IMG/VR virus record: IMGVR_UViG_3300008267_000009 | Span: 1-64,000 of that record | DNA: 64,000 nucleotides | From: a virus | Direction: 5' to 3' (one strand) | Shown: positions 1 to 64,000 of the stretch, piece by piece | How the letters are laid out: every line of letters starts with the position of its first letter | How positions within the stretch are numbered: position 1 is the first letter of the stretch | Made by a program: the position numbers and the translations under genes | Notes under the pieces: model-generated | Seen by the model: only the letters and a program-made list of their open reading frames with translations | Databases searched by the model: none | Told to the model about the DNA's origin: nothing

Positions 1-1
1 A

Positions 2-63
2 TGTGGATAACTTACGCTCAAAATTCCAGGGATTTCCACACCTGTGTATAAAGCTGTGGATAA
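2..63. promoter_or_regulatory. Cluster of DnaA boxes
   Basis: TGTGGATAA at 2-10 and 55-63 and TGTGTATAA at 43-51 (reverse complements of TTWTNCACA); near match ATTTCCACA at 32-40. Confidence 0.6.
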
Positions 64-119
64 CGCCCCCAAAAAGCTGCGGGCCGATCTGACAATTGTC
101 AAACCGACACGCCGCTAAT

Positions 120-263
120 TTACTGTGATTTATCTCGCATTGCTAAACGCCACGACCACACAAGGGCGGGAATACCGATAAGCAAATAGAGCGGGATATT
201 AGCATAGAGCCCTAAGAAATCGGAGTTTATATATAAGAAATCCCAAGTAATTTCAATCTCCAT
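120..263 (-). CDS. Small membrane protein, 47 aa (not in ORF track)
   Basis: MEIEITWDFLYINSDFLGLYANIPLYLLIGIPALVWSWRLAMRDKSQ; TAATG coupling to upstream ORF; one hydrophobic segment. Confidence 0.55.
   Translation of the reverse strand: MEIEITWDFLYINSDFLGLYANIPLYLLIGIPALVWSWRLAMRDKSQ
124..139. promoter_or_regulatory. CRP/GlxR-like site
   Basis: TGTGA-tttatc-TCGCA, one mismatch to TGTGA-N6-TCACA. Confidence 0.4.
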
Positions 264-439
264 TATTCGTATGTCTCCCAATCTAGTGTAAGAGATTTAG
301 ACATCTCATCTTCATCATACTCATCAGAGCCTAACTCTATTAAGCCCTCTTCTAGAGCCTTGTTATACATTTCTTCTTCATCAAGATAGACATAAGCATC
401 GCTTACATCTGCTTGGATAGTATCCCATTTAGTCATCAT
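263..439 (-). CDS. Highly acidic small early protein, 58 aa (not in ORF track)
   Basis: MMTKWDTIQADVSDAYVYLDEEEMYNKALEEGLIELGSDEYDEDEMSKSLTLDWETYE; AGGAG RBS; TAATG overlaps at both ends. Confidence 0.7.
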   Translation of the reverse strand: MMTKWDTIQADVSDAYVYLDEEEMYNKALEEGLIELGSDEYDEDEMSKSLTLDWETYE

Positions 440-612
440 TACTTATTATCTCCTGTCTTGATAGTCATTACATTAGCAGAAAACTTAGTTTTCTTACCTA
501 GTTCGCTAGCGTTAAGCGATTCGATTAGGTGGTCAATAGCCTTTATATCGTGGGCTACATTGTCAATAGATAGTAGGCGAGAGCCTTGCCAAATTGAGTA
601 AGTGATTGTCAT
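439..612 (-). CDS. Hypothetical early protein, 57 aa (not in ORF track)
   Basis: MTITYSIWQGSRLLSIDNVAHDIKAIDHLIESLNASELGKKTKFSANVMTIKTGDNK; purine-rich RBS; downstream of promoter at 730-758. Confidence 0.65.
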   Translation of the reverse strand: MTITYSIWQGSRLLSIDNVAHDIKAIDHLIESLNASELGKKTKFSANVMTIKTGDNK

Positions 613-655
613 TATCTGTTCTTCTTTCGTTAGTAGTTAGTTAGTTGTTAAGCGG

Positions 656-697
656 TTATTTGCTAGGCTCACCTTTCGGATTATTTGCTAGGCTCAC
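656..697 (-). repeat. Tandem 17-bp direct repeat in a 5' leader
   Basis: ttatttgctaggctcac at 656-672 and 681-697, separated by 8 nt. Confidence 0.85.
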
Positions 698-729
698 GCT
701 TTAATTCTTATTTAATTGTTATGTCTGTA

Positions 730-758
730 AGACTACACTATAGGTCTGACATTTTCAA
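730..758 (-). promoter_or_regulatory. Leftward sigma70/SigA-type promoter with TGTCAGAC in spacer
   Basis: TTGAAA-17nt-TAGTCT on minus strand. Confidence 0.55.
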
Positions 759-780
759 CCTTATAGGGGGGTGTGTCGTG

Positions 781-796
781 TGTGAGTTACCTCACA
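781..796. promoter_or_regulatory. CRP/GlxR consensus site
   Basis: Perfect TGTGA-gttacc-TCACA upstream of promoter 730-758. Confidence 0.55.
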
Positions 797-939
797 TTGA
801 CTAGGGCGTGTGTAGCGTAGTTACCGCCACACATTACGCATAGTGTCCAAGCGGTTACCCTACCGCAACCATTAGAACACGCCACATAGTGGCTAGGTGT
901 GTGATAGTCGTTACGACTTTCCCAAATACGATTAGTCAT
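787..939 (-). CDS. Small Cys4 zinc-ribbon-like protein, 50 aa (not in ORF track)
   Basis: MTNRIWESRNDYHTPSHYVACSNGCGRVTAWTLCVMCGGNYATHALVNVR; GAAAGG RBS. Confidence 0.6.
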   Translation of the reverse strand: MTNRIWESRNDYHTPSHYVACSNGCGRVTAWTLCVMCGGNYATHALVNVR

Positions 940-940
940 A

Positions 941-1153
941 TTAGTTAGCCTTTCTATTAGCGAACACCCAAGCGGACTCGCTAGGTGATAGGTAGCGGTG
1001 AGAGATTAGACCCTTATCGGCTACCATATAGACATAAGCCATACGGCTAATGTAGTTACCATTAGCAAGACGGAAGATATTGTTATCCTTAGTGTTACTA
1101 GAGGACATTGGATGAGTAGGTTCTACTACTACGCTTACATTTAGTGAGTTCAT
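941..1153 (-). CDS. Hypothetical early protein, 70 aa
   Basis: ORF 941..1234 trimmed to the ATG at 1153 after an AAAGGAG RBS. Confidence 0.65.
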   Translation of the reverse strand: MNSLNVSVVVEPTHPMSSSNTKDNNIFRLANGNYISRMAYVYMVADKGLISHRYLSPSESAWVFANRKAN

Positions 1154-1204
1154 TTGAACTCCTTTCTTTAGTAACACCTTGTTACTTTCTTTCTTATACC
1201 TATA

Positions 1205-1234
1205 ACTATACAGGGGGGGTCTGACAAATATCAA
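1205..1234 (-). promoter_or_regulatory. Leftward promoter with TGTCAGAC in spacer
   Basis: TTGATA-18nt-TATAGT on minus strand; same architecture as 730-758. Confidence 0.55.
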
Positions 1235-1274
1235 GTCGAAAATCGGACATTCAGGACAATTTGAAAAAATAGTT

Positions 1275-1290
1275 AGTGAGATACATCACA
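1275..1290. promoter_or_regulatory. CRP/GlxR-like site
   Basis: AGTGA-gataca-TCACA upstream of promoter 1205-1234. Confidence 0.45.
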
Positions 1291-1424
1291 TTTAGGCTCA
1301 TTATGGGCGCACTATCGGACAAATCGGACATGTTTTAGGTTCAGCATCATACAAATTAAAAATATATTAACATTTTAGAAAATATGAAATAGTAGTTGAC
1401 TGAAATATATAGTACAATAGATAT

Positions 1425-1532
1425 ATGGAAAAGATCCCAGGATATAAGCAGACTCCACCAGATTGGTGTGATGATTGCAATGCTGCTCCAGGGGGAGAAT
1501 GTCCAGATTGTGGATGTACTCACAATTGTTAA
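1425..1532 (+). CDS. Cys-rich 35-aa metal-binding peptide, leaderless (not in ORF track)
   Basis: MEKIPGYKQTPPDWCDDCNAAPGGECPDCGCTHNC; TACAAT at 1413-1418, 6 nt before the ATG. Confidence 0.55.
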   Translation: MEKIPGYKQTPPDWCDDCNAAPGGECPDCGCTHNC

Positions 1533-1561
1533 AAAGCGGGAACCGAATACGCTAATCCTTT

Positions 1562-1636
1562 GGGGATATAGCTTAATCTGGTTAAAGCATTTGTCTTATA
1601 TACAAACGATTCTGGGTTCAAATCCCAGTATCCCTA
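1562..1636 (+). tRNA. tRNA-Ile (anticodon UAU)
   Basis: Acceptor GGGGATA/TATCCCT, D arm GCTT..AAGC with GG, anticodon stem TTTGT/ACAAA with loop CT-TAT-AT, T arm CTGGG-TTCAAAT-CCCAG; no encoded CCA. Confidence 0.92.
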
Positions 1637-1644
1637 CTAAAGTC

Positions 1645-1674
1645 TTGACAGTGAAATTTTGATAATGTTATAAT
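1645..1674 (+). promoter_or_regulatory. sigma70-type promoter
   Basis: TTGACA-18nt-TATAAT with TGn extension. Confidence 0.65.
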
Positions 1675-1747
1675 TCCATAGGGGGGTCGGGGGGTCAGCA
1701 AATCAACAAATAACAAATATTTAATATATATAATATATAAGGATAAT

Positions 1748-1843
1748 ATGGATAAAAAGTTAAAGAAAATGAAGAATGCAGTCCTAGTATTTTCTTGGAT
1801 CTGGATAGCTGGTTGGATTTGGTATATATGGCATCTGAATTAG
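1748..1843 (+). CDS. Trp-rich 31-aa membrane peptide (not in ORF track)
   Basis: MDKKLKKMKNAVLVFSWIWIAGWIWYIWHLN; AAGGA RBS; basic N-terminus plus hydrophobic stretch. Confidence 0.4.
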   Translation: MDKKLKKMKNAVLVFSWIWIAGWIWYIWHLN

Positions 1844-2637
1844 AATTTTTGCAATTTTCAAGTAAAATTGATCACTCAGTATTAAACCCTTCATACACAG
1901 ATGATGAAGCTATAGAAGAAGTTAAAGTGTCTGCTTGGTACAGAACTAAGTATGCTATTGTAAAACCACATCACTTGCCTATAACAAAAACTGTTCCAGG
2001 TGGTAATATAATAAGCACTATCGGATTTCCTCATGGCGGAAACTCAATGAGAAGTAAGATAATCGAAGCTCAGTATTTGCATACATTTATGTGTAAGGAA
2101 GCTGATATGGTTATGAATATAGGTGCATTTAGATCTAAAAAGTTTAAGTATGTAGAAGATGAAATTATAGCTGTAAAAAATGCTTTAAATAATGTTATTA
2201 ATACAGCTCCAGGTGTTACTTTGCCAAGTGGAGATTCTAGATCTCATAATGGTTCAGGTTCTGTGCTAAAGGTAATTATTGAAGTTGGACATCTAACAGA
2301 TGATGAGATTGCTGATGCTTGCAAACTTGTAGAGCAAGCAGGTGGAGATTTTGTAAAGACATCTAGTGGATATGGTCCTAGAGGAGCAACACTAAAAGAT
2401 ATTGAGATTATGAAAAATTCTGTTAGCTCAGCTGTTGGAGTAAAAGCAGCGGGTGGAATTAGAACATTAGAATCAGCACTTGCAATGATAGATGCAGGAG
2501 CAGATAGACTAGGACTTACTGCAACTAAGAAAATATGTGATGATTGGCGTATTATGCATGGATTAATTGATTTAGATTGGGATAATCCAGATTACAAAGA
2601 TCATAAAGTAACAGATGCGATGTTAAATCAACTATGA
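1828..2637 (+). CDS. deoC: Deoxyribose-phosphate aldolase
   Basis: IDHSVL, GFPHG, DMVMNIG, LKVIIE, DFVKTSSG (Schiff-base Lys), VKAAGGIRT, GADRLG; ATG at 1828 preferred to TTG at 1795. Confidence 0.93.
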   Translation: MASELEFLQFSSKIDHSVLNPSYTDDEAIEEVKVSAWYRTKYAIVKPHHLPITKTVPGGNIISTIGFPHGGNSMRSKIIEAQYLHTFMCKEADMVMNIGAFRSKKFKYVEDEIIAVKNALNNVINTAPGVTLPSGDSRSHNGSGSVLKVIIEVGHLTDDEIADACKLVEQAGGDFVKTSSGYGPRGATLKDIEIMKNSVSSAVGVKAAGGIRTLESALAMIDAGADRLGLTATKKICDDWRIMHGLIDLDWDNPDYKDHKVTDAMLNQL

Positions 2638-2744
2638 AATTTTGTACTTATTGCGATAAGCTATCATATACTTCTAAATTAACTTCAGAAGGCAAAATTA
2701 TATATTATTGTTCAGATCATGCTATAAATATCTCAGTCGACTAG
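2634..2744 (+). CDS. Small zinc-finger-like protein, 36 aa (not in ORF track)
   Basis: MKFCTYCDK...YYCSDH; ATGA overlap with deoC stop. Confidence 0.5.
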   Translation: MKFCTYCDKLSYTSKLTSEGKIIYYCSDHAINISVD

Positions 2745-2780
2745 GTTTATTATATATAGTACTAATGATAGAATGTAGCT

Positions 2781-3065
2781 ATGAAATCAGAAAAGTCTTC
2801 TGTAGCTAAACAAAAGGCATTTCTGACTAGATATATTCAAGAATTAAAAAGTAAAACTCCCTGTATGGATTGCAAAGAATCATATCCATACTACGTAATG
2901 GATTTTGATCATGTACGTGGGCGGAAACAAGCAAATGTAATGGAACTAGTTTCTACTCTATCTAAGAAAAGAATAGATGAAGAAATATCTAAGTGTGAGA
3001 TTGTTTGTTCTAATTGTCATAGAATAAGAACTCATTTAAGAAAAATTAAAAAGATAAATAAGTAA
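2781..3065 (+). CDS. HNH endonuclease
   Basis: CMDC...DFDH...CSNCHRIRT; leaderless TAGAAT-6nt-ATG. Confidence 0.8.
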   Translation: MKSEKSSVAKQKAFLTRYIQELKSKTPCMDCKESYPYYVMDFDHVRGRKQANVMELVSTLSKKRIDEEISKCEIVCSNCHRIRTHLRKIKKINK

Positions 3066-3114
3066 TATATTCTAGTTGACTAAGATATATATGAATAATA
3101 AAACGGGGGGATAT

Positions 3115-3417
3115 ATGGAAAATCGTCTCAGATTGGCCTATGAGAGCTCAAGACTCGAAAACAAGAACTTCTACCTTGGAGATGAGATCTTGGCTAAAAA
3201 GGCCCTTGGAGTATTTATAGACTATATCCTAGAAAAGTTGCTAGAATGTCCAAATGTAGAATATTCAAAGTGCTCTACTTGGTGGAGACATGATGATTGT
3301 AATAAATTGATGGAAATGTTATTCGAATTGACTGGAAATATTAAATATAAGGCAGTATATGGTGATAGGTTACTATCTGAACCTGCTGATGGTAAGCAAT
3401 TGAACCTATGGGATTAA
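3115..3417 (+). CDS. Hypothetical protein
   Basis: ORF 3076..3417; ATG at 3115 follows GGGGGA. Confidence 0.6.
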   Translation: MENRLRLAYESSRLENKNFYLGDEILAKKALGVFIDYILEKLLECPNVEYSKCSTWWRHDDCNKLMEMLFELTGNIKYKAVYGDRLLSEPADGKQLNLWD

Positions 3418-3605
3418 ATTAGGTTCTTCTTCTCCCGCCGCACTTTCACTTTTTTAATCCAATATAAAGGATTAAGCGCATTTAATATTTTATATATACG
3501 AGCTTCTATTTTCTTCTCTATCTTAGCAGTATTAGACTCTTCCTGAAAATACTTAGTTCGGAAGTATGGGTTATTCATCTGCTTCGAAAAATGATGTGGG
3601 CTCAT
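3414..3605 (-). CDS. Hypothetical basic protein
   Basis: Leaderless TATAAT-6nt-ATG. Confidence 0.6.
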   Translation of the reverse strand: MSPHHFSKQMNNPYFRTKYFQEESNTAKIEKKIEARIYKILNALNPLYWIKKVKVRREKKNLI

Positions 3606-3660
3606 ATTTTAATTATACCCCCAAACCTTTCTTTTTTCGCCGCACTTTTTTCGCACTATT

Positions 3661-3939
3661 TTATTCTATTACCATAACTGCAACAGAAATTGATTGCAAA
3701 GGATCTTCAGATATTACATATAGCCTATCGTTATAAGGCACACCCTCTATTGTAACTGGAGGCTGATCGTGCTCTACTCTTATGCCATATTTAGTTAAAG
3801 ATACATCTGGTCCACCAACTAGTATATGCTTATTTGCACTTAAATTTGTAATAATTATTTTATAATAAGATTGCACTTCATCTGGAAAGCTAAGCTCCAC
3901 AGGAGTCGCATTTGCTGTTACTAGCTTGGTTCTAATCAT
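3661..3939 (-). CDS. Hypothetical beta-rich protein
   Basis: Leaderless TATAAT-6nt-ATG; 92 aa. Confidence 0.7.
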   Translation of the reverse strand: MIRTKLVTANATPVELSFPDEVQSYYKIIITNLSANKHILVGGPDVSLTKYGIRVEHDQPPVTIEGVPYNDRLYVISEDPLQSISVAVMVIE

Positions 3940-3960
3940 ACCCTAATTATACACCCATAT

Positions 3961-4051
3961 AAACACAAAACCCAACCAGAGGCGGATCCGATTGGGTTTA
4001 TGTAGTATATTACTATACATTATACTGGGAACATCTCTGCTCTACCAGCAC
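3961..4051 (-). ncRNA. Candidate ~90-nt structured small RNA
   Basis: Own promoter (4058-4086); hairpin TGCTGG-ta-GAGCA-GAGA-TGTTC-CCAGTA, second short hairpin, then terminator AAACCCAATCGGA/TCTGGTTGGGTTT with U-rich tail; G-U pairs work only on minus strand. Confidence 0.55.
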
Positions 4052-4057
4052 TTCTTA

Positions 4058-4086
4058 ATTGTAAAATAATAATTTTACAATGTCAA
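4058..4086 (-). promoter_or_regulatory. Consensus promoter with overlapping palindrome
   Basis: TTGACA-17nt-TACAAT on minus strand; inverted repeat TTGTAAAAT-aata-ATTTTACAA at 4059-4080. Confidence 0.7.
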
Positions 4087-4090
4087 TAGT

Positions 4091-4288
4091 TTAGGCATCA
4101 AAATTGATGACGCCCTTAGAGGCCAATATATCATAAAGTCCACCGCACATATATTCTAGCTGTGGTCTCATTTCTTCGATATATTTCTCTAAATCAGCGA
4201 GTTTAGTACCTTCTTGATTCACAGCCGCCAAACGATTATCGTTATTAATCTTTTCGACCATAAGCAAGACTACTTGTTCTTTTGTCAT
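4091..4288 (-). CDS. Hypothetical protein
   Basis: 65-aa ORF with GAGGA RBS and ATGA-type overlap. Confidence 0.65.
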   Translation of the reverse strand: MTKEQVVLLMVEKINNDNRLAAVNQEGTKLADLEKYIEEMRPQLEYMCGGLYDILASKGVINFDA

Positions 4289-4503
4289 TTATTTTCCTCT
4301 TCATTGTTAGGGACGTAAGAAGGGACTGGTCCCAATAAGTAACCCTTCTCATGATATTCTACCATTTTTTCTACGTCTTGGCTACCAGCAACCTCTTTTG
4401 CAATAAGGGTAAGCATGTCATATATTCTGTGCAGCATAATATAATTTACTAGTGGCAAATTATCTTCTATGCTATTCGTCTGTTGATTCTGGTCTTCCTG
4501 CAT
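4285..4503 (-). CDS. Hypothetical protein
   Basis: 72-aa ORF in a coupled operon. Confidence 0.65.
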   Translation of the reverse strand: MQEDQNQQTNSIEDNLPLVNYIMLHRIYDMLTLIAKEVAGSQDVEKMVEYHEKGYLLGPVPSYVPNNEEENK

Positions 4504-4585
4504 CTAGCCAAAATACCTCTCTACCCATTGCATCTGTAACATACATTGCAGATCCTTCATATTCTATTTTTTCAGGCTCACACAT
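4472..4585 (-). CDS. Small acidic hypothetical protein, 37 aa (not in ORF track)
   Basis: MCEPEKIEYEGSAMYVTDAMGREVFWLDAGRPESTDE fills the gap between neighbours. Confidence 0.4.
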   Translation of the reverse strand: MCEPEKIEYEGSAMYVTDAMGREVFWLDAGRPESTDE

Positions 4586-5759
4586 TTTGAAACCATTTCT
4601 TAATTATAGGGCTTTCAGTTGTTTCTAAATACTCTATCATGCTTTCAGGGTTATTATCTGTATAAATATTTTTAACCTCATGGTCCCATCTAGCAGACTG
4701 GTTTGAATATATTAACCAGTCCTGACTTTTGTCTGGATAAAATATAATTTGTTGGGTTCCTTTATCTGCATACATAGCATTTAAAAAGTTACTTCCAACT
4801 ATTCCAACAATACACTCAGCTTCAGTAACAGATTTAATCTGATCCATCATATTAATGTCTTCATTATAAAAAATTTCAAATCCTTTAGATTCCATATAGT
4901 CATTTAATTTATCTGTATTTGAAATTGCTCTATCGCTATAGAGTTTAGTGTTTCTAGCTATGAATATTTTTTTTCCAGGAATGGTTCTACTTATAAGACC
5001 GCTTTCGGCAAAATTTCTTTTTAAAATCTCAAAAGAATCTGAGTACAGAAGTAAAGTAGGTTGTCCAAATGTAATGATTTGATAAGATAGCTTAAAGGCT
5101 AAGCTTTCGTGTCTTGTAGGAAAGACTCTTTTTACTCCAGATAGCCCAGTATTGTTTGACCAATGAATGTAGTTAGTTGTATATGTCTCACTGTCGTTAG
5201 CAGGCTCAAATCCCATGTCGGTATAATAAAATACATAAGCTGAGTCTGCAGATATTACTTTATTAAACTTAGAGTCTGTACACTCATAATCAATTTCATA
5301 AAAATTTAAAAAATCAAGCCAATATCTCAAAGGTTCAGTGTTTATGTCTTTCGCCTGTTGAGCAGTCATTAAAAACGTTTTATATATTTTATCTTCAGTA
5401 ATCATGCTTTCTCTGGCATTAAAAACAACTTTAAATTTTTCATTATTTTCTTTTAGCGTAAGAATTATTGGCATAATTTCAAGCATGTCGTGAAAATATT
5501 TTTTTGTAATTGGTATTGTAAGTATAGCTCCATCGTAATGTTCTTCTTGCTTATTATTAAATTCACCAACCATAGGAATCATTATTCCATTAAACTGATG
5601 TCTATAATTTATTACAGGATTTTTTACTTTTACATAAAACCCAAATTCTCCGTAAGGCTTAACATCCTCAACTTGCTCTAAAGATCTTATTTCTTCAAAA
5701 AAGGCTTCTCTTACTTCTGGATGAGTTATTGTTATTCCTTTAATTGGACCAGCAGCCAC
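4578..5759 (-). CDS. Glycosyltransferase family 61 (DUF563)-like protein
   Basis: C-terminal IFIARN..RAISN..GFEIFYNEDINMMDQIKSVTEAECIVGIVGSNFLNAMY matches the GT61 signature. Confidence 0.75.
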   Translation of the reverse strand: MAAGPIKGITITHPEVREAFFEEIRSLEQVEDVKPYGEFGFYVKVKNPVINYRHQFNGIMIPMVGEFNNKQEEHYDGAILTIPITKKYFHDMLEIMPIILTLKENNEKFKVVFNARESMITEDKIYKTFLMTAQQAKDINTEPLRYWLDFLNFYEIDYECTDSKFNKVISADSAYVFYYTDMGFEPANDSETYTTNYIHWSNNTGLSGVKRVFPTRHESLAFKLSYQIITFGQPTLLLYSDSFEILKRNFAESGLISRTIPGKKIFIARNTKLYSDRAISNTDKLNDYMESKGFEIFYNEDINMMDQIKSVTEAECIVGIVGSNFLNAMYADKGTQQIIFYPDKSQDWLIYSNQSARWDHEVKNIYTDNNPESMIEYLETTESPIIKKWFQNV

Positions 5760-5965
5760 TACAACCCCTTTATCTGTTTGCAGAGCTTATCATAAAAATC
5801 TAAGCCTATATTTTTTTTATAAGAACATGATAAGCAGTATAAGTATATATTACCATTTAAGTCTTCATTAGACATAAGAAGGCCCTGATCCAGAGGACAA
5901 TCGAGTCTTGGAACAAGGCCTTCTCTTGATAAGGCTATATATTTAGATACGTATTGTATCTGCAT
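5759..5965 (-). CDS. Zinc-ribbon hypothetical protein
   Basis: CPLD...CLSC. Confidence 0.65.
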   Translation of the reverse strand: MQIQYVSKYIALSREGLVPRLDCPLDQGLLMSNEDLNGNIYLYCLSCSYKKNIGLDFYDKLCKQIKGL

Positions 5966-5970
5966 CTGAC

Positions 5971-6522
5971 CTACTTCTTGTTATCAGTCGGGAATTGCAA
6001 TAGCCATTCCTGTGCTTTTGGGGTCATACCCTTCCAAGCTGACCAATCAATACCGCCATTGGTCATGTAGTACGTTATCTCTGCGTTTGTTACTGGGTCG
6101 AATAACTCTTTGTTACTCTTTAGGTCGAATTTCTCAAGTCTTTCAGGACCTAAGTCTCCGATCATATTTATCTGGAATATTCCATAGGAATTGTCTCCAG
6201 TTTTCTTATTCCCGTTATATGCAAGCGGTCTTCCATTAGATTCACGCTTTGCTATTGACCAGGCTTTCTTAAGGCCTGTTCCTTCGAATCCTACAGTCTT
6301 AAGTAGCGTTAGCAACTCTTGATCTGTAAGCATCTCAGATGGCTTGTAAATCTCTTTACTAAAACTATCTAAGACTTCTTGCTTTAATTGGGCTTCAGTT
6401 TTCACTAAAGGTTTTACTTTTAAGGCATTTGCAGGCTGGACTGGAAACAAAAATAATGTTATCATTACTATTGTTACCAGGTTATGAGCCAAATCACTTA
6501 CCTGTTGTTTTATTTTCTCCAT
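5971..6522 (-). CDS. Secreted lysozyme-like / lytic transglycosylase (SLT-type) protein
   Basis: AKRESNG (catalytic Glu), YGIFQIN, LFDPVTNA, WSAW; signal peptide ending ANA; AAAGGAGG RBS before ATG at 6522. Confidence 0.8.
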   Translation of the reverse strand: MEKIKQQVSDLAHNLVTIVMITLFLFPVQPANALKVKPLVKTEAQLKQEVLDSFSKEIYKPSEMLTDQELLTLLKTVGFEGTGLKKAWSIAKRESNGRPLAYNGNKKTGDNSYGIFQINMIGDLGPERLEKFDLKSNKELFDPVTNAEITYYMTNGGIDWSAWKGMTPKAQEWLLQFPTDNKK

Positions 6523-6555
6523 TGGCATTTCCTCCTTTAGAGATAACGAACTATA

Positions 6556-6585
6556 ATAGTAGCATTGATTGGATAAGCCTGTCAA
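6556..6585 (-). promoter_or_regulatory. Promoter for the lysozyme/GT61 operon
   Basis: TTGACA-18nt-TACTAT with TGc extension on minus strand. Confidence 0.6.
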
Positions 6586-6606
6586 CCTAGTTAACTAAAA
6601 AAATAT

Positions 6607-7593
6607 ATGCAAATATCATTCTCTACGCCTAAAATTAACTTAACTCAAAATACTGGTTATGGCTATGCTAGCTGGAATATTATACAATCTTTGCAAAAAT
6701 TAGGGCATCAAACACCATTTCAAGATTACCGTGCTCCAGTACAATTAAATTTTGCACAGCCATTTCAACATAAACTTCATAAAAATCAATACCAAATTAG
6801 TTATACACCTTGGGAATCTACAGTAGTTCCAAAAACATGGTTTCCAATGGTAAATTATTGTGATGAAGTCTGGGCTACATCAGATTGGTGTGCAAATGTT
6901 TTTGAAGATAATGGAATGAAAAATGTAAAAGTTTATCCTCATGGAATTAGTCCAGCATGGAAGCCTAAAAAAAGACAAGAGTCTGATGTTATTAAATTTT
7001 TGCATGTTGGCGAGCCAGCTCCTAGAAAAGCGGGACAGATGGTTGTGAATGCATTTGTTTCTTTATTTGGTAATAACCCAAAGTATAGTTTAACTATAAA
7101 AGCATATAGAGAAAACACAACAAGAGTTTTTAATAATTTTATAGATAAAGAAATAATTGGTTTGCCAGACAAAATGTATAATAATATAAAGGTTATTACC
7201 GAAGACATGTCTGAAGAAGAATTGGTTAGGTTGTATCACGATCACGATGTTTTAGTTTATCCAAGTTACGGTGAGGGATTTGGATTTATACCGCTTCAAG
7301 CCTTAGCTACTGGTATGCCAACTATATGTACTGGTGGATGGGCACATTACTTTAAATTTTTAGGACCACTTGTTTTAAAATCAACTTTACAAGATTCAAA
7401 ATTTTTTAATCTTCCTGGTAAAGTATATGAACCAAACTATCAACACCTACTTGAGCTTATGAGAGATGTTACTCAAAATTTTAAAGCATATTCTGGATAC
7501 TACTATAAACAATCTGAAGAAATACATAATGAATATAATTGGATCCAGTTGACTAAGAATAGCTTTGATCCAATTTTTAAAAAATTTAAATAA
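6607..7593 (+). CDS. GT-B glycosyltransferase (GT4-like)
   Basis: TPWES, PRKAG, VYPSYGEGFGFIPLQALATGMP. Confidence 0.88.
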   Translation: MQISFSTPKINLTQNTGYGYASWNIIQSLQKLGHQTPFQDYRAPVQLNFAQPFQHKLHKNQYQISYTPWESTVVPKTWFPMVNYCDEVWATSDWCANVFEDNGMKNVKVYPHGISPAWKPKKRQESDVIKFLHVGEPAPRKAGQMVVNAFVSLFGNNPKYSLTIKAYRENTTRVFNNFIDKEIIGLPDKMYNNIKVITEDMSEEELVRLYHDHDVLVYPSYGEGFGFIPLQALATGMPTICTGGWAHYFKFLGPLVLKSTLQDSKFFNLPGKVYEPNYQHLLELMRDVTQNFKAYSGYYYKQSEEIHNEYNWIQLTKNSFDPIFKKFK

Positions 7594-7683
7594 GCTCTTC
7601 CCCTTTGAATTAAAGTTTGGTAGAATTGAGCTTCAACTAAAAATTATAGAACCGCAAGGCGGAGAAAAGGTGTTATTTAAAAA

Positions 7684-9618
7684 ATGTCAAAAACTATTGC
7701 AAACCCATATGAAAATTTCATTGCTCTGTCTCGTTATGCGAGATGGATTCCAGAAGAAGGACGCCGTGAAACTTGGGGCGAAACAGTAGACAGATATTTT
7801 AACTTTATGTTAGATCATCTAAAGGTAAACAATAACTATGTTCCATCAGAAAGCCTAGTCACAGAATTAAAAGATGCTGTATTTAATCGTAACGTAATGC
7901 CTTCTATGAGATCTGTAATGACTGCAGGTGCCGCATTAGATAGAGACAATGTTGCAGGATATAACTGCTCATTTGTTCCAGTAGATTCACCACGCTCATT
8001 TGATGAAACTATGTATATCCTTATGTGTGGAACAGGTGTTGGGTTTTCTGTAGAATACAAGTATGTTAACAAACTTCCTTCCGTCCCAGAGACGTTTGAA
8101 AAAACAACAACAGTAATTGTTGTAGAAGATTCAAAACAAGGTTGGGCCAAAGCATATCGTGAACTGCTAGCTCTTTTGTGGACAGGACAAGTTCCAGCAA
8201 TTGATGTTTCTAAAGTTAGACCAGCAGGTGCTCGTCTTAAGACTATGGGAGGAAGATCATCTGGTCCACAGCCACTTATAAACCTATTTGATTTTACTAT
8301 TGCAAAATTTAAGAATGCGGCAGGCCGTCAACTTAAGCCAATTGAAGCACATGACATTATGTGTAAGATTGGAGAAGTTGTAGTAGTTGGCGGAGTAAGA
8401 CGCTCAGCAATGATTTCTCTTTCTAATATTAATGATATTGAAATGGCTGCAGCCAAATCAGGTAATTGGTGGGAGAACAATACTCAACGTGCACTTTCAA
8501 ATAACTCTGTTGCATATTCACGCAAACCAGAGATGGAGCAGTTTATAGCAGAATGGAAGAATCTTTATGATTCAAAGTCAGGAGAACGAGGTATATACAA
8601 TGTGGCCGCAGCTCAAGCCCAAGCAGCCAAGTATGGAAGAAGAGATCCAGATATTCACTATGGAACTAACCCATGCTCAGAGATTATCCTACGTCCTTAC
8701 CAGTTTTGTAATCTTTCAGAAGTCGTACTACGTGAAAAAGATACAAATGAAGATGTTGCAAATAAAGTACGCCTTGCAACAATTCTTGGTACATGGCAAT
8801 CAACACTAACAGATTTTAAATACCTTCGTAAAATTTGGAAGGATAACACTGAAGAAGAAAGACTACTTGGAGTTTCACTAACAGGACAATTCGGACATAA
8901 GTTTTTTTCTGGAAAACAGGGTCTTGATAAATTGGAAGATGCATTATCTCGACTTCGTGAGTATGCTCGTGAAATTAATAAAGAAGAGGCTGGGAAAATT
9001 GGGATTCCTGAGTCTGCAGCTATTACATGCGTAAAACCTTCTGGAACAGTTTCCCAATTGGTCGGGGTATCTTCAGGAATGCATCCATGGCATTCCCCAT
9101 ACTATATTAGAACAGTCCGTGGCTCAAAGGGAGATCCAATTTCTGTATTTTTAAAAGAAGTTGGAATTCCAGTAGAAGACGATGTTATGAAGCCAAATGA
9201 TACATACGTATTTTCATTTCCAGTAAAGGCTCCAGAAGGTGCTATTGTTAGAAACGATTTAACTGCACTAGACCACTTGAATACTTGGTTGGTTTACCAA
9301 CGTGCATGGTGTGAGCATAAGCCATCTATTACAGTTTCTGTAAAAGAAGAAGAGTGGATGGAGGTAGGTGCATGGGTTTACAAGCATTTTGATGAAGTCT
9401 CTGGAATCTCATTCTTGCCACACTCAGATCATTCTTATAAGCAAGCCCCATATCAAGAGGTTACAGAAGAAGAATACTTAGAGTTGTTGGCAAAAATGCC
9501 TTCAGATATTCGTTGGGAAGATTTATCATTTTATGAGACAGAAGACGGAACTTCTACAAATGCTACACTTGCATGCTCTTCAGATGGAAATTGCGAACTT
9601 GTAGATATTTCTGCTTAA
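7684..9618 (+). CDS. nrdJ: Class II (adenosylcobalamin-dependent) ribonucleotide reductase
   Basis: AGYNCSF, GGVRRSA, TNPCSE, FCNLSE, CVKPSGT, C-terminal ACSSDGNC. Confidence 0.93.
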   Translation: MSKTIANPYENFIALSRYARWIPEEGRRETWGETVDRYFNFMLDHLKVNNNYVPSESLVTELKDAVFNRNVMPSMRSVMTAGAALDRDNVAGYNCSFVPVDSPRSFDETMYILMCGTGVGFSVEYKYVNKLPSVPETFEKTTTVIVVEDSKQGWAKAYRELLALLWTGQVPAIDVSKVRPAGARLKTMGGRSSGPQPLINLFDFTIAKFKNAAGRQLKPIEAHDIMCKIGEVVVVGGVRRSAMISLSNINDIEMAAAKSGNWWENNTQRALSNNSVAYSRKPEMEQFIAEWKNLYDSKSGERGIYNVAAAQAQAAKYGRRDPDIHYGTNPCSEIILRPYQFCNLSEVVLREKDTNEDVANKVRLATILGTWQSTLTDFKYLRKIWKDNTEEERLLGVSLTGQFGHKFFSGKQGLDKLEDALSRLREYAREINKEEAGKIGIPESAAITCVKPSGTVSQLVGVSSGMHPWHSPYYIRTVRGSKGDPISVFLKEVGIPVEDDVMKPNDTYVFSFPVKAPEGAIVRNDLTALDHLNTWLVYQRAWCEHKPSITVSVKEEEWMEVGAWVYKHFDEVSGISFLPHSDHSYKQAPYQEVTEEEYLELLAKMPSDIRWEDLSFYETEDGTSTNATLACSSDGNCELVDISA

Positions 9619-9690
9619 TGGTAAAATAATAATATTGGGGGAAATACCCTCAAAATTCTGGGCACAGGGCCCAAAATTGGAGATGATCAA

Positions 9691-9918
9691 ATGAATAGAG
9701 ATCTAAATAAGGACGGAAAGGTTACAATGACAGAGGAAATTTTAGCAGCGCTAGGAACATATGCAAGAGCATTTCTTTCAGCCGCAATTGCTTTGTACAT
9801 GACTGGAAACACAAATCCAAAGGATTTGTTGATGGGTGGCATCGCAGCCGTTGCTCCAGTAATTTTGAAGGCTCTTAGCCCAAGTAATCAAGAATTTGGT
9901 TTCAAGACTAAGAAGTAA
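9691..9918 (+). CDS. Holin-like two-TM protein with N-terminal EF-hand-like loop
   Basis: Two hydrophobic helices, basic C-terminal tail, DLNKDGKVTMTE. Confidence 0.6.
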   Translation: MNRDLNKDGKVTMTEEILAALGTYARAFLSAAIALYMTGNTNPKDLLMGGIAAVAPVILKALSPSNQEFGFKTKK

Positions 9919-9936
9919 TTAAAGACGATTAGGATG

Positions 9937-9967
9937 ACTCCTGTGCTAAAATAAGCATAGGAGTTTT
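9937..9967 (+). terminator. Intrinsic terminator-like hairpin
   Basis: ACTCCTGTGCT-aaaata-AGCATAGGAGT-TTT; loop region also holds TGcTAAAAT. Confidence 0.55.
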
Positions 9968-9988
9968 CCTATTTAGGAGTACTAGCAA

Positions 9989-10336
9989 ATGGCAGGGCAA
10001 AAAAATTTCGAAGTAGATCAAAATGCTACTTTTACATTTATTGTTGAATATAAAGACAATAATAACTTACCCATAAACTTAACTGGGGCAAGTGCTAAAA
10101 TGCAGGTCCGTGATTCTAAAGGCGGACAAAAGTTGGCATTTTCTTTAACCTCACCAGGCGGTGGAATTACAATAGATCCACTACTTGGTAAGCTAACTAT
10201 TAAAATAACTCCTACTCAAACAAATAAACTATTTTATCCAAAATCAGAGTATGACATTATGCTTACTGATTCTAACGCTAATAAGATTAAGCTGCTAGAA
10301 GGATATATGACGCTGAGTAGGAGTGTAACTATTTAA
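9989..10336 (+). CDS. Virion structural protein (BppU-N-like fold)
   Basis: DQNATF..PINLTG.SAKMQVR...YDI...LLEG pattern typical of phage fibre-associated proteins. Confidence 0.6.
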   Translation: MAGQKNFEVDQNATFTFIVEYKDNNNLPINLTGASAKMQVRDSKGGQKLAFSLTSPGGGITIDPLLGKLTIKITPTQTNKLFYPKSEYDIMLTDSNANKIKLLEGYMTLSRSVTI

Positions 10337-10803
10337 TGGCCGAAAAAGTAATCGTAAACGAAGAAACAAACCTTGTTGTTGTAAAAGAAAATATAAATGC
10401 TGTTAAAATTTCTTCTCCTGGCCCACAAGGACCAAGAGGAAAAACCATTCTCAACGGAGAAGGTGCACCAGCAGACAACCTTGGTCTAGAAGGAGATTTT
10501 TACTACGATAAAAATACTACTAGATTTTATGGGCCAAAGCTTTCAGACCTAACTTGGGCAAACTCTACTAACTATCTATTAAGCACAATGACAATGACCT
10601 ACCCATTTGCAATAGGTCAAGTAACTGGTCCAGTAGATGGCATATATTCTGTAGAAATTTCTCATAACCTAGGATACAACCCAAACGTAACAGTAAAAGC
10701 TAGTTCTGGAGATATATTAGAAACAGGAATAGACTATAATAGTATTAATAAAATAACGCTGACAATGGCTCAACCATTTTCAGGGACAGCATATCTGTCT
10801 TAA
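10336..10803 (+). CDS. Virion protein with short collagen-like motif
   Basis: PGPQGPRG, G.G.P....G..GDFY..YGPK, HNLGYNP. Confidence 0.6.
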   Translation: MAEKVIVNEETNLVVVKENINAVKISSPGPQGPRGKTILNGEGAPADNLGLEGDFYYDKNTTRFYGPKLSDLTWANSTNYLLSTMTMTYPFAIGQVTGPVDGIYSVEISHNLGYNPNVTVKASSGDILETGIDYNSINKITLTMAQPFSGTAYLS

Positions 10804-10813
10804 GGAGAAGTAA

Positions 10814-12292
10814 ATGGCAAGATTATTCGTAACGAGTATTAACCTCAATAAAAATGAGTTGTTAAATGCTCGTATTCAAAATTTAAGTACCCCGCCATCT
10901 AGTCCAGTAACTGGTCAGATTTATTACAACAACGCTGACAATCTTCTGTATTTCTGGAATGGAACAGAGTGGCTAACAGCATCAGGTGATTTTGGAGATA
11001 GCAACTATACTACCAGAATTAAATTTGGACAGGCGGTCAACCATGGTTCATCCATGTATGTTGCACGAGCAGACCATACTCACGATGTAGCAGATATTAT
11101 TGGAACAGCAAATCAAATTACTGTATCAAAAGCAGCAAATGGAGATGCTACACTATCACTGCCAACACAATTAAACGTAACAAATATTAATGCTTCTAAC
11201 GTAGAGCTTTCAGGCAATGCAGACGTTTCTGGAACACTTGAAGTAACTGGAGCAGCAAATTTAAATAATACTTTAACTGTAGATGGACATACAGAATTAA
11301 ATAGCACCCTACATGTAGATGGTGCAACCACACTTGGATCAACAGTAACTGTAACTGGAGGAACAACTCTAAATGGTGCTGTAGCAATTAATGCAAATAC
11401 AACAATTGCTGGAGATGTAACTTTATCTGGTGCTTCATCAGACCTTAGCGTTGGTGGAAACGTAACAGTAACTGGAACATCTACTCTAAATGGAGCAACA
11501 ACAGTAGATGACACTTTACATGTAACTGGTGCAGTAGATTTAGACAGCACATTAAATGTAGACGGAGCCGCAACAGTAGGTGGACAGCTTACAGTAAATA
11601 ATGCAGTTGATATTAATGGAAGCGCAGACATATCAACGAACCTTGTTGTAGGTGGAACAACCGATTTAAATTCAACACTAGATGTAGTCGGAGCAGCACA
11701 GTTTGACTCTACATTAGGAGTAACTGGAAATGTAACTCTAGGCGCAGACCTTTCTGTTGGAGATGATTTAACAGTAACTGGAGACGCAACAGTAGGTGGA
11801 ACCTTTGGTGCTACAGGCGATGCAACATTCGGTGCAAATGTACAAATTAACGGTAGCCTAAATGTTCAAGGTTCTATTAACTCAATTAATACTACACAGG
11901 TAAATATCTCTGATAATAAGATTAACCTTAACAGCGATATGCCAGAAAACCAAGCGCCAACAGTTGATGCTGGATTAATTGTACATAGAGGGTCTGAAGA
12001 AGATGCTTTGTTTACATGGAATGAAACATCTAATCGTTGGGAAATTGGATTAGTCAATGGCCCACAGCATGCTATTACAAGAAAATTTGTATCTCAAATT
12101 GGTGACGGAACTGAATTAAACTGGCCAATTACACACAATCTGGGAACAAGAGAAGTTTCTGTTCAGGTTTATGATGCAGGAACATATGATACGGTTGAGG
12201 CTGATGTTGTTAGAACATCAGATAACATTGTAACAGTATCCTTTGCTTCACCACCACCAGCGCAAGCCTTTAAGGTAGTAATTATAGGATAA
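10814..12292 (+). CDS. Fibre protein with beta-solenoid repeats
   Basis: Many (S/N)TL.V.G repeats; DHTH; C-terminal THNLGT. Confidence 0.7.
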   Translation: MARLFVTSINLNKNELLNARIQNLSTPPSSPVTGQIYYNNADNLLYFWNGTEWLTASGDFGDSNYTTRIKFGQAVNHGSSMYVARADHTHDVADIIGTANQITVSKAANGDATLSLPTQLNVTNINASNVELSGNADVSGTLEVTGAANLNNTLTVDGHTELNSTLHVDGATTLGSTVTVTGGTTLNGAVAINANTTIAGDVTLSGASSDLSVGGNVTVTGTSTLNGATTVDDTLHVTGAVDLDSTLNVDGAATVGGQLTVNNAVDINGSADISTNLVVGGTTDLNSTLDVVGAAQFDSTLGVTGNVTLGADLSVGDDLTVTGDATVGGTFGATGDATFGANVQINGSLNVQGSINSINTTQVNISDNKINLNSDMPENQAPTVDAGLIVHRGSEEDALFTWNETSNRWEIGLVNGPQHAITRKFVSQIGDGTELNWPITHNLGTREVSVQVYDAGTYDTVEADVVRTSDNIVTVSFASPPPAQAFKVVIIG

Positions 12293-12597
12293 TGGCAAAA
12301 AGATTTCTAACTCCGATTCAGTTGGCAACGCTAGATGCGCCACCAGCTAGTCCTTCAGTTGGTCAAATCTATTACAACTTAAATGAACAAACTATAAAGG
12401 CGTATAATGGAGTTGTTTGGTATGATGTGGCTGGTCCAAAAGAAATACTTGAGCACACTCACGGAATAGACGGCATAGTTGATGAAGTTTCTTACGGAGA
12501 TTATGTAGATGAAGATAGAGTTATTGCAGATAGCTCTAATGTAAACGCAAACTTTATAGAAGATTATATAGACGGAGGTAGTGCAAGTGGCAATTAG
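12292..12597 (+). CDS. Small fibre-associated protein
   Basis: N-terminus similar to preceding gene (P.SP..GQIYYN); HTH motif. Confidence 0.6.
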   Translation: MAKRFLTPIQLATLDAPPASPSVGQIYYNLNEQTIKAYNGVVWYDVAGPKEILEHTHGIDGIVDEVSYGDYVDEDRVIADSSNVNANFIEDYIDGGSASGN

Positions 12598-15500
12598 AAT
12601 TCAATTACGTAGAGACACTGCAGCAAATTGGAGTTCAGTAAATCCAATATTAAGAGCTGGAGAAGTTGGAATTGAAACAGACTCACTACGCTTTAAAATT
12701 GGTGACGGGTCATCCACTTGGTCAAGCAGACCATATGTTAACGTATTACCTTCTGAGCTTACAGAGCTTTCTCAAGATGCTGTAAATCAAGCACTTACTG
12801 CTGGTAATGGCATTACAAAAGTATACAATGATGCAGCAAATACTATTACAGTATCTGTTGATACTTCAGTAATTGCAAATAAGCAATATGTAGATGACTC
12901 ATTAGCTGCAGTTTTAGACACTGCCCCAGAGCTACTTAACACTCTTAATGAATTAGCTGCCGCTATTGGAGATGACCCCAACTTCTTTGCATCAGTTGCA
13001 GCAAATTTAGCTTCTCACGAAGCAGATACCACAAATATTCACGGTATTCCAGATACAAGTATTTTAATAACAACTACTGGAACACAAACACTTTCTAATA
13101 AAACTTTAGCTTCTCCAATTTTAACAGGAATTCCGACAGCTCCAACAGCAACTGCTGGAACTAATACTACTCAAGTTGCAACAACAGAGTTTGTTAAAAC
13201 TGCTGTAGATAATTTAATTGACGGGGCTCCTGGAGTTCTTGATACTTTAAATGAGCTTGCAGCAGCCATAAATGATGATCCAGCATTTTTTAATAATGTT
13301 GCAACAAATCTAGCTAGCCATGAAGCTGATACAACTAATGTCCATGGTATAGCTAATACTGCAAAATTAATTACTGATGACGGATCACAAACTTTATTAA
13401 ATAAAACAATTATGTCTCCAGTTATAACTACACCAACTGGAATTGTTAAATCAGACGTTGGCCTTGCAAATGTTGATAATACTTCAGATATTAATAAGCC
13501 ATTATCTACAGCTGCCATAGACGCACTTGCGCTAAAAGCTAATTTATCAGACATTACAGAGCTTGCACAAGATGCAGTAAATACATCTCTAAACGCTGGT
13601 GTTGCTCTTTCAAAAAATTATGATGATGTTAATAATATAATAACAATAGATTTAGATAATACTACTGTTAATGCTGGATCTTATGGATCTACAACTAAGA
13701 TTCCTACTTTTACTGTAGATAATCAAGGTAGATTAACAGCAGCAGGAGAAACAGATGTAGCAACAAATCTTTCAATAGCTGGAGACACTGGTTCAGACAC
13801 AGTTAATTTACTAACAGACTTTTTAACAGTTGAAGGCGGAGAAGGAATTGATGTGTTGGTTACAAACAACACAATTAACGTTTCTGCAGAAGATGCAACT
13901 TCTACAAATAAAGGTGTGGCCTCTTTTGATCAAACAGACTTTACTGTTGCACAAGGAAATGTTACATTAAATACTGAACGTGTACAAGATATTGTAGGTG
14001 GCATGATTGATTCTAATACAGAATCAGGAATTTCTGTAACGTATAATGATATAGATGGCAAAATTGATTTTAATGTAGCAGACCCAACAATTACTTTAAC
14101 TGGTGATGTTACTGGCTCTGCAACAATGACAAACCTAGGAAATGTTGAAATTTCAACAACAATAGAGCCGAACTCCATATCTCTTGGAACAGACACATCT
14201 GGAAATTATGTAGCAACAATTACTGGAACAACAAATGAAATTGAGGTTACAGGTTCTGGCTCAGAAACAGCTTCTGTTCAAATAGGATTACCTTCTGACG
14301 TAACTGTAACAAATAACCTACATGTTGGAAATAATCTAGAGATAATGGGTAATTTAACAGTTAATGGTACAACAACAACAATTAACTCATCAACTCTATC
14401 TGTAGATGATAAATTCATTGAGCTTGGAGACATAGCAAACCCAACAGATGCAACTGCAGATGGCGGAGGTATTGCTCTTAAGGGTGATACAGAAAAACAT
14501 ATTTATTGGTATAACACTTCAGACGCATGGACATCTTCCGAAAATATTGATATCCATGCTGGAAGATCTTATATGATTGATGAGGTTCCAGTACTTACTT
14601 CTAACTCTGTATTAAATATTAATAAAGATAATTTAGGAAAAATTACACAAAAGCAGTCTTCATCATTTTTAGCCTCAGAAGTTTTACGAAATGGTGAAAT
14701 TGGATTTGAAACAGATACACTTCAAATAAAGATTGGTGACGGAACCTCTACTTGGGCACAGCTTGAATATGTTACAGTTACTCCAGATGGACTACAAAAT
14801 AACTTAGGTGATTATATTCCACTAAGTCAATTAGATGCTCCTGGTGGTGCAGTAAAATTAGATAATGACGGAAATGTTTTAGCTCAAAATAGTGTAATAT
14901 TAAATTCAGATCATGATCCAGCCACCGCTCCTCAACCAGGAACAAACTATGGAATTATTGTTGAAAGAGGAACTTCTACAGATGCAGGAATAGTTTGGGA
15001 TGAAACAGTAGACCAATGGAAAGTATTTGAAAATGGAAATGCATATAATCCTATTGCATCACAAAACTACGTAGCTCAGAATCTTGCAGTAGAAATTAAT
15101 AATCATAATAATGAAACTACAGGCGTTCATGGAATATTAAGCACTGCCGATTTAGTAACTGAATCTGAATTAACAGCTGCAATAACAATATCTGAAACAT
15201 CAACTGCAACAGCAATTGCAACAGCAGTTTCAGCTCATCACAATGATACTACAGCAGTTCACGGTATTGCAGATACAGCACAGTTAGTTACTCAAACACA
15301 ATTAACTGCACAAGGTACAACATTAAGCGCTGATATAGCTACAGCATCAAGCTCAGCCGCTTTAAATTTAGCAATTCATGAAGCAGACACAACAAATATA
15401 CATGGAATTACAGATACATCACAACTTGCATATCAGTCAGATGTCTCTGCTGCCGAAACTGCAGCAGCCACAGCTCTTGCATCTCACGAAGCAGACACAA

Positions 15501-17143
15501 CAAATATTCACGGAATTGCAAACACTGCTCTTTTAGCAACAACATCTTATGTTGATACACAAGTTGCACAGGCTAGCGTTACAGATAAAGCTTACACTGA
15601 TGCTGAAATTCAAGAATTAGATCTATCAATTGCAACAGATTTATCTACACTAGATGCTTCATTAAAACAGTATACAGATTATGGTATAGCTCAAGAAGTA
15701 ATTGCTAGAAATAGCAGAATAGCTTCAGATATAACTGCACATCAAAATGATACAACTTCAGTTCATGGAATAGCAGACACAAGCGTACTTGCAACTAATT
15801 CTTCTGTAGATGCTGCAATATCTGTACATAACTCAGATACTCTAGGGGTACACGGAATTGTAGATACTTCTCTTTTGACAACACAAGAATATGTTGGAAA
15901 TGCTATATCTACTCAAGCTGGAATTACAGAAGGTGCAGCAAACTCATTTACAACTTCAGCAATTTCAACACATAATGATGTAACAACAAATGTTCACGGA
16001 ATAACAAATACAGCAAACTTAGTATATACTAATGATGTAAGGCTTTCTGACACAAGAGTTCCAACAGATAATTCAGTAGGTACTGCAAAAATTATTAATG
16101 ACGCAGTAACAAATGAAAAAATATTTGGAGGAATTGATCAGTCTAAGATAACTAATTTAGTTTCAGATTTATCATTAAAGGCTCCATCAGAAGATCCAGT
16201 TTTTACTGGTAGCGTAACTCTTCCAACATCAATATCTTTATCAAATTCTTCAATAATAGATTTGACACATTTATCATCAATTACTAGCTCTGTTCAGGGG
16301 CAAATTGATTTAAAGGCTTCTTTATCTTCTCCAGCTCTTAGTGGAATTCCTACTGCTCCAACAGCAGCACCAGGAACTACAACTACACAAATTGCTACAA
16401 CAGAATACGTACATTTTGAAATAAATGATTTGCTTAATGGTGCTCCAGCAGCCTTAGATACATTAAATGAGTTGGCAGCAGCAATTAATGATGATGCAAA
16501 TTTTGCTGGAACAGTAACAACAGCCCTAGGATTAAAGGCACCACTTGCCTCACCTACATTTACTGGTACAGTAATTCTTCCAAATTCAACTATTACAGAA
16601 GCAATGATTGCAGCAAATGCAATTACAAATGATAAAATTAGCGCATCAGCCGCAATTGATCAATCTAAGATTTCAGGTTTGGTTAGCGACCTGAATTTAA
16701 AGGCTCCAAAAGCTTCTCCAACATTTACTGGAACAGTAACAGTTCCATCTCCAGTAAATCCAACAGATGCCGTAAATAAAGCATACGTTGACTCATATGC
16801 CCAGGATATTATACCTTTAGATAATTTGACTAGCCAATTTAACGGCGCAGAACAAAGGTTCCAGCCAAAATTCAATAATACTGTAGTAAACATAACCAAC
16901 CCTCTTAGGCTTTTAATAAGCATTAATGGTATAATTCAAATACTAGGAAATCAAGATAATCATTGGTTATCTCCGATACCTCAAGAAGGTTTTTTTGTAG
17001 ACTCTCAGGGTTATCTGAACTTTGGAGAACCTGTACCAAGAGGATCTACATTTGACGGTAGAGTTATGGGCGGACCCGCCACTAACTCTATAACCAAATC
17101 AAAGTATCCGTTTAGACCAATAGATATATTATTAGGAGCGTAA
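12587..17143 (+). CDS. Long tail/whisker fibre with Mtd_N-like domains and His-pair repeats
   Basis: RIQLRRDTAANW..GEVGIETD..KIGDG, with the GE.G.ETD..KIGDG part recurring internally; three AP..L.TLNELAAAI.DD repeats; nine H-x7-HGI repeats; GTG at 12587 is 8 nt after GGAGG. Confidence 0.8.
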   Translation: MAIRIQLRRDTAANWSSVNPILRAGEVGIETDSLRFKIGDGSSTWSSRPYVNVLPSELTELSQDAVNQALTAGNGITKVYNDAANTITVSVDTSVIANKQYVDDSLAAVLDTAPELLNTLNELAAAIGDDPNFFASVAANLASHEADTTNIHGIPDTSILITTTGTQTLSNKTLASPILTGIPTAPTATAGTNTTQVATTEFVKTAVDNLIDGAPGVLDTLNELAAAINDDPAFFNNVATNLASHEADTTNVHGIANTAKLITDDGSQTLLNKTIMSPVITTPTGIVKSDVGLANVDNTSDINKPLSTAAIDALALKANLSDITELAQDAVNTSLNAGVALSKNYDDVNNIITIDLDNTTVNAGSYGSTTKIPTFTVDNQGRLTAAGETDVATNLSIAGDTGSDTVNLLTDFLTVEGGEGIDVLVTNNTINVSAEDATSTNKGVASFDQTDFTVAQGNVTLNTERVQDIVGGMIDSNTESGISVTYNDIDGKIDFNVADPTITLTGDVTGSATMTNLGNVEISTTIEPNSISLGTDTSGNYVATITGTTNEIEVTGSGSETASVQIGLPSDVTVTNNLHVGNNLEIMGNLTVNGTTTTINSSTLSVDDKFIELGDIANPTDATADGGGIALKGDTEKHIYWYNTSDAWTSSENIDIHAGRSYMIDEVPVLTSNSVLNINKDNLGKITQKQSSSFLASEVLRNGEIGFETDTLQIKIGDGTSTWAQLEYVTVTPDGLQNNLGDYIPLSQLDAPGGAVKLDNDGNVLAQNSVILNSDHDPATAPQPGTNYGIIVERGTSTDAGIVWDETVDQWKVFENGNAYNPIASQNYVAQNLAVEINNHNNETTGVHGILSTADLVTESELTAAITISETSTATAIATAVSAHHNDTTAVHGIADTAQLVTQTQLTAQGTTLSADIATASSSAALNLAIHEADTTNIHGITDTSQLAYQSDVSAAETAAATALASHEADTTNIHGIANTALLATTSYVDTQVAQASVTDKAYTDAEIQELDLSIATDLSTLDASLKQYTDYGIAQEVIARNSRIASDITAHQNDTTSVHGIADTSVLATNSSVDAAISVHNSDTLGVHGIVDTSLLTTQEYVGNAISTQAGITEGAANSFTTSAISTHNDVTTNVHGITNTANLVYTNDVRLSDTRVPTDNSVGTAKIINDAVTNEKIFGGIDQSKITNLVSDLSLKAPSEDPVFTGSVTLPTSISLSNSSIIDLTHLSSITSSVQGQIDLKASLSSPALSGIPTAPTAAPGTTTTQIATTEYVHFEINDLLNGAPAALDTLNELAAAINDDANFAGTVTTALGLKAPLASPTFTGTVILPNSTITEAMIAANAITNDKISASAAIDQSKISGLVSDLNLKAPKASPTFTGTVTVPSPVNPTDAVNKAYVDSYAQDIIPLDNLTSQFNGAEQRFQPKFNNTVVNITNPLRLLISINGIIQILGNQDNHWLSPIPQEGFFVDSQGYLNFGEPVPRGSTFDGRVMGGPATNSITKSKYPFRPIDILLGA

Positions 17144-17147
17144 GCAC

Positions 17148-20100
17148 ATGGCAAGAAAAATTTTAGTAGAAACACATTATACATTTACACCATCGACTAA
17201 GACTTTGGTGATTCCAAAGGCAATCCCACGAGAGAGACTGCTTTTAATTACAAACGTTACCCAAAATCAGGTAATTTATAACTTCTCTGACCCTTCACTT
17301 AATGCAACATCTTATGTTTCATTAGAGGCAAATGGTGTCGAGACCACGACCATCGTTTTTGCATATAATACAGCAGCGATGTTGTCTACAGATAAAATTT
17401 CAATCACATTGGATGAGGTGGATGAATCATTTACTCCATCAGAAACAATGTTGGATCCAACAAATAAGCTTAGAGTAACTCAGCCACAAGCTCTTATTGA
17501 TACAGACTTTGAATATGGAACACAGATTTCAAAGTGGGAAAACTTAGCTCTCTATAACAACAAGCCTTTTGCTTACGCATCTCCAACTCCAATTGCAAAT
17601 ATTGGATCAATTACTTACGGCTTGGGAACAAACGTTGTAACCGTATCATTAACTTCAGGAGTTGGTCCAAATAACGGAGACCCTATTTCTGTACAAGATA
17701 CATTTGCTCCAGCAGCAAACGGTAACTTTGTTGTGGAGTCTGGTGGAGGAACAAATACATTCACTTATACAGCTTCTTCAAAAAATAGCCAAGCTAACCT
17801 AACAAATATTTTAGACACAAATAAAACAGCAATTTATAGAGCTACAGTATTTAGTGGCGCAAGAATTGGATTTATTCCAGCATTAACCTATTCTACTAAT
17901 AGAATTAACGTTACTACTACAGTAGACCACGGACTAGCAATTGGAAACGAAATTGTTGTTAAGGGATCAACAGCTACAACAAATCCACCAAACGGTAACT
18001 TTGTTGTTGCAACAGTTCTTAGCCCAACACAGTTTGTGTATTACGCAAATAACGTTCCAACAGGAACACTAGGAGGGCCAACAGAAATTTATGTTAGACC
18101 TCAAGGTGTTTTCTTGCATAGACCAGCAGACGGCGGAGTAATTTTTGGTACTCAAGCTGGTTCTAACTACGGAGAAGCATATCGTCAAACAAGACGTTAC
18201 TTTAGATATCAATCTGGTAAGGGCATTCAAATGTCTTCAGGAACAATTCTAAAGCCATACGCAGGTATTGACTCAATTACTTCATCTGGAACAACTGTAA
18301 CTGTTGTTACAAAAGAAAAGCACTGTATCCAGCCAGGAACTATAGTAAAAATTGGTGGTGCTGATCAATCAGCATACAATGGAACATTCGTGGTAAACGA
18401 TATTCTAGGATACAATAGGTTCTCATATACAGCTCTATCTACACCATCAAGCACTATTGCAACTGGCAACGTGTTTGCTTCTATTGAAGCATGGTACGGA
18501 TGTCAAAATAGACTTGGTATGTTTGATGAGCAAAACGGAGTATTTTTTGAGTATGACGGAACAAAGCTTTATGCAGTTCGTAGAAGCTCAACAACTCAAC
18601 TTTCTGGAAGAATTAACGTAACTAACGGTTCAGACGTTGTTGTTCAGTCACTTAGCGAACAACCAACATATTTTAGCAAGCAGTTAATTCCAGGAGATAC
18701 AATTGTAATTAGAGGACAATCTTACAGAATTACTTCGATTACAAATGATATTGAAATGAATATTTCTCCTGCATATAGAGGAGCAACAGCTTCACTATGT
18801 ATTTACTCAAAGACAATTGATACAAGAGTTCCTCAAGATCAATTTAACATGGACAAGGCAGATGGAACAGGACCTTCACAATATACAATGGACCTTTCTA
18901 AGATGCAGATGTTCTATATCGACTATACATGGTATGGAGCAGGATTTATCCGTTGGGGTGTAAGAGGTCCAAAGGGTAACATTATTTATTTGCACAGAAT
19001 GCAAAACAATAACGTTAACACTGAAGCGTATATGCGCTCTGGTAACCTTCCAGGTAGATATTCTTCAACTACAAACCCTCCTTTTACAAGCCTAACAGAT
19101 ACAGTATTGACTACTGGCACATCTTTGCCAGTAAAAGATACATCAAGATTCCCTAGCTCTGGAACCTTGGTTGTTAGAAATACAACACAGGTTGAGTATG
19201 TAAATTATTCTGGTAAAACAGCAACATCATTTACTGGTTTAACTCGTGCAAAGCTTGGAGCACAAAACGTAGCAATTACTATTGGAAGCGGACAAAATAG
19301 AGGAAATATTACACTTGGTGCTGATACAGCAAAAATTCAGGTTGGTATGAGAGTCGTTGGGTCAGAGTATCCAGATGAGACTTTTGTATCTGCAATTAAC
19401 TACGATACAGGAGCAATTACATTTAGCCAGCCAGTAGCTGCAGCTAACTCTGCTTTCTCAGCAGTTCCAATGGGATCAGATGTTCCTCTACAGTTTACCT
19501 ATGACGCACAATCACCAGCATGTGTTGAGTTAGCTTTCCCAACATTTGCAGCAACTATTTCACACTGGGGAACATCAGTTATTATGGACGGACAGTATGA
19601 TGAAGATAAGTCACTTATCTTTACATATGGACAGAGAACTGCAACTTCAGTTCCATCAGGAGCAACAAGAGCACTTCTTTCAATTCGTGTAGCACCTTCT
19701 GCAGATAACGGAATTGCTGCAAACTTTGGTGCTCGTGAAATTGTAAATAGAATGCAGCTTGCCATGAGGGCCCTTGACGTATCTGTATCATCAGGTTCAA
19801 CAATTCTGGTACAGGCAATACTTAATGGAACACCATCACAGTCATTAACATGGACAAATGCAGTTGGTAACGTAACAGGCGCAGTCAACTCATCTCTTGC
19901 ACAAATTGCAGACTATTCTGGTCAAAGCTCAACAGTTTCTGGCGGAGAAGTTACTGGTGGATTCTTTACCACTGGAACAAACTCAGTTGACCTAAGTACA
20001 CTTAGAGATCTAGGAAACTCTATCTTGGGTGGAGGAGGAACCGTAACAACTTCTGGTATTTATCCAGACGGTCCAGACGTTCTAACAATTACAGCAACAA

Positions 20101-20162
20101 ACCTCGGAGGGTCAACTGCTAGCGTTTACTCTCGTCTATCTTGGACAGAAGCATCAGCGTAA
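17148..20162 (+). CDS. Large virion structural protein
   Basis: 1004 aa, Thr/Ser/Gly-rich; KLRVTQPQALIDTDFEYG, RQTRRYFRYQSGK, WYGAGFIRWG motifs seen in phage structural proteins. Confidence 0.65.
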   Translation: MARKILVETHYTFTPSTKTLVIPKAIPRERLLLITNVTQNQVIYNFSDPSLNATSYVSLEANGVETTTIVFAYNTAAMLSTDKISITLDEVDESFTPSETMLDPTNKLRVTQPQALIDTDFEYGTQISKWENLALYNNKPFAYASPTPIANIGSITYGLGTNVVTVSLTSGVGPNNGDPISVQDTFAPAANGNFVVESGGGTNTFTYTASSKNSQANLTNILDTNKTAIYRATVFSGARIGFIPALTYSTNRINVTTTVDHGLAIGNEIVVKGSTATTNPPNGNFVVATVLSPTQFVYYANNVPTGTLGGPTEIYVRPQGVFLHRPADGGVIFGTQAGSNYGEAYRQTRRYFRYQSGKGIQMSSGTILKPYAGIDSITSSGTTVTVVTKEKHCIQPGTIVKIGGADQSAYNGTFVVNDILGYNRFSYTALSTPSSTIATGNVFASIEAWYGCQNRLGMFDEQNGVFFEYDGTKLYAVRRSSTTQLSGRINVTNGSDVVVQSLSEQPTYFSKQLIPGDTIVIRGQSYRITSITNDIEMNISPAYRGATASLCIYSKTIDTRVPQDQFNMDKADGTGPSQYTMDLSKMQMFYIDYTWYGAGFIRWGVRGPKGNIIYLHRMQNNNVNTEAYMRSGNLPGRYSSTTNPPFTSLTDTVLTTGTSLPVKDTSRFPSSGTLVVRNTTQVEYVNYSGKTATSFTGLTRAKLGAQNVAITIGSGQNRGNITLGADTAKIQVGMRVVGSEYPDETFVSAINYDTGAITFSQPVAAANSAFSAVPMGSDVPLQFTYDAQSPACVELAFPTFAATISHWGTSVIMDGQYDEDKSLIFTYGQRTATSVPSGATRALLSIRVAPSADNGIAANFGAREIVNRMQLAMRALDVSVSSGSTILVQAILNGTPSQSLTWTNAVGNVTGAVNSSLAQIADYSGQSSTVSGGEVTGGFFTTGTNSVDLSTLRDLGNSILGGGGTVTTSGIYPDGPDVLTITATNLGGSTASVYSRLSWTEASA

Positions 20163-20183
20163 AAGAATAAGGAGGAGACTTAA

Positions 20184-20687
20184 ATGTCTGTACAAAAAGT
20201 AAAAATACCTTATAACGCTGAACTATCAGTAAAAACTCTGTCGGTAGCAGAAGAATTTGGTGTTAATGGTTCCGCCACACTAGGCGGAACTGTTAACCTT
20301 ACTGGAACTATGAATACTGGTAATGGAACATTAAATTTTTCAGATGGACCTCAGTCTAAACAAGGCGTTCCTTCTATTACTAAAATAAATAAGGTTTATT
20401 CAAATTATACTCTTTCTTCTTTAGACGAAAGAGACTCTATAATTGAAATGTCATTAAAGGTTGCTGGAACACTAACTATTCCAGCAGACACACCTTCTCT
20501 AACATTTCCAATAGGAACAACTATAGATGTTATTCAAACCAATTCTGGTCAAATTACTATAGGTAGTGCTTTTGGAGTTAATCTTAATGCTACCCCAGGA
20601 TTAAAAATAAGAAGTCAGTGGTCAATTGCCACTCTATTAAAACGGGATGCTAACACATGGTTAGTATTCGGAGATCTTACGGCTTAG
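20184..20687 (+). CDS. Fibre-associated structural protein
   Basis: FPIGTTIDVIQ..GQITI...RSQWS.ATLLKR..NTW.VFGDL domain common in phage fibres. Confidence 0.6.
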   Translation: MSVQKVKIPYNAELSVKTLSVAEEFGVNGSATLGGTVNLTGTMNTGNGTLNFSDGPQSKQGVPSITKINKVYSNYTLSSLDERDSIIEMSLKVAGTLTIPADTPSLTFPIGTTIDVIQTNSGQITIGSAFGVNLNATPGLKIRSQWSIATLLKRDANTWLVFGDLTA

Positions 20688-20695
20688 GAGTATAA

Positions 20696-22357
20696 GTGGG
20701 AAAGAAATCTGGTAAGAAGTCAGCAGCAGCAGGCGATTTTGAAAAGCCGTTGCCACCACTTAACCCTGTAGCAACAGATGTTGGAACAAATAGACTTTTT
20801 AATAATGGAGCCGCAACAGTAAGCTTTACAGTAGATCCATTAAGTACTGTTCCAACAAGCTTTACAGTAAGATCTACTCCAGGAAGTTTTACTGGTGAAG
20901 GATCGGCAAGCCCAATTACAGTTGTAGGACTTCAAAGTAATGTTAATTATACTTTTAAAGTTTTAGCAACAAATGCTAATGGTAACTCAGATGAATCTGT
21001 ATCTTCAAATCAAATTTTAGCAACTACAGTTCCTGGTATTCCAAGAACTCCAGCAGTTTCGTCAACTGTAGCAGATCAAGATGTTGTATCTTGGACAGCA
21101 CCAGCAAATGACGGTGGAAAAGCTATTTCTAGTTATAGAATTACATCTAGTGATCCAAACACTCAGCCACCTTCAGATGGAACACCAGGTCCAGTTTATA
21201 ATAACGTAACATCACCATACACAATCTCAGAGGTTGGTGGAACTTCACAGTCTTATACAGTAGTAGCAATTAATGCTAACGGAACTTCTGTTGGAGCTAC
21301 AACAAATCAAGTAACAACATTCTTTAGCCCACCGTCATTCTTCGGCCCACCAGGATTCTTTGCCCCACCAGCATTTTTCTTGCCACCAACTTTCTTCGTT
21401 CCACCTCTTTTCTTTACGCCACCAGATTTCTTTGCACCACCACGCTTCTTTGCACCACCACGTTTCTTTTCTCCTCCAGGGTTCTTTGCCCCTCCAGGAT
21501 TCTTTGGCCCACCGTTTTTCTTTGGACCCCCAGCATTCTTTGGTCCTCCAGGATTCTTTAGCCCACCAGGGTTCTTTGCCCCGCCAGCGTTTTTTAGCCC
21601 ACCACGCTTCTTCGGCCCACCGTTCTTCTTCGGCCCACCAGGGTTCTTTGGTCCTCCAGGATTCTTTGCACCACCACGTTTCTTCGGCCCACCAGGGTTC
21701 TTTGGTCCTCCAGGATTCTTTAGCCCACCAAGATTCTTTAGCCCACCACGTTTCTTTGGTCCTCCAGGATTCTTTAGCCCACCAAGATTCTTTAGCCCAC
21801 CAAGATTCTTTAGCCCACCAAGATTTTGTATTCAGGAGGATACTCCTGTACTCACAACGGACGGGTACAAGAAAGCAAAAGATATTGTTATAGGAGACAC
21901 ACTAGCTACGCTAGACTTTGACGATATAACATACGGAGCAGACAATTGTTCGTTTGGAGTAGTTACAGCAGAATGTTCAGAAATAGTAAATTCATGGTCA
22001 GTTAATGAGTTAAAAAATCATAAACTATTAAATTCTAAAATAACTAATATTTTAACTGAATCTCATAATAAAACTATGGTTATTAACGATGATCAAGATA
22101 AGAGATTTTCATTAAAAGAAGATGTTTTAATTTATAAAAATAATAAATATGTTATTGTTACAGTTGAAAACTTATCTGTAGGAGATTCTTTAGTTATTTA
22201 CTCAGATGAATCTATCAATATTGTTCCAATAACTAGTTTAAATATTATAAAAGAGAAAACAAATACAATTCTTTTCTATAGAGAGCCATACGGCATGATT
22301 ATTGCTGGAGGTATGCTTGCATACAATGGATGCCCCATCCATATGTTGACTAACTAG
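20696..22357 (+). CDS. FN3-domain / (FFxPPx)28 repeat / C-terminal Hint-domain protein
   Basis: Two FN3-like domains (YTFKV.ATNANG.S; VSWTAPANDGG..I.SY), 28 hexapeptide repeats, Hint from CIQEDTPVLTTDG to AGGMLAYN. Confidence 0.85.
   Translation: MGKKSGKKSAAAGDFEKPLPPLNPVATDVGTNRLFNNGAATVSFTVDPLSTVPTSFTVRSTPGSFTGEGSASPITVVGLQSNVNYTFKVLATNANGNSDESVSSNQILATTVPGIPRTPAVSSTVADQDVVSWTAPANDGGKAISSYRITSSDPNTQPPSDGTPGPVYNNVTSPYTISEVGGTSQSYTVVAINANGTSVGATTNQVTTFFSPPSFFGPPGFFAPPAFFLPPTFFVPPLFFTPPDFFAPPRFFAPPRFFSPPGFFAPPGFFGPPFFFGPPAFFGPPGFFSPPGFFAPPAFFSPPRFFGPPFFFGPPGFFGPPGFFAPPRFFGPPGFFGPPGFFSPPRFFSPPRFFGPPGFFSPPRFFSPPRFFSPPRFCIQEDTPVLTTDGYKKAKDIVIGDTLATLDFDDITYGADNCSFGVVTAECSEIVNSWSVNELKNHKLLNSKITNILTESHNKTMVINDDQDKRFSLKEDVLIYKNNKYVIVTVENLSVGDSLVIYSDESINIVPITSLNIIKEKTNTILFYREPYGMIIAGGMLAYNGCPIHMLTN
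21320..21823 (+). repeat. 28 x 18-bp coding tandem repeat (FFxPPx)
   Basis: 504 nt; units FFSPPS, FFGPPG, FFAPPA ... FFSPPR; degenerate at synonymous sites. Confidence 0.97.
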
Positions 22358-22374
22358 ATATTAAATGCTAAAGT
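22346..22374 (+). promoter_or_regulatory. Promoter for the oxygenase cluster (leaderless)
   Basis: TTGACT-17nt-TAAAGT with TGc extension, 6 nt before ATG at 22381. Confidence 0.65.
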
Positions 22375-22380
22375 AGGAAT

Positions 22381-22995
22381 ATGAATAAAATAGAAATATT
22401 CCCAGGTATATGGAAATTTGAAAATGTTTTTGATAAGTCATTTGATGTAATAAATGAAATTGAAAAAGCCGTATCAAAAGGGGATTGCTCTTGGGCTAAA
22501 GCTCAAGTAGGACTAGAAGAAACAGATATAGAATATAGAGACTGTTATGATTTTAAGCTAAGCGATTTAGGAAAAGATCATAATATATATAAACATCTTT
22601 ATGAATCTCAAAAGCCTTATGTAGATGCATATTGCGATTATTACCAAATAAAAATGGGTTTTTGGGAATGGACTAATGTTGTTAAATATGGTCCAGGACA
22701 ATATTTTAAAGAGCATGCAGATCATGGATGGTCATATATATCTACAGTTTCATTAGTATCTTATCCAAATGACGACTATGTTGGAGGAGAATTAGCTTTT
22801 CCAAAATTAAAGATTTTTGAAAAACCAAAGGCAGGGGACTTATACATATTTCCTTCTACCTATTTGTTTTCCCACGTAGCAATGCCAGTAAGGTCGGGAA
22901 CTAAATATTCATTTGTAACAATGCTAGATTATAATGATGACACTCATACTGTAGAGTATGAAGAATATATAGATAGAAAGTATGGTATAAAATAA
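22381..22995 (+). CDS. 2OG-Fe(II) oxygenase, prolyl-4-hydroxylase-like
   Basis: HAD..YPNDDYVGGELAFP..SHVAMPVRSGTKYS. Confidence 0.88.
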   Translation: MNKIEIFPGIWKFENVFDKSFDVINEIEKAVSKGDCSWAKAQVGLEETDIEYRDCYDFKLSDLGKDHNIYKHLYESQKPYVDAYCDYYQIKMGFWEWTNVVKYGPGQYFKEHADHGWSYISTVSLVSYPNDDYVGGELAFPKLKIFEKPKAGDLYIFPSTYLFSHVAMPVRSGTKYSFVTMLDYNDDTHTVEYEEYIDRKYGIK

Positions 22996-23693
22996 TGTTT
23001 TCTCCAAATGCAGAGTACTTACATTACGGAATTGTTGTATATAGAGATGTTTTTACAAAAGAAATGGACCTTGTAAACAGACTAGAAAATTCTTTAAGTA
23101 AGAGCGAAGGTAAATATAAGTGGAATCAGTCTCAAACTGGTTATGCACATACAGATTTAAAATATAGAGATGCACACGATTTTAAAATTAAAAGAAATAG
23201 CGATGACAGTCTAATGCTATCAATGCAGTATGTTAATAAAGACAATAAAAAAGAGGCCGAAATAGAGTTAGAAAAAATTTGGGAAGACTCTTATAAAGCA
23301 CAGCTAAAGCCAGTTGAAGAATATCGTAATGCTTTTGGACTTGCCCCATTAAACTATTGGGAGTCATTTAACTTTGTTAAGTATGGACCAAACCAACACT
23401 TCCAGGTTCATTCAGATCACGGATACTCCTACATTTGTGTGCTTTCTTCTGTTGGATATATTAATGATGATTACGAAGGCGGAGAGCTCTTCTTTGATAA
23501 GTTTAACTTAAAGATTAAACCAAAAGCAGGAGATCTTTATTTATTCCCGTCTTCTTATATTTATTCTCATGCAGCAATGCCAGTAACAAGCGGAACAAAA
23601 TATTCAATTGTTACTATGCTAGATTATCTAGAAGCTCCACATACGCCAGACTATCGTGATATTGAAAAGAGATATACAGAAGGTTATGTATAA
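22995..23693 (+). CDS. 2OG-Fe(II) oxygenase, prolyl-4-hydroxylase-like
   Basis: HSD..YINDDYEGGELFF..SHAAMPVTSGTKYS. Confidence 0.88.
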   Translation: MFSPNAEYLHYGIVVYRDVFTKEMDLVNRLENSLSKSEGKYKWNQSQTGYAHTDLKYRDAHDFKIKRNSDDSLMLSMQYVNKDNKKEAEIELEKIWEDSYKAQLKPVEEYRNAFGLAPLNYWESFNFVKYGPNQHFQVHSDHGYSYICVLSSVGYINDDYEGGELFFDKFNLKIKPKAGDLYLFPSSYIYSHAAMPVTSGTKYSIVTMLDYLEAPHTPDYRDIEKRYTEGYV

Positions 23694-24405
23694 AATAAAA
23701 GCTTATGTTTCTTCTGAAGATGCTGCTACATTGTCTCCTTTACAGGCAAAACGTGAGTGGATGGAGCAAACATATGACAGACATGCGTATACTTGTTTCC
23801 CAGTAACTTTAACAAATACTCTTGGTTGGTCATTATCTTTTCCAGAAGACATAACTTTTGTTTGGGATGGAAAATCAGATTCTAGTAAAGATCACGTAAA
23901 AATTCTTGCTGGACATAAATATTGCTACACAGAAAGAGCTAATGCAACTATAAGTTTTAAAACAGGATTAATTTTTAAAACTGAAGAAAATGTTAGCCTA
24001 CTTGGAATGCCAGCCCCTAATTACTTTTTAGATGGGGCTCAACCTTTTACAACAGCAATAAGCACTTCTTTTTATACTGCAGAATTTCCAGTAGCGTGGA
24101 GAATAACTAAGCCGTATACTCCAATTACAATTCCAGCAGGACACCCAGTAATATCAGTAATACCAGTGTCACTTGGCGAAATCGAGCTTTCAGAAATAGA
24201 GATGCTAAATAAAAACACTATGCCTATTTCTCCATATGCAGATCAATATAATGAAACAGAACATATTAAATATGTTGCAAAGCTTGCAGAAGAAAACAAG
24301 TGGACTAATTTTTATCGTGATGCTGTAGATTATTTAGGAAATAAATTGGGTAAACATGAAGTTAAAAGTTTAAAACTTAAGGTGGTAAATAATGCCAAAA
24401 ATTAA
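23686..24405 (+). CDS. DUF6065-like protein
   Basis: REWM...HAYTCFPVTLTNTLGW ... IPAGHPVISVIP; ATG at 23686. Confidence 0.6.
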   Translation: MYKIKAYVSSEDAATLSPLQAKREWMEQTYDRHAYTCFPVTLTNTLGWSLSFPEDITFVWDGKSDSSKDHVKILAGHKYCYTERANATISFKTGLIFKTEENVSLLGMPAPNYFLDGAQPFTTAISTSFYTAEFPVAWRITKPYTPITIPAGHPVISVIPVSLGEIELSEIEMLNKNTMPISPYADQYNETEHIKYVAKLAEENKWTNFYRDAVDYLGNKLGKHEVKSLKLKVVNNAKN

Positions 24406-25132
24406 ATTTGGTTCTGCAAGACCTTATAATAATGAAAATGAGCACAAGTCTTTAGAGCCAGGGCCAGCTAAAAATTTTATGCCAAATTGGTGGAAAGATG
24501 CAACAAAATATTGGGTTGATGATAACGGAGATCCAATAATGGCAGCATACAATAAAGATGATGAGCTAGAAAAATCTTTAGGGTTTAAATCTTGTCCAGC
24601 ACTCCTAGATGTTTTTTCAACAGGATATGTTTTAAGAACTCCGACAGACATAATGTTTGCCCAGTATGATGGAGAGCCACATGTAATTATTGATCCAAAA
24701 TATAAAGATTTTTGTGAAGCAAGAAGTAGCATGCCACAGTTTGAATATCCTCATGGATATAGCAAAAAGCATTTTCATTGGTGGCCTAATTGGGGAATAC
24801 AAATGCCAGATGGATATAGTGCTTTAGTAACTTCTCCTCTCAATAGAAATGATCTACCATTTTTAACAGTTAATGGAATAATAGATAGCGATAGGTATAC
24901 TTTGCCAGGCTTAATGCCATTCTTTTTAAAAGAAGGGTTTTCTGGTTTAATTCCAAAAGGAACACCGTTTGCTCAGATATTTCCGATAAAGCGTGAGGCT
25001 TGGACTTCAGAGATGGTATACTATAGTAATGACGAAATGTACGATAGGCACATGTCAATCGTATCAAAATTTAGAGTTAAATTTGGCGGAGTTTATAAAA
25101 AAACAACTTGGGTTAAAAAAAGCTATGAATAA
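24392..25132 (+). CDS. DUF6065-related protein
   Basis: MPNWWK, FKSCPALLD..GYVLRTP, GYSALVTSPLNR, GIIDSD, IPKGTPFAQIFP. Confidence 0.55.
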   Translation: MPKIKFGSARPYNNENEHKSLEPGPAKNFMPNWWKDATKYWVDDNGDPIMAAYNKDDELEKSLGFKSCPALLDVFSTGYVLRTPTDIMFAQYDGEPHVIIDPKYKDFCEARSSMPQFEYPHGYSKKHFHWWPNWGIQMPDGYSALVTSPLNRNDLPFLTVNGIIDSDRYTLPGLMPFFLKEGFSGLIPKGTPFAQIFPIKREAWTSEMVYYSNDEMYDRHMSIVSKFRVKFGGVYKKTTWVKKSYE

Positions 25133-25141
25133 GGAGAAAAA

Positions 25142-25894
25142 ATGGACAATATAATTTCTTTCGATAGTGACGTTTTGTTTAAAAGCGCTCACGACGATGA
25201 TATCATTCAAAATCATGATTCTTTAGAAGAGGGTAAGCATATTAGAACTGCTAGAAAGTCAATCACCCCTTCAGGTTATTTTGGGTCTGGTCCAGAGATG
25301 ATAGGCGAAATAGAAAATTTTCTTACAGAAGAAGAGTGCGACTATCTAGAAAATTTTGCCAGAAACAATAAGATCTGGGACGTAACCGAATCTCATTATA
25401 ATGAAAATGGCACAATTATTTATGATCACAGACCATGGGAAAATAGAGTAGCTACACTAAACACCTTAATGAAAGCAGATCAAAAAGTTGTAGACATGCT
25501 TCGTGAAGTAATAGCAAGATTTAAACCAGTTATAGAAGATTTTTTTGGTGTTGTAGAAGTTGAGCCAACAAACCCAGCTATAGTTAGATGGCCAGTAGGA
25601 ACTTTTCAATTTCCACATGCAGATAAAGAATTACACGAGGGTCCAGATGCAGGAACTGAAAACGATTTCCCTTGGTATGACCTAGGAACAATATTTTATT
25701 TAAACGAAGATTATGAAGGAGGGGAGCTTCATTTCCCATTACAAAAAATTGCATTCAAGCCAAAAAGAAGAGCGGTATATTTTTTCCCAGGAGACAAAAA
25801 TTATATTCACGGAGTAGATAAGGTTACAAAGGGAACAAGATATACATCTCCATGGTTTTGGACTATTAAACAATTAACAAAGGAAGACAAGTGA
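25142..25894 (+). CDS. 2OG-Fe(II) oxygenase, prolyl-4-hydroxylase-like
   Basis: ENFLTEEEC, HAD, YLNEDYEGGELHFP, IHGV..V..GTRYT. Confidence 0.88.
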   Translation: MDNIISFDSDVLFKSAHDDDIIQNHDSLEEGKHIRTARKSITPSGYFGSGPEMIGEIENFLTEEECDYLENFARNNKIWDVTESHYNENGTIIYDHRPWENRVATLNTLMKADQKVVDMLREVIARFKPVIEDFFGVVEVEPTNPAIVRWPVGTFQFPHADKELHEGPDAGTENDFPWYDLGTIFYLNEDYEGGELHFPLQKIAFKPKRRAVYFFPGDKNYIHGVDKVTKGTRYTSPWFWTIKQLTKEDK

Positions 25895-26631
25895 TTAGTC
25901 AAGAAATTTTAGATAAATATCCAACAATTAAAGAGTGGAAAGACGACGTCTTTACTGTTGAAAATTTTATTTCCGAGCAAGAAGCAGAAGCTATGATTAA
26001 ATATTTAGAATCATTAGTTGAAAGTGGAAGACTTAAGTGGAATCAAATTTCTTTTTATGACTCTTTTGCAATGGGATTCTGGGACTCAGATCCTACTCTG
26101 CCAGAGTTTGGCCTACCAGAAGACTACTTTAACAGATTAAAGTTTAAATTTAAAAAGTGTGGCGAAGATATATTTGGACATAAATTTGCTGAAATTAGTT
26201 ATCATGCTCAAAAGTGGGTAGAAGGAGCTTTCGCAGATTTTCATTCAGACAATTCAAAAGACGGTAAGCCAACAGCGTTTGAAAGAAGTAGATATGCTGG
26301 ATTCTTATACTTAAATGATGATTTTGATGGAGGCATATTAAACTTTCAACATTATGATATAGCAATAAAGCCAAAGGTTGGTTTATATGCAATATTTAAA
26401 GGCGGACATGGTAACGAACACGAAGTCACTCAAGTCAAAAATACTAGAAGAGATAGATATACAATAGGATCTTTTTGGGATGACGCTAGAATGGAATATA
26501 CAGACGAACAAAGGCAAAGGTGGGCTGATGAATTAGCTGCAACTAGAAAAGAACAAGATTTGTCTTACGATCAATGGGCAAAAGACAAAGCTGCTGGAAA
26601 TGCTCCAATTTATAAGGGTAAGGGTGAATAG
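25891..26631 (+). CDS. 2OG-Fe(II) oxygenase, prolyl-4-hydroxylase-like
   Basis: HSD, YLNDDFDGG.L.F, EHEV..V....RYT. Confidence 0.86.
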   Translation: MISQEILDKYPTIKEWKDDVFTVENFISEQEAEAMIKYLESLVESGRLKWNQISFYDSFAMGFWDSDPTLPEFGLPEDYFNRLKFKFKKCGEDIFGHKFAEISYHAQKWVEGAFADFHSDNSKDGKPTAFERSRYAGFLYLNDDFDGGILNFQHYDIAIKPKVGLYAIFKGGHGNEHEVTQVKNTRRDRYTIGSFWDDARMEYTDEQRQRWADELAATRKEQDLSYDQWAKDKAAGNAPIYKGKGE

Positions 26632-26633
26632 TA

Positions 26634-27332
26634 ATGAATAATGTTAATGTTAAAGATTTGACAGAAAATCTTACAATTTTTGCTGATAAAATATTTGTTT
26701 TTAAAAATGTTATAAATTTAATGGAAAGTTGGCCTAGAGAGCTAGAAGAGTTAGATGCAAGATTTGAAGATGAAAAAACATTTAATATAAAAGGAAACCC
26801 ATTAAAGCAGCTAGGTCCTTGGTTGCCATGGCCTGCAAACGATGACCCAGAGTATTTTTATGGTAGAACTAAAACAGGGCATTTTATATTTAATCATTCT
26901 TCTGAGCCATCTGGAGGAGATTTAATTGCCTATGATCTTGTAGAGGTTATGAGAAAAGCAGCAGAAGAATTGGCTCAAAAATATTTTAGTAGATTAGATA
27001 TAAAGGACATACCTCATCTTCCTAGTACCTTTGAAATTAAAGAATACAACACTGGCTCAGACATGGGGCCACATTTTGATGATTTCCCAGGAGACGATAA
27101 TCAAACAATATTATCTGCTGTTATTTATATTAATGATGACTATGAAGGTGGAGAATTAGCGTTTCCTCAACATAATATTACAATTAAACCAGAATCTGGA
27201 TGTTTAATATTTTTCCCTTCTACTCCAGATTATATTCATCAGGCAAAAGTTGTTACATCTGGTAAAAAATATTGTGTTCCACTATTTTTCTATAAAAACC
27301 CTCCAGTATCAATTTCTGACGATAAGGGCTAA
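26634..27332 (+). CDS. 2OG-Fe(II) oxygenase, prolyl-4-hydroxylase-like
   Basis: MGPHFD, YINDDYEGGELAFP, IHQAKVVTSGKKY. Confidence 0.88.
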   Translation: MNNVNVKDLTENLTIFADKIFVFKNVINLMESWPRELEELDARFEDEKTFNIKGNPLKQLGPWLPWPANDDPEYFYGRTKTGHFIFNHSSEPSGGDLIAYDLVEVMRKAAEELAQKYFSRLDIKDIPHLPSTFEIKEYNTGSDMGPHFDDFPGDDNQTILSAVIYINDDYEGGELAFPQHNITIKPESGCLIFFPSTPDYIHQAKVVTSGKKYCVPLFFYKNPPVSISDDKG

Positions 27333-27337
27333 AGTAA

Positions 27338-29044
27338 ATGAGCTACCAGTCAAAAATTATGCAAGAAAATCCAATAGGATTTTGGAGACTTGACGAGAGT
27401 AGCGGAACTACAGCATATGATTTTTCAGGATGCTCAAATAACGGAACTTACTCTGGAACCTTTAACTATAATATATTGCCTCTAGTTTCTGGTGGCACAA
27501 GAGGAACTTTAATCACAAACTCTTCTTCTATATCTCTTCCAGTAACTAAAAACTATTATGCTGTTACAGCAACAGAAGGTCTAGCAACTAAATATACAAG
27601 CGATAACGATTTTACGCTTGAAGCCTGGATTTATCCAATGTTTTATGGATCTTCTAACGATATACAAAAAATATTTGGTTCTTCTGAAACTGGAATATTT
27701 TGGCAAAAAGGAAATATTATTTTTAAGGTTGGATCTGAATCCGTAGAGTATAGCCTGCCATATATTAAAAAATCAATTTACTTAGTTGCAGTATATACAA
27801 CCAGGTCTATTGTAATTTATATTGATGGTATACAGGCAGCCTCAAAAACTTTATCTAATTTTAAATTTTCTGCAACAAATTTTGAGCCATCAATAGGTCC
27901 TTGTAATACTGCACAGGATTCTTTTATAGTTGATGCTCCAGCAATATATAGATATGCATTAACAGATGCTGCTATAAAAAAACATTATATAGATGGTAAT
28001 ATCACATCTCCAGCAATTCAAGTTGTATTTCCAGACGAAGGAGTTTTGTTCTCTGGTACTGATGCAAATATAAGATCTACCTATGAGTACTCTTATCCAA
28101 TTAATAAAAAATGGGAAGACATTTTATCTTCTAACACTTATTATGATAATGAATCTAGGTACGTTTCTTTTTATTCTGATTTATCTGGAGCACAAACATT
28201 TGTATATCAAGACTCTGTTTTAATACCAAATAGTTTAGGTCTAACTACATCTAAAATTGAATGGAGAGATTCCGAATTAGTTTCTGTTCGTTCAAGCGTA
28301 GATGGCATTAACTGGCAGGTCTGTACTAATGGTAGCCCAGTACCTCAGTATAAAATTGGATCATTTTCTTCAGAATATAAACTGTATCTTGAAATTACAA
28401 TGACAACAACAGATGTTGCAAAATATAAGCCTAGGCTATCATTTTTTTGCGTAAGTTTTTATTCAGATAGAACTTTATACGCAGACAACTACGGAGACAA
28501 AATTACTTCAACTTCTGATTATAATTTATCTTCAATCAGGTACCCAGTATTGTCAAGAAATTATATGAATGGAATTAGGCCCTTATCAGACAAATTTACA
28601 ATAAACACCCTATCAGATATAAAATCAATAGAAATGATTTACACTCCTACCGCAACTATCGGAAATGGGTTGGTAAATGGATTATCATGGAATAATAGCG
28701 GAGCAATAACAAAAAGTAATATAAGCAAGATATACATCAATAACGTAGATATTTCAACCCAATCAAATATATCATCATATTTAATCCCAGAGCAGCCACA
28801 CCACATAGTGGTTGTTTTTACATCACCAATTACAGGGGCCATAGACCTAAATGTTGGTGGCGGACAGAACTTATATAAAAATATAGCAATATACCAAAAA
28901 GAAATTACTGGCAGTATTTGTGACACCCACTTTACCTTGTATACTGGGCAACCTCAGTCTAGCTTAACAGAGCCAGTCGTAACCCTGACAGATAGTGAGC
29001 TAAAATACTATAACAATGACTGGGTGGTTATCCAAAGCGTATAA
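27338..29044 (+). CDS. LamG/concanavalin A-like virion protein
   Basis: PIGFWRLDE.SGTTAYD.SG, FTLEAWI, IYIDG, AIYRYALT....HY. Confidence 0.75.
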   Translation: MSYQSKIMQENPIGFWRLDESSGTTAYDFSGCSNNGTYSGTFNYNILPLVSGGTRGTLITNSSSISLPVTKNYYAVTATEGLATKYTSDNDFTLEAWIYPMFYGSSNDIQKIFGSSETGIFWQKGNIIFKVGSESVEYSLPYIKKSIYLVAVYTTRSIVIYIDGIQAASKTLSNFKFSATNFEPSIGPCNTAQDSFIVDAPAIYRYALTDAAIKKHYIDGNITSPAIQVVFPDEGVLFSGTDANIRSTYEYSYPINKKWEDILSSNTYYDNESRYVSFYSDLSGAQTFVYQDSVLIPNSLGLTTSKIEWRDSELVSVRSSVDGINWQVCTNGSPVPQYKIGSFSSEYKLYLEITMTTTDVAKYKPRLSFFCVSFYSDRTLYADNYGDKITSTSDYNLSSIRYPVLSRNYMNGIRPLSDKFTINTLSDIKSIEMIYTPTATIGNGLVNGLSWNNSGAITKSNISKIYINNVDISTQSNISSYLIPEQPHHIVVVFTSPITGAIDLNVGGGQNLYKNIAIYQKEITGSICDTHFTLYTGQPQSSLTEPVVTLTDSELKYYNNDWVVIQSV

Positions 29045-29105
29045 TTTGAACATTTTGATGACAAAATGTAGACTTATGTATTAAAGAATGGTATCATATT
29101 ATCCT

Positions 29106-29450
29106 ATGGATATTAAAAGATTAAATCAGACTACTGTTGAAGAAACAACACTTGGCATATATGTTTGGGAAATGCCAGACGGTAGATGGATTGGAGATGA
29201 CGATGGCAATTTTCTTTCGATCACGTCAAAAAAAGGCAATAGATCCAGAATCGATGCTTTGGCTAGAGAAGTTCGCTCATACGGCATATATGAGGGCGGG
29301 CCTAAATTTCTTTCTAACAGAAGAAAAATATCAGACGAAGAATTTGAACACCAAAAACAAAGACTTGATTGGGGACTAGTTCCAGATCCTTTGGATATTG
29401 GAAACTATAAGGATGAAATGAGAGCCTTAAAAAATGGGGGAAATAAATAA
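29106..29450 (+). CDS. Hypothetical protein upstream of portal
   Basis: ORF 29088..29450; ATG at 29106 lies just after promoter TAGACT-17-TATCAT. Confidence 0.7.
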   Translation: MDIKRLNQTTVEETTLGIYVWEMPDGRWIGDDDGNFLSITSKKGNRSRIDALAREVRSYGIYEGGPKFLSNRRKISDEEFEHQKQRLDWGLVPDPLDIGNYKDEMRALKNGGNK

Positions 29451-31036
29451 TGGAATTTATTGAAGACGATAATGAAATGCAAGATTCTATTAATATATCT
29501 AATGTAGCAGACTGGATGAAATTTAATGCGCCAAGTGCATCTACAGAAACAGACCCATTTAAGGTAGACGGAGAAGAATTACGAAAAATAAATGGACTAG
29601 GCTCCTCTTTTCGTAGAAAAATGGGAAGAGATCTTCAAAAAAGATTTGTTGGTATAGACGGAACTGCAACACAGCAAAACTTGTTAGCCCAAGCAATTAC
29701 TGGCTACGCAATGTTTGATTTAATTGAACCACCTTATAATTTAGAATATCTTTCAAAAATTTATGAAATCTCTCCATACAATTATGCAGCGATAAACGCT
29801 AAGGTTTCAAACATTGTTGGCCTTGGTTATTCTTTTGAGGAAACAGGAAAAACAAAAGATGCGCTAGATGAAATTGATGATCCTAAGCAGCTTGAAAGAG
29901 CAAGAAATAAAATTAATAGAATTAAAAGAGACCTAGAGCAATGGCTAGAGTCTGTAAATGAAGAAGAAACATTTACTGAAACGTTAGTAAAGGCTTATGT
30001 AGATTTAGAAGCAACTGGTAATGGATATATTGAAATCGGAAGAACTGTTGCTGGAAACATTGGATATATTGGACATATCCCAGCAAAAACTATGAGAGTT
30101 CGTAGACTACGTGATGGCTTTATTCAATTGCTATATGGCAAGGCTGTATATTTCAGAAATTTTGGAGACTTATCAACAGAGAATCCAATTGCTGGTGCTG
30201 AAGATAGGCCTAATGAAGTTATTCATCTAAAGAAATATACACCTACAAATAATTATTATGGAATTCCAGATATTATTGCCGCACAAAATGCAATGGCAGG
30301 AAACGAATTTGCTGGTAAGTATAACCTTGATTATTTTGAAAACAAGGCTGTTCCAAGATATATTATTACAGTAAAGGGAGCAAAGCTTTCTACAGATTCT
30401 GAGAGAAAGCTTCTTGAATTTTTTCAAGTAGGGCTTAAGGGTAAAAACCATAGATCTCTTTACATACCTTTGCCACCAGATTCTCCAGACTCAAAAGTTG
30501 AATTTAAAATGGAGCCAATTGAAGCTGGTACACAAGAAGGATCTTTTAATACATACAGACTGTCAAACAGAGACGAGATATTACTTGCCCACAGAGTTCC
30601 TATTAATAAGGTAGGAACCCCAGCTGGAGTAAATCTTGCAGTAGCTAGAGATGCCGATAAAACATTTAGAGAACAGGTCTGTGGCCCAGCACAAAATAAT
30701 TTAGCAAAGAAATTAAATAAAATTATTGAAGAAAAAACAGATGCTTTATTAATTAAATTTAATGAACTTACCCTTACTGATGAAGACACTCAGTCAAAAA
30801 TTGATGAAAGATATTTGCGTATGCAGGTAATTACCCCTAATGAGGTTAGAATTAGAAAGGGTATGATTCCAATTGAGGGGGGAGACGAGGTCGTTGATTT
30901 AAAGGCTGATGCGGCAGCTGAGCAGGTTGCACAAGCTGGAAAAACCAGGACTAGAGATTCTGAGCGATCTGCAAATTCTCCTGATAAATCTGGGGAGGGT
31001 CGTAATGCTAAAGGCGATGGGCGGTCAGCAGAGTAA
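29450..31036 (+). CDS. Portal protein
   Basis: DLEATGNGYIE, EVIHLKKY...YYGIPD, YFENKAVP, ILLAHRVP, ITPNEVR. Confidence 0.92.
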   Translation: MEFIEDDNEMQDSINISNVADWMKFNAPSASTETDPFKVDGEELRKINGLGSSFRRKMGRDLQKRFVGIDGTATQQNLLAQAITGYAMFDLIEPPYNLEYLSKIYEISPYNYAAINAKVSNIVGLGYSFEETGKTKDALDEIDDPKQLERARNKINRIKRDLEQWLESVNEEETFTETLVKAYVDLEATGNGYIEIGRTVAGNIGYIGHIPAKTMRVRRLRDGFIQLLYGKAVYFRNFGDLSTENPIAGAEDRPNEVIHLKKYTPTNNYYGIPDIIAAQNAMAGNEFAGKYNLDYFENKAVPRYIITVKGAKLSTDSERKLLEFFQVGLKGKNHRSLYIPLPPDSPDSKVEFKMEPIEAGTQEGSFNTYRLSNRDEILLAHRVPINKVGTPAGVNLAVARDADKTFREQVCGPAQNNLAKKLNKIIEEKTDALLIKFNELTLTDEDTQSKIDERYLRMQVITPNEVRIRKGMIPIEGGDEVVDLKADAAAEQVAQAGKTRTRDSERSANSPDKSGEGRNAKGDGRSAE

Positions 31037-31091
31037 TATCTGCTCGACTACTTATTTGCGTTATATAGTATAACGGTATAAAATTAAGCAT

Positions 31092-32414
31092 ATGAATATA
31101 GAAAAATCCTATTGGTCTGCCAATGGCGAAAGCATTCATCTCTCAGTTCCTTTTACAAAGGTTAACCGTGAGAAAAGAACTGTTTCTGGATTTGCAACAC
31201 TAGATAACGTTGATCAAACTGGTGATGTTGTTACAGCAGAAGCAAGCCTAAAAGCTTTTGAAAATTTCCGTGGCAACCTTCGTGAGATGCACACACCTCT
31301 TGCTGTTGGAAAGGTTGTTTCTTTTAAACCAGAAACATTCTATGATCCAACCACAAAATCTTTTTATAGCGGAGTGTATGTTGATGCATACATTTCAAAG
31401 GGTGCACAAGATACATGGGAAAAAGTTCTAGATGGTACTCTTTCAGGATTTTCAATCGGCGGAAAAATTAATGAGTCTGACAATGAAGTAAATAAAGCTA
31501 CTGGTCAATCTGTTAGATTTATTAAAGACTATGATTTAATTGAACTTTCAATTGTTGACTCACCAGCAAATGAACTATGTAACATTTTGTCTATTTCAAA
31601 AGTTAACGGACAGTTAGTTTTTAAAGGAATAGCAGCAGATGTTAAAATGGAAAATATTTTTTATTGTGCAGAAAGTGATTCTGTTTTTATCTCAACAGAC
31701 AAAACTTATGTATCACCAGTTACAAATAAACCAGCAGAATTAATAGGTTGGGTAGAAAGTAATGATGTAAATAAAGCAAAAGAGATAGATAAAATTCTTG
31801 ATGCGTACAAGCAATCAAGAGTGTCGTTGCCTGAAACACAAACAATTGCAAAACAGGCAAACGCAGAAGGAGGTAATGAAGTGTCAGAAAACACAGAAAA
31901 CGTAGTTGCAGAAGATGCAGTAGCACCAGAAGCAGCCGTAGAAGAAACATCAGTTGTTGCTGAAGAAGCACCAGCTGAAGCTCCTGCAGATGCAGTAGCA
32001 GACGCTCCTGCCGAAACTCTGGAAAAAGCAGCCGACGTATCAGAAGTTGAGGTTGATGAACCTGATTTTGCAAAGATGCTTGGCGAAATTAAGAACTTTT
32101 TCTCAGAAACTGTAGCAAAGTCAGCAGAACAAAAGTCTGCTGAAGTTTCAGCAATCAAAGATTCAGTAGAGTCTTTTGCAAAGAATGTAGAAGCTAAGAT
32201 TACAGAATTGGCAGAACAAAATGCAGCGCTATCAAAGGCAGTTGCAGAAATTAACACACTAATCAACACAGTTGAGAAGCGTGTAGACGCAGTAGAATCA
32301 GACACTGCAATTAAGAAGTCCAGTGACCTTGGCGGGTCTCAGGAAGTTTTACAAAAATCCAAATCTAAATGGAACGGTTCTTTCCTCGGTTCCGTACAAG
32401 AATTAATCAAATAA
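31092..32414 (+). CDS. Prohead protease fused to scaffold domain
   Basis: VSGFAT..VDQTGD, REMH, GFSIGG, ELSIVDSPAN; acidic linker then coiled coil. Confidence 0.88.
   Translation: MNIEKSYWSANGESIHLSVPFTKVNREKRTVSGFATLDNVDQTGDVVTAEASLKAFENFRGNLREMHTPLAVGKVVSFKPETFYDPTTKSFYSGVYVDAYISKGAQDTWEKVLDGTLSGFSIGGKINESDNEVNKATGQSVRFIKDYDLIELSIVDSPANELCNILSISKVNGQLVFKGIAADVKMENIFYCAESDSVFISTDKTYVSPVTNKPAELIGWVESNDVNKAKEIDKILDAYKQSRVSLPETQTIAKQANAEGGNEVSENTENVVAEDAVAPEAAVEETSVVAEEAPAEAPADAVADAPAETLEKAADVSEVEVDEPDFAKMLGEIKNFFSETVAKSAEQKSAEVSAIKDSVESFAKNVEAKITELAEQNAALSKAVAEINTLINTVEKRVDAVESDTAIKKSSDLGGSQEVLQKSKSKWNGSFLGSVQELIK
31881..32414 (+). CDS. Putative nested in-frame scaffolding protein
   Basis: AAGGAGGT 6 nt before in-frame GTG at 31881. 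Confidence 0.55.
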   Translation: MSENTENVVAEDAVAPEAAVEETSVVAEEAPAEAPADAVADAPAETLEKAADVSEVEVDEPDFAKMLGEIKNFFSETVAKSAEQKSAEVSAIKDSVESFAKNVEAKITELAEQNAALSKAVAEINTLINTVEKRVDAVESDTAIKKSSDLGGSQEVLQKSKSKWNGSFLGSVQELIK

Positions 32415-32428
32415 GGTAGGTGAAATAA

Positions 32429-33478
32429 ATGAGTAATGAACTATTAGAAAAGGCAGCAGAAGCAGGTACAACAGTATCAACAGGCTTTGGCTCCTCAACA
32501 GGTGGTACAGGAGTACACAGAGCTTCCGAAAACGGAAACGGTGGACTTCTAAACCCAGAACAATCAGCCCGCTTTCTAGATTATATGTTCGATGCTACCG
32601 TAATTGGTAAGGTCGCCCGTACAGTCCGAATGAAGGCCGATACAACAGAGATTGACCGTATGTCAGTCGGAGAGAAACTAATGAAGCTTGCTTCAGAAGG
32701 TGAAAACACAGGCACAAACAGTGCAGTGACTTTCTCAAAGATTTCTCTAACAACAAAGAAGCTTCGCCTAGACTGGGAGCTTTCAACAGAAGCACTTGAA
32801 GACAACATTGAAGGTGCAGATCTAGAAGATCACATTGCACGTTTGATGGCAACACAGGCAGGTAATGATATTGAAGATGTAGTTCTTAACGGAAATACAG
32901 CTCTAACTTCAGACAACCTATACAAGTCATTTGACGGTGTTGTAAAGAAGGCAAAGGCTAGCGGACACGTAGTTGACGCAGCAGGTGCTAATATTTCTCG
33001 TGCAGTATTCAACTCAGCGTTGAAGGCACTTCCACGCAAGTACAAGCAACGTCGCCAGGATCTTCGATTCCTTGCAGGATCTAACTTGATCCAGGACTAC
33101 TTGTACTCAACATCACAAAACATCCAGAACGTAAACCCACAAGATATTGCTTCAAGCATTATCCGTGGAGATCAACCAGGTCTTGGTGGTCCAGCTGGAT
33201 TCGTTGCACCATTCGCATTCGGTATTCCAATCGTTGAAGTTCCTCTTCTAAAAGAGGCACAAGACGGTGACTACTCTGGTGAGACTGGCGATCACGGAGA
33301 CGTACACTTGACATTCCCAAATAACGTAGTTATTGGTATCAAGCGTGATGTAACTGTATATCGCTTCTTCTGGCCAAAGAAGGACTCTATCGAATACACA
33401 ATGTTTACTCGTGTTGGCGTTCAGATTGAACAAGCTGATGCATGGGTAGTTGTAAAGAACGTTAAGGTCGCTTCCTAA
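32429..33478 (+). CDS. Major capsid protein (HK97 fold)
   Basis: Position after protease; GLLNPEQ..RF, LSTEALEDNIEG, LNG; followed by strong terminator. Confidence 0.9.
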   Translation: MSNELLEKAAEAGTTVSTGFGSSTGGTGVHRASENGNGGLLNPEQSARFLDYMFDATVIGKVARTVRMKADTTEIDRMSVGEKLMKLASEGENTGTNSAVTFSKISLTTKKLRLDWELSTEALEDNIEGADLEDHIARLMATQAGNDIEDVVLNGNTALTSDNLYKSFDGVVKKAKASGHVVDAAGANISRAVFNSALKALPRKYKQRRQDLRFLAGSNLIQDYLYSTSQNIQNVNPQDIASSIIRGDQPGLGGPAGFVAPFAFGIPIVEVPLLKEAQDGDYSGETGDHGDVHLTFPNNVVIGIKRDVTVYRFFWPKKDSIEYTMFTRVGVQIEQADAWVVVKNVKVAS

Positions 33479-33492
33479 TTAGGAAATAGGCT

Positions 33493-33531
33493 TGAAAAGC
33501 CCCCAAATTTATTTTTGGGGGCTTTTCATTT
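33493..33531 (+). terminator. Intrinsic terminator after capsid gene
   Basis: TGAAAAGCCCCCAAA-tttatt-TTTGGGGGCTTTTCA. Confidence 0.85.
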
Positions 33532-33576
33532 GAATTTAACAATGATATAATTAAATACCTAGAAAAAGGAGACAAT

Positions 33577-33978
33577 ATGTCATTTGACACATTAAAGGTA
33601 ACCGAACTAAAGAAACTTGCCGAAGATTTTGGCGTAGATACAGGAACCTTAAAGAATAAAGCAGACGTAATAGCAGCATTATCAGAAGAAGGCGTAACAT
33701 GGTCTGTATATCAAAAAACACTACAAACAATGAAAGATGTATCAGAAGAAGACACGATTGAAGTATTGCCTAAGTTTGATCACAAAAAAGAGCAGGCGGC
33801 TGGAACTGTCCTAGTAAGAATGACTAGAGATAATTTTAGATATGATATTCAAGGGCATACATTTACAAAGGAGCACCCTTTTGTAGCACTAACTGAAGCA
33901 GAAGCTCAAAAGATTTTTGACGTAGAAGAAGGTTTCAGAGTTGCAACTCCAAAGGAAGTTCAGGAATTTTATAACTAA
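33577..33978 (+). CDS. Head-associated protein with HeH/Rho-N-like N-terminus
   Basis: LKVTELKKLAEDFGV....KADVIAAL. Confidence 0.6.
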   Translation: MSFDTLKVTELKKLAEDFGVDTGTLKNKADVIAALSEEGVTWSVYQKTLQTMKDVSEEDTIEVLPKFDHKKEQAAGTVLVRMTRDNFRYDIQGHTFTKEHPFVALTEAEAQKIFDVEEGFRVATPKEVQEFYN

Positions 33979-34001
33979 AAGCAATAAGAAGGAGTAGGTC
34001 A

Positions 34002-34985
34002 ATGGCAGAAGTATTGATAGGTACCAACTCGCCAATATCTCATCAGGTATTTTGGCAAGGAGAGGTAGTAGACTCAGATTCTGCCCCAACTGTAAAAGTT
34101 TATGATATTACAGAAGACCCCGCTATTGTTCCATCAATAAGCCCTACTACCATTTTAACAACATTAACTTCAGTTAAAGATGAAACAAATATTGGTTTGT
34201 ACAATGTTTATATTCCTTTAAATATAACAACAAGAAACAGGGTTTTAAAATTAGAGTGGAATTATACCGTAAACTCTTCTGCTGTTTCTAAAACTCACGA
34301 CGTCTCTGTTGTTACTCCATATACCGATTTGTCTCAGATGTACCAAGAGCTTGGTATAAGTTCAGATCCCTCAGATCCATCTTATAGGTCTTATAAAGAA
34401 TTAAAAGCTGCAGAAAATTATGCACGTAGAAAAATTGAAGACTATACTGGACAGTCGTTTTATTTGTACGATGATGTAGAGCTAGTTTATGGTTCTGGGT
34501 CAGATGTTCTACCAACACAACAAAAAATTAATACAATATATAAGCTATATGTAAATGATGTTCTTCTCTATGATAGTTTAAATTCTATAAACAACTGGGG
34601 CCTTAGCCTAGAAGTATCTGAAACTGGATACGGAATTAAAGTTAATAGAGCAAATCTACTAGATAACTCAACATATATTGCAAACGGAATGGTGCCTCCA
34701 TCATTTAATGATTATGGGACTGGTGCATTTATACCAAATGTAAAATATAAGGTTATAGGTAAATTTGGCTGGAATAAAGTGCCAGCCCAAGTTGATTTAG
34801 CATGTATTGAGCTTATTAAAGATTTCTTCTCTAACGATAAAGAATGGAGAAACAGGTACTTAAAAACAATACAGACGTTTGACTGGAACTTTGAGTTTGA
34901 TTCACAAGCTTATACTGGTACTGGAAACGCCTATGCAGATCAGCTTTTATCAGAATATGTCTTAACTCAGTCGGTAATAATTTAA
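34002..34985 (+). CDS. Head-to-tail adaptor
   Basis: Synteny; IEDYTGQ.F, GW.KVP..V..A...L. Confidence 0.65.
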   Translation: MAEVLIGTNSPISHQVFWQGEVVDSDSAPTVKVYDITEDPAIVPSISPTTILTTLTSVKDETNIGLYNVYIPLNITTRNRVLKLEWNYTVNSSAVSKTHDVSVVTPYTDLSQMYQELGISSDPSDPSYRSYKELKAAENYARRKIEDYTGQSFYLYDDVELVYGSGSDVLPTQQKINTIYKLYVNDVLLYDSLNSINNWGLSLEVSETGYGIKVNRANLLDNSTYIANGMVPPSFNDYGTGAFIPNVKYKVIGKFGWNKVPAQVDLACIELIKDFFSNDKEWRNRYLKTIQTFDWNFEFDSQAYTGTGNAYADQLLSEYVLTQSVII

Positions 34986-35413
34986 TGAACAATTTAATAG
35001 ACTCCCTACTTTCTATGAAGTTGGATGTATACAGACAAATAGATTCTCAGGATGCAAATACTGGCGCCATTAAAAAAGAATGGATCTTTTATAAAACGGT
35101 GAATTGCCATGCAAAGGGGGTTATAAGTAATTCGGCAACTTCAAGAGGCAGCGACAGACAAGTATTTTCAAATAAGTATTCTAATGAACAGGTTCTACAA
35201 ATAAGAACTTTAGAGAGATTAACAGCTAGAGATAAAATAAGCAATATTCGTGATTCTTCAAATAGGCCAATTTGGACTGAAATAAATTATCCAAATGAGA
35301 CCCCCACAGTTTTTGAAATTATAGGAACGACACCAATAACAGATCCTTTTGGAAAACCTATTGGATTCAACACATCTGTAAAGAGATCGGAGAATCAGCA
35401 AATTGGACTATAA
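34985..35413 (+). CDS. Head-to-tail stopper
   Basis: Synteny and size. Confidence 0.55.
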   Translation: MNNLIDSLLSMKLDVYRQIDSQDANTGAIKKEWIFYKTVNCHAKGVISNSATSRGSDRQVFSNKYSNEQVLQIRTLERLTARDKISNIRDSSNRPIWTEINYPNETPTVFEIIGTTPITDPFGKPIGFNTSVKRSENQQIGL

Positions 35414-36194
35414 TGGAATGTTACTTCAAGCAGCCAGCGGCCTAGAAAGATTAGCCGTAGGCAGTAATAGTCGTGATAAGACAATATTTAAAGATAGCAC
35501 AGTTGCTCAAGTATCTGCATATGTTTATTACGAAGCAAACGTCATTGCCAAATTGACTACTAATAAAACATTTCAAAACAAATTCACTAAAGTAATCTTT
35601 GATCAAATAAACAAAGATTTTCCAGAATATATAGATTCTCAATCAAGAATTAAGCCAAAATCTTTTCACCATGTATATGAATGGAAAAAGACTGGAGATG
35701 CTAGCTCTAGATTATTTAAGATAAATAAAGTATCTCAAGATGGACTTTCATTTGCAATTAATTATGAATTTTTGCCATCTAAGGTTGGTGTACCAACTAG
35801 AATGCCAGGCAAAAAGCATGTGTTTAGAGATAAAGCTTTTATTATGGAAAAAGGAGAGCCTCTAATAATCTCTCCACGCTCCTCTAAGCGACTTGTTTTT
35901 TCTATGGATGGAGTTACTGTATTTATGCCAGAAGGGGCTTCAGTGACCGTTAGAAGGCCTGGAGGACCCTCTGTAAAGAACTCCTTTGACCTACAATATT
36001 CTAGATTTTTTAGTGGCCAACTTGTAAGCGGTTCAATTAAAAAATCAGGATTTCAAAAAATGTTTAATAGTTCTATTTCAAAAGCATTAAGCGTTCCATC
36101 AAATATTAAAAGAGTTCAATATTCATTTTCTCCAAATTATATTCGTTCACAGGCGGACTCTGCACTTACTCAGGCATTTGGAGGGTCATTATGA
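35403..36194 (+). CDS. Neck/tail-completion protein
   Basis: Synteny between stopper and terminator. Confidence 0.5.
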   Translation: MDYNGMLLQAASGLERLAVGSNSRDKTIFKDSTVAQVSAYVYYEANVIAKLTTNKTFQNKFTKVIFDQINKDFPEYIDSQSRIKPKSFHHVYEWKKTGDASSRLFKINKVSQDGLSFAINYEFLPSKVGVPTRMPGKKHVFRDKAFIMEKGEPLIISPRSSKRLVFSMDGVTVFMPEGASVTVRRPGGPSVKNSFDLQYSRFFSGQLVSGSIKKSGFQKMFNSSISKALSVPSNIKRVQYSFSPNYIRSQADSALTQAFGGSL

Positions 36195-36703
36195 CAGCAG
36201 ACTATAAGTTAGATGCCTCAATAGAAATAAGAAAATATTTGTGGGATCAAATTTTAACAATAGGTCTATTAGAAGCAGACGATTATTACTCAGACAGCCT
36301 TGGTTCATCAATTGTTCCCATTATTCCAGTTCAACAGTCTCCAGAGATGAATCAATTTTTAAGTGGCAAAACCCATATTGTGTATGACAAGATTGGTATG
36401 TCGTATGAAGAGAATTGGGCAATATGTTGCGAACAAATACTTTTTACTATTTATTCAACAGACGTTTCTGAGATAAATCAGCTTAGAAATTTTATGACAG
36501 ATTTATTTAGAAGAATGGATGACTCAGCAAGGGATCTAAATTTGTGGGGTGGAGTATCTGATAAGTTTAAGTTCTACAGCATTTTTATATCAGAGATTTC
36601 CCCAACTAGTCCTTCTGAAGAAATCCAGGGATTTTTGTCTTCAGATGTAATCCTTGAAGTTAAGTATGCCAGGATATCTGACGTAAATGGCAGGTTTGTA
36701 TAG
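36191..36703 (+). CDS. Tail terminator protein
   Basis: Synteny; acidic 170 aa immediately before major tail gene. Confidence 0.55.
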   Translation: MTADYKLDASIEIRKYLWDQILTIGLLEADDYYSDSLGSSIVPIIPVQQSPEMNQFLSGKTHIVYDKIGMSYEENWAICCEQILFTIYSTDVSEINQLRNFMTDLFRRMDDSARDLNLWGGVSDKFKFYSIFISEISPTSPSEEIQGFLSSDVILEVKYARISDVNGRFV

Positions 36704-36706
36704 AGT

Positions 36707-36735
36707 TTGCCTTTGGGTCGTTTATCCACTACAAT
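36707..36735 (+). promoter_or_regulatory. Promoter for major tail gene
   Basis: TTGCCT-17nt-TACAAT. Confidence 0.55.
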
Positions 36736-36804
36736 TAGACAAGAGGAACGGCCTAGCCAGCCACAAAAACTTAATATTATGTTTAAAAAACAGGAGGTAT
36801 AACA

Positions 36805-37518
36805 ATGGCATTTAATAATGCAAAGAATATTCTTGTTGGTGCATCACCACTATATGTATCAGTCAAGGATTCAACAGATCCATCATACGTTGAAAATATT
36901 CTAGATTCAGGTTCAGGAGTTTCATTTGCTCCAAGAACATCAGCCGCAACTACACTTGCAGCATCTAATCTAGTTCGTAACGTTGGTTTCACCAACAATG
37001 GTCTTCAGATCACTTACAACCCAACATATGATTCAGTAACAGTAGATCAGCTTCTTGATACAGCTAAGCTTTTCAAGTCAGCGATGGAAGTTATGATTGC
37101 AACCGAAATGTCTGAAGGAACACTTGCAAACGTTCTTTTGGTATTCGGACAGGGAGCTTCAACTCTCACAAAGGATAACGTAGCATCAACAGATGCATAC
37201 CCTACAAAGGGCGCAACAGGTGCAGACGATAAGTCTCTAACACTTGGCCTTGAGGCTGGAGCACTTGGTGTTCAGCCAACAGAGCGTCAGTTGTTTGCAG
37301 TTGGTCAAGCACCAACTCTTGCAAAGGGTGCATCGGCAGAAGTAGCAGCAACAACAGAGCGTGTATATTATGCACGTCGTGTTCTTTCTGTACAACAGTC
37401 ACAGTTCTCACTAGCACGTAATACACCAACAACTTTCCCAGTAACATTCCGTCTGCTTCCAGACGCTAATTACACTGGTTCAGAATATGGTAAGATTATT
37501 GACCGAGTTCTTGCGTAA
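36805..37518 (+). CDS. Major tail protein
   Basis: NILVGA, VGFTNNGL...Y.P....VDQ, FPVTFRLLP; AGGAGG RBS; terminator downstream. Confidence 0.82.
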   Translation: MAFNNAKNILVGASPLYVSVKDSTDPSYVENILDSGSGVSFAPRTSAATTLAASNLVRNVGFTNNGLQITYNPTYDSVTVDQLLDTAKLFKSAMEVMIATEMSEGTLANVLLVFGQGASTLTKDNVASTDAYPTKGATGADDKSLTLGLEAGALGVQPTERQLFAVGQAPTLAKGASAEVAATTERVYYARRVLSVQQSQFSLARNTPTTFPVTFRLLPDANYTGSEYGKIIDRVLA

Positions 37519-37532
37519 TTAATTTATTAATT

Positions 37533-37567
37533 AACAGGGCCCCCCAGAAATGGGGGGTCTTCTGTTT
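37533..37567 (+). terminator. Intrinsic terminator
   Basis: GGCCCCCCA-gaaa-TGGGGGGTC followed by TTCTGTTT. Confidence 0.75.
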
Positions 37568-37623
37568 GTGGTGATAATACCTATATGTTATAATAAATGA
37601 GACTAGATCCTAGGAGGATTAAA

Positions 37624-37956
37624 TTGGCAACAACAGTATATAATGTAGAAGAAATCACCTTACAAAATGGTGCCGTAGTAAAACTTAAGCCTTTAACAAT
37701 TAAAGAGCTTAGAAAGTTTATGCAAGCCATCCAAAGAACTGGTGAAGCAACAACAGAAGATGAAACTCTAGATATTTTAATTGATGCAGTAGCAGTAGCA
37801 CTAGAAAAGCAGCAACCAGAACTCGTAGCAAATAGAGACGCATTAGAAGATGCTCTTGACGTTCCAACCATCAACCGCATACTTGAAGTATGTGGTGGTA
37901 TTAAGTTGGACGACCCAAACCTACTAGCGGCAGCGGTTCTGGCTGGTCAGAACTAG
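37624..37956 (+). CDS. Tail assembly chaperone
   Basis: TTG at 37624 after AGGAGG; position between major tail and tape measure genes. Confidence 0.8.
   Translation: MATTVYNVEEITLQNGAVVKLKPLTIKELRKFMQAIQRTGEATTEDETLDILIDAVAVALEKQQPELVANRDALEDALDVPTINRILEVCGGIKLDDPNLLAAAVLAGQN
37914..37920 (+). other. Programmed -1 ribosomal frameshift site
   Basis: C CCA AAC (X XXY YYZ) in chaperone frame; -1 frame open from 37920 to 38285. Confidence 0.75.
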
Positions 37957-38285
37957 ACTTAGCCGCTTTATTAGGAGAAGTTTTTCTTTTAGGTCATTGG
38001 AAAAATTACGAAGAACTAGAAGAAAGTCTTTCAATGCCAGAGTTATTGCAAACATTGAAATCTATTAAAAAGAAAGAGTCGGAGGAAAGAAAGTTTCTTG
38101 CAGGAATGCAAGGTATCGATCTTAACATCGAAGAAGAAAAAAACGAAGGTCCTACCTTTGAAGATGTCAGAAGAAAAGCATTAGGAATTGAAGCAGACGG
38201 ATCTGACATAGTTTCACTACAAGGACAATTTGCTGCAGAAGCAGGATTTGGAATTGGAGCAGGTTTAGGATATTCTAAGGAGTAA
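37920..38285 (+). CDS. Tail assembly chaperone, frameshifted C-terminal extension
   Basis: PTSGSGSGWSELDLAALLGEVFLLGHWKNYEELEESLSMPELL... continuous with ORF 38034..38285. Confidence 0.72.
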   Translation, partial: PTSGSGSGWSELDLAALLGEVFLLGHWKNYEELEESLSMPELLQTLKSIKKKESEERKFLAGMQGIDLNIEEEKNEGPTFEDVRRKALGIEADGSDIVSLQGQFAAEAGFGIGAGLGYSKE

Positions 38286-38288
38286 TAA

Positions 38289-41200
38289 ATGGCTGATGAA
38301 CAAGTAAGAACCCGAATTACCGCAGATGCGGATTTTTCGGGACTCATTGCAGATGTTCATAAAGTAACCGCATCCCTATCTAAACTGCAAGAAAAAATTG
38401 CATCATCAAACAAGATGTTTGCAAATCAAATTGCAGTAATGAATAGGTCCTTTTCGGACACTTTAAGAAGCACAGGCCAATTTTCAACACACTTTGTAAG
38501 CTTAAATTCTGATGTAGAAAAATTTGGAAAAAATTTAGATTCAGGACAGCTTAAGTTAAATCAATATTATAAGACTATGCAAAATCACGCCAAAACATCT
38601 GGCGGACTTATTAGAGATCTTGCAAAACAACAAGTAGCATTGCAAAACGCAATTATACAGCCTCTGGGAAGAAATGCTCAGGGGCTAATGCAATTTAACG
38701 TACAGGTGCCTAGAGGCCTTGACGAAGTAAAAAATAAAACTGCAATTGCAAGACAAGAACTTCAGATTATGAATAAAGTTGTTCAGCAGGGCGCTGGTCA
38801 ACTTATTAACTGGGGTAAAAATACACAGTGGGCAGGTCGTCAGTTAACTGTAGGTCTTACACTTCCTCTAGCAGCATTTGGAAAAGCTGCAGCAGATGCT
38901 TTTAGAACGGCAGATGCAGAGTTAACAAGACTTGTAAAGGTTTATGGAGATACTGCTGGAACTACAACAGAAGAATTAGGTAAGGTAAGACAAGAGGTTG
39001 AGGCAACAGCTAAAGCTTTATCTCAAAATTTAGGTGCGTCATATAGAGAAACTTTAGCGCTAGGCGCAGATATTGCAGCAACAGGAAAAACTGGACAGGA
39101 GCTTATTGCTTCAATCGAAGAAACAACTAGACTTGCAGTGCTTGGAGAAGTTGATAGAGCAGAAGCAATGAAAGCAACATTAGCAATTCAATCTGCATTT
39201 AAACAAAATACAGATCAACTATCAGAATCAATTAACTTTTTAAACGCAGTTGAAAACCAAACATCAACAAGTCTAAATGATTTGGTGGAAGCAATTCCAA
39301 AGGCTGGACCAGTAATTCAAGGTTTAGGCGGAAGCGTAAAAGATTTAGCTCTTTATTTAACAGCTATGCGTGAAGGTGGAATTAATGCATCTGAAGGTGC
39401 TAACGCACTAAAATCAGGTCTTGCATCTTTAATTAACCCTACAGATAAAGCTGTAGAACAATTTAAGGGATTTGGAATAGATCTTTTAGGAATTGTAAAT
39501 GACAATGCTGGAAGCACCACAGATACCTTACTTGCTTTGCAAGCAGCATTAGATCAGCTTGATCCATTAAAAAAGCAACAAGCAATTGAAAATTTATTTG
39601 GTAAATTCCAGTTTTCTAGAATGAATGCCCTATTTGAAAATCTAGGAAAACAAGGAAGCCAGACACTACAAGTTTTAGACTTAATGAAAGCAAGCACAGG
39701 CGATTTGGGAGCATTGGCTGATCGAGAATTAAAGGCTGTTACAGAATCTGCTTCTGGAAGATATAATAGAGCTGTAGAAGGATTAAAGGCTGAGTTGGCC
39801 ACAGTAGGAAATCAATTTTTAGCAATTAACACAACATTAATTAATGTTGTTACAAAAATATTAGAATTTGTAGATAATTTACCTAAGCCATTAAAACAAG
39901 TACTAACATTATTTGGAGGGCTAACAGCTGTAGCTGGACCACTTATTATGTTAACTGGTGTACTTGCAAACTTCTTTGGATATATAGTAAAGGGTGTATT
40001 CCATATGAAGGCTCTGTTTAAAGGCGGAGAAGGATGGAAATATTTAACTCCAGAAATTTTAGCAGCAGAAAAAGCTGGAAGTTTAATTGAACAAACTCTT
40101 TATAGCGATGCTAAAGCAGCAGGAGTTTTACAGCTAGCATTAAGAAATCTTATTGATGAGTTTAGTGTTCTAGAAGCAAAAGCAGCAACTGGTTCAATAT
40201 CTGTAGCCCCAGCAGTTAACACTATGGCTGGAAATTTAGTTCAACGAGCAGGCGCAGGAGCAAGAGTAGTTGATAAAAATCACCCACTTGTAGGACCAGC
40301 TTATTCAAGGGCAAGTTCTCACATGAATCCTCGTGGAGTTATGTCAACAACAGAAAGACTTAATCAAACAATGTTCGGCATGGTTCCTGGATCTATTCCA
40401 GTAAATCAAAGAATTGGTCAGAACCCACAAATTTATGCAGAGTCAGAATTACCAAATATACCAGGACTTACAAGAGTTAATGGAGCATCTACTGGCATAG
40501 TCGCCTCTGAAGCTGGAAAATGGCATGCAATGATGGCGACATTAGGCATGCAGTCAAAAGCAGAAATTGCTGCACTTAAAAAATCTATTGCTACTACTGG
40601 ATTAGCAAGCGCAGAATTTATGCAAGTGTTTGACGATGTTTTGCCAGCAGTTCAAGCTATTACTAAAAATGCAGCAATTGAGTCAAGAGCAATCATAGCA
40701 CAACTTGAAGCAGGAGCAATGAATGTTCAACAGGCTAGAGCAGAAATTATGGCACTAAACTCTAGGACAGAAGCTCTTATTGCAGAAACAACTATGGCAC
40801 AAGCAAAGGGAATGGGTAGGACTTTAAATCCAACTGTAATTCCTACATTAAATCAGCCAGTTGTAACGGCTACTGGTAAGTCTAATATGCGTGAGCTTTT
40901 TAAGAAAAGCAAAACAAAAAACTTTATTGATAGTATTGCTAGAAATTTAGGAGTAAGAACATCAGGTGCTGGTTATAATATAGAGACTACTAAGCCAAAA
41001 AATTTCAATGATGGTGGATATGTATATACAGCAAATGATGGAAGCATAGTTCCTGGGCCAAACATAAATGCAGATGTTGTTCCAGCAATGCTTACACCAG
41101 GAGAATTCGTTGTAAATGCTCAGGCAACAAAACAAAACCTACCATTGCTTATGGCTATTAATGGTGGCGCTGGAGGAACAGGTCCAAACTTTAATGGCGG

Positions 41201-44200
41201 AGGAACAGCCACAGATCTAGATTTATACAGACAAATATTGTCTATTGAAGAAAGATATGCAACATCTCCAAACTGGGGAGATGAGGCTAGATTTAGAGCT
41301 ATAATGAATAATGCTAGCGCACTAGTGCCTCTTGGCGTAGATCCGTCAGATGCAATTGCTATGGCAACAGCGGACGTAGATACTGCTTTAAGAAATTCTT
41401 TTAGAAAAGATTTACGTGGCGGGCAAGGTGAGATTGATAGAAGATTATTTAAAGAGCAAGCAAGAAAAGTAACTCAAGCTAGACACAGATATATTAAACA
41501 AAAATATGGAAGATCATTGCTTACAAAAAATGCTGGCGGTCTGCAGGCTTTGTCTGCAAAACAAGCAAATCAAGATTCTGTAAAACTTTTAAGATTACTA
41601 GAAGCATCAGATCCAAAAATGGCGGCAAGGGTTTTCCCTAGATTATTCCCAGACGTAGACCCTTCTAAAATTAGACTATCAGATTTAACAAGTAGAAATC
41701 TTTTTGAATCAGAACACGTTTCTCCAAAAGACAAGTCTGGCTTTAGAAACTGGGGATATAATGCTGCAGGTAATTATATGCAGGCAATTGCTGGCGAGTC
41801 TAATATTAATAGATTGCACAACACTCTTGGAAATAGAGGCCTTGTTCCAAATGCCGTGCCGTTAACAACATCATCTGCAGAATCAGTGCAGAAACAAATG
41901 AGAGCTAAGCGTGGAAATATATCTTATCCAAAAGCAGTTTCAATGTCTCCTTCTAGAAGTACCAGAATTGCTAAAGCAATAATTGGTGCATCTTCAAGAA
42001 GAAGATTATTTAGTATGGCTTCTGCTGGCGGAATGAATAAGGGCGGAATGGTTTATGCAAACAAGGGAGGAATAATACCTTCATTAAGATCTGGATTTAG
42101 CGAGGGACGTGCTGGAAAATCTGGAGGAGAGCCTTCCGAAATGGGAGGAATGGGACAATTTGGTTTAGGTATGGGCTTGCAAATGGCTGGCATGTATACT
42201 GGAGGAAGCCTTGGAACTGGAATGATGGCTTCAGGAACTGCTCTTCAAATGTTGCCTATGTTACAAATGCTAAAGCCAGCAATGGGACAATTAAAAAATA
42301 TTACTGGGGCAGTAAGTTTATTTGGAAGAATTGCTGGATCAGCGTTTAGAATAGCTGGAGCAGCAGTAAAATTCTTTACTGGCCCTGTTGGACTAGCAAT
42401 AATTGCAGTAGGTGGTTTAGTTGCAGCATATAAATTAATTAAAAAAGAAATAGCAGAACAAAGAAGAGAAACAGCTTTGTTAAATGGAATAACAAAAGAA
42501 GGCGCAAAAGAAGCTGGAATATCTTATGAAACAATGACAGAAAAGCTAAAGCGTGTTAACGCTGAACTAAAGCTTCAAAGAGAAAAAGGATTGCTTGCCT
42601 ATGAAGCAACAACAAATTCTGGAGTATCTGGATTAACATTAACAATTGCAGAGTTAAAAAAGCTTAAAGAAACTGCAAAAGAAACTATGCCTACGCTGTA
42701 TGCAACATTTAATAACATTGATTCTTCTAAGGTAAATGATTTAGCTGCTAACCTAAAAGCACAATTTGTTGCAGGCGGAATGAGTGCACAAGACGCTACA
42801 AATAAAATTTATGCATTAATTGAGGCATCTAATAAGGCTGGTCAAGGATTTAATGCAATAGCTCAAAAGGGTTTTCAGCAAATTGTAGATAAAGGGTCTG
42901 CAGCATCCTTTACTATAGAAACATTAAAGGGAAATATTTTAGATTTTGAAAAAGGAATTAGAGACGTAGATTCTGCAGCTTTCTCTGGCAATGTTGATTC
43001 AGTTATTAATTCTTTAGAAGGAGCAGTAAATGCTTTAGTTGGAACAAGAGATGCTAGTGGGCAAAAAATAACAGAAGCTCAAGCATTAGTTATGCAATAC
43101 GAAAAGCTTAATACTCTAGGGGTAAAAAATCTTCAAATTGGAGAAACCGCTCTAAATAATTTAAAGAAAGAAAATCCTTTGCTAGCAAGCATATTAAAGT
43201 CAACGGATACTGTTGGAGGAATGTGGGCAAAGGTAAGATTACAGACTGCTGGAGTTAATGTTAATTTAAAAAACATGAGCTCTGAACTAGCAATATCTCT
43301 TTCTCTTTACCAAGATGCTTTAGAGCAAGCAGGCGATCAAATAGAATCTGGAGAAGTTGTTTCAGATGCATTAGGAAAAGCAGCAGCGGGATCCAAAAAA
43401 CTTGGCGAAGAAATTAAAAAGAATTCTGATATTCTTAAAAAGGCAGAAGATGCTCAAATAGGAATGGATAGGGCAGCTATTAAAAGAATTAATGACAAGA
43501 TTGCTGCAATAAGAAAAGAGGCAGATGCAAAAAAGAAAGCAATGTCAGATGCCCTTGAATCAGAAAATACAGAATTAGAGTTACAAAAACTTCAATTAGA
43601 AGCACAGGCTCAACTAGCTCGTGGAGACAGAGATGGTTATGCACAGACACAGCTTGCTATTAAACAATTGGTAAATGAAACCCAAGCTAAAAAGGCTATG
43701 CAAAAAGTTGATGAACTTGCTCAAAAAGAAGAAGACAAGTGGAGAAAGAAGCTAGATGACGATCAAGAAAAGAAAGATAGACAAGGTGATAAGGTTGATG
43801 CTGCAAATAAAGGAAACAATAGAGCGGTAGAGACAAAAGCCAAGGTAGACGAGTACCTTGCAAAGCTTACAGCTCTTGCACAAAGAATGTCTAATGCTCA
43901 AAGATTAAAAGATCCAACAAGAAGAAAAGAATCTGTAGATGCTGTAACTGGAGAAAAAAATCTTTTAATTGAAAATCTTGGCAAAGAGTCTAAAGAAGTA
44001 AGAGAATTTTTTAGCAATTATGTTGACCCTTCAACTGGTAAAAAATTAAAGGGTGTTGCTAAGTGGGGTGGCGGAGCAGATTCTGAATTTAATAAGCTTG
44101 TTCAAGAAATGGAAAAACAGGCTGGCACCAACTATGACAAGATGGTTAAAGACCTTGGTGGGGGTTCAACTTTAAATGACGTTGTAAGAGCAATGGGTGG

Positions 44201-44759
44201 TAAAGCTCCAGTAACAAGAAACATTACAGCCGATAATTTAAGTTCTATTTTAAAGGGTTCAGAAAAACTTAGCGACTTGTTTAAAAAGAATGGTGACCTT
44301 ACAGACATAGCTAGAACAAGACTTATAAATAAATTTAAGTTAAAGCAAGATGATGTCTTTAGATATGGGGAAGATGAATATAGAGTCACAATAGGAGAAG
44401 ATGCTATTCTTCATGATGCTAAGGCTGTAAAAAGAGCTGGCGGAGGAAGATTTACCCCTGGACAAACATATACCATAAATGATGGAATGAAAACAGAAGG
44501 TATTAGGTTTGATATGCCTGGAACCATATATCCTAATATTAACACTTCTCCAAGATATAATATTCCTTCAAATAGCATAAATGGAATGAGCGGCGTATCA
44601 AATAATGCATCTTCTTCAAATTGTGTGTATAATGTTAACATAGCTCTCAACGGAACAAATGTAAGCGTTGATGAGGTTGTAATGAGATTTAAGCAAGAGC
44701 TTTCAAGAATGGGAGCTAAAGAGGGAAGAATTAAAACAATTGGAGCTGGTGTAGTATGA
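38289..44759 (+). CDS. Tape measure protein
   Basis: 2156 aa, Ala/Gly-rich helical; TP901-type core; follows chaperones. Confidence 0.93.
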   Translation: MADEQVRTRITADADFSGLIADVHKVTASLSKLQEKIASSNKMFANQIAVMNRSFSDTLRSTGQFSTHFVSLNSDVEKFGKNLDSGQLKLNQYYKTMQNHAKTSGGLIRDLAKQQVALQNAIIQPLGRNAQGLMQFNVQVPRGLDEVKNKTAIARQELQIMNKVVQQGAGQLINWGKNTQWAGRQLTVGLTLPLAAFGKAAADAFRTADAELTRLVKVYGDTAGTTTEELGKVRQEVEATAKALSQNLGASYRETLALGADIAATGKTGQELIASIEETTRLAVLGEVDRAEAMKATLAIQSAFKQNTDQLSESINFLNAVENQTSTSLNDLVEAIPKAGPVIQGLGGSVKDLALYLTAMREGGINASEGANALKSGLASLINPTDKAVEQFKGFGIDLLGIVNDNAGSTTDTLLALQAALDQLDPLKKQQAIENLFGKFQFSRMNALFENLGKQGSQTLQVLDLMKASTGDLGALADRELKAVTESASGRYNRAVEGLKAELATVGNQFLAINTTLINVVTKILEFVDNLPKPLKQVLTLFGGLTAVAGPLIMLTGVLANFFGYIVKGVFHMKALFKGGEGWKYLTPEILAAEKAGSLIEQTLYSDAKAAGVLQLALRNLIDEFSVLEAKAATGSISVAPAVNTMAGNLVQRAGAGARVVDKNHPLVGPAYSRASSHMNPRGVMSTTERLNQTMFGMVPGSIPVNQRIGQNPQIYAESELPNIPGLTRVNGASTGIVASEAGKWHAMMATLGMQSKAEIAALKKSIATTGLASAEFMQVFDDVLPAVQAITKNAAIESRAIIAQLEAGAMNVQQARAEIMALNSRTEALIAETTMAQAKGMGRTLNPTVIPTLNQPVVTATGKSNMRELFKKSKTKNFIDSIARNLGVRTSGAGYNIETTKPKNFNDGGYVYTANDGSIVPGPNINADVVPAMLTPGEFVVNAQATKQNLPLLMAINGGAGGTGPNFNGGGTATDLDLYRQILSIEERYATSPNWGDEARFRAIMNNASALVPLGVDPSDAIAMATADVDTALRNSFRKDLRGGQGEIDRRLFKEQARKVTQARHRYIKQKYGRSLLTKNAGGLQALSAKQANQDSVKLLRLLEASDPKMAARVFPRLFPDVDPSKIRLSDLTSRNLFESEHVSPKDKSGFRNWGYNAAGNYMQAIAGESNINRLHNTLGNRGLVPNAVPLTTSSAESVQKQMRAKRGNISYPKAVSMSPSRSTRIAKAIIGASSRRRLFSMASAGGMNKGGMVYANKGGIIPSLRSGFSEGRAGKSGGEPSEMGGMGQFGLGMGLQMAGMYTGGSLGTGMMASGTALQMLPMLQMLKPAMGQLKNITGAVSLFGRIAGSAFRIAGAAVKFFTGPVGLAIIAVGGLVAAYKLIKKEIAEQRRETALLNGITKEGAKEAGISYETMTEKLKRVNAELKLQREKGLLAYEATTNSGVSGLTLTIAELKKLKETAKETMPTLYATFNNIDSSKVNDLAANLKAQFVAGGMSAQDATNKIYALIEASNKAGQGFNAIAQKGFQQIVDKGSAASFTIETLKGNILDFEKGIRDVDSAAFSGNVDSVINSLEGAVNALVGTRDASGQKITEAQALVMQYEKLNTLGVKNLQIGETALNNLKKENPLLASILKSTDTVGGMWAKVRLQTAGVNVNLKNMSSELAISLSLYQDALEQAGDQIESGEVVSDALGKAAAGSKKLGEEIKKNSDILKKAEDAQIGMDRAAIKRINDKIAAIRKEADAKKKAMSDALESENTELELQKLQLEAQAQLARGDRDGYAQTQLAIKQLVNETQAKKAMQKVDELAQKEEDKWRKKLDDDQEKKDRQGDKVDAANKGNNRAVETKAKVDEYLAKLTALAQRMSNAQRLKDPTRRKESVDAVTGEKNLLIENLGKESKEVREFFSNYVDPSTGKKLKGVAKWGGGADSEFNKLVQEMEKQAGTNYDKMVKDLGGGSTLNDVVRAMGGKAPVTRNITADNLSSILKGSEKLSDLFKKNGDLTDIARTRLINKFKLKQDDVFRYGEDEYRVTIGEDAILHDAKAVKRAGGGRFTPGQTYTINDGMKTEGIRFDMPGTIYPNINTSPRYNIPSNSINGMSGVSNNASSSNCVYNVNIALNGTNVSVDEVVMRFKQELSRMGAKEGRIKTIGAGVV

Positions 44760-45229
44760 CAACAGTAAAGTTGCCTAGAGGATCAATATTACAAATAGAG
44801 GCAAAAGATTTATTGGCAACCCCTGCTGGCACCACTCTTATTTGGAATAAGGTTACAGAGCATAATAGATCTGAGTTTAATATGTCTATTGAAAGAATAG
44901 AAAAAGTTGTTAGAACATCAAATGGCACACTTAGAAAAAACCATATTGCTGATAAAAGAATTTTTTCTACATCTTGGGACATGCTTCCTTCATATAGAAC
45001 TTTTACTGTAGACGGAGCATGGGGAGCAGAAGACATTAGATCATTTTATTTATCTGATGCTGGAAAATCTCCATTTAATATTAGAATTAATTTAGCAAAA
45101 ACTGGATCAGATCAATCTTCTTCTGGATACGAATCAGCAACAGTAATGTTTAGCTCATGTAATTTTACACTTATTAAAAGAGGCTCCCAGCCTTTTTGGA
45201 ATGTTTCTCTGACATTGGATGAGGTATAA
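44756..45229 (+). CDS. Distal tail / minor tail protein
   Basis: Directly after tape measure gene; R.SNGTLRK. Confidence 0.6.
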   Translation: MTTVKLPRGSILQIEAKDLLATPAGTTLIWNKVTEHNRSEFNMSIERIEKVVRTSNGTLRKNHIADKRIFSTSWDMLPSYRTFTVDGAWGAEDIRSFYLSDAGKSPFNIRINLAKTGSDQSSSGYESATVMFSSCNFTLIKRGSQPFWNVSLTLDEV

Positions 45230-47112
45230 TGATATCTGCTCTGGAGTCTACTAAAACAAATATTAATCAAAGTGCTTCTTTAAGATTAAAGTCTGGCTGC
45301 ACATTTGAGTATAATATGAATAGATTAGTAGATAATATTGTTGCTTCTGGTACAGAGTATGTTGCCGCAGATGGAAGCAAACCATTTAAAAAATTGTTTC
45401 CAGTAGATTCAGTTATTAAACCAAATAGACCGCTATCGGCAGGAATTAAGTACGCAATTAGCGGAGACGTATCACAAAATAGTTATAGAAATCCTAAATC
45501 AATTTCTTACCCTATAAGCTATAGAACGTATTATCCTGGAGCAGATACACTATATAAATATTATATTTCTCCAAAAGGTTCTGGTCTTTCTGTTACATTA
45601 ACTTATCCAAAAACAATCTTAACAAATAAGATAGTGGCAAGGTTTGAGCTTGCTCATTCAACACCAGCAACATGGACAATATCTGGAAATGGATCAACTT
45701 TAGCAACTGGAACATCAGCAAGTATTGCAGCATTTGGAACTAGCAATGCAGGAACTTTAACAATATATTGGAACGGTACTTCATGGTCCACAACAGAGCC
45801 ATCAACTATATCTGCACCAGTTAGCCTTACAAGCATAGGAATTTCAACTCCTGGAGTTACAAATAAATATATTGGTCTCATAGAGCTCTGTCCAAAATGG
45901 GTAGTGGATGTTTCAGATAGAATAACAGAATTTTCAATGTCTAAAGAGTCTTCTACTGGAGCAGATGAAATTCTTCCAGTTGGAAAAATAACAGCAAACT
46001 CACTTTCGTTGTCCTTGGTTTCTTACGAAGATAATAGAGTTGTTCAGACATTTGATAAAACAAACAACTTTGATTCTTCAAAAATATACATATATAAACA
46101 AATTGAAGTTCATCCTTATATTAAAGTTTATCATTCTGGTGGAAATTTAACAGACTCAGAAGGATCTTATGAAAAGATAGAGCAAGGAGTTTTTTTCTGC
46201 GACAATTGGAGCACACAAGAATTTGGAGAAATAGAACTAGAGGCCCTTGATTCTGCCAAGCTTTTGCAAGAAACTATGTGCCCAAATATTGTTTGTGAAG
46301 GGTATTCTGTTCCTGGAATTATAAGAAGATTGTTAGATGCAGTAGGTTTTACGTCTTATAATATTAATCTTTTATCTACAGAAACTTCACCATTAAGTCC
46401 AAAATACTGGTGGTCGGATGACACAAAAACTGTATGGCAAGCGCTTCAAGAAATTTGTAGGGATGCACAAATTACAGGAGTTTGTGATGAAAACAATATA
46501 CTTCAATTTTACACTAGAGATTATATATTTAGCCCAACTAGACCAGTTGATTGGACGTTTAGATATGCTTCAGATGGCTTAAACTTAGCAAACATTTTGT
46601 CTTTAAATAAAACAGATCTTCCATCTGCAAACCAAATAAAGATTTTATGGAATAGCGTTACAACTAATCAATATGCTGGAGGATCTCAACAAATTTGGTC
46701 ATCTAGCAATAGTTTTATGGGAGCACTTTCTTTAGAACAAAATTTATTAACTACAGCAGGAACAGGTTCATTTGTTTCATTAAAAGCTGTAGAAACAAAT
46801 GAGTATGCAGCAAACCAAATACTTTTTGAATACAGTGGATATTTAGTTATTGATTCTGAAATTATAGAATATGATGCTGTTGAATATCAATATGAACAAG
46901 AAAATGGAAATAAAGTTTTAGTTATTGTTCAAAGCGATTCCGATGTGTTAAAGTTCCTAGGACTTGGTGCAATTGGTTCTGATAAATATATTAGAACTGG
47001 AAGAGTTAGAATTAAAACAAGAGGGGCATTTGGTACAACAATTGATAATCATTATGCTGCAGCGCAAGATATATTAGACTCCTGGTCGGGGTATGAGGTG
47101 AAGTGGGTATAA
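45229..47112 (+). CDS. Minor tail (baseplate hub-like) protein
   Basis: TVWQALQEI......DENNILQF, IDSEIIEYD, RGAFGT. Confidence 0.65.
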   Translation: MISALESTKTNINQSASLRLKSGCTFEYNMNRLVDNIVASGTEYVAADGSKPFKKLFPVDSVIKPNRPLSAGIKYAISGDVSQNSYRNPKSISYPISYRTYYPGADTLYKYYISPKGSGLSVTLTYPKTILTNKIVARFELAHSTPATWTISGNGSTLATGTSASIAAFGTSNAGTLTIYWNGTSWSTTEPSTISAPVSLTSIGISTPGVTNKYIGLIELCPKWVVDVSDRITEFSMSKESSTGADEILPVGKITANSLSLSLVSYEDNRVVQTFDKTNNFDSSKIYIYKQIEVHPYIKVYHSGGNLTDSEGSYEKIEQGVFFCDNWSTQEFGEIELEALDSAKLLQETMCPNIVCEGYSVPGIIRRLLDAVGFTSYNINLLSTETSPLSPKYWWSDDTKTVWQALQEICRDAQITGVCDENNILQFYTRDYIFSPTRPVDWTFRYASDGLNLANILSLNKTDLPSANQIKILWNSVTTNQYAGGSQQIWSSSNSFMGALSLEQNLLTTAGTGSFVSLKAVETNEYAANQILFEYSGYLVIDSEIIEYDAVEYQYEQENGNKVLVIVQSDSDVLKFLGLGAIGSDKYIRTGRVRIKTRGAFGTTIDNHYAAAQDILDSWSGYEVKWV

Positions 47113-48944
47113 TGACAGTTAATACAACAACACTAGCAGGAATCATGGCAGCATCATGGGGCAACTTTTATGATGTTGATAGACCAGCAACTTCACCAAC
47201 ACCAGCTCAACTAGCTATTCCTTGGATACATGTTTCAATTATAAATTCTACAGATGTTCAGGTTATTATAATGACTCCGTCTGTTACTCCAGGAAGTTAT
47301 AGGGGAGATGTCTCAGAGTCTACATCGTTTAGCAGCCCAGTAAGAACGTTTAATGATGTAGATGGAATTTTTACATTAACAGGATTAACTCCAGGAAAAG
47401 AATATAGGCTTAGAGCAGCATGTCACGCAGCAGATCCATCAATATACGGAGCATATAAATATCATACATTTACAATGCCTAAAGCAGCAAATGTAGGTTC
47501 TGTTAGTTCTACTGCTAATGGAGTTGCAGTTCCAAGAAATGTACCTCCAGAGCCATCGTATGTTGATACAACAACTTTGTCTGGAATACAAGCTGCTTCT
47601 GGTAACGTAGAGAATAATGCTAATGATGCTGGAGACTCAAATGAAACTCTAACTCCAGTGCCAACTGGAAGCTACAACGCAGTTGCTGGAAATAGACAAG
47701 TAACTAGATCGCTCTTTAAGGTTACAAATAACTCAAAAGATAAAGATGCATACTCCATTGCAGTTAAAAATCTTGGAATATCTACATCATCTTCTTACTA
47801 TACTTTTGGAGCAGCTCTGTTCTTTCAGAGCAGCGTAACAAATACGGATGCTTCAGGAGGATTTGGATTTTTTACAAGTAGTAATGGTATGGATGGATAC
47901 TATGTTATGATGGAAACTACATCCAATCTTTCTATTCATGGAGAAAAAGAAGTAAAGATTTTAAAGGTTGTTGGCGGTAAAAAAACAATATTAAGTGACA
48001 GTCAAAATAGCAGCTCTTCTACAATGAATGGTATTGTGGGGGCAAAAAATTATAAAATTGATATTAAGGTAAAGGCAAGTGCTACAGTTAATGTTATAGA
48101 TATTTATATTAATAACTTTAAAATATCTGCAGTTGACACTAATACGCCAAATACTACTGATCCAACAAAATTAATTTTACCAGTAACATCAAATGTTGCT
48201 CTTGTTTCCTCAGTTGGATCATCAAACTTTGACTATGTTTATGCTGCTCCAATTAGTGAAAGTCAATATACTACTGGAGTTCTTCAAAACGTATACAACG
48301 GCCAGTTTGCAACAACCACCCTAGACTTTTTATATGGAGAAAAGGTACTAAGCAATTTTAATAAAGCAGAAATTCCTGGAGGTAAACTAGAGGAATTTGG
48401 AACGGTTGCTAGAGAGCTTAGAAAGGTTGCTGTAAAATATCAAGATAGGCCAGCACAACCTTTATATTCAACTGTTGGTATTAATAAATTTATTCAAATA
48501 CTAGGACAAAGACTTACAAGTTTTGGGGCTGAAATATATCTATTAAATAATTCAGGCACCTTTGTACCTTTAAGCGATGGTCAATTTAATTCATTTAACG
48601 TGATAGGAAACTATGTGGTTCCTACTGGACAACACGAGTATACAGACAGTACAATAAATGAATTCAGTACTCCAGAGCCAGCAATATTTGAATCTGTATG
48701 GATTCAAACAGAATCTGATGCTAAAAAACTATCTGATTGGATTAAAACCCAGTGGTCAAAACAACAGGTTATTTTAAGCATGAATGTATTTAGTAATCCT
48801 TTGATCAGTGTAGGAGACGTCATTTCTGTAAACTATCCAGACAATGGATTAGATGGAACTAAAAAGTACATTGTTACAAACGTAAATCAATCATTTAATC
48901 AGGGCCTAGATACATCTATAACTGCAAGGTCTATATATGTTTAG
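47112..48944 (+). CDS. Minor tail protein
   Basis: EEFGTVARE, WIQTESDA, NPLISVGDVI.V; TAATG coupling. Confidence 0.65.
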   Translation: MTVNTTTLAGIMAASWGNFYDVDRPATSPTPAQLAIPWIHVSIINSTDVQVIIMTPSVTPGSYRGDVSESTSFSSPVRTFNDVDGIFTLTGLTPGKEYRLRAACHAADPSIYGAYKYHTFTMPKAANVGSVSSTANGVAVPRNVPPEPSYVDTTTLSGIQAASGNVENNANDAGDSNETLTPVPTGSYNAVAGNRQVTRSLFKVTNNSKDKDAYSIAVKNLGISTSSSYYTFGAALFFQSSVTNTDASGGFGFFTSSNGMDGYYVMMETTSNLSIHGEKEVKILKVVGGKKTILSDSQNSSSSTMNGIVGAKNYKIDIKVKASATVNVIDIYINNFKISAVDTNTPNTTDPTKLILPVTSNVALVSSVGSSNFDYVYAAPISESQYTTGVLQNVYNGQFATTTLDFLYGEKVLSNFNKAEIPGGKLEEFGTVARELRKVAVKYQDRPAQPLYSTVGINKFIQILGQRLTSFGAEIYLLNNSGTFVPLSDGQFNSFNVIGNYVVPTGQHEYTDSTINEFSTPEPAIFESVWIQTESDAKKLSDWIKTQWSKQQVILSMNVFSNPLISVGDVISVNYPDNGLDGTKKYIVTNVNQSFNQGLDTSITARSIYV

Positions 48945-48964
48945 GGAAATGGTATAATAATAAA

Positions 48965-49348
48965 ATGACTAGCAAAAAAATATCAACTACTGGAATTGGC
49001 AATGTTGCTCCAGTAACTGTTTATTCTAATTCCAAAGAAAATAATGATCTTAGCCCAAACTCTAAGGTTGTTCTTCCAGGCAATGTTGTTGGTCCTATGT
49101 TGGTTGCATCTGCTGAGCTAGACTCCGACGAGGTAAACCTTGAAATAGTTCCAGAAGATGACCCAGCAGTTGTTGTGGCCAACCCAAATCCTTTATATGG
49201 GGTACCGCAATTATCTGATATACAGTTAGTATCAAATTCTGTTATCTATGATGCATCTGGGAATCCTAGTGTAACTGCAGTATTTAAAATTAAAAATTCT
49301 AGCGGAAGAGAGCTAAAGGGAATAAATGTGAGGGTTCAATCAGCATGA
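48965..49348 (+). CDS. Minor tail / hypothetical protein
   Basis: Leaderless TATAAT-6nt-ATG. Confidence 0.6.
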   Translation: MTSKKISTTGIGNVAPVTVYSNSKENNDLSPNSKVVLPGNVVGPMLVASAELDSDEVNLEIVPEDDPAVVVANPNPLYGVPQLSDIQLVSNSVIYDASGNPSVTAVFKIKNSSGRELKGINVRVQSA

Positions 49349-50250
49349 TAACAAAATTTGGAAAAAGATTTTTAACAAACTATTTAGCAGGTAATGTCCC
49401 ATTTGGAAATAAAGATATTGCTTTGGGCATAGGCTCAACAACTCCAAATGCTAAAGGTAAAGACACAAGATTAGAGTTTGAGTTTTATAGACTTCCAGCA
49501 TCTATTGGAAGTATTAATATAGAACAAACAGGAGTTGACGGAGACGGTGAAGCCGTATTTGCTTATAGTGTAATATACCAAGCAACAATACCGCAAGATG
49601 TTGCTGGAATTATATCCGAAGTTGGACTGTATCCTGGAATTAAATCGTCAAAAAATAATTTTGATAGCAAGTTTTTAACTGACTTTGAAAATAATTTACT
49701 ATGGTCTGATGGCTCCTTTAACCCAGTGCTAAGACCAAACTCTGATTTATTTAAAGCAAAAATTGGAGAAAATATGGTGCAAGTAGATGTTGATTCTGCT
49801 AGCTCATCTAAAGAATATAAAAACTCTTTAATTTCTTATGATATATCTGGGTATAGTGTAAATGACACAGTGACACTTGCTTACAAAAAAATGGATAACA
49901 ATTTATCCAAAATTAGAGTAAAGCTTTATAGTTCAGACACAGCATATTGCTTTGTTGATTTTACTCCAACATCTGGAACAGGAGATAGAATACAATCTCA
50001 ATCGGTTTCCACACTATTTGCTAATTCTATAAATAGTCCAGATTTAACTTTAATTACAAAACTAGGAGTTGAAGTTTATTCAACTTCTGGAGGAGCCACA
50101 CAGGTATATTTTGACGGAGTTAGAATAAATGATGAAGACACATTTGATCCAACCTATGGATTAATAAGCAGGTCTTTACTAACAACTCCATTAGAAAAAA
50201 AGTCTGGCAGAACAGTAGACATAGAATATAAGATTTTGTTAGGATTCTAA
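49345..50250 (+). CDS. Minor tail/baseplate protein
   Basis: MITKFG, IALGIG, LEFEFYR, ISEVGLY, DIEY. Confidence 0.65.
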   Translation: MITKFGKRFLTNYLAGNVPFGNKDIALGIGSTTPNAKGKDTRLEFEFYRLPASIGSINIEQTGVDGDGEAVFAYSVIYQATIPQDVAGIISEVGLYPGIKSSKNNFDSKFLTDFENNLLWSDGSFNPVLRPNSDLFKAKIGENMVQVDVDSASSSKEYKNSLISYDISGYSVNDTVTLAYKKMDNNLSKIRVKLYSSDTAYCFVDFTPTSGTGDRIQSQSVSTLFANSINSPDLTLITKLGVEVYSTSGGATQVYFDGVRINDEDTFDPTYGLISRSLLTTPLEKKSGRTVDIEYKILLGF

Positions 50251-52200
50251 ATGACAAATACTCAAGACGCTGGAAAGGGAATTGTTCCATCTGATTTAGC
50301 TTTAGTGGCTCAACCAGATATTAATAAAGATTATTTTAATGTAACAGTTAAAGACCTTAAAATAAATAAAGCATATGCAATTCAATTTCAGTGGGTAGAG
50401 TTAGACGGAAAGCTTGGGTCTTGGTCCCCAGGATTTATTTTTACTACATCAAACGAGGTTGCTCCAGCAGTGCCAACTGGAGTTACAGTTCCATCTACAG
50501 CAAGCGGCAGTATTCCTGTTACACTTTCATCATTTCCCACAAATGCTAAAAGAGTAGATGTAATTATAACTGGCGGTATTTTTGGAACAAGTACAGTTGC
50601 ACATTCATTTACTACAGCAGGAACAACAACTATTGCTGCGCCAGCTGGAACATATCAAGTACAGTTAAGATCAATATCGCCAACTGGAGTAACAAGTACA
50701 GTTGGAACAACATTTACTGTTACAGTATCTTCTGCTGATATTGTTGTACTTCCTTCAACTGCACCTTCTACTCCAACAGCTTCTTCCACACTTGGAGCAA
50801 TACAACTTTCATGGAATGGAAAAACTTCAACTGGATCAGATCAACCTTCAGGGTTCGTTGCTGCAAAAGTTTATGTAGGAACAACTTCTGGATTTACTCC
50901 AGTAGATACTGGCTCTGCAGGAGCTAATCAAGTAGATGTTTTAAATTTTGCTAACGGCCAAAACACATTAAATATAGCAGTTGGCACAGTTGTAAATGGA
51001 ACTGCATTAACTTATGGCGTAGATTATTTTATAAAAATAAAAACAACTAATGGAAATGCTGCTCAGGATTCAGCAGCAGTTTTAGCTAGCGGAAGCCCAG
51101 TAAGAATTGGGCAAGTTGGTAATGGCGACATTGTAGAAATAACAGCAGATAAAATTAGAACTGGAACAATATCAACACAAACAATAACTGTTGGTGCACC
51201 AGGCGGCAAAAGAGTAGAATTACGTGGAAGCGGTAACTCATTTGAAATATTTGGAACTGGCGGAACATCTCTTTTATCATATAATGCTGCTGGAAACAAA
51301 TTATCTGTAACTGGAGAAGGTTCTTTTACTGGAAGTATTACTGGAGCTAGCGGTCAATTTGACGGAGATCTTGGAGCTTCTGGAGGAAACTTTACAGTAA
51401 GAAGCGGCATAGTAACTGCACTTGCTGGATCAATTGGTGGATGGGTAATAAATAGTCAAGCACTAAAAAGCTCAGCAGTAACATTTCCTTCTATACAACT
51501 AGACCCAGTTGGCTCTAAGATAGAATTAAGGGGAAGTCCTGGTGGAAGTGACATAGGTAACTATATTAAAATGGATACTACCACTGGACTAAGAATTGGA
51601 TCAGTTAGTAGTCCAGCATTTACAGTTGCAATGGACGGATCAATGACTGCAACAAAAGCTAATTTTCAAAATGAAGTTGGTGGAAATACAATTATATTAG
51701 ATAACACTAGTTTTAGAATGTCTGGGGCTAACGGAACAACGACACTTGGATATAATTCAAACATTACTTTATCTAGTACTGGAAATATTTATAACAGCAG
51801 CGGAAGCTACATAAGTTTGCTAAATAGCGAATCTTCAACAGAGCTATGGCCAGGAGGAGTGAGATACTTCCAAGGATCGATATTTGGGTCAGCTCCAGTA
51901 AGTTTTTCTCAATATATTTATAATAGTCAATTAGTAAATTATACAAACTCACTACTTGGAATAACCTGGACATCTGGACTTTACGTTACAGGTTCTTATG
52001 CATATAACAATAATAGCGTTTCAACAAGGTTTGGGGATGAGTTTAGGCCTCTTGGAGTAACTCCGTTTGGAGAGCAAACTCTTGGACAAAGATTGTTTAG
52101 CGGAACGGCAACTACAAACTCAGCAATTAATACAGATATTAACAATAGAGGGTACGCAGCGAACTCTCAAAATGGCGATTTTTACTTTAGTACAGCGTGA
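50251..52200 (+). CDS. Tail fibre / receptor-binding protein with FN3-like domains
   Basis: FN3-like N-half; ITADKIRTGTI; GSIGGW.I. Confidence 0.7.
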   Translation: MTNTQDAGKGIVPSDLALVAQPDINKDYFNVTVKDLKINKAYAIQFQWVELDGKLGSWSPGFIFTTSNEVAPAVPTGVTVPSTASGSIPVTLSSFPTNAKRVDVIITGGIFGTSTVAHSFTTAGTTTIAAPAGTYQVQLRSISPTGVTSTVGTTFTVTVSSADIVVLPSTAPSTPTASSTLGAIQLSWNGKTSTGSDQPSGFVAAKVYVGTTSGFTPVDTGSAGANQVDVLNFANGQNTLNIAVGTVVNGTALTYGVDYFIKIKTTNGNAAQDSAAVLASGSPVRIGQVGNGDIVEITADKIRTGTISTQTITVGAPGGKRVELRGSGNSFEIFGTGGTSLLSYNAAGNKLSVTGEGSFTGSITGASGQFDGDLGASGGNFTVRSGIVTALAGSIGGWVINSQALKSSAVTFPSIQLDPVGSKIELRGSPGGSDIGNYIKMDTTTGLRIGSVSSPAFTVAMDGSMTATKANFQNEVGGNTIILDNTSFRMSGANGTTTLGYNSNITLSSTGNIYNSSGSYISLLNSESSTELWPGGVRYFQGSIFGSAPVSFSQYIYNSQLVNYTNSLLGITWTSGLYVTGSYAYNNNSVSTRFGDEFRPLGVTPFGEQTLGQRLFSGTATTNSAINTDINNRGYAANSQNGDFYFSTA

Positions 52201-52205
52201 TATAA

Positions 52206-55200
52206 ATGCCTAGATTATTTCAAAAGCGTGGTGGTACATGGTCAGAAATTCTTTCTGTATTTCAAAAACAGGGCGGTACATGGGTTGAAATATTAAATAT
52301 ATTTCAAAAAATTGGTGGTACATGGACTAAAGTTTTTGCAGCCGCAAAAATACCAGGCAATACAGTAGCACCAACAATAACTGGAACAGGATATTTATAT
52401 AGCACTTTAACAAACAATAGCTTAGGTACATGGACAAATTCTCCAACATCTTATACTAGACAATGGAGAAGGGGAACTCCTCCAGCAGGAGGCGGAGAAC
52501 CTCAAGGTTATTCTAATATAACAGGAGCAACATCTAGCACATATGTAACAACAGCTGCAGACGATGGTAAATACATAATTTGCCAAGTAACTGCAACAAA
52601 TGCTTTGGGCTCTAATTCAGCAGCATCAAATCCAATATATGTTAGCAAATATAGTCCAGTAGCAAATGGAATTTATACGATAACTGGATCGCCAGTTGTT
52701 GGTGGAACATTAACTGCAGTTGAGCAAGTCGGTACATGGAAAGCAACAACAACAAATACTGGGGATACATCACCAGATACATTTGTTTATACTTGGTCTA
52801 GAATAGTATCAGGTATTACACAAACACCTCCACTACAAGAAGGTACTTCTTCAAGCTATTTAATTCAGCCTTCAGACAACAATACCACTATAGCAGTTGC
52901 AGTAACTGGAACAAATACTGGTGGATCCGCTACAACTGCTTATTCTGTTGTAGTAAATGTTTCATCTGTTTATTCTTTTTCAATGGGTAAAACTTTACAT
53001 ATGAGCACAAACTGCTTTGTGTCTCTAGATAATCCTAGTGCTAGCTTTACAACTCTACCAAATGGATATTCTATTCCAGTATCTCTTCAAGATTTTTGGA
53101 ATCCAGTTGGATATAAATGGTCTAACGGAGAAGAGTTTGTTTTGCATTATGATGGATATAAATTAAATCAATCAACAACAGCTTTCAGAGCAACATGGCA
53201 AATGAGATTTTATACAAATCAAAATTATGCAGATTTTAAAATAATTAGATGGGGAAGCAGTACAGGGCCTGGAAGTAAAACTGTTGCTATGTATAAAGAC
53301 GACGCTGTATTTGGAACAGCGGTTGCAGGCCCAATTGCTCAGTATATAGCAGGACAAACATTTAGAGTATACTATAGTGGAAGTCAGCCTACTCAATCTG
53401 TAGGCTTTACTGAAATTGTTACAGACTCAATGGTTCCAATATCAATAACTGCTGGTAGCGCAGATGACGGCTACTTTTCTGTTGTTACATCAACAAATCA
53501 ATATACTAAGCCATTTATATCTGGATTAACATCTTCTGGAACTGGCACAAGTATATCTACTAATTCATTTACTACTGGCGGAGGATATAATGGGTTTAAT
53601 TATGTTATTAGAACAGGTTCACACTTTGGAACACTTGTAGCTTCTGGATCATCTTTTGCTGGTTCATATTCTCAATCTGGACTTACAAGTGGAACAACAT
53701 ATTATGTAACACTAACACCATTTAATGCATATTCTCAATTAGGTGATTCAGTTCAATTTAGTCAAGCAACAACAAATGCTCCTGGACCATTTAGCGTAAA
53801 TAGTGGAAGTAAGGCTATTCCTTCTGGCGGATACAGAACAGTTACTGTAGGATGGACAACTTCTACAAATGGTCCAAACTATGAAGTTCAACTAGAAGGA
53901 AGTGATGATGGTACTACATGGTCTGTAGTGACTGGTACATTTGAAACAAGAACTGTACGGCAAACATTAAATTTATTATCTTCACCATATTTTACATCAA
54001 ACTCTACAACATTTACAAACGTTGATTATCGATATTTTTATCGTGCAACAGCAAGAGCACGAAACTCGTCCCTTGATTCAGAAAATGCTGCTTACTCAAA
54101 TGGTGGAACATCTACTTCATTAGCATATTATGAAATACCAGGAGTTGCTCCAGGAACCCCAACATTAGGAACCATAACTGTAACAAAAACTACAGCTTCT
54201 ATACCTTATACATTTCCATCAAATACTGGATCAAATACAATTGACTGGATTCAATTTTCATTAGATGGCATTTCGTTTAATAATGATTTTACTAGCCCAT
54301 ACGATTTTACTGGGTTGACATCTGGTACAACGTACACTCTTTATTATAGAGCATTAAATTATGATAAGCTTTATTCAAGCACTTTAACTACTACATTTAC
54401 TACTACAGCAGCTAAACCACCAGGGTTTGTACAATCAATAACAGCTGGCACTAAAACCAATACAAGTATAGCTTGGAGCTGGACTGCTCCAACTGTAACA
54501 ACATCAAATAATGCTGCTACTGGATATGAATATGCTCACACACAAAGTACAGCAACTCCAACATCATGGACAGCTCAAACTGGAACAAGCGTTACTGTTT
54601 CTAATTTAACAAAAAATACAACATACTATATGCATGTTAGAGGCACAAATGCTGATGGTCCTGGACCGTCGACATATAATTCTGCCTCAACAAATAACGA
54701 TAGCTTTTATACGGTTTCATTTAACGTTAATGGCTCTGGAGGAACTAATCCTGCATCTGTTACTCAGACTACCGCAGGAGGATCAGTAACCCTTGCGGCA
54801 GCTCAAACAAGAACTGGTTATACTTTTGGCGGATGGAATACTAATACTTCTGGCACTGGAACAAATTATAATGCTGGATCTTCATATACACCAACTGCAG
54901 ATATAACACTTTATGCAAAGTGGACGTTGGCATTTGTTACGCCAGCACCAACAACACCACCAAGCTTTATATTTTCAAGAGGATTAAATGGAGCTACATC
55001 TTCAACTAGACGTAACTGGGGATGGAACGTATCAAGTGGTATGGGAAGTTACAGTTATGTTATATATACTTTAGAGTGGCATAATGTTAACTCAACAACG
55101 CCTCCTTCAACAACAAGAACCCCAGACGCACTACTTACATTCGGATCTTCTGGTTCATCAGCTCCAGTATCAAATGGACAGACATATAACTTGAGCGGAA

Positions 55201-55364
55201 ATTCAACTCCAAACTATAGAACAATGGCAAGGGGTTCTTCTTATGCAGGAACAAACGGAACAACTATTACAGCCTCAACCAATTTTTCATGGGCTAGAGC
55301 AATATGTAGGGTAACAGGAACAAACGGAACTACCTATCCAAGTGGCTATACAGGATTCTTATAA
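52206..55364 (+). CDS. Multi-Ig/FN3 adhesin-like tail protein with Listeria-Bacteroides (InlB B) repeat
   Basis: APTITG..W...PTSY..QW, several GLTSGTTY FN3 units, YTVSFN.NG..TRTGYTFGGWNT..TLYAKW. Confidence 0.75.
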   Translation: MPRLFQKRGGTWSEILSVFQKQGGTWVEILNIFQKIGGTWTKVFAAAKIPGNTVAPTITGTGYLYSTLTNNSLGTWTNSPTSYTRQWRRGTPPAGGGEPQGYSNITGATSSTYVTTAADDGKYIICQVTATNALGSNSAASNPIYVSKYSPVANGIYTITGSPVVGGTLTAVEQVGTWKATTTNTGDTSPDTFVYTWSRIVSGITQTPPLQEGTSSSYLIQPSDNNTTIAVAVTGTNTGGSATTAYSVVVNVSSVYSFSMGKTLHMSTNCFVSLDNPSASFTTLPNGYSIPVSLQDFWNPVGYKWSNGEEFVLHYDGYKLNQSTTAFRATWQMRFYTNQNYADFKIIRWGSSTGPGSKTVAMYKDDAVFGTAVAGPIAQYIAGQTFRVYYSGSQPTQSVGFTEIVTDSMVPISITAGSADDGYFSVVTSTNQYTKPFISGLTSSGTGTSISTNSFTTGGGYNGFNYVIRTGSHFGTLVASGSSFAGSYSQSGLTSGTTYYVTLTPFNAYSQLGDSVQFSQATTNAPGPFSVNSGSKAIPSGGYRTVTVGWTTSTNGPNYEVQLEGSDDGTTWSVVTGTFETRTVRQTLNLLSSPYFTSNSTTFTNVDYRYFYRATARARNSSLDSENAAYSNGGTSTSLAYYEIPGVAPGTPTLGTITVTKTTASIPYTFPSNTGSNTIDWIQFSLDGISFNNDFTSPYDFTGLTSGTTYTLYYRALNYDKLYSSTLTTTFTTTAAKPPGFVQSITAGTKTNTSIAWSWTAPTVTTSNNAATGYEYAHTQSTATPTSWTAQTGTSVTVSNLTKNTTYYMHVRGTNADGPGPSTYNSASTNNDSFYTVSFNVNGSGGTNPASVTQTTAGGSVTLAAAQTRTGYTFGGWNTNTSGTGTNYNAGSSYTPTADITLYAKWTLAFVTPAPTTPPSFIFSRGLNGATSSTRRNWGWNVSSGMGSYSYVIYTLEWHNVNSTTPPSTTRTPDALLTFGSSGSSAPVSNGQTYNLSGNSTPNYRTMARGSSYAGTNGTTITASTNFSWARAICRVTGTNGTTYPSGYTGFL

Positions 55365-55393
55365 TATGATATACTTGGAAAAATGGAGGATAA

Positions 55394-55630
55394 ATGACAA
55401 ATAATTATTTAAGTAAGCAAGATATGCTAAATGTTGTAACAGCTCATATTAGAGATTTACATGCTGAGAAATATAGTCATCAACTTAGAATTATAGAATT
55501 TGATGCTGCTGGATCAGAAAATATTGATCAGCTTCTTTATAATCAAATAGCAGATATGGTTACCCAATATGATTTAAGAATTTCAGCTTTAGAGGCTGAG
55601 AAAGAAAAAGTTTTGGCTTTGCCAGAATAA
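55394..55630 (+). CDS. Hypothetical coiled-coil protein
   Basis: GGAGG RBS; similar in size and pattern to next ORF. Confidence 0.65.
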   Translation: MTNNYLSKQDMLNVVTAHIRDLHAEKYSHQLRIIEFDAAGSENIDQLLYNQIADMVTQYDLRISALEAEKEKVLALPE

Positions 55631-55642
55631 AAAGGAGATAAA

Positions 55643-55873
55643 ATGACAACGCTATCAAATGCAGAAAAAGCTCAAGTTATTAATCAAAGAATTAAAAATT
55701 TGAACTATACTAAGTATAATTATGATCTAGACCTGCTTGTTGAAAACACTAAGGCAGCACCACTTGCCAGTGCTATTTCAACAATAACTACATCTATATC
55801 TGATATTAATGCTCAAATTGCTGCTCTAACAACTGAGCTTGCAAAGTATCCAGTAGAACAATCAGAGGAATAA
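55643..55873 (+). CDS. Hypothetical coiled-coil protein
   Basis: AAGGAG RBS. Confidence 0.65.
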   Translation: MTTLSNAEKAQVINQRIKNLNYTKYNYDLDLLVENTKAAPLASAISTITTSISDINAQIAALTTELAKYPVEQSEE

Positions 55874-55874
55874 A

Positions 55875-56060
55875 ATGGCTGAAAAAGCAGAACTAGTAAT
55901 TACGGCATTGCAGCAAAGAATCGGTGAGTTAGTCTCAAATTATGAGACTCAAATTGCAATATTAAGAGCAGATCTTACAAAGCTGGTAGAAGAAAAGGAC
56001 GCAAAGGTTGAAGCTACGAAGTCGTTCGAAGCCCATCTCGATAATATCACAACCAACTAA
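55875..56060 (+). CDS. Hypothetical coiled-coil protein
   Basis: GAGGA RBS; heptad pattern. Confidence 0.65.
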   Translation: MAEKAELVITALQQRIGELVSNYETQIAILRADLTKLVEEKDAKVEATKSFEAHLDNITTN

Positions 56061-56406
56061 TTTCCCTTCAGGTATTGCTGTTAAAACAGACAAAGATACA
56101 TACTGGATTAAAGATGGTAAAAGGTATAAATTAATTTCTGATAGGGCTGCCCAGTCTTGGTGCTTTACTACGGCATTAGCAACTGAAGCGGCATTGTCTG
56201 GGATTAAGCTTGTAGGTAAATTAGGGTTTAGAGACGGCGCTTTGATCAAGAACGTTGCAGATGGTAAAATGTATCTAGTATCACAAAATAAACTAAGACA
56301 CATTGTTGACCCAGACGCTTTTGACAGATATGGGTTAGATAGGTCAAAATTAATTGAAGTGTCAGAAAAAGAAATTTTGGCACACGATTTAGGAGAAAAC
56401 TTATAA
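56008..56406 (+). CDS. Hypothetical protein with internal duplication
   Basis: Two units G..VK....Y.I..GKR..I / G.LIK....Y.V..NK.R.I. Confidence 0.65.
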   Translation: MKLRSRSKPISIISQPTNFPSGIAVKTDKDTYWIKDGKRYKLISDRAAQSWCFTTALATEAALSGIKLVGKLGFRDGALIKNVADGKMYLVSQNKLRHIVDPDAFDRYGLDRSKLIEVSEKEILAHDLGENL

Positions 56407-56828
56407 TGGCATTTAATGATGGAGAGCCTTTAGACGCAGCAAAACTCGGAGCCTTAGAGCTACAGGTAAATAACCTTGCGTCTAGTATTCCAAAGATTGG
56501 TGCATCAACTACAAATGTTACTGTAACTAATAATACAGTTCAACAGGCAAATATTCCACAAATTGTAGCAAGTGCTCCTGGTACAAAGTTTGAGTTAAAA
56601 TCTGGGCAGGTTAACGAACAATATTTTTCTTTTAATGGGACAGTTAATAGTGTGCCTAGAGCCGTTATAATTACATCTAGGCATAGCGGAAGCGGTACTG
56701 GCTGGCATCCACAAATTAATACAAAAACTCAATCTATTACAAAAGACGGTTTTACCGCAGTAGTATATATGCCGTCAAGTGCCCCCACACACACAGTATA
56801 TATTACTTGGCTAGCTATCTGCTATTAG
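56406..56828 (+). CDS. Small fibre-tip/H-type-lectin-like protein
   Basis: F.DGEPLDA.KL N-terminus; ITKDGFT...WLAI C-terminus. Confidence 0.5.
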   Translation: MAFNDGEPLDAAKLGALELQVNNLASSIPKIGASTTNVTVTNNTVQQANIPQIVASAPGTKFELKSGQVNEQYFSFNGTVNSVPRAVIITSRHSGSGTGWHPQINTKTQSITKDGFTAVVYMPSSAPTHTVYITWLAICY

Positions 56829-56830
56829 TA

Positions 56831-56869
56831 TTGACAATTTTTAATCATATGTTACAATTACTGTAACAT
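56831..56869 (+). promoter_or_regulatory. Promoter of replication module with overlapping palindrome
   Basis: TTGACA-16nt-TACAAT (TGt extended); ATGTTACA-attac-TGTAACAT at 56849-56869. Confidence 0.6.
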
Positions 56870-56870
56870 C

Positions 56871-56895
56871 AAAGTCACGTACCCGTGACTTTTTT
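56871..56895 (+). terminator. Intrinsic terminator
   Basis: AAAGTCACG-tacc-CGTGACTTT-TTT. Confidence 0.7.
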
Positions 56896-56913
56896 ACATA
56901 TTTAAGGGATTTA

Positions 56914-57714
56914 ATGAGTAACGACTTAAAGTGGATGCTGTCATCAGACCAGCAATTCCCATATCAAGATGACAAGATGATAGCTCTATGGTTTAAGGTT
57001 ATGAAGTGGTTTAAGCCAGATGTAGTAGATTATTTGGGAGACACAGATGATCAAGCATGCTACAGCAAATATAATGAAGGCTTGTCCTCAGAATTTCTTG
57101 CATTGCATAAGACTGACAGTAAGGATTTAATTGTTCCAATGATGCGTCATGAAGCAAAGGGAGCAAGAGATTTTTATGCAAAGACTAGAGAGATGTTACC
57201 AGATGCTCAGCTTTTTTCTGCTTTAGGAAATCACGATATTAGAATTTTTAATTACATGGATGCAAAGCTTCCAGAATATTTAAAAGAAGTAACACCAGAA
57301 ACTCTTTGGAATTTAGACTCATTAGGTTATGAATATATATATTATGACTCTTTGCCAAAGCGTCGCTTTGGTGACGTGCATGTCCACCATGGAATCTCAA
57401 TATCTGCAACTGGATCAGTAAGAAAAGATATGGAAGATCTTCAGGTATCTTTAATTAGAGGACACTCACACAGAATTGCCTCACACATGGTAACATATGA
57501 ATTAAGAAATAATGGCGAAGGAGAAACCCTTCGTGGATATGAGATTGGTCACATGTGTGATGAAAAGGGGCCAGGGATGAAGTATACCCAGCACCACGAC
57601 TGGCAAAAAGGTTTTGCTATTGCACATATTGTAAATGATTATCCTCACATTCAAATGATTCATGTGTCCCCAGACTACTCTTGCGTTGTGGACGGAAAGG
57701 TGTTTACTCTATAA
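56914..57714 (+). CDS. Calcineurin-like metallophosphoesterase
   Basis: SD.Q, LGD..D, GNHD, HHG, GHSHR. Confidence 0.85.
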   Translation: MSNDLKWMLSSDQQFPYQDDKMIALWFKVMKWFKPDVVDYLGDTDDQACYSKYNEGLSSEFLALHKTDSKDLIVPMMRHEAKGARDFYAKTREMLPDAQLFSALGNHDIRIFNYMDAKLPEYLKEVTPETLWNLDSLGYEYIYYDSLPKRRFGDVHVHHGISISATGSVRKDMEDLQVSLIRGHSHRIASHMVTYELRNNGEGETLRGYEIGHMCDEKGPGMKYTQHHDWQKGFAIAHIVNDYPHIQMIHVSPDYSCVVDGKVFTL

Positions 57715-57899
57715 TGTGGTGCGGAAAATGTGGTGGAAGAGTATTCGTTGATCGAGTATTTTCACAAAAGCTTCACGTAGAAGTGTTCTGTATACTTTGC
57801 GGAAAACGTAATATGATTAATAAAGAAACGAGTGCGTTTGGAAAATGGCTAGAGAGAAAAGAAACAGCAAATCAAAAAGCTTACGGTATTTCTTCTTAA
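57714..57899 (+). CDS. Zinc-ribbon protein
   Basis: MWCGKCGG...FCILCGKR; ATG at 57714 by TAATG coupling. Confidence 0.7.
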   Translation: MWCGKCGGRVFVDRVFSQKLHVEVFCILCGKRNMINKETSAFGKWLERKETANQKAYGISS

Positions 57900-58324
57900 A
57901 CGATAAAATACATAAAGTTTTAAAGTTATCTAGAGCAAAAGACGAACTAGTTTCCTGGTGCTACCCAGATAAAAAAAGATATTTATATTCTTATTCTCAA
58001 GTTAAAAAGAATATGGAAAACGCTTACGATATTAATCAAGTTGGATTTATGCTTAACAAGCACAAAGTTACAATAATAGATTATATATTAGAAGGAAAAA
58101 TATCTGCTCCTCAGAAGGTGTACCCTATTGGAAATCCAGGTAGTAAATGGTCTAAGTATATGTTTAGTCAAAAAGACATTTTAGACATACATGAATTTAT
58201 TTTAGACTCTGGACATTCTTTAGAGTTGCCATCACGCTCAGAATTATTAGCTCTTCTCAAACACAACATTATATTGTATACTAAGACCGATAACGGATTC
58301 GTACCAGTATGGAAGGCGGAGTAA
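57845..58324 (+). CDS. Putative HTH DNA-binding protein
   Basis: YDINQVGFMLNKHKVTIIDYILEGKI..P resembles MerR/excisionase-type HTH. Confidence 0.55.
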   Translation: MAREKRNSKSKSLRYFFLNDKIHKVLKLSRAKDELVSWCYPDKKRYLYSYSQVKKNMENAYDINQVGFMLNKHKVTIIDYILEGKISAPQKVYPIGNPGSKWSKYMFSQKDILDIHEFILDSGHSLELPSRSELLALLKHNIILYTKTDNGFVPVWKAE

Positions 58325-58434
58325 TGGCAAGTAGCAGAATTGTAATTTGCCCAGATTGTAACAAAGAGCTTGAAGTTAGATCTGATTTTGCACACCTAAC
58401 ATTATCTAACCATATTAAAAAGGAGCATAAATGA
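58324..58434 (+). CDS. C2H2 zinc-finger mini-protein, 36 aa (not in ORF track)
   Basis: MASSRIVICPDCNKELEVRSDFAHLTLSNHIKKEHK; TAATG and ATGA coupling on both sides. Confidence 0.65.
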   Translation: MASSRIVICPDCNKELEVRSDFAHLTLSNHIKKEHK

Positions 58435-58634
58435 CAACGAGAGTTAAGGTAGACCTTTCATTTACACGTAATCTAGGCAATTATGAAAGCATTAAGATTG
58501 GTGTCGGCATAGAAGATGATGTAAGATCTGGAGAAAATGTTGATGCGGCAACAGAGCGTGTCTATAAGTTTGTTGAAAATAAACTAATTGAAAAGACAAC
58601 TGAGATAGAGAAAGAGCTAAAAGATGGCAAATAA
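58431..58634 (+). CDS. Hypothetical protein
   Basis: AAGGAG RBS; TRNLGNYES motif. Confidence 0.7.
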   Translation: MTTRVKVDLSFTRNLGNYESIKIGVGIEDDVRSGENVDAATERVYKFVENKLIEKTTEIEKELKDGK

Positions 58635-58947
58635 TAAAGAGCCTTACATAATGCTGACTTTATATCAAAACCTATACAAGCAAAAATATAACACTGCTCC
58701 TAAAATTAATAAGTTTAGAGAAAAGTGGGCTATGCAAGATGTTATAGATAGCGTAGGTCTAGAACGTGCAATAGAGATATTAGAGTATTACTTTAGTCTG
58801 CAAAAATCTGGGCACCCACTAAATTTCTTTTTCTATAATTTTGATAAAATGGAAGCTGCTATTATTGCTATTAAAAAAGATAAAGAGGCAAGGAAAGCCT
58901 TGCTAGAAAAAACTAAAACGTTAGTAGAAAAAGGCGGTATAGAATGA
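58624..58947 (+). CDS. Hypothetical protein upstream of helicase
   Basis: Coupled to dnaB by ATGA overlap. Confidence 0.65.
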   Translation: MANNKEPYIMLTLYQNLYKQKYNTAPKINKFREKWAMQDVIDSVGLERAIEILEYYFSLQKSGHPLNFFFYNFDKMEAAIIAIKKDKEARKALLEKTKTLVEKGGIE

Positions 58948-60191
58948 ATACTGAGGCAACATTAATTTCTGCAGTATGTAAGAATAAAGACATCAGTGTA
59001 CTTCTTGCTGATAATGTTGATGAAATTTTTACATCACATAGAGATATTTGGGAGGGCTTAAAGTCTTATTATTATAAGTTTAAAGCAGTTCCAGAAGTTG
59101 GTATTCTTCAAGAAAAGTTTAAAGACTTTGATCCAGACACAAACATTAAAGGCGAAACCGCATACTACTTGGATAAGTTAAAGAATGAATATCTTACTAG
59201 CAGAATTAAGAATATAATTCTTAAGGGTGGCTCTATGCTAAAAGAAGATGCTGCTTCAAGAGTTTTGTCTCAAATGCAAAGTCAGCTTTCTATGCTTAGT
59301 AAATTTACAAATAATGTTAGAGACCTAGAAGTTACAGATATTGAAAATGCTACTAAGCACTTTGAGTCAGTTAAACTTCGCTCTGCAACAATGGGTGGGT
59401 CCCCAGGAATTAAAACAGGGTTTGAAGCAATTGATTTAGCGTATCCAACTGGTATGGCTCCAGGACATTTAATTGTTGCTATTGGTTGGCCAGGACGAGG
59501 AAAAACTTGGTTTACATCTTACCTTGCATGTAAAGCTTGGGAGCAAGGATTTAAGCCAATGATTGTTTCTCTTGAAATGTCTCCAGAAAATATGCGTGAC
59601 CGCATTTACACAATGATGGGTTCAGGACTATTTCGTGCTAGCGATTTATCAAAGGGAGAAATTAATATTGATGATTTTCGTTCATGGGGACAAAAGAAGT
59701 TTGATAATAAAAACGGATTTGTTCTTGTCTCAAATGAGGGAATGTCAGAAGTAACTCCAGCAACCATTCAAGGTAAAATTGATCAGCATAAACCAGACCT
59801 AGTTATCTTAGACTATCACCAACTTTTTTCTGATAATAAAAAGAGTATGGGCGCAACAGAGCGTAATATGAATATATCTCGTGAGTTTAAAATGCTTGCA
59901 ATGACAAACAATATTCCTATTATTGATATTACTGCAGCGACAATGGATGATGTATCAGATCAAGATAATCCACCAATGCTTTCCCAAGTTGCTTGGTCTA
60001 AGGCTATCGAATATGATGCAGATATGGCTATTGCTATTCATAAGTATACTGGTACAAATATGATTGAGGTTGTATCTAGAAAGAATAGACATGGACAAGA
60101 ATTTGGAATGTATTTAGATTGGGACATCAACAGAGGTCTTGTAAAGGAAATATACGAAAACCCATTTGCAAATGACTCATCGAAGAATTAA
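58944..60191 (+). CDS. dnaB: DnaB-like replicative helicase
   Basis: GWPGRGKT Walker A, SLEM, ILDY, IEYDAD, KNRHG. Confidence 0.92.
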   Translation: MNTEATLISAVCKNKDISVLLADNVDEIFTSHRDIWEGLKSYYYKFKAVPEVGILQEKFKDFDPDTNIKGETAYYLDKLKNEYLTSRIKNIILKGGSMLKEDAASRVLSQMQSQLSMLSKFTNNVRDLEVTDIENATKHFESVKLRSATMGGSPGIKTGFEAIDLAYPTGMAPGHLIVAIGWPGRGKTWFTSYLACKAWEQGFKPMIVSLEMSPENMRDRIYTMMGSGLFRASDLSKGEINIDDFRSWGQKKFDNKNGFVLVSNEGMSEVTPATIQGKIDQHKPDLVILDYHQLFSDNKKSMGATERNMNISREFKMLAMTNNIPIIDITAATMDDVSDQDNPPMLSQVAWSKAIEYDADMAIAIHKYTGTNMIEVVSRKNRHGQEFGMYLDWDINRGLVKEIYENPFANDSSKN

Positions 60192-60474
60192 AAGATTTCA
60201 GGTTCAGGTTGAGTTTCATGATAATTCTCAACTTATAAGCTTAAGGCCTCAGTATGAAAACTTGTTAATTCAAGATATGCGTGGCAAAGGATACATCAGG
60301 GTACTTGACATAGATCCAGCTTTTTCGGTAGAATTTACTGGTGAAACATGGAAGTTCTTAATGAGCATTCATGGCGTTTATGTAGGAAAGAAGAAGGCAT
60401 GGCAATTAGAGGGTACAACACAGAACAAATTGATACCACGAGCTACTCACCAGCCCACATCAAGTCTGTCCTAA
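60172..60474 (+). CDS. Hypothetical protein
   Basis: ORF between helicase and primase. Confidence 0.6.
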   Translation: MTHRRIKRFQVQVEFHDNSQLISLRPQYENLLIQDMRGKGYIRVLDIDPAFSVEFTGETWKFLMSIHGVYVGKKKAWQLEGTTQNKLIPRATHQPTSSLS

Positions 60475-61397
60475 AATCTTTAGGGCTTAGTATAACTGGA
60501 GAAACTTCTAACGACTTTCTTTGCTACTGCCCATTTCATTCTAATAGACATACTTCAAGTTTTAGCGTTAGTCGTGAAAAGGGTGCATTTATATGCTTTA
60601 ACCCATCCTGCGGAGAAGCTGGAACACTACAAGAGCTAGTTAAAAGAATTACAAATAAAAATGAGTTTGAAGCTATGAGATTTATATCTTCAAAAGAATC
60701 CGAAGCTTTAGAAAATTTTGATGAACTACTTGCAGAATCACTAGAAGAAAAGCCAACTTTTGAAGAGTTCTCTAAAGAAACTCTTGCAAAATTAAACGAC
60801 GACCTTGTAACAGAATGGAGAGCACAAAAGTATTTTGAGTCCAGAGGCATTAAAATGGAGTCTGGAAAATACTTTAATTTAGGATATTCAAAGAATATGG
60901 ATATGGTAACGGTACCAGTACATAGCCCAGATGGAATGCCTATCGGTATTGTTGCTAGATCAATTGAAGGTAAAACTTTTAAAAATAGTACAAATTTGCC
61001 TAAGAGTAAAACGCTATTTAATATACACCGTGCTAAAAAAATTGGAGACCATGTAATAGTTGTTGAGTCTAGCTTTGATGCAATTCGTGTTCATCAAGCA
61101 GGATTTCCAAATGTTGTTGCTACTTTAGGAGGATTTCTTTCTACGGAACAACACAATTTGCTTAATAGGCATTTTAATAAAATAACTATAATGACAGATG
61201 CAGATACTGCAGGCAGGGAGCTAGGTAAAAGTATTGCTTCAAAATTAAAGTTTAAAGACCTATTGTGGGCTTCCTATGAATATGGTAGAATATATCCTCA
61301 TGATGCAAAAGATGCTGGCGATATGACCGATGAAGAAATAAAAATATGCATTAAAAATTCTGTTTCCGATATGGAATACAGATCTTGGAACTCGTGA
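60399..61397 (+). CDS. dnaG: DNA primase (CHC2 zinc finger + Toprim)
   Basis: CPFH...SFSV...CF..SC; VVES.FDA; D.D.AG; KD. Confidence 0.9.
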   Translation: MAIRGYNTEQIDTTSYSPAHIKSVLKSLGLSITGETSNDFLCYCPFHSNRHTSSFSVSREKGAFICFNPSCGEAGTLQELVKRITNKNEFEAMRFISSKESEALENFDELLAESLEEKPTFEEFSKETLAKLNDDLVTEWRAQKYFESRGIKMESGKYFNLGYSKNMDMVTVPVHSPDGMPIGIVARSIEGKTFKNSTNLPKSKTLFNIHRAKKIGDHVIVVESSFDAIRVHQAGFPNVVATLGGFLSTEQHNLLNRHFNKITIMTDADTAGRELGKSIASKLKFKDLLWASYEYGRIYPHDAKDAGDMTDEEIKICIKNSVSDMEYRSWNS

Positions 61398-61451
61398 TAT
61401 AATGAAAACACAGATGGATATATACCATCAACTACAAACAAGGAGATATAA

Positions 61452-62123
61452 ATGAGTATAGTAAAGGGTCTAAAAGACCTAAACAAGGCATTGGACAAGC
61501 CTACTTATAGCGGTGGAGAAGACAATAAAGGTCGCTGGCTAAAGATTGAAGATGGAGAAAGCGTAAAGATTCGCTTTTTGCAAGAGTTGGATCCAGACTC
61601 ACCAACATACAACGATAAGCTAGGTTGTGGATTTATTGCGTTAGAGCATACTAATCCAAAAGACTATCGTCGTAAAGCATTAGATACAATGGAAACAGAA
61701 GGTCGTGATTGGGCTAACGAGCAACATCGTAAAGACCCAAAGGCTGGTTGGAAAGCTAGAACACGTTTATATATTAACGTATTGGTGGATGACGGTAAGG
61801 AAGAGCCATACGTAGCAATTCTTTCACAAGGTACAAGCGGTAAAACAATTACGCCAACGCTAATTGAATATGCTGGTGAAATGGGAAGCATTTCAAACCT
61901 AATGTGGCGCATTAAGCGCTCAGGCTCAAAAACAGATACAAGTTATACAATCATTCCTTTAGCTAAGGATGAGACTCCTTTCGACTCATCTGGGCTAACA
62001 TTGTATGACTTAGAAAAAACTGCGGTTCGTCATGTTCCATATGCGGAACAAGAAGCATTCTATATGGGCGAATCTCAGGATAAAGAAGAAGCCTCTTCAA
62101 CAAGCAACAATTTGGAGTGGTAA
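61452..62123 (+). CDS. Single-stranded DNA-binding protein (gp32-like)
   Basis: WLKI.DGES..IRFL, R.Y.NV, IKRSG..TDT.Y, acidic tail ending in W; position between primase and polymerase. Confidence 0.7.
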   Translation: MSIVKGLKDLNKALDKPTYSGGEDNKGRWLKIEDGESVKIRFLQELDPDSPTYNDKLGCGFIALEHTNPKDYRRKALDTMETEGRDWANEQHRKDPKAGWKARTRLYINVLVDDGKEEPYVAILSQGTSGKTITPTLIEYAGEMGSISNLMWRIKRSGSKTDTSYTIIPLAKDETPFDSSGLTLYDLEKTAVRHVPYAEQEAFYMGESQDKEEASSTSNNLEW

Positions 62124-62130
62124 TTATATA

Positions 62131-62175
62131 CAATGAGGCCAGTCTATTGACTGGCCTCATTGCATATAGTAGAAT
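62131..62175 (+). promoter_or_regulatory. Perfect 14-bp inverted repeat overlapping a promoter
   Basis: CAATGAGGCCAGTC-tatt-GACTGGCCTCATTG; TTGACT(62147)-17nt-TAGAAT(62170). Confidence 0.65.
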
Positions 62176-62181
62176 AGCAAA

Positions 62182-62388
62182 ATGAAATCATACGACATAC
62201 CAGACCCATTTACGCAGTTTCGTATAGATAAATACAACCGCACAAAAGGATTACGATACGATTTCTTTTCTGGCGAATGGGACATGGAATGTGGTTGTTG
62301 TGGTGAGCCACTCAGTGCTCCAAACCGAAAGACTATGACAAAGATTAGACTTTATCATACTAGAAATGAATGTTTAGGCGGATACTAA
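62182..62388 (+). CDS. Small zinc-binding hypothetical protein
   Basis: CGCC...H....C; leaderless start. Confidence 0.6.
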   Translation: MKSYDIPDPFTQFRIDKYNRTKGLRYDFFSGEWDMECGCCGEPLSAPNRKTMTKIRLYHTRNECLGGY

Positions 62389-64000
62389 TGAATTTTACAC
62401 ATTTACATGTTCACTCCTACTATTCATTAATGGATGGACTAAATTCTCCAAAAGAGTTATGCCAAGCTGCCCTAGATGCTGGTCAAACTTCAATTGCAAT
62501 CACAGATCATGGTACAATTTCTTCACATAGAGATATGCAAATAGCAGCAAAAGAACTGGGCATAAAGCCTATTCTTGGCGTAGAGGCTTATATCTCTTCA
62601 ACAGATAGATTTGATAGATCTTCTAAAACAGATAAAAGTATACAAGCGTATAACCACATTATTTTATTGGCTAAAAACCAAATTGGTTTAAATAATATTA
62701 ATGTCTTGCAGGAAATTGCTTGGAACGAGGGTTTTTATCACAAGCCACGTATTGATAGAGAGGTTTTAAAAGAATATGCGGAAGGTATTATTGTTCTTAG
62801 CGGATGCCTTAATGGGCTTATTAGTAAGTGCATCGAAAAAGGCGAATTGGGAGAAGCAAAGCTTATACTCAAAGATTTTAAAAAAACTTTTCAAGAAGAT
62901 TTTTATGTTGAAGTACAGTCTCATAATCCGCCAGAAATAAACTCTGCTCTTCTTAAACTTGCTGATGAGCTTAAAATTAAGGCGGTGGCAACTGGAGATG
63001 CTCACTTTGCTAAAGAAGAAGATAGAGTATTAGAAGAAGCCATGCTTATTCTTTCAACATCTCCTAAAGTAGATAAAGATGCAGATGTTGAAATGTCTAG
63101 AAATATAAAGGACATTAATGAAAGATTAAACTATCTTTATCCAGATAGAAAAATATCATTTCAGGATATGAATTTGTTTATTCAAACTCGTTCCGAAATT
63201 GAGGCAGACTTTAATAAGTCAGGTATTAATCGAACAGACATTTACGATAATACCATGGAGATAGCCTCTAAAATTGAAGAATACGATTTTAACAGGGGTC
63301 TAGACCTATTGCCTGTACCTAAGACCAATGCCGACCAAAAGCTCCGCCAAATGGCCCTAGAAGGCCTTAAAAGGCTAAACAGGGACGAGGATCAGACCTA
63401 CCTAGATAGAATTGAAGAAGAGTTATCTATAATTAAAGATAAGGCATTTGCGTCCTACTTTTTAGTTGTTGCAGATATGATTAACTGGGCTAAAGGCCAA
63501 AATATTATGGTTGGTCCAGGTCGAGGTTCTGCTGCTGGCTCTTTAGTCTGCTATGCCCTTGGTATTACAGATGTAGATCCAATTGAATATAACCTACTGT
63601 TTTTTAGATTTATTAATCCAGAGCGTAATGACTTTCCAGATATTGATACAGATTTTGAAGATCGTCGTCGCAAAGAAGTTAAGGATTATTTAAAAAAGAA
63701 ATTTAAGCACGTTGCGTCTATTTCAACATATACTTATTTTAAAGATAAGGGTGTAATTCGTGATGCTGCTCGTGTATTTATGGTTCCACTTCAAGAAGTT
63801 AACCGTGCAACAAAACAAATAGACACGTTTGAAGATTTTTTAAGTTCTCCAAATACTAGAGAGTTTAGAGCCAAGTATCCAGAAGTTCAATGGTTGGCAG
63901 ATAAACTTCGTGGAAGAATTAGATCTGTAGGAGTACATGCTGCTGGTGTTGTTGTTGCAAAAGATGAACTTAGAAATTATGCTCCTGTAGAATCTAGAGC
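62388..64000 (+). CDS. dnaE: DNA polymerase III alpha subunit (runs off window end; not in ORF track)
   Basis: MNFTHLHVHSYYSLMDG, AITDHG, GVEAY, GPGRGSAAGSLVCYALGITDVDP, RFINPER.DFPDIDTDF. Confidence 0.95.
   Translation, partial: MNFTHLHVHSYYSLMDGLNSPKELCQAALDAGQTSIAITDHGTISSHRDMQIAAKELGIKPILGVEAYISSTDRFDRSSKTDKSIQAYNHIILLAKNQIGLNNINVLQEIAWNEGFYHKPRIDREVLKEYAEGIIVLSGCLNGLISKCIEKGELGEAKLILKDFKKTFQEDFYVEVQSHNPPEINSALLKLADELKIKAVATGDAHFAKEEDRVLEEAMLILSTSPKVDKDADVEMSRNIKDINERLNYLYPDRKISFQDMNLFIQTRSEIEADFNKSGINRTDIYDNTMEIASKIEEYDFNRGLDLLPVPKTNADQKLRQMALEGLKRLNRDEDQTYLDRIEEELSIIKDKAFASYFLVVADMINWAKGQNIMVGPGRGSAAGSLVCYALGITDVDPIEYNLLFFRFINPERNDFPDIDTDFEDRRRKEVKDYLKKKFKHVASISTYTYFKDKGVIRDAARVFMVPLQEVNRATKQIDTFEDFLSSPNTREFRAKYPEVQWLADKLRGRIRSVGVHAAGVVVAKDELRNYAPVESR

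Follow-up and report, generated by a model that had tools for sequence, protein, structure and literature searches.

The analysis of positions 20696-27332 of the window, a 64,000-nucleotide stretch of a 100.5-kb viral record, points to a phage protein-tailoring unit in which an FFxPPx repeat protein would serve as substrate, five 2OG-Fe(II) oxygenases (ox1-ox5) would act as prolyl hydroxylases and a Hint domain would remove itself, a reading to which we assign a probability of roughly 60%. Central to it is a specific tie, supported by sequence comparison across more than 100 related loci, between the oxygenase cassette and repeat proteins of the Pro-Pro type. What the sequences establish is the anatomy of the locus, the preserved catalytic motifs, the family memberships and a strict co-occurrence; the substrate status of the repeat, Pro as its site of modification, cleavage by the Hint domain and a place for the product in the virion are inferences.

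The repeat protein (20696-22357, + strand; 553 aa, GTG start) consists of a conserved basic N-terminus, two FN3 domains, 28 FFxPPx units, a Hint domain and a 9-aa tail. Two FN3 domains (20756-21319, +; about aa 21-208) had been proposed in the first-pass annotation, and this was borne out: Pfam detects one FN3 only (the first, fn3 E 2.9e-8), the AlphaFold model contains two confident FN3 domains with a pLDDT of about 90 each, and a Foldseek search with the region matched tandem FN3 pairs. Counting likewise confirmed exactly 28 FFxPPx hexapeptides with 56 Pro, running uninterrupted over aa 209-376 (21320-21823, +), with 58 Phe among the same 168 residues. Position x3 is G, S or A in 25 of the 28 units, x6 varies (G in 10, R in 9), and the AlphaFold pLDDT stays below 50 over the tract, giving no confident fold. 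Codons vary among the units at synonymous sites (TTC/TTT; CCA/CCT/CCC/CCG), which indicates that constraint acts on the protein and not on a DNA repeat. Among the repeats of relatives, FF, PP and a small x3 are kept (S/A/G in 95% of 1150 units), x6 (often R, N, Q, D or L) and the synonymous sites are not conserved, and the number of units drifts, being 25 versus 28 in near-identical relatives. Across the 100.5-kb record the repeat protein is the sole Pro-Pro-rich ORF, and no collagen-like Gly-X-Y ORF was found. The tract itself is also not collagen, since Gly stands at 20 of 56 third positions (the rest being S, A, R, L and others) and no G-x-x run exceeds 4 triplets; unlike collagen, it is not predicted to form a triple helix.

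Directly 3' of the repeat gene lie seven genes, all on the + strand and separated by gaps of -38 to +23 nt, and the earlier description of this cassette as five intact oxygenases plus two DUF6065-type proteins holds. The products of ox1 (22381-22995, 204 aa; PF13640 E 1.8e-10), ox2 (22995-23693, 232 aa; E 3.3e-13), ox3 (25142-25894, 250 aa), ox4 (25891-26631, 246 aa) and ox5 (26634-27332, 232 aa; E 3e-13) all match PF13640 above its cut-off (30.4-51 bits vs 27). In their alignment the iron triad HxD...H is invariant, and the K/R that binds the 2OG C5-carboxylate precedes an invariant Tyr in all five. When oxygenase profiles were compared with the PDB, B. anthracis P4H was closest to ox1/ox2 (E 4e-10), ox3 (E 2.9e-12) and ox5 (E 4.9e-9), with PBCV-1 P4H also matched by ox1/ox2 (5c5t) and ox5, and Chlamydomonas P4H (2jig) by ox3; the closest to ox4 was human prolyl 3-hydroxylase 1 (E 3.5e-9). 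Top matches over all profiles were 3itq/5hv0, 8k0e, 5c5t, LH3, mimivirus L230, 6ax6, 2jig and 7zsc; PiuC-type PKHD hydroxylases also appeared among the matches, and neither AlkB nor TET was the nearest PDB relative of any oxygenase profile. Judged by these profiles, the closest relatives of ox1-ox5 are enzymes that hydroxylate prolyl or lysyl residues of proteins.

The two DUF6065 genes encode a 249-aa protein (23656-24405, +; PF19541 E 1.4e-32, 113.5 bits vs a 26.6 cut-off) and a 246-aa protein (24392-25132, +) recognised through phrog_7084 (E 3e-32) and Atlas DUF6065 clusters, which matched nothing in Pfam at E<=0.01 and has homologues in haloarchaeal viruses. The model of the first is a beta-barrel (pLDDT 78) for which Foldseek returned dUTPases (E 3e-4, TM to target up to 0.73, 11-15% identity), the DUF6065 profile reached a dUTPase in the PDB at E 0.08 only, and the stretch GIIDSDRY, present in the second copy only, recalls dUTPase motif 3. 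The modelled fold is thus dUTPase-like; moreover, DUF6065 genes also adjoin non-Pro-Pro Hint proteins and occur in loci without any Hint protein, and the idea that they are oxygenase-like partners was dropped on both grounds.

The source of the window is an uncultured lake phage. As had been noted from the outset, the locus lies between fibre genes and the portal. On its 5' side are fibre-type genes (12581-20687, +) for a tail-fibre-like protein of 1520 aa, a virion structural protein of 1004 aa that shares 45% identity with cyanomyovirus proteins, and a protein of 167 aa whose C-terminus resembles a fibre tip. On the 3' side (27338-31036, +), genes for a 568-aa Laminin_G_3 protein and a 120-aa protein (27338-29450) separate the cassette block from the portal gene (29450-31036). 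No terminator-like excess was seen in this packed, one-strand gene string. Among relatives, a Peptidase_S74 fibre gene adjoins the cassette in some related loci, and related loci gain further genes of protein-tailoring type at this place, namely of the Asp/Asn beta-hydroxylase and sulfotransferase families, which favours the tailoring reading. What lies between the fibre genes and the 568-aa gene varies, and cassette-less relatives carry tryptophan halogenases, a methyltransferase and DUF6065 genes there.

Such variability would suit a possible, though rather unlikely, alternative in which the oxygenases and DUF6065 proteins are auxiliary and hitch-hike as a block with the repeat gene at a hypervariable place in the fibre module; they might, for example, serve host or 2-oxoglutarate metabolism, repair DNA or RNA, or hydroxylate a host protein. 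Consistent with it, PF13640 genes are numerous elsewhere in phage genomes of this type, with four further ones in this genome, cyanophages carry PF13640 genes without any FFxPPx-like repeat protein, the Pseudomonas PPHD (4iw3), an EF-Tu hydroxylase, is among the PDB matches of ox5, the DUF6065 fold is that of a nucleotide enzyme, and phage 2OG oxygenases have been regarded in the literature as metabolic or repair genes (PMC3037559). Against it, a late structural gene string is an odd place for early host-takeover genes, and the closest solved relatives are collagen-type hydroxylases.

Loci seeded with ox4, and so collected blind to the repeat protein, were pooled with other samples; those with the cassette and at least 1.5 kb of upstream DNA were counted, and a Pro-Pro repeat ORF was sought up to 3.5 kb upstream. 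Such an ORF was present in 114/114 loci, representing 78 distinct proteins in 28 clusters at 70% identity, and the linkage persists where the repeat protein falls below 50% identity and where its N- and C-terminal domains differ, which speaks against mere hitch-hiking. The converse search agrees: an oxygenase lies within the next three ORFs of 68 of the 72 distinct Pro-Pro Hint proteins, and the four exceptions are second copies in a locus with the cassette elsewhere or cut short. It is also the Pro-Pro type of repeat, more than the mere presence of a Hint protein, that the cassette tracks: near Hint proteins with non-Pro-Pro repeats (FGFSPFxV, YSFTP) there are 0-2 oxygenases and in no case the cassette. 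A point against the tie is L101, which has five FSFTPP units but a single oxygenase. The first-pass annotation had held that its reading would fall if relatives devoid of any Pro-rich repeat protein had the cassette just as often; this comparison did not refute it, as relatives lacking a Pro-Pro repeat protein have no cassette, and cassette-less relatives contain no real Pro-Pro-rich ORF. The presence of the enzyme set beside a Pro-Pro repeat in every related contig examined suggests that the repeat is probably the substrate.

On a tree of the 568-aa neighbour gene, cassette presence needs at least five changes and the repeat protein moves with the cassette in 5/5 independent pairs, giving p 0.06 in a test that cannot separate block gain or loss from an enzyme-substrate relation; on the Hint tree, joint movement is seen in 3/5 pairs only. 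The non-Pro-Pro Hint proteins come mostly from one phage lineage, marked by an RNR between fibre genes and portal, so that the Pro-Pro contrast may amount to few events. Gain or loss of adjacent genes as a block by recombination could explain part of the co-occurrence.

A less probable alternative, which we consider doubtful, is that the repeat or another virion protein is tailored mainly at residues other than Pro, the candidate targets being Phe (by beta-hydroxylation) and an Arg, Asn or Asp in position x6, with some paralogues perhaps serving as inactive binding or chaperone subunits. The five to seven conserved paralogue groups exceed what two Pro positions would need, the range of residues at x6 includes suitable targets such as R, N and D, Phe is as conserved as Pro, and the Asp/Asn beta-hydroxylase family gene is an addition in related loci that would fit. 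Nevertheless, the cassette follows Pro-Pro and is missing beside the Phe-rich FGFSPFxV repeats, every oxygenase profile is nearest to prolyl or lysyl hydroxylases, and the full catalytic set in all five enzymes argues against inactive subunits. The originally suggested RiPP-like precursor, with 28 hexapeptide cores hydroxylated, released with the aid of the Hint domain and possibly cyclised in resemblance to antamanide, draws on the repeated core-like architecture, the adjoining tailoring enzymes and a thioester-forming Hint that could in principle drive ligation, but is very improbable, since Pfam and PHROGs reveal no protease, cyclase or transporter/exporter in or beside the cassette, the protein bears two FN3 domains and sits between fibre and head genes, a Hint acts at its own junction alone and cannot free 28 units, and drifting unit number with a free x6 is what would be expected of a spacer-like structural tract.

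The C-terminal Hint assignment (Hint/BIL-type domain, 21827-22327, +; Cys378 to Asn544; pLDDT about 90) finds support at the level of the family: the window domain alone scores 15.9 bits against Pfam Hint_2, under the 28.4 cut-off, and a profile of 28 relatives had the bacterial intein-like (BIL) domain 2lwy as its best PDB match (E 5.6e-9) and also hit mini-inteins. Pfam Intein_splicing was matched at E<=1 by 21 of the 28 relatives (best 1.3e-7). The Cys1 nucleophile (Cys378 in the window) is the sole invariant column among these 28, and Ser occupies position 1 in some relatives beyond them. Block B TxxH is absent from the window domain, which reads S-L-K-E without His at aa 472-475; its whole clade lacks the block-B His, and other clades have T/S-x-x-H. 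The window domain ends in Y-N, with Tyr for the penultimate His, followed by a tail of 9 residues in all that begins with Gly; many relatives end 1-4 residues past HN or at Asn itself. An intein capable of protein splicing was rejected, as there is neither a +1 Cys/Ser/Thr nucleophile nor a C-extein. With Cys1, no +1 nucleophile after the terminal Asn and a tail of this length, only self-cleavage would be possible, and in the window domain, which has no block-B His, the predicted cleavage is not assured.

The Hint domain looks like a removable end module that the modification system can do without, because it is missing in 14 of the 114 cassette loci, where the Pro-Pro repeat is still present and its protein stops after the repeat or bears a 4-Cys tail; it is thus separable from the link to the enzymes. 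Accordingly, the substrate-plus-modifier arrangement of the first-pass annotation was retained in its enzyme family and in its tie between cassette and Pro-Pro repeat, as judged from sequence, and changed in that the Hint domain is not needed for this tie. The window domain resembles BIL domains in Cys1, in its C-terminal position on a variable surface-type protein and in having no +1 nucleophile; it differs from Hedgehog-type Hint in lacking a sterol-recognition region, and its clade differs from both in having no block-B His and Tyr for the penultimate His.

In the favoured tailoring reading, the unit would operate within the fibre/appendage gene module. The substrate would combine the folded FN3 pair with an extended, very hydrophobic (FF-[S/A/G]-PP-x)28 tract, and the five paralogous collagen-type oxygenases, expressed from the same late co-directional gene string, would hydroxylate prolines in its Pro-Pro pairs. 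In collagen modification, P3H and P4H between them hydroxylate both prolines of one Pro-Pro pair. The conserved paralogue groups would probably differ in position or regiochemistry, for example 4-Hyp versus 3-Hyp; the profile of ox4 is the one nearest to a prolyl 3-hydroxylase. Once hydroxylated, the tract would gain polarity and tend towards polyproline-II geometry. By way of a thioester, the Hint domain may break the Phe377-Cys378 bond and so detach itself, leaving an FN3-repeat protein with the last repeat as its C-terminus. Such a removable end would be comparable to the self-cleaving C-terminal chaperone domains of phage fibres (Peptidase_S74), likewise C-terminal end modules, and to the procollagen C-terminal propeptide, which is removed after assembly; the latter likeness is an analogy only.

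The nearest precedent is the chlorovirus P4H with viral Pro-rich repeats. Eriksson et al. reportedly described in 1999 that the PBCV-1 P4H modifies Pro-rich repeats, for instance (PAPK)n, encoded by the virus itself. In both viruses, proline-rich repeat proteins are encoded alongside a 2OG oxygenase of P4H type. PBCV-1, however, infects eukaryotic algae and has one enzyme, whose gene does not adjoin the substrate genes, whereas the phage has a bacterial host, five to seven conserved paralogues of predicted activity directly 3' of one FFxPPx gene, and Hint and DUF6065 components. The collagen hydroxylases that are the closest solved relatives of the oxygenase groups (3itq/5hv0, human C-P4H, 8k0e, LH3, mimivirus L230) act on X-Pro-Pro-type repeats in extended conformation, a likeness to the FFxPPx tract. 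Plant and algal extensins similarly carry [S/A]-Pro-Pro in long repeats and have a P4H-type enzyme (2jig), although they lack Phe-Phe pairs. A further parallel is the Skp1 PhyA/Gnt1 pathway, as related phage loci have a Skp1-type (Gnt1-type) GlcNAc transferase gene (PF11397, E 3e-27) directly 3' of a Hint-repeat protein; a search of this genome for PF11397 gave no hit, and glycosylation of this repeat protein is pure conjecture. Overall, with 587 relatives of ox4 in IMG/VR, the repeat-cassette system is not unique to this phage and constitutes a large family of the lake virome.

The repeat protein, encoded on the plus strand at 20696-22357, comprises 553 aa and begins with a short basic N-terminus that is kept in relatives, followed by two FN3 domains. 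Exactly 28 FFxPPx hexapeptides then run in an unbroken series (aa 209-376, DNA 21320-21823; 56 Pro and 58 Phe), and after the 28th unit come one extra Phe, a 167-residue domain from Cys378 to a terminal AYN, and a 9-residue tail. Pfam recognized one FN3 domain, and an AlphaFold model built from 17 relatives displayed a pair of FN3 domains plus the C-terminal domain (pLDDT approximately 90), with no confident fold over the FFxPPx repeat (pLDDT <50). The two FN3 domains and the 28 hexapeptides with 56 prolines reported by the first-pass annotation, which read the locus as an FFxPPx-Hint substrate with adjacent modifier enzymes, are thus borne out by the ORF translation and by the structural model, for which Foldseek matched tandem FN3 pairs. 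The 18-nt units vary at synonymous positions, which indicates conservation at the level of the protein and not a DNA repeat. Across relatives, 95% of 1,150 units have S, A or G as the third residue of the hexapeptide and the sixth is free, a pattern that fits a putative [S/A/G]-Pro-Pro recognition motif. A collagen-like reading of FFGPPG, with Gly at every third residue, was rejected, as Gly occupies 20 of 56 positions and the sixth residue is free in relatives. Unit number ranges from 5 to 29 in the family and differs between close relatives, with 25 units in the protein at L019:2151-3758 (a related IMG/VR locus; approximately 90% identical) versus 28 in the window. A 177-aa ORF in another frame of the repeat (21360-21893, plus strand) was dismissed as a by-product of repeat composition.

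The cassette that follows (22381-27332) consists of seven genes on the same strand, separated by gaps of -38 to +23 nt. Its five oxygenases, ox1 to ox5, all pass the PF13640 cut-off, and they retain the HxD...H and K/R-Tyr 2OG-binding motifs, the latter point as the first reading had it. Profiles were built jointly for ox1 and ox2 and singly for ox3, ox4, and ox5, and in comparisons with solved structures each had a protein prolyl or lysyl hydroxylase as its nearest match. The nearest structure was the Bacillus anthracis P4H for the ox1/2, ox3, and ox5 profiles (about E 5e-9 to 3e-12) and human prolyl 3-hydroxylase 1 for ox4 (E 3.5e-9), with further matches to PBCV-1 P4H, Chlamydomonas P4H, LH3, and mimivirus L230. 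The two DUF6065-like ORFs also held up, the first as a clear Pfam member and the second as a distant relative that belongs to phrog_7084, in common with haloarchaeal virus genes. The model of the first protein (pLDDT 78) is a dUTPase-like barrel (Foldseek E 3e-4, TM to target up to 0.73), a fold that led us to reject a role as a cupin or oxygenase partner, and the second contains GIIDSDRY, reminiscent of dUTPase motif 3. Genes of this type were also observed beside Hint proteins without Pro-Pro or in Hint-less loci (L088:12029-13524, L100:11320-12060, and L043:5871-9971), so their function is not tied to the Pro-Pro repeat.

The association between repeat and cassette was investigated across approximately 180 related IMG/VR loci. 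The four seeds used to retrieve them were ox4, distant Hint proteins, the repeat protein, and the 568-aa Laminin_G_3 protein encoded 3' of the cassette; annotation relied on profiles derived from genes of the window. Cassette loci, defined by at least three oxygenases in a row and counted where the upstream sequence extended for at least 1.5 kb, carried a Pro-Pro repeat ORF within 3.5 kb upstream in every case (114/114), representing 78 distinct repeat proteins that group into 62 clusters at an identity threshold of 90% and into 28 at 70%. The ox4-seeded sample, which is blind to the repeat protein, gave the same outcome. Conversely, an oxygenase lies within the next three ORFs for 68 of 72 distinct Pro-Pro Hint proteins, the four exceptions being second copies in loci that either are truncated or have a cassette at another position. 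Where a relative has the 568-aa gene and the portal but no cassette, a Pro-Pro ORF is absent as well, and FN3 and Gly-rich fibre genes, halogenases or methyltransferases are present instead; short Pro-Pro-rich ORFs in these relatives proved to be antisense frames of the Gly-rich fibre genes. The check proposed at first pass, co-occurrence of FFxPP-Hint genes and oxygenase clusters across phage loci, therefore came out in favor of the pairing in presence and in absence. The FN3-(FFxPPx)n protein of 14 cassette loci lacks the Hint domain and ends directly after the repeat or in a 20-residue four-Cys tail. The linkage of the cassette is with the repeat rather than the Hint domain; the earlier inclusion of Hint in the modification system stands insofar as a Hint-type domain is present, but not as a general component.

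The reading that we favor, at a probability of roughly 0.6, is that the oxygenases of the cassette hydroxylate the prolines of the Pro-Pro pairs, the Hint domain removes itself, and the FN3-repeat product joins a virion appendage. The oxygenases would act while the repeat is nascent and unfolded, with the paralogue groups probably differing in the position that they modify or in regiochemistry. The Hint domain would then cut itself off via a thioester at Phe377-Cys378, leaving the FN3-repeat product to become part of the appendage.

The assignment of the C-terminal domain comes from sequence profiles, given that only FN3 and no Hint match was among the Foldseek matches listed for the full model. 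The window's domain alone fell below the Pfam cut-off; a profile of 28 relatives matched the solved bacterial intein-like domain 2lwy (E 5.6e-9) as well as mini-inteins, and Intein_splicing was detected at E<=1 in 21 of the 28 (best 1.3e-7). The first-residue Cys is the sole invariant column in the alignment of relatives, the block-B His is absent in the window's clade, and Tyr-Asn replaces His-Asn. No nucleophile follows the terminal Asn, which rules out a splicing intein and leaves cleavage at Phe377-Cys378 as the sole possible reaction. One Pro-Pro clade (L163-L168, L171, L173, L174, L182, and L189) has Ser in place of this Cys (KS-VGVNTLLRT), which would imply an ester and not a thioester intermediate. 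The four-Cys tails of approximately 20 residues, seen in the Hint-less proteins L117:4233-5117, L120:2243-3145, and L162:1688-2548, place their first Cys exactly at the Hint Cys1 position and might represent what is left of a Hint domain, or else a small knot or metal-binding module.

The same gene arrangement might instead reflect a hitch-hiking auxiliary island, which we consider rather unlikely. Aquatic phages without a Pro-Pro repeat commonly carry PF13640 genes, and as the repeat gene adjoins the cassette, a block replacement would carry both along. In the phylogeny of the 568-aa protein, at least five gains or losses of the cassette are required and the repeat protein changes with it in 5/5 independent pairs (P = 0.06), a result that does not separate function from linkage; in the Hint tree, three of five pairs move together and none in the opposite direction. 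Hint proteins with aromatic repeats lacking Pro-Pro (FGFSPFxV, FGFTPFGA, and YSFTP/YSFVP) have zero to two oxygenases nearby and never a cassette, which speaks for a tie between Pro-Pro repeat and cassette, but these proteins come mostly from one phage lineage; L101, with FSFTPP five times, has a single oxygenase. That the cassette tailors residues other than Pro, or another target altogether, appears improbable. The repeat protein is the sole Pro-Pro-rich ORF of the 100.5-kb record, and no collagen-like ORF was found anywhere in it, so another collagen-like or Pro-rich fibre protein was rejected as the true substrate. The same genome encodes four further PF13640-type oxygenases outside the window (G000:C1:83203-85440 and 96732-97478), far from any Pro-rich ORF. 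That a protein with two FN3 domains, encoded among virion genes, would be a RiPP-like precursor, as first entertained, is hardly credible.

The favored reading of a hydroxylated appendage can be set beside the wider family, in which aromatic/Pro repeats joined to Hint form a large group with many N-terminal domains and often adjoin genes for protein-tailoring enzymes. In one clade (L081:11323-12595 and L081:16922-18046), Sulfotransfer_2-like (23.3 bits, just above cut-off) and Asp/Asn beta-hydroxylase family genes lie between the Hint protein and ox1, and a fibre gene with Peptidase_S74, a self-cleaving chaperone domain, follows the cassette. At L112:3075-6235, the gene immediately after that of a Hint protein with repeats of the YY-x-PP / YY-AAP type encodes a Skp1-type GlcNAc transferase (PF11397, E 3e-27), and a DUF6065 gene comes next; a weaker PF11397 match (L101:7788-8549) lies downstream of the FSFTPP Hint protein. 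These two genes hint at possible hydroxyproline glycosylation in some relatives; no PF11397 match was found in the genome of the window's phage. A GT25 gene also neighbors an aromatic/Pro repeat-Hint protein in a related locus, and Hint proteins of the Thr-Pro or FGFTPF kind are in some cases followed by one oxygenase gene. Separately, in the cassette-less relative L050 (4493-7505), the slot that separates the fibre genes from the 568-aa gene is occupied by a tandem pair of genes for tryptophan halogenases (PF04820, E 1e-104 and 7e-79), with one oxygenase and one DUF6065 gene just upstream. Collectively, the adjoining tailoring genes support the general idea that phages of this family may decorate their appendage proteins.

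The window (GC approximately 36%) is the first 64 kb of the record, whose completeness is estimated at 86%, and the locus lies among virion genes. Upstream of the repeat protein are a fibre-like protein of 1,520 aa, a virion structural protein of 1,004 aa (17148-20162), and a protein of 167 aa whose end resembles a fibre tip, whereas downstream of the cassette are the 568-aa Laminin_G_3 protein, a 120-aa protein, the portal (29450-31036), the protease, and the major capsid protein. Ancestry appears mosaic, with the 1,004-aa protein 43-45% identical to proteins of T4-like cyanophages (cyanomyoviruses) and the portal sharing 57% identity with its counterparts in large Streptomyces siphoviruses. 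A promoter and terminator scan gave counts not above those of shuffles. Megablast of the locus against cultured phages gave no match, tblastn matches of the repeat protein were limited to FN3 or Hint pieces, and near relatives of the cassette were found in metagenomes only. Genome contigs matching ox4 were likewise all metagenome-assembled, from lake bins in many unrelated phyla, and so point to no one host; contigs L191-L198, labeled Bacteroidia, Acidimicrobiaceae, Luteolibacter, Beijerinckiaceae, and others, are most likely of phage origin and were assigned in error to bacterial genomes from lakes.

Chlorovirus PBCV-1, with its P4H and viral Pro-rich repeats, offers the nearest precedent, and collagen and extensin modification are also mechanistically close. 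The present system differs in belonging to a virus of bacteria, in placing five to seven conserved paralogues directly after one putative substrate gene, and in its Phe-Phe/Pro-Pro motif, Hint end module, and DUF6065 partners; the Gly rule of collagen fails in its repeat. A full-text literature search returned no phage system of Pro-Pro repeat and hydroxylases, and the cyanophage literature treats phage 2OG oxygenases as metabolic or repair genes (PMC3037559). A more far-reaching and doubtful proposal is that the particle bears a heavily hydroxylated aromatic-proline polymer (perhaps with 3- and 4-hydroxy or dihydroxy-Pro, and perhaps glycosylated in addition), that the Hint thioester serves beyond self-removal to join the modified tract covalently to another virion protein or a host-envelope molecule, and that "orphan" 2OG oxygenases of aquatic phages are generally virion-tailoring and not metabolic. 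Such a polymer would give a bacterial virus its own equivalent of extensins or mussel-foot adhesive proteins.

Few unexplained "auxiliary" genes are as common in aquatic phages as those for 2OG-Fe(II) oxygenases, which tend to be labeled as host metabolism or DNA repair. The locus offers a large group of these enzymes a concrete and cheaply tested candidate substrate, the phage's own Pro-Pro repeat protein; as Arg is frequent at the sixth position, trypsin should free FFSPPR-type hexapeptides, making the mass-spectrometric test simple. If hydroxylation of the repeat is true, this would be, as far as the literature searched shows, the first bacteriophage to hydroxylate its own structural protein, and collagen- or extensin-like chemistry would extend beyond cells and giant viruses. 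With 587 ox4 relatives in IMG/VR and a family abundant in lake viromes, it would also have a broad effect on how such genes are annotated.
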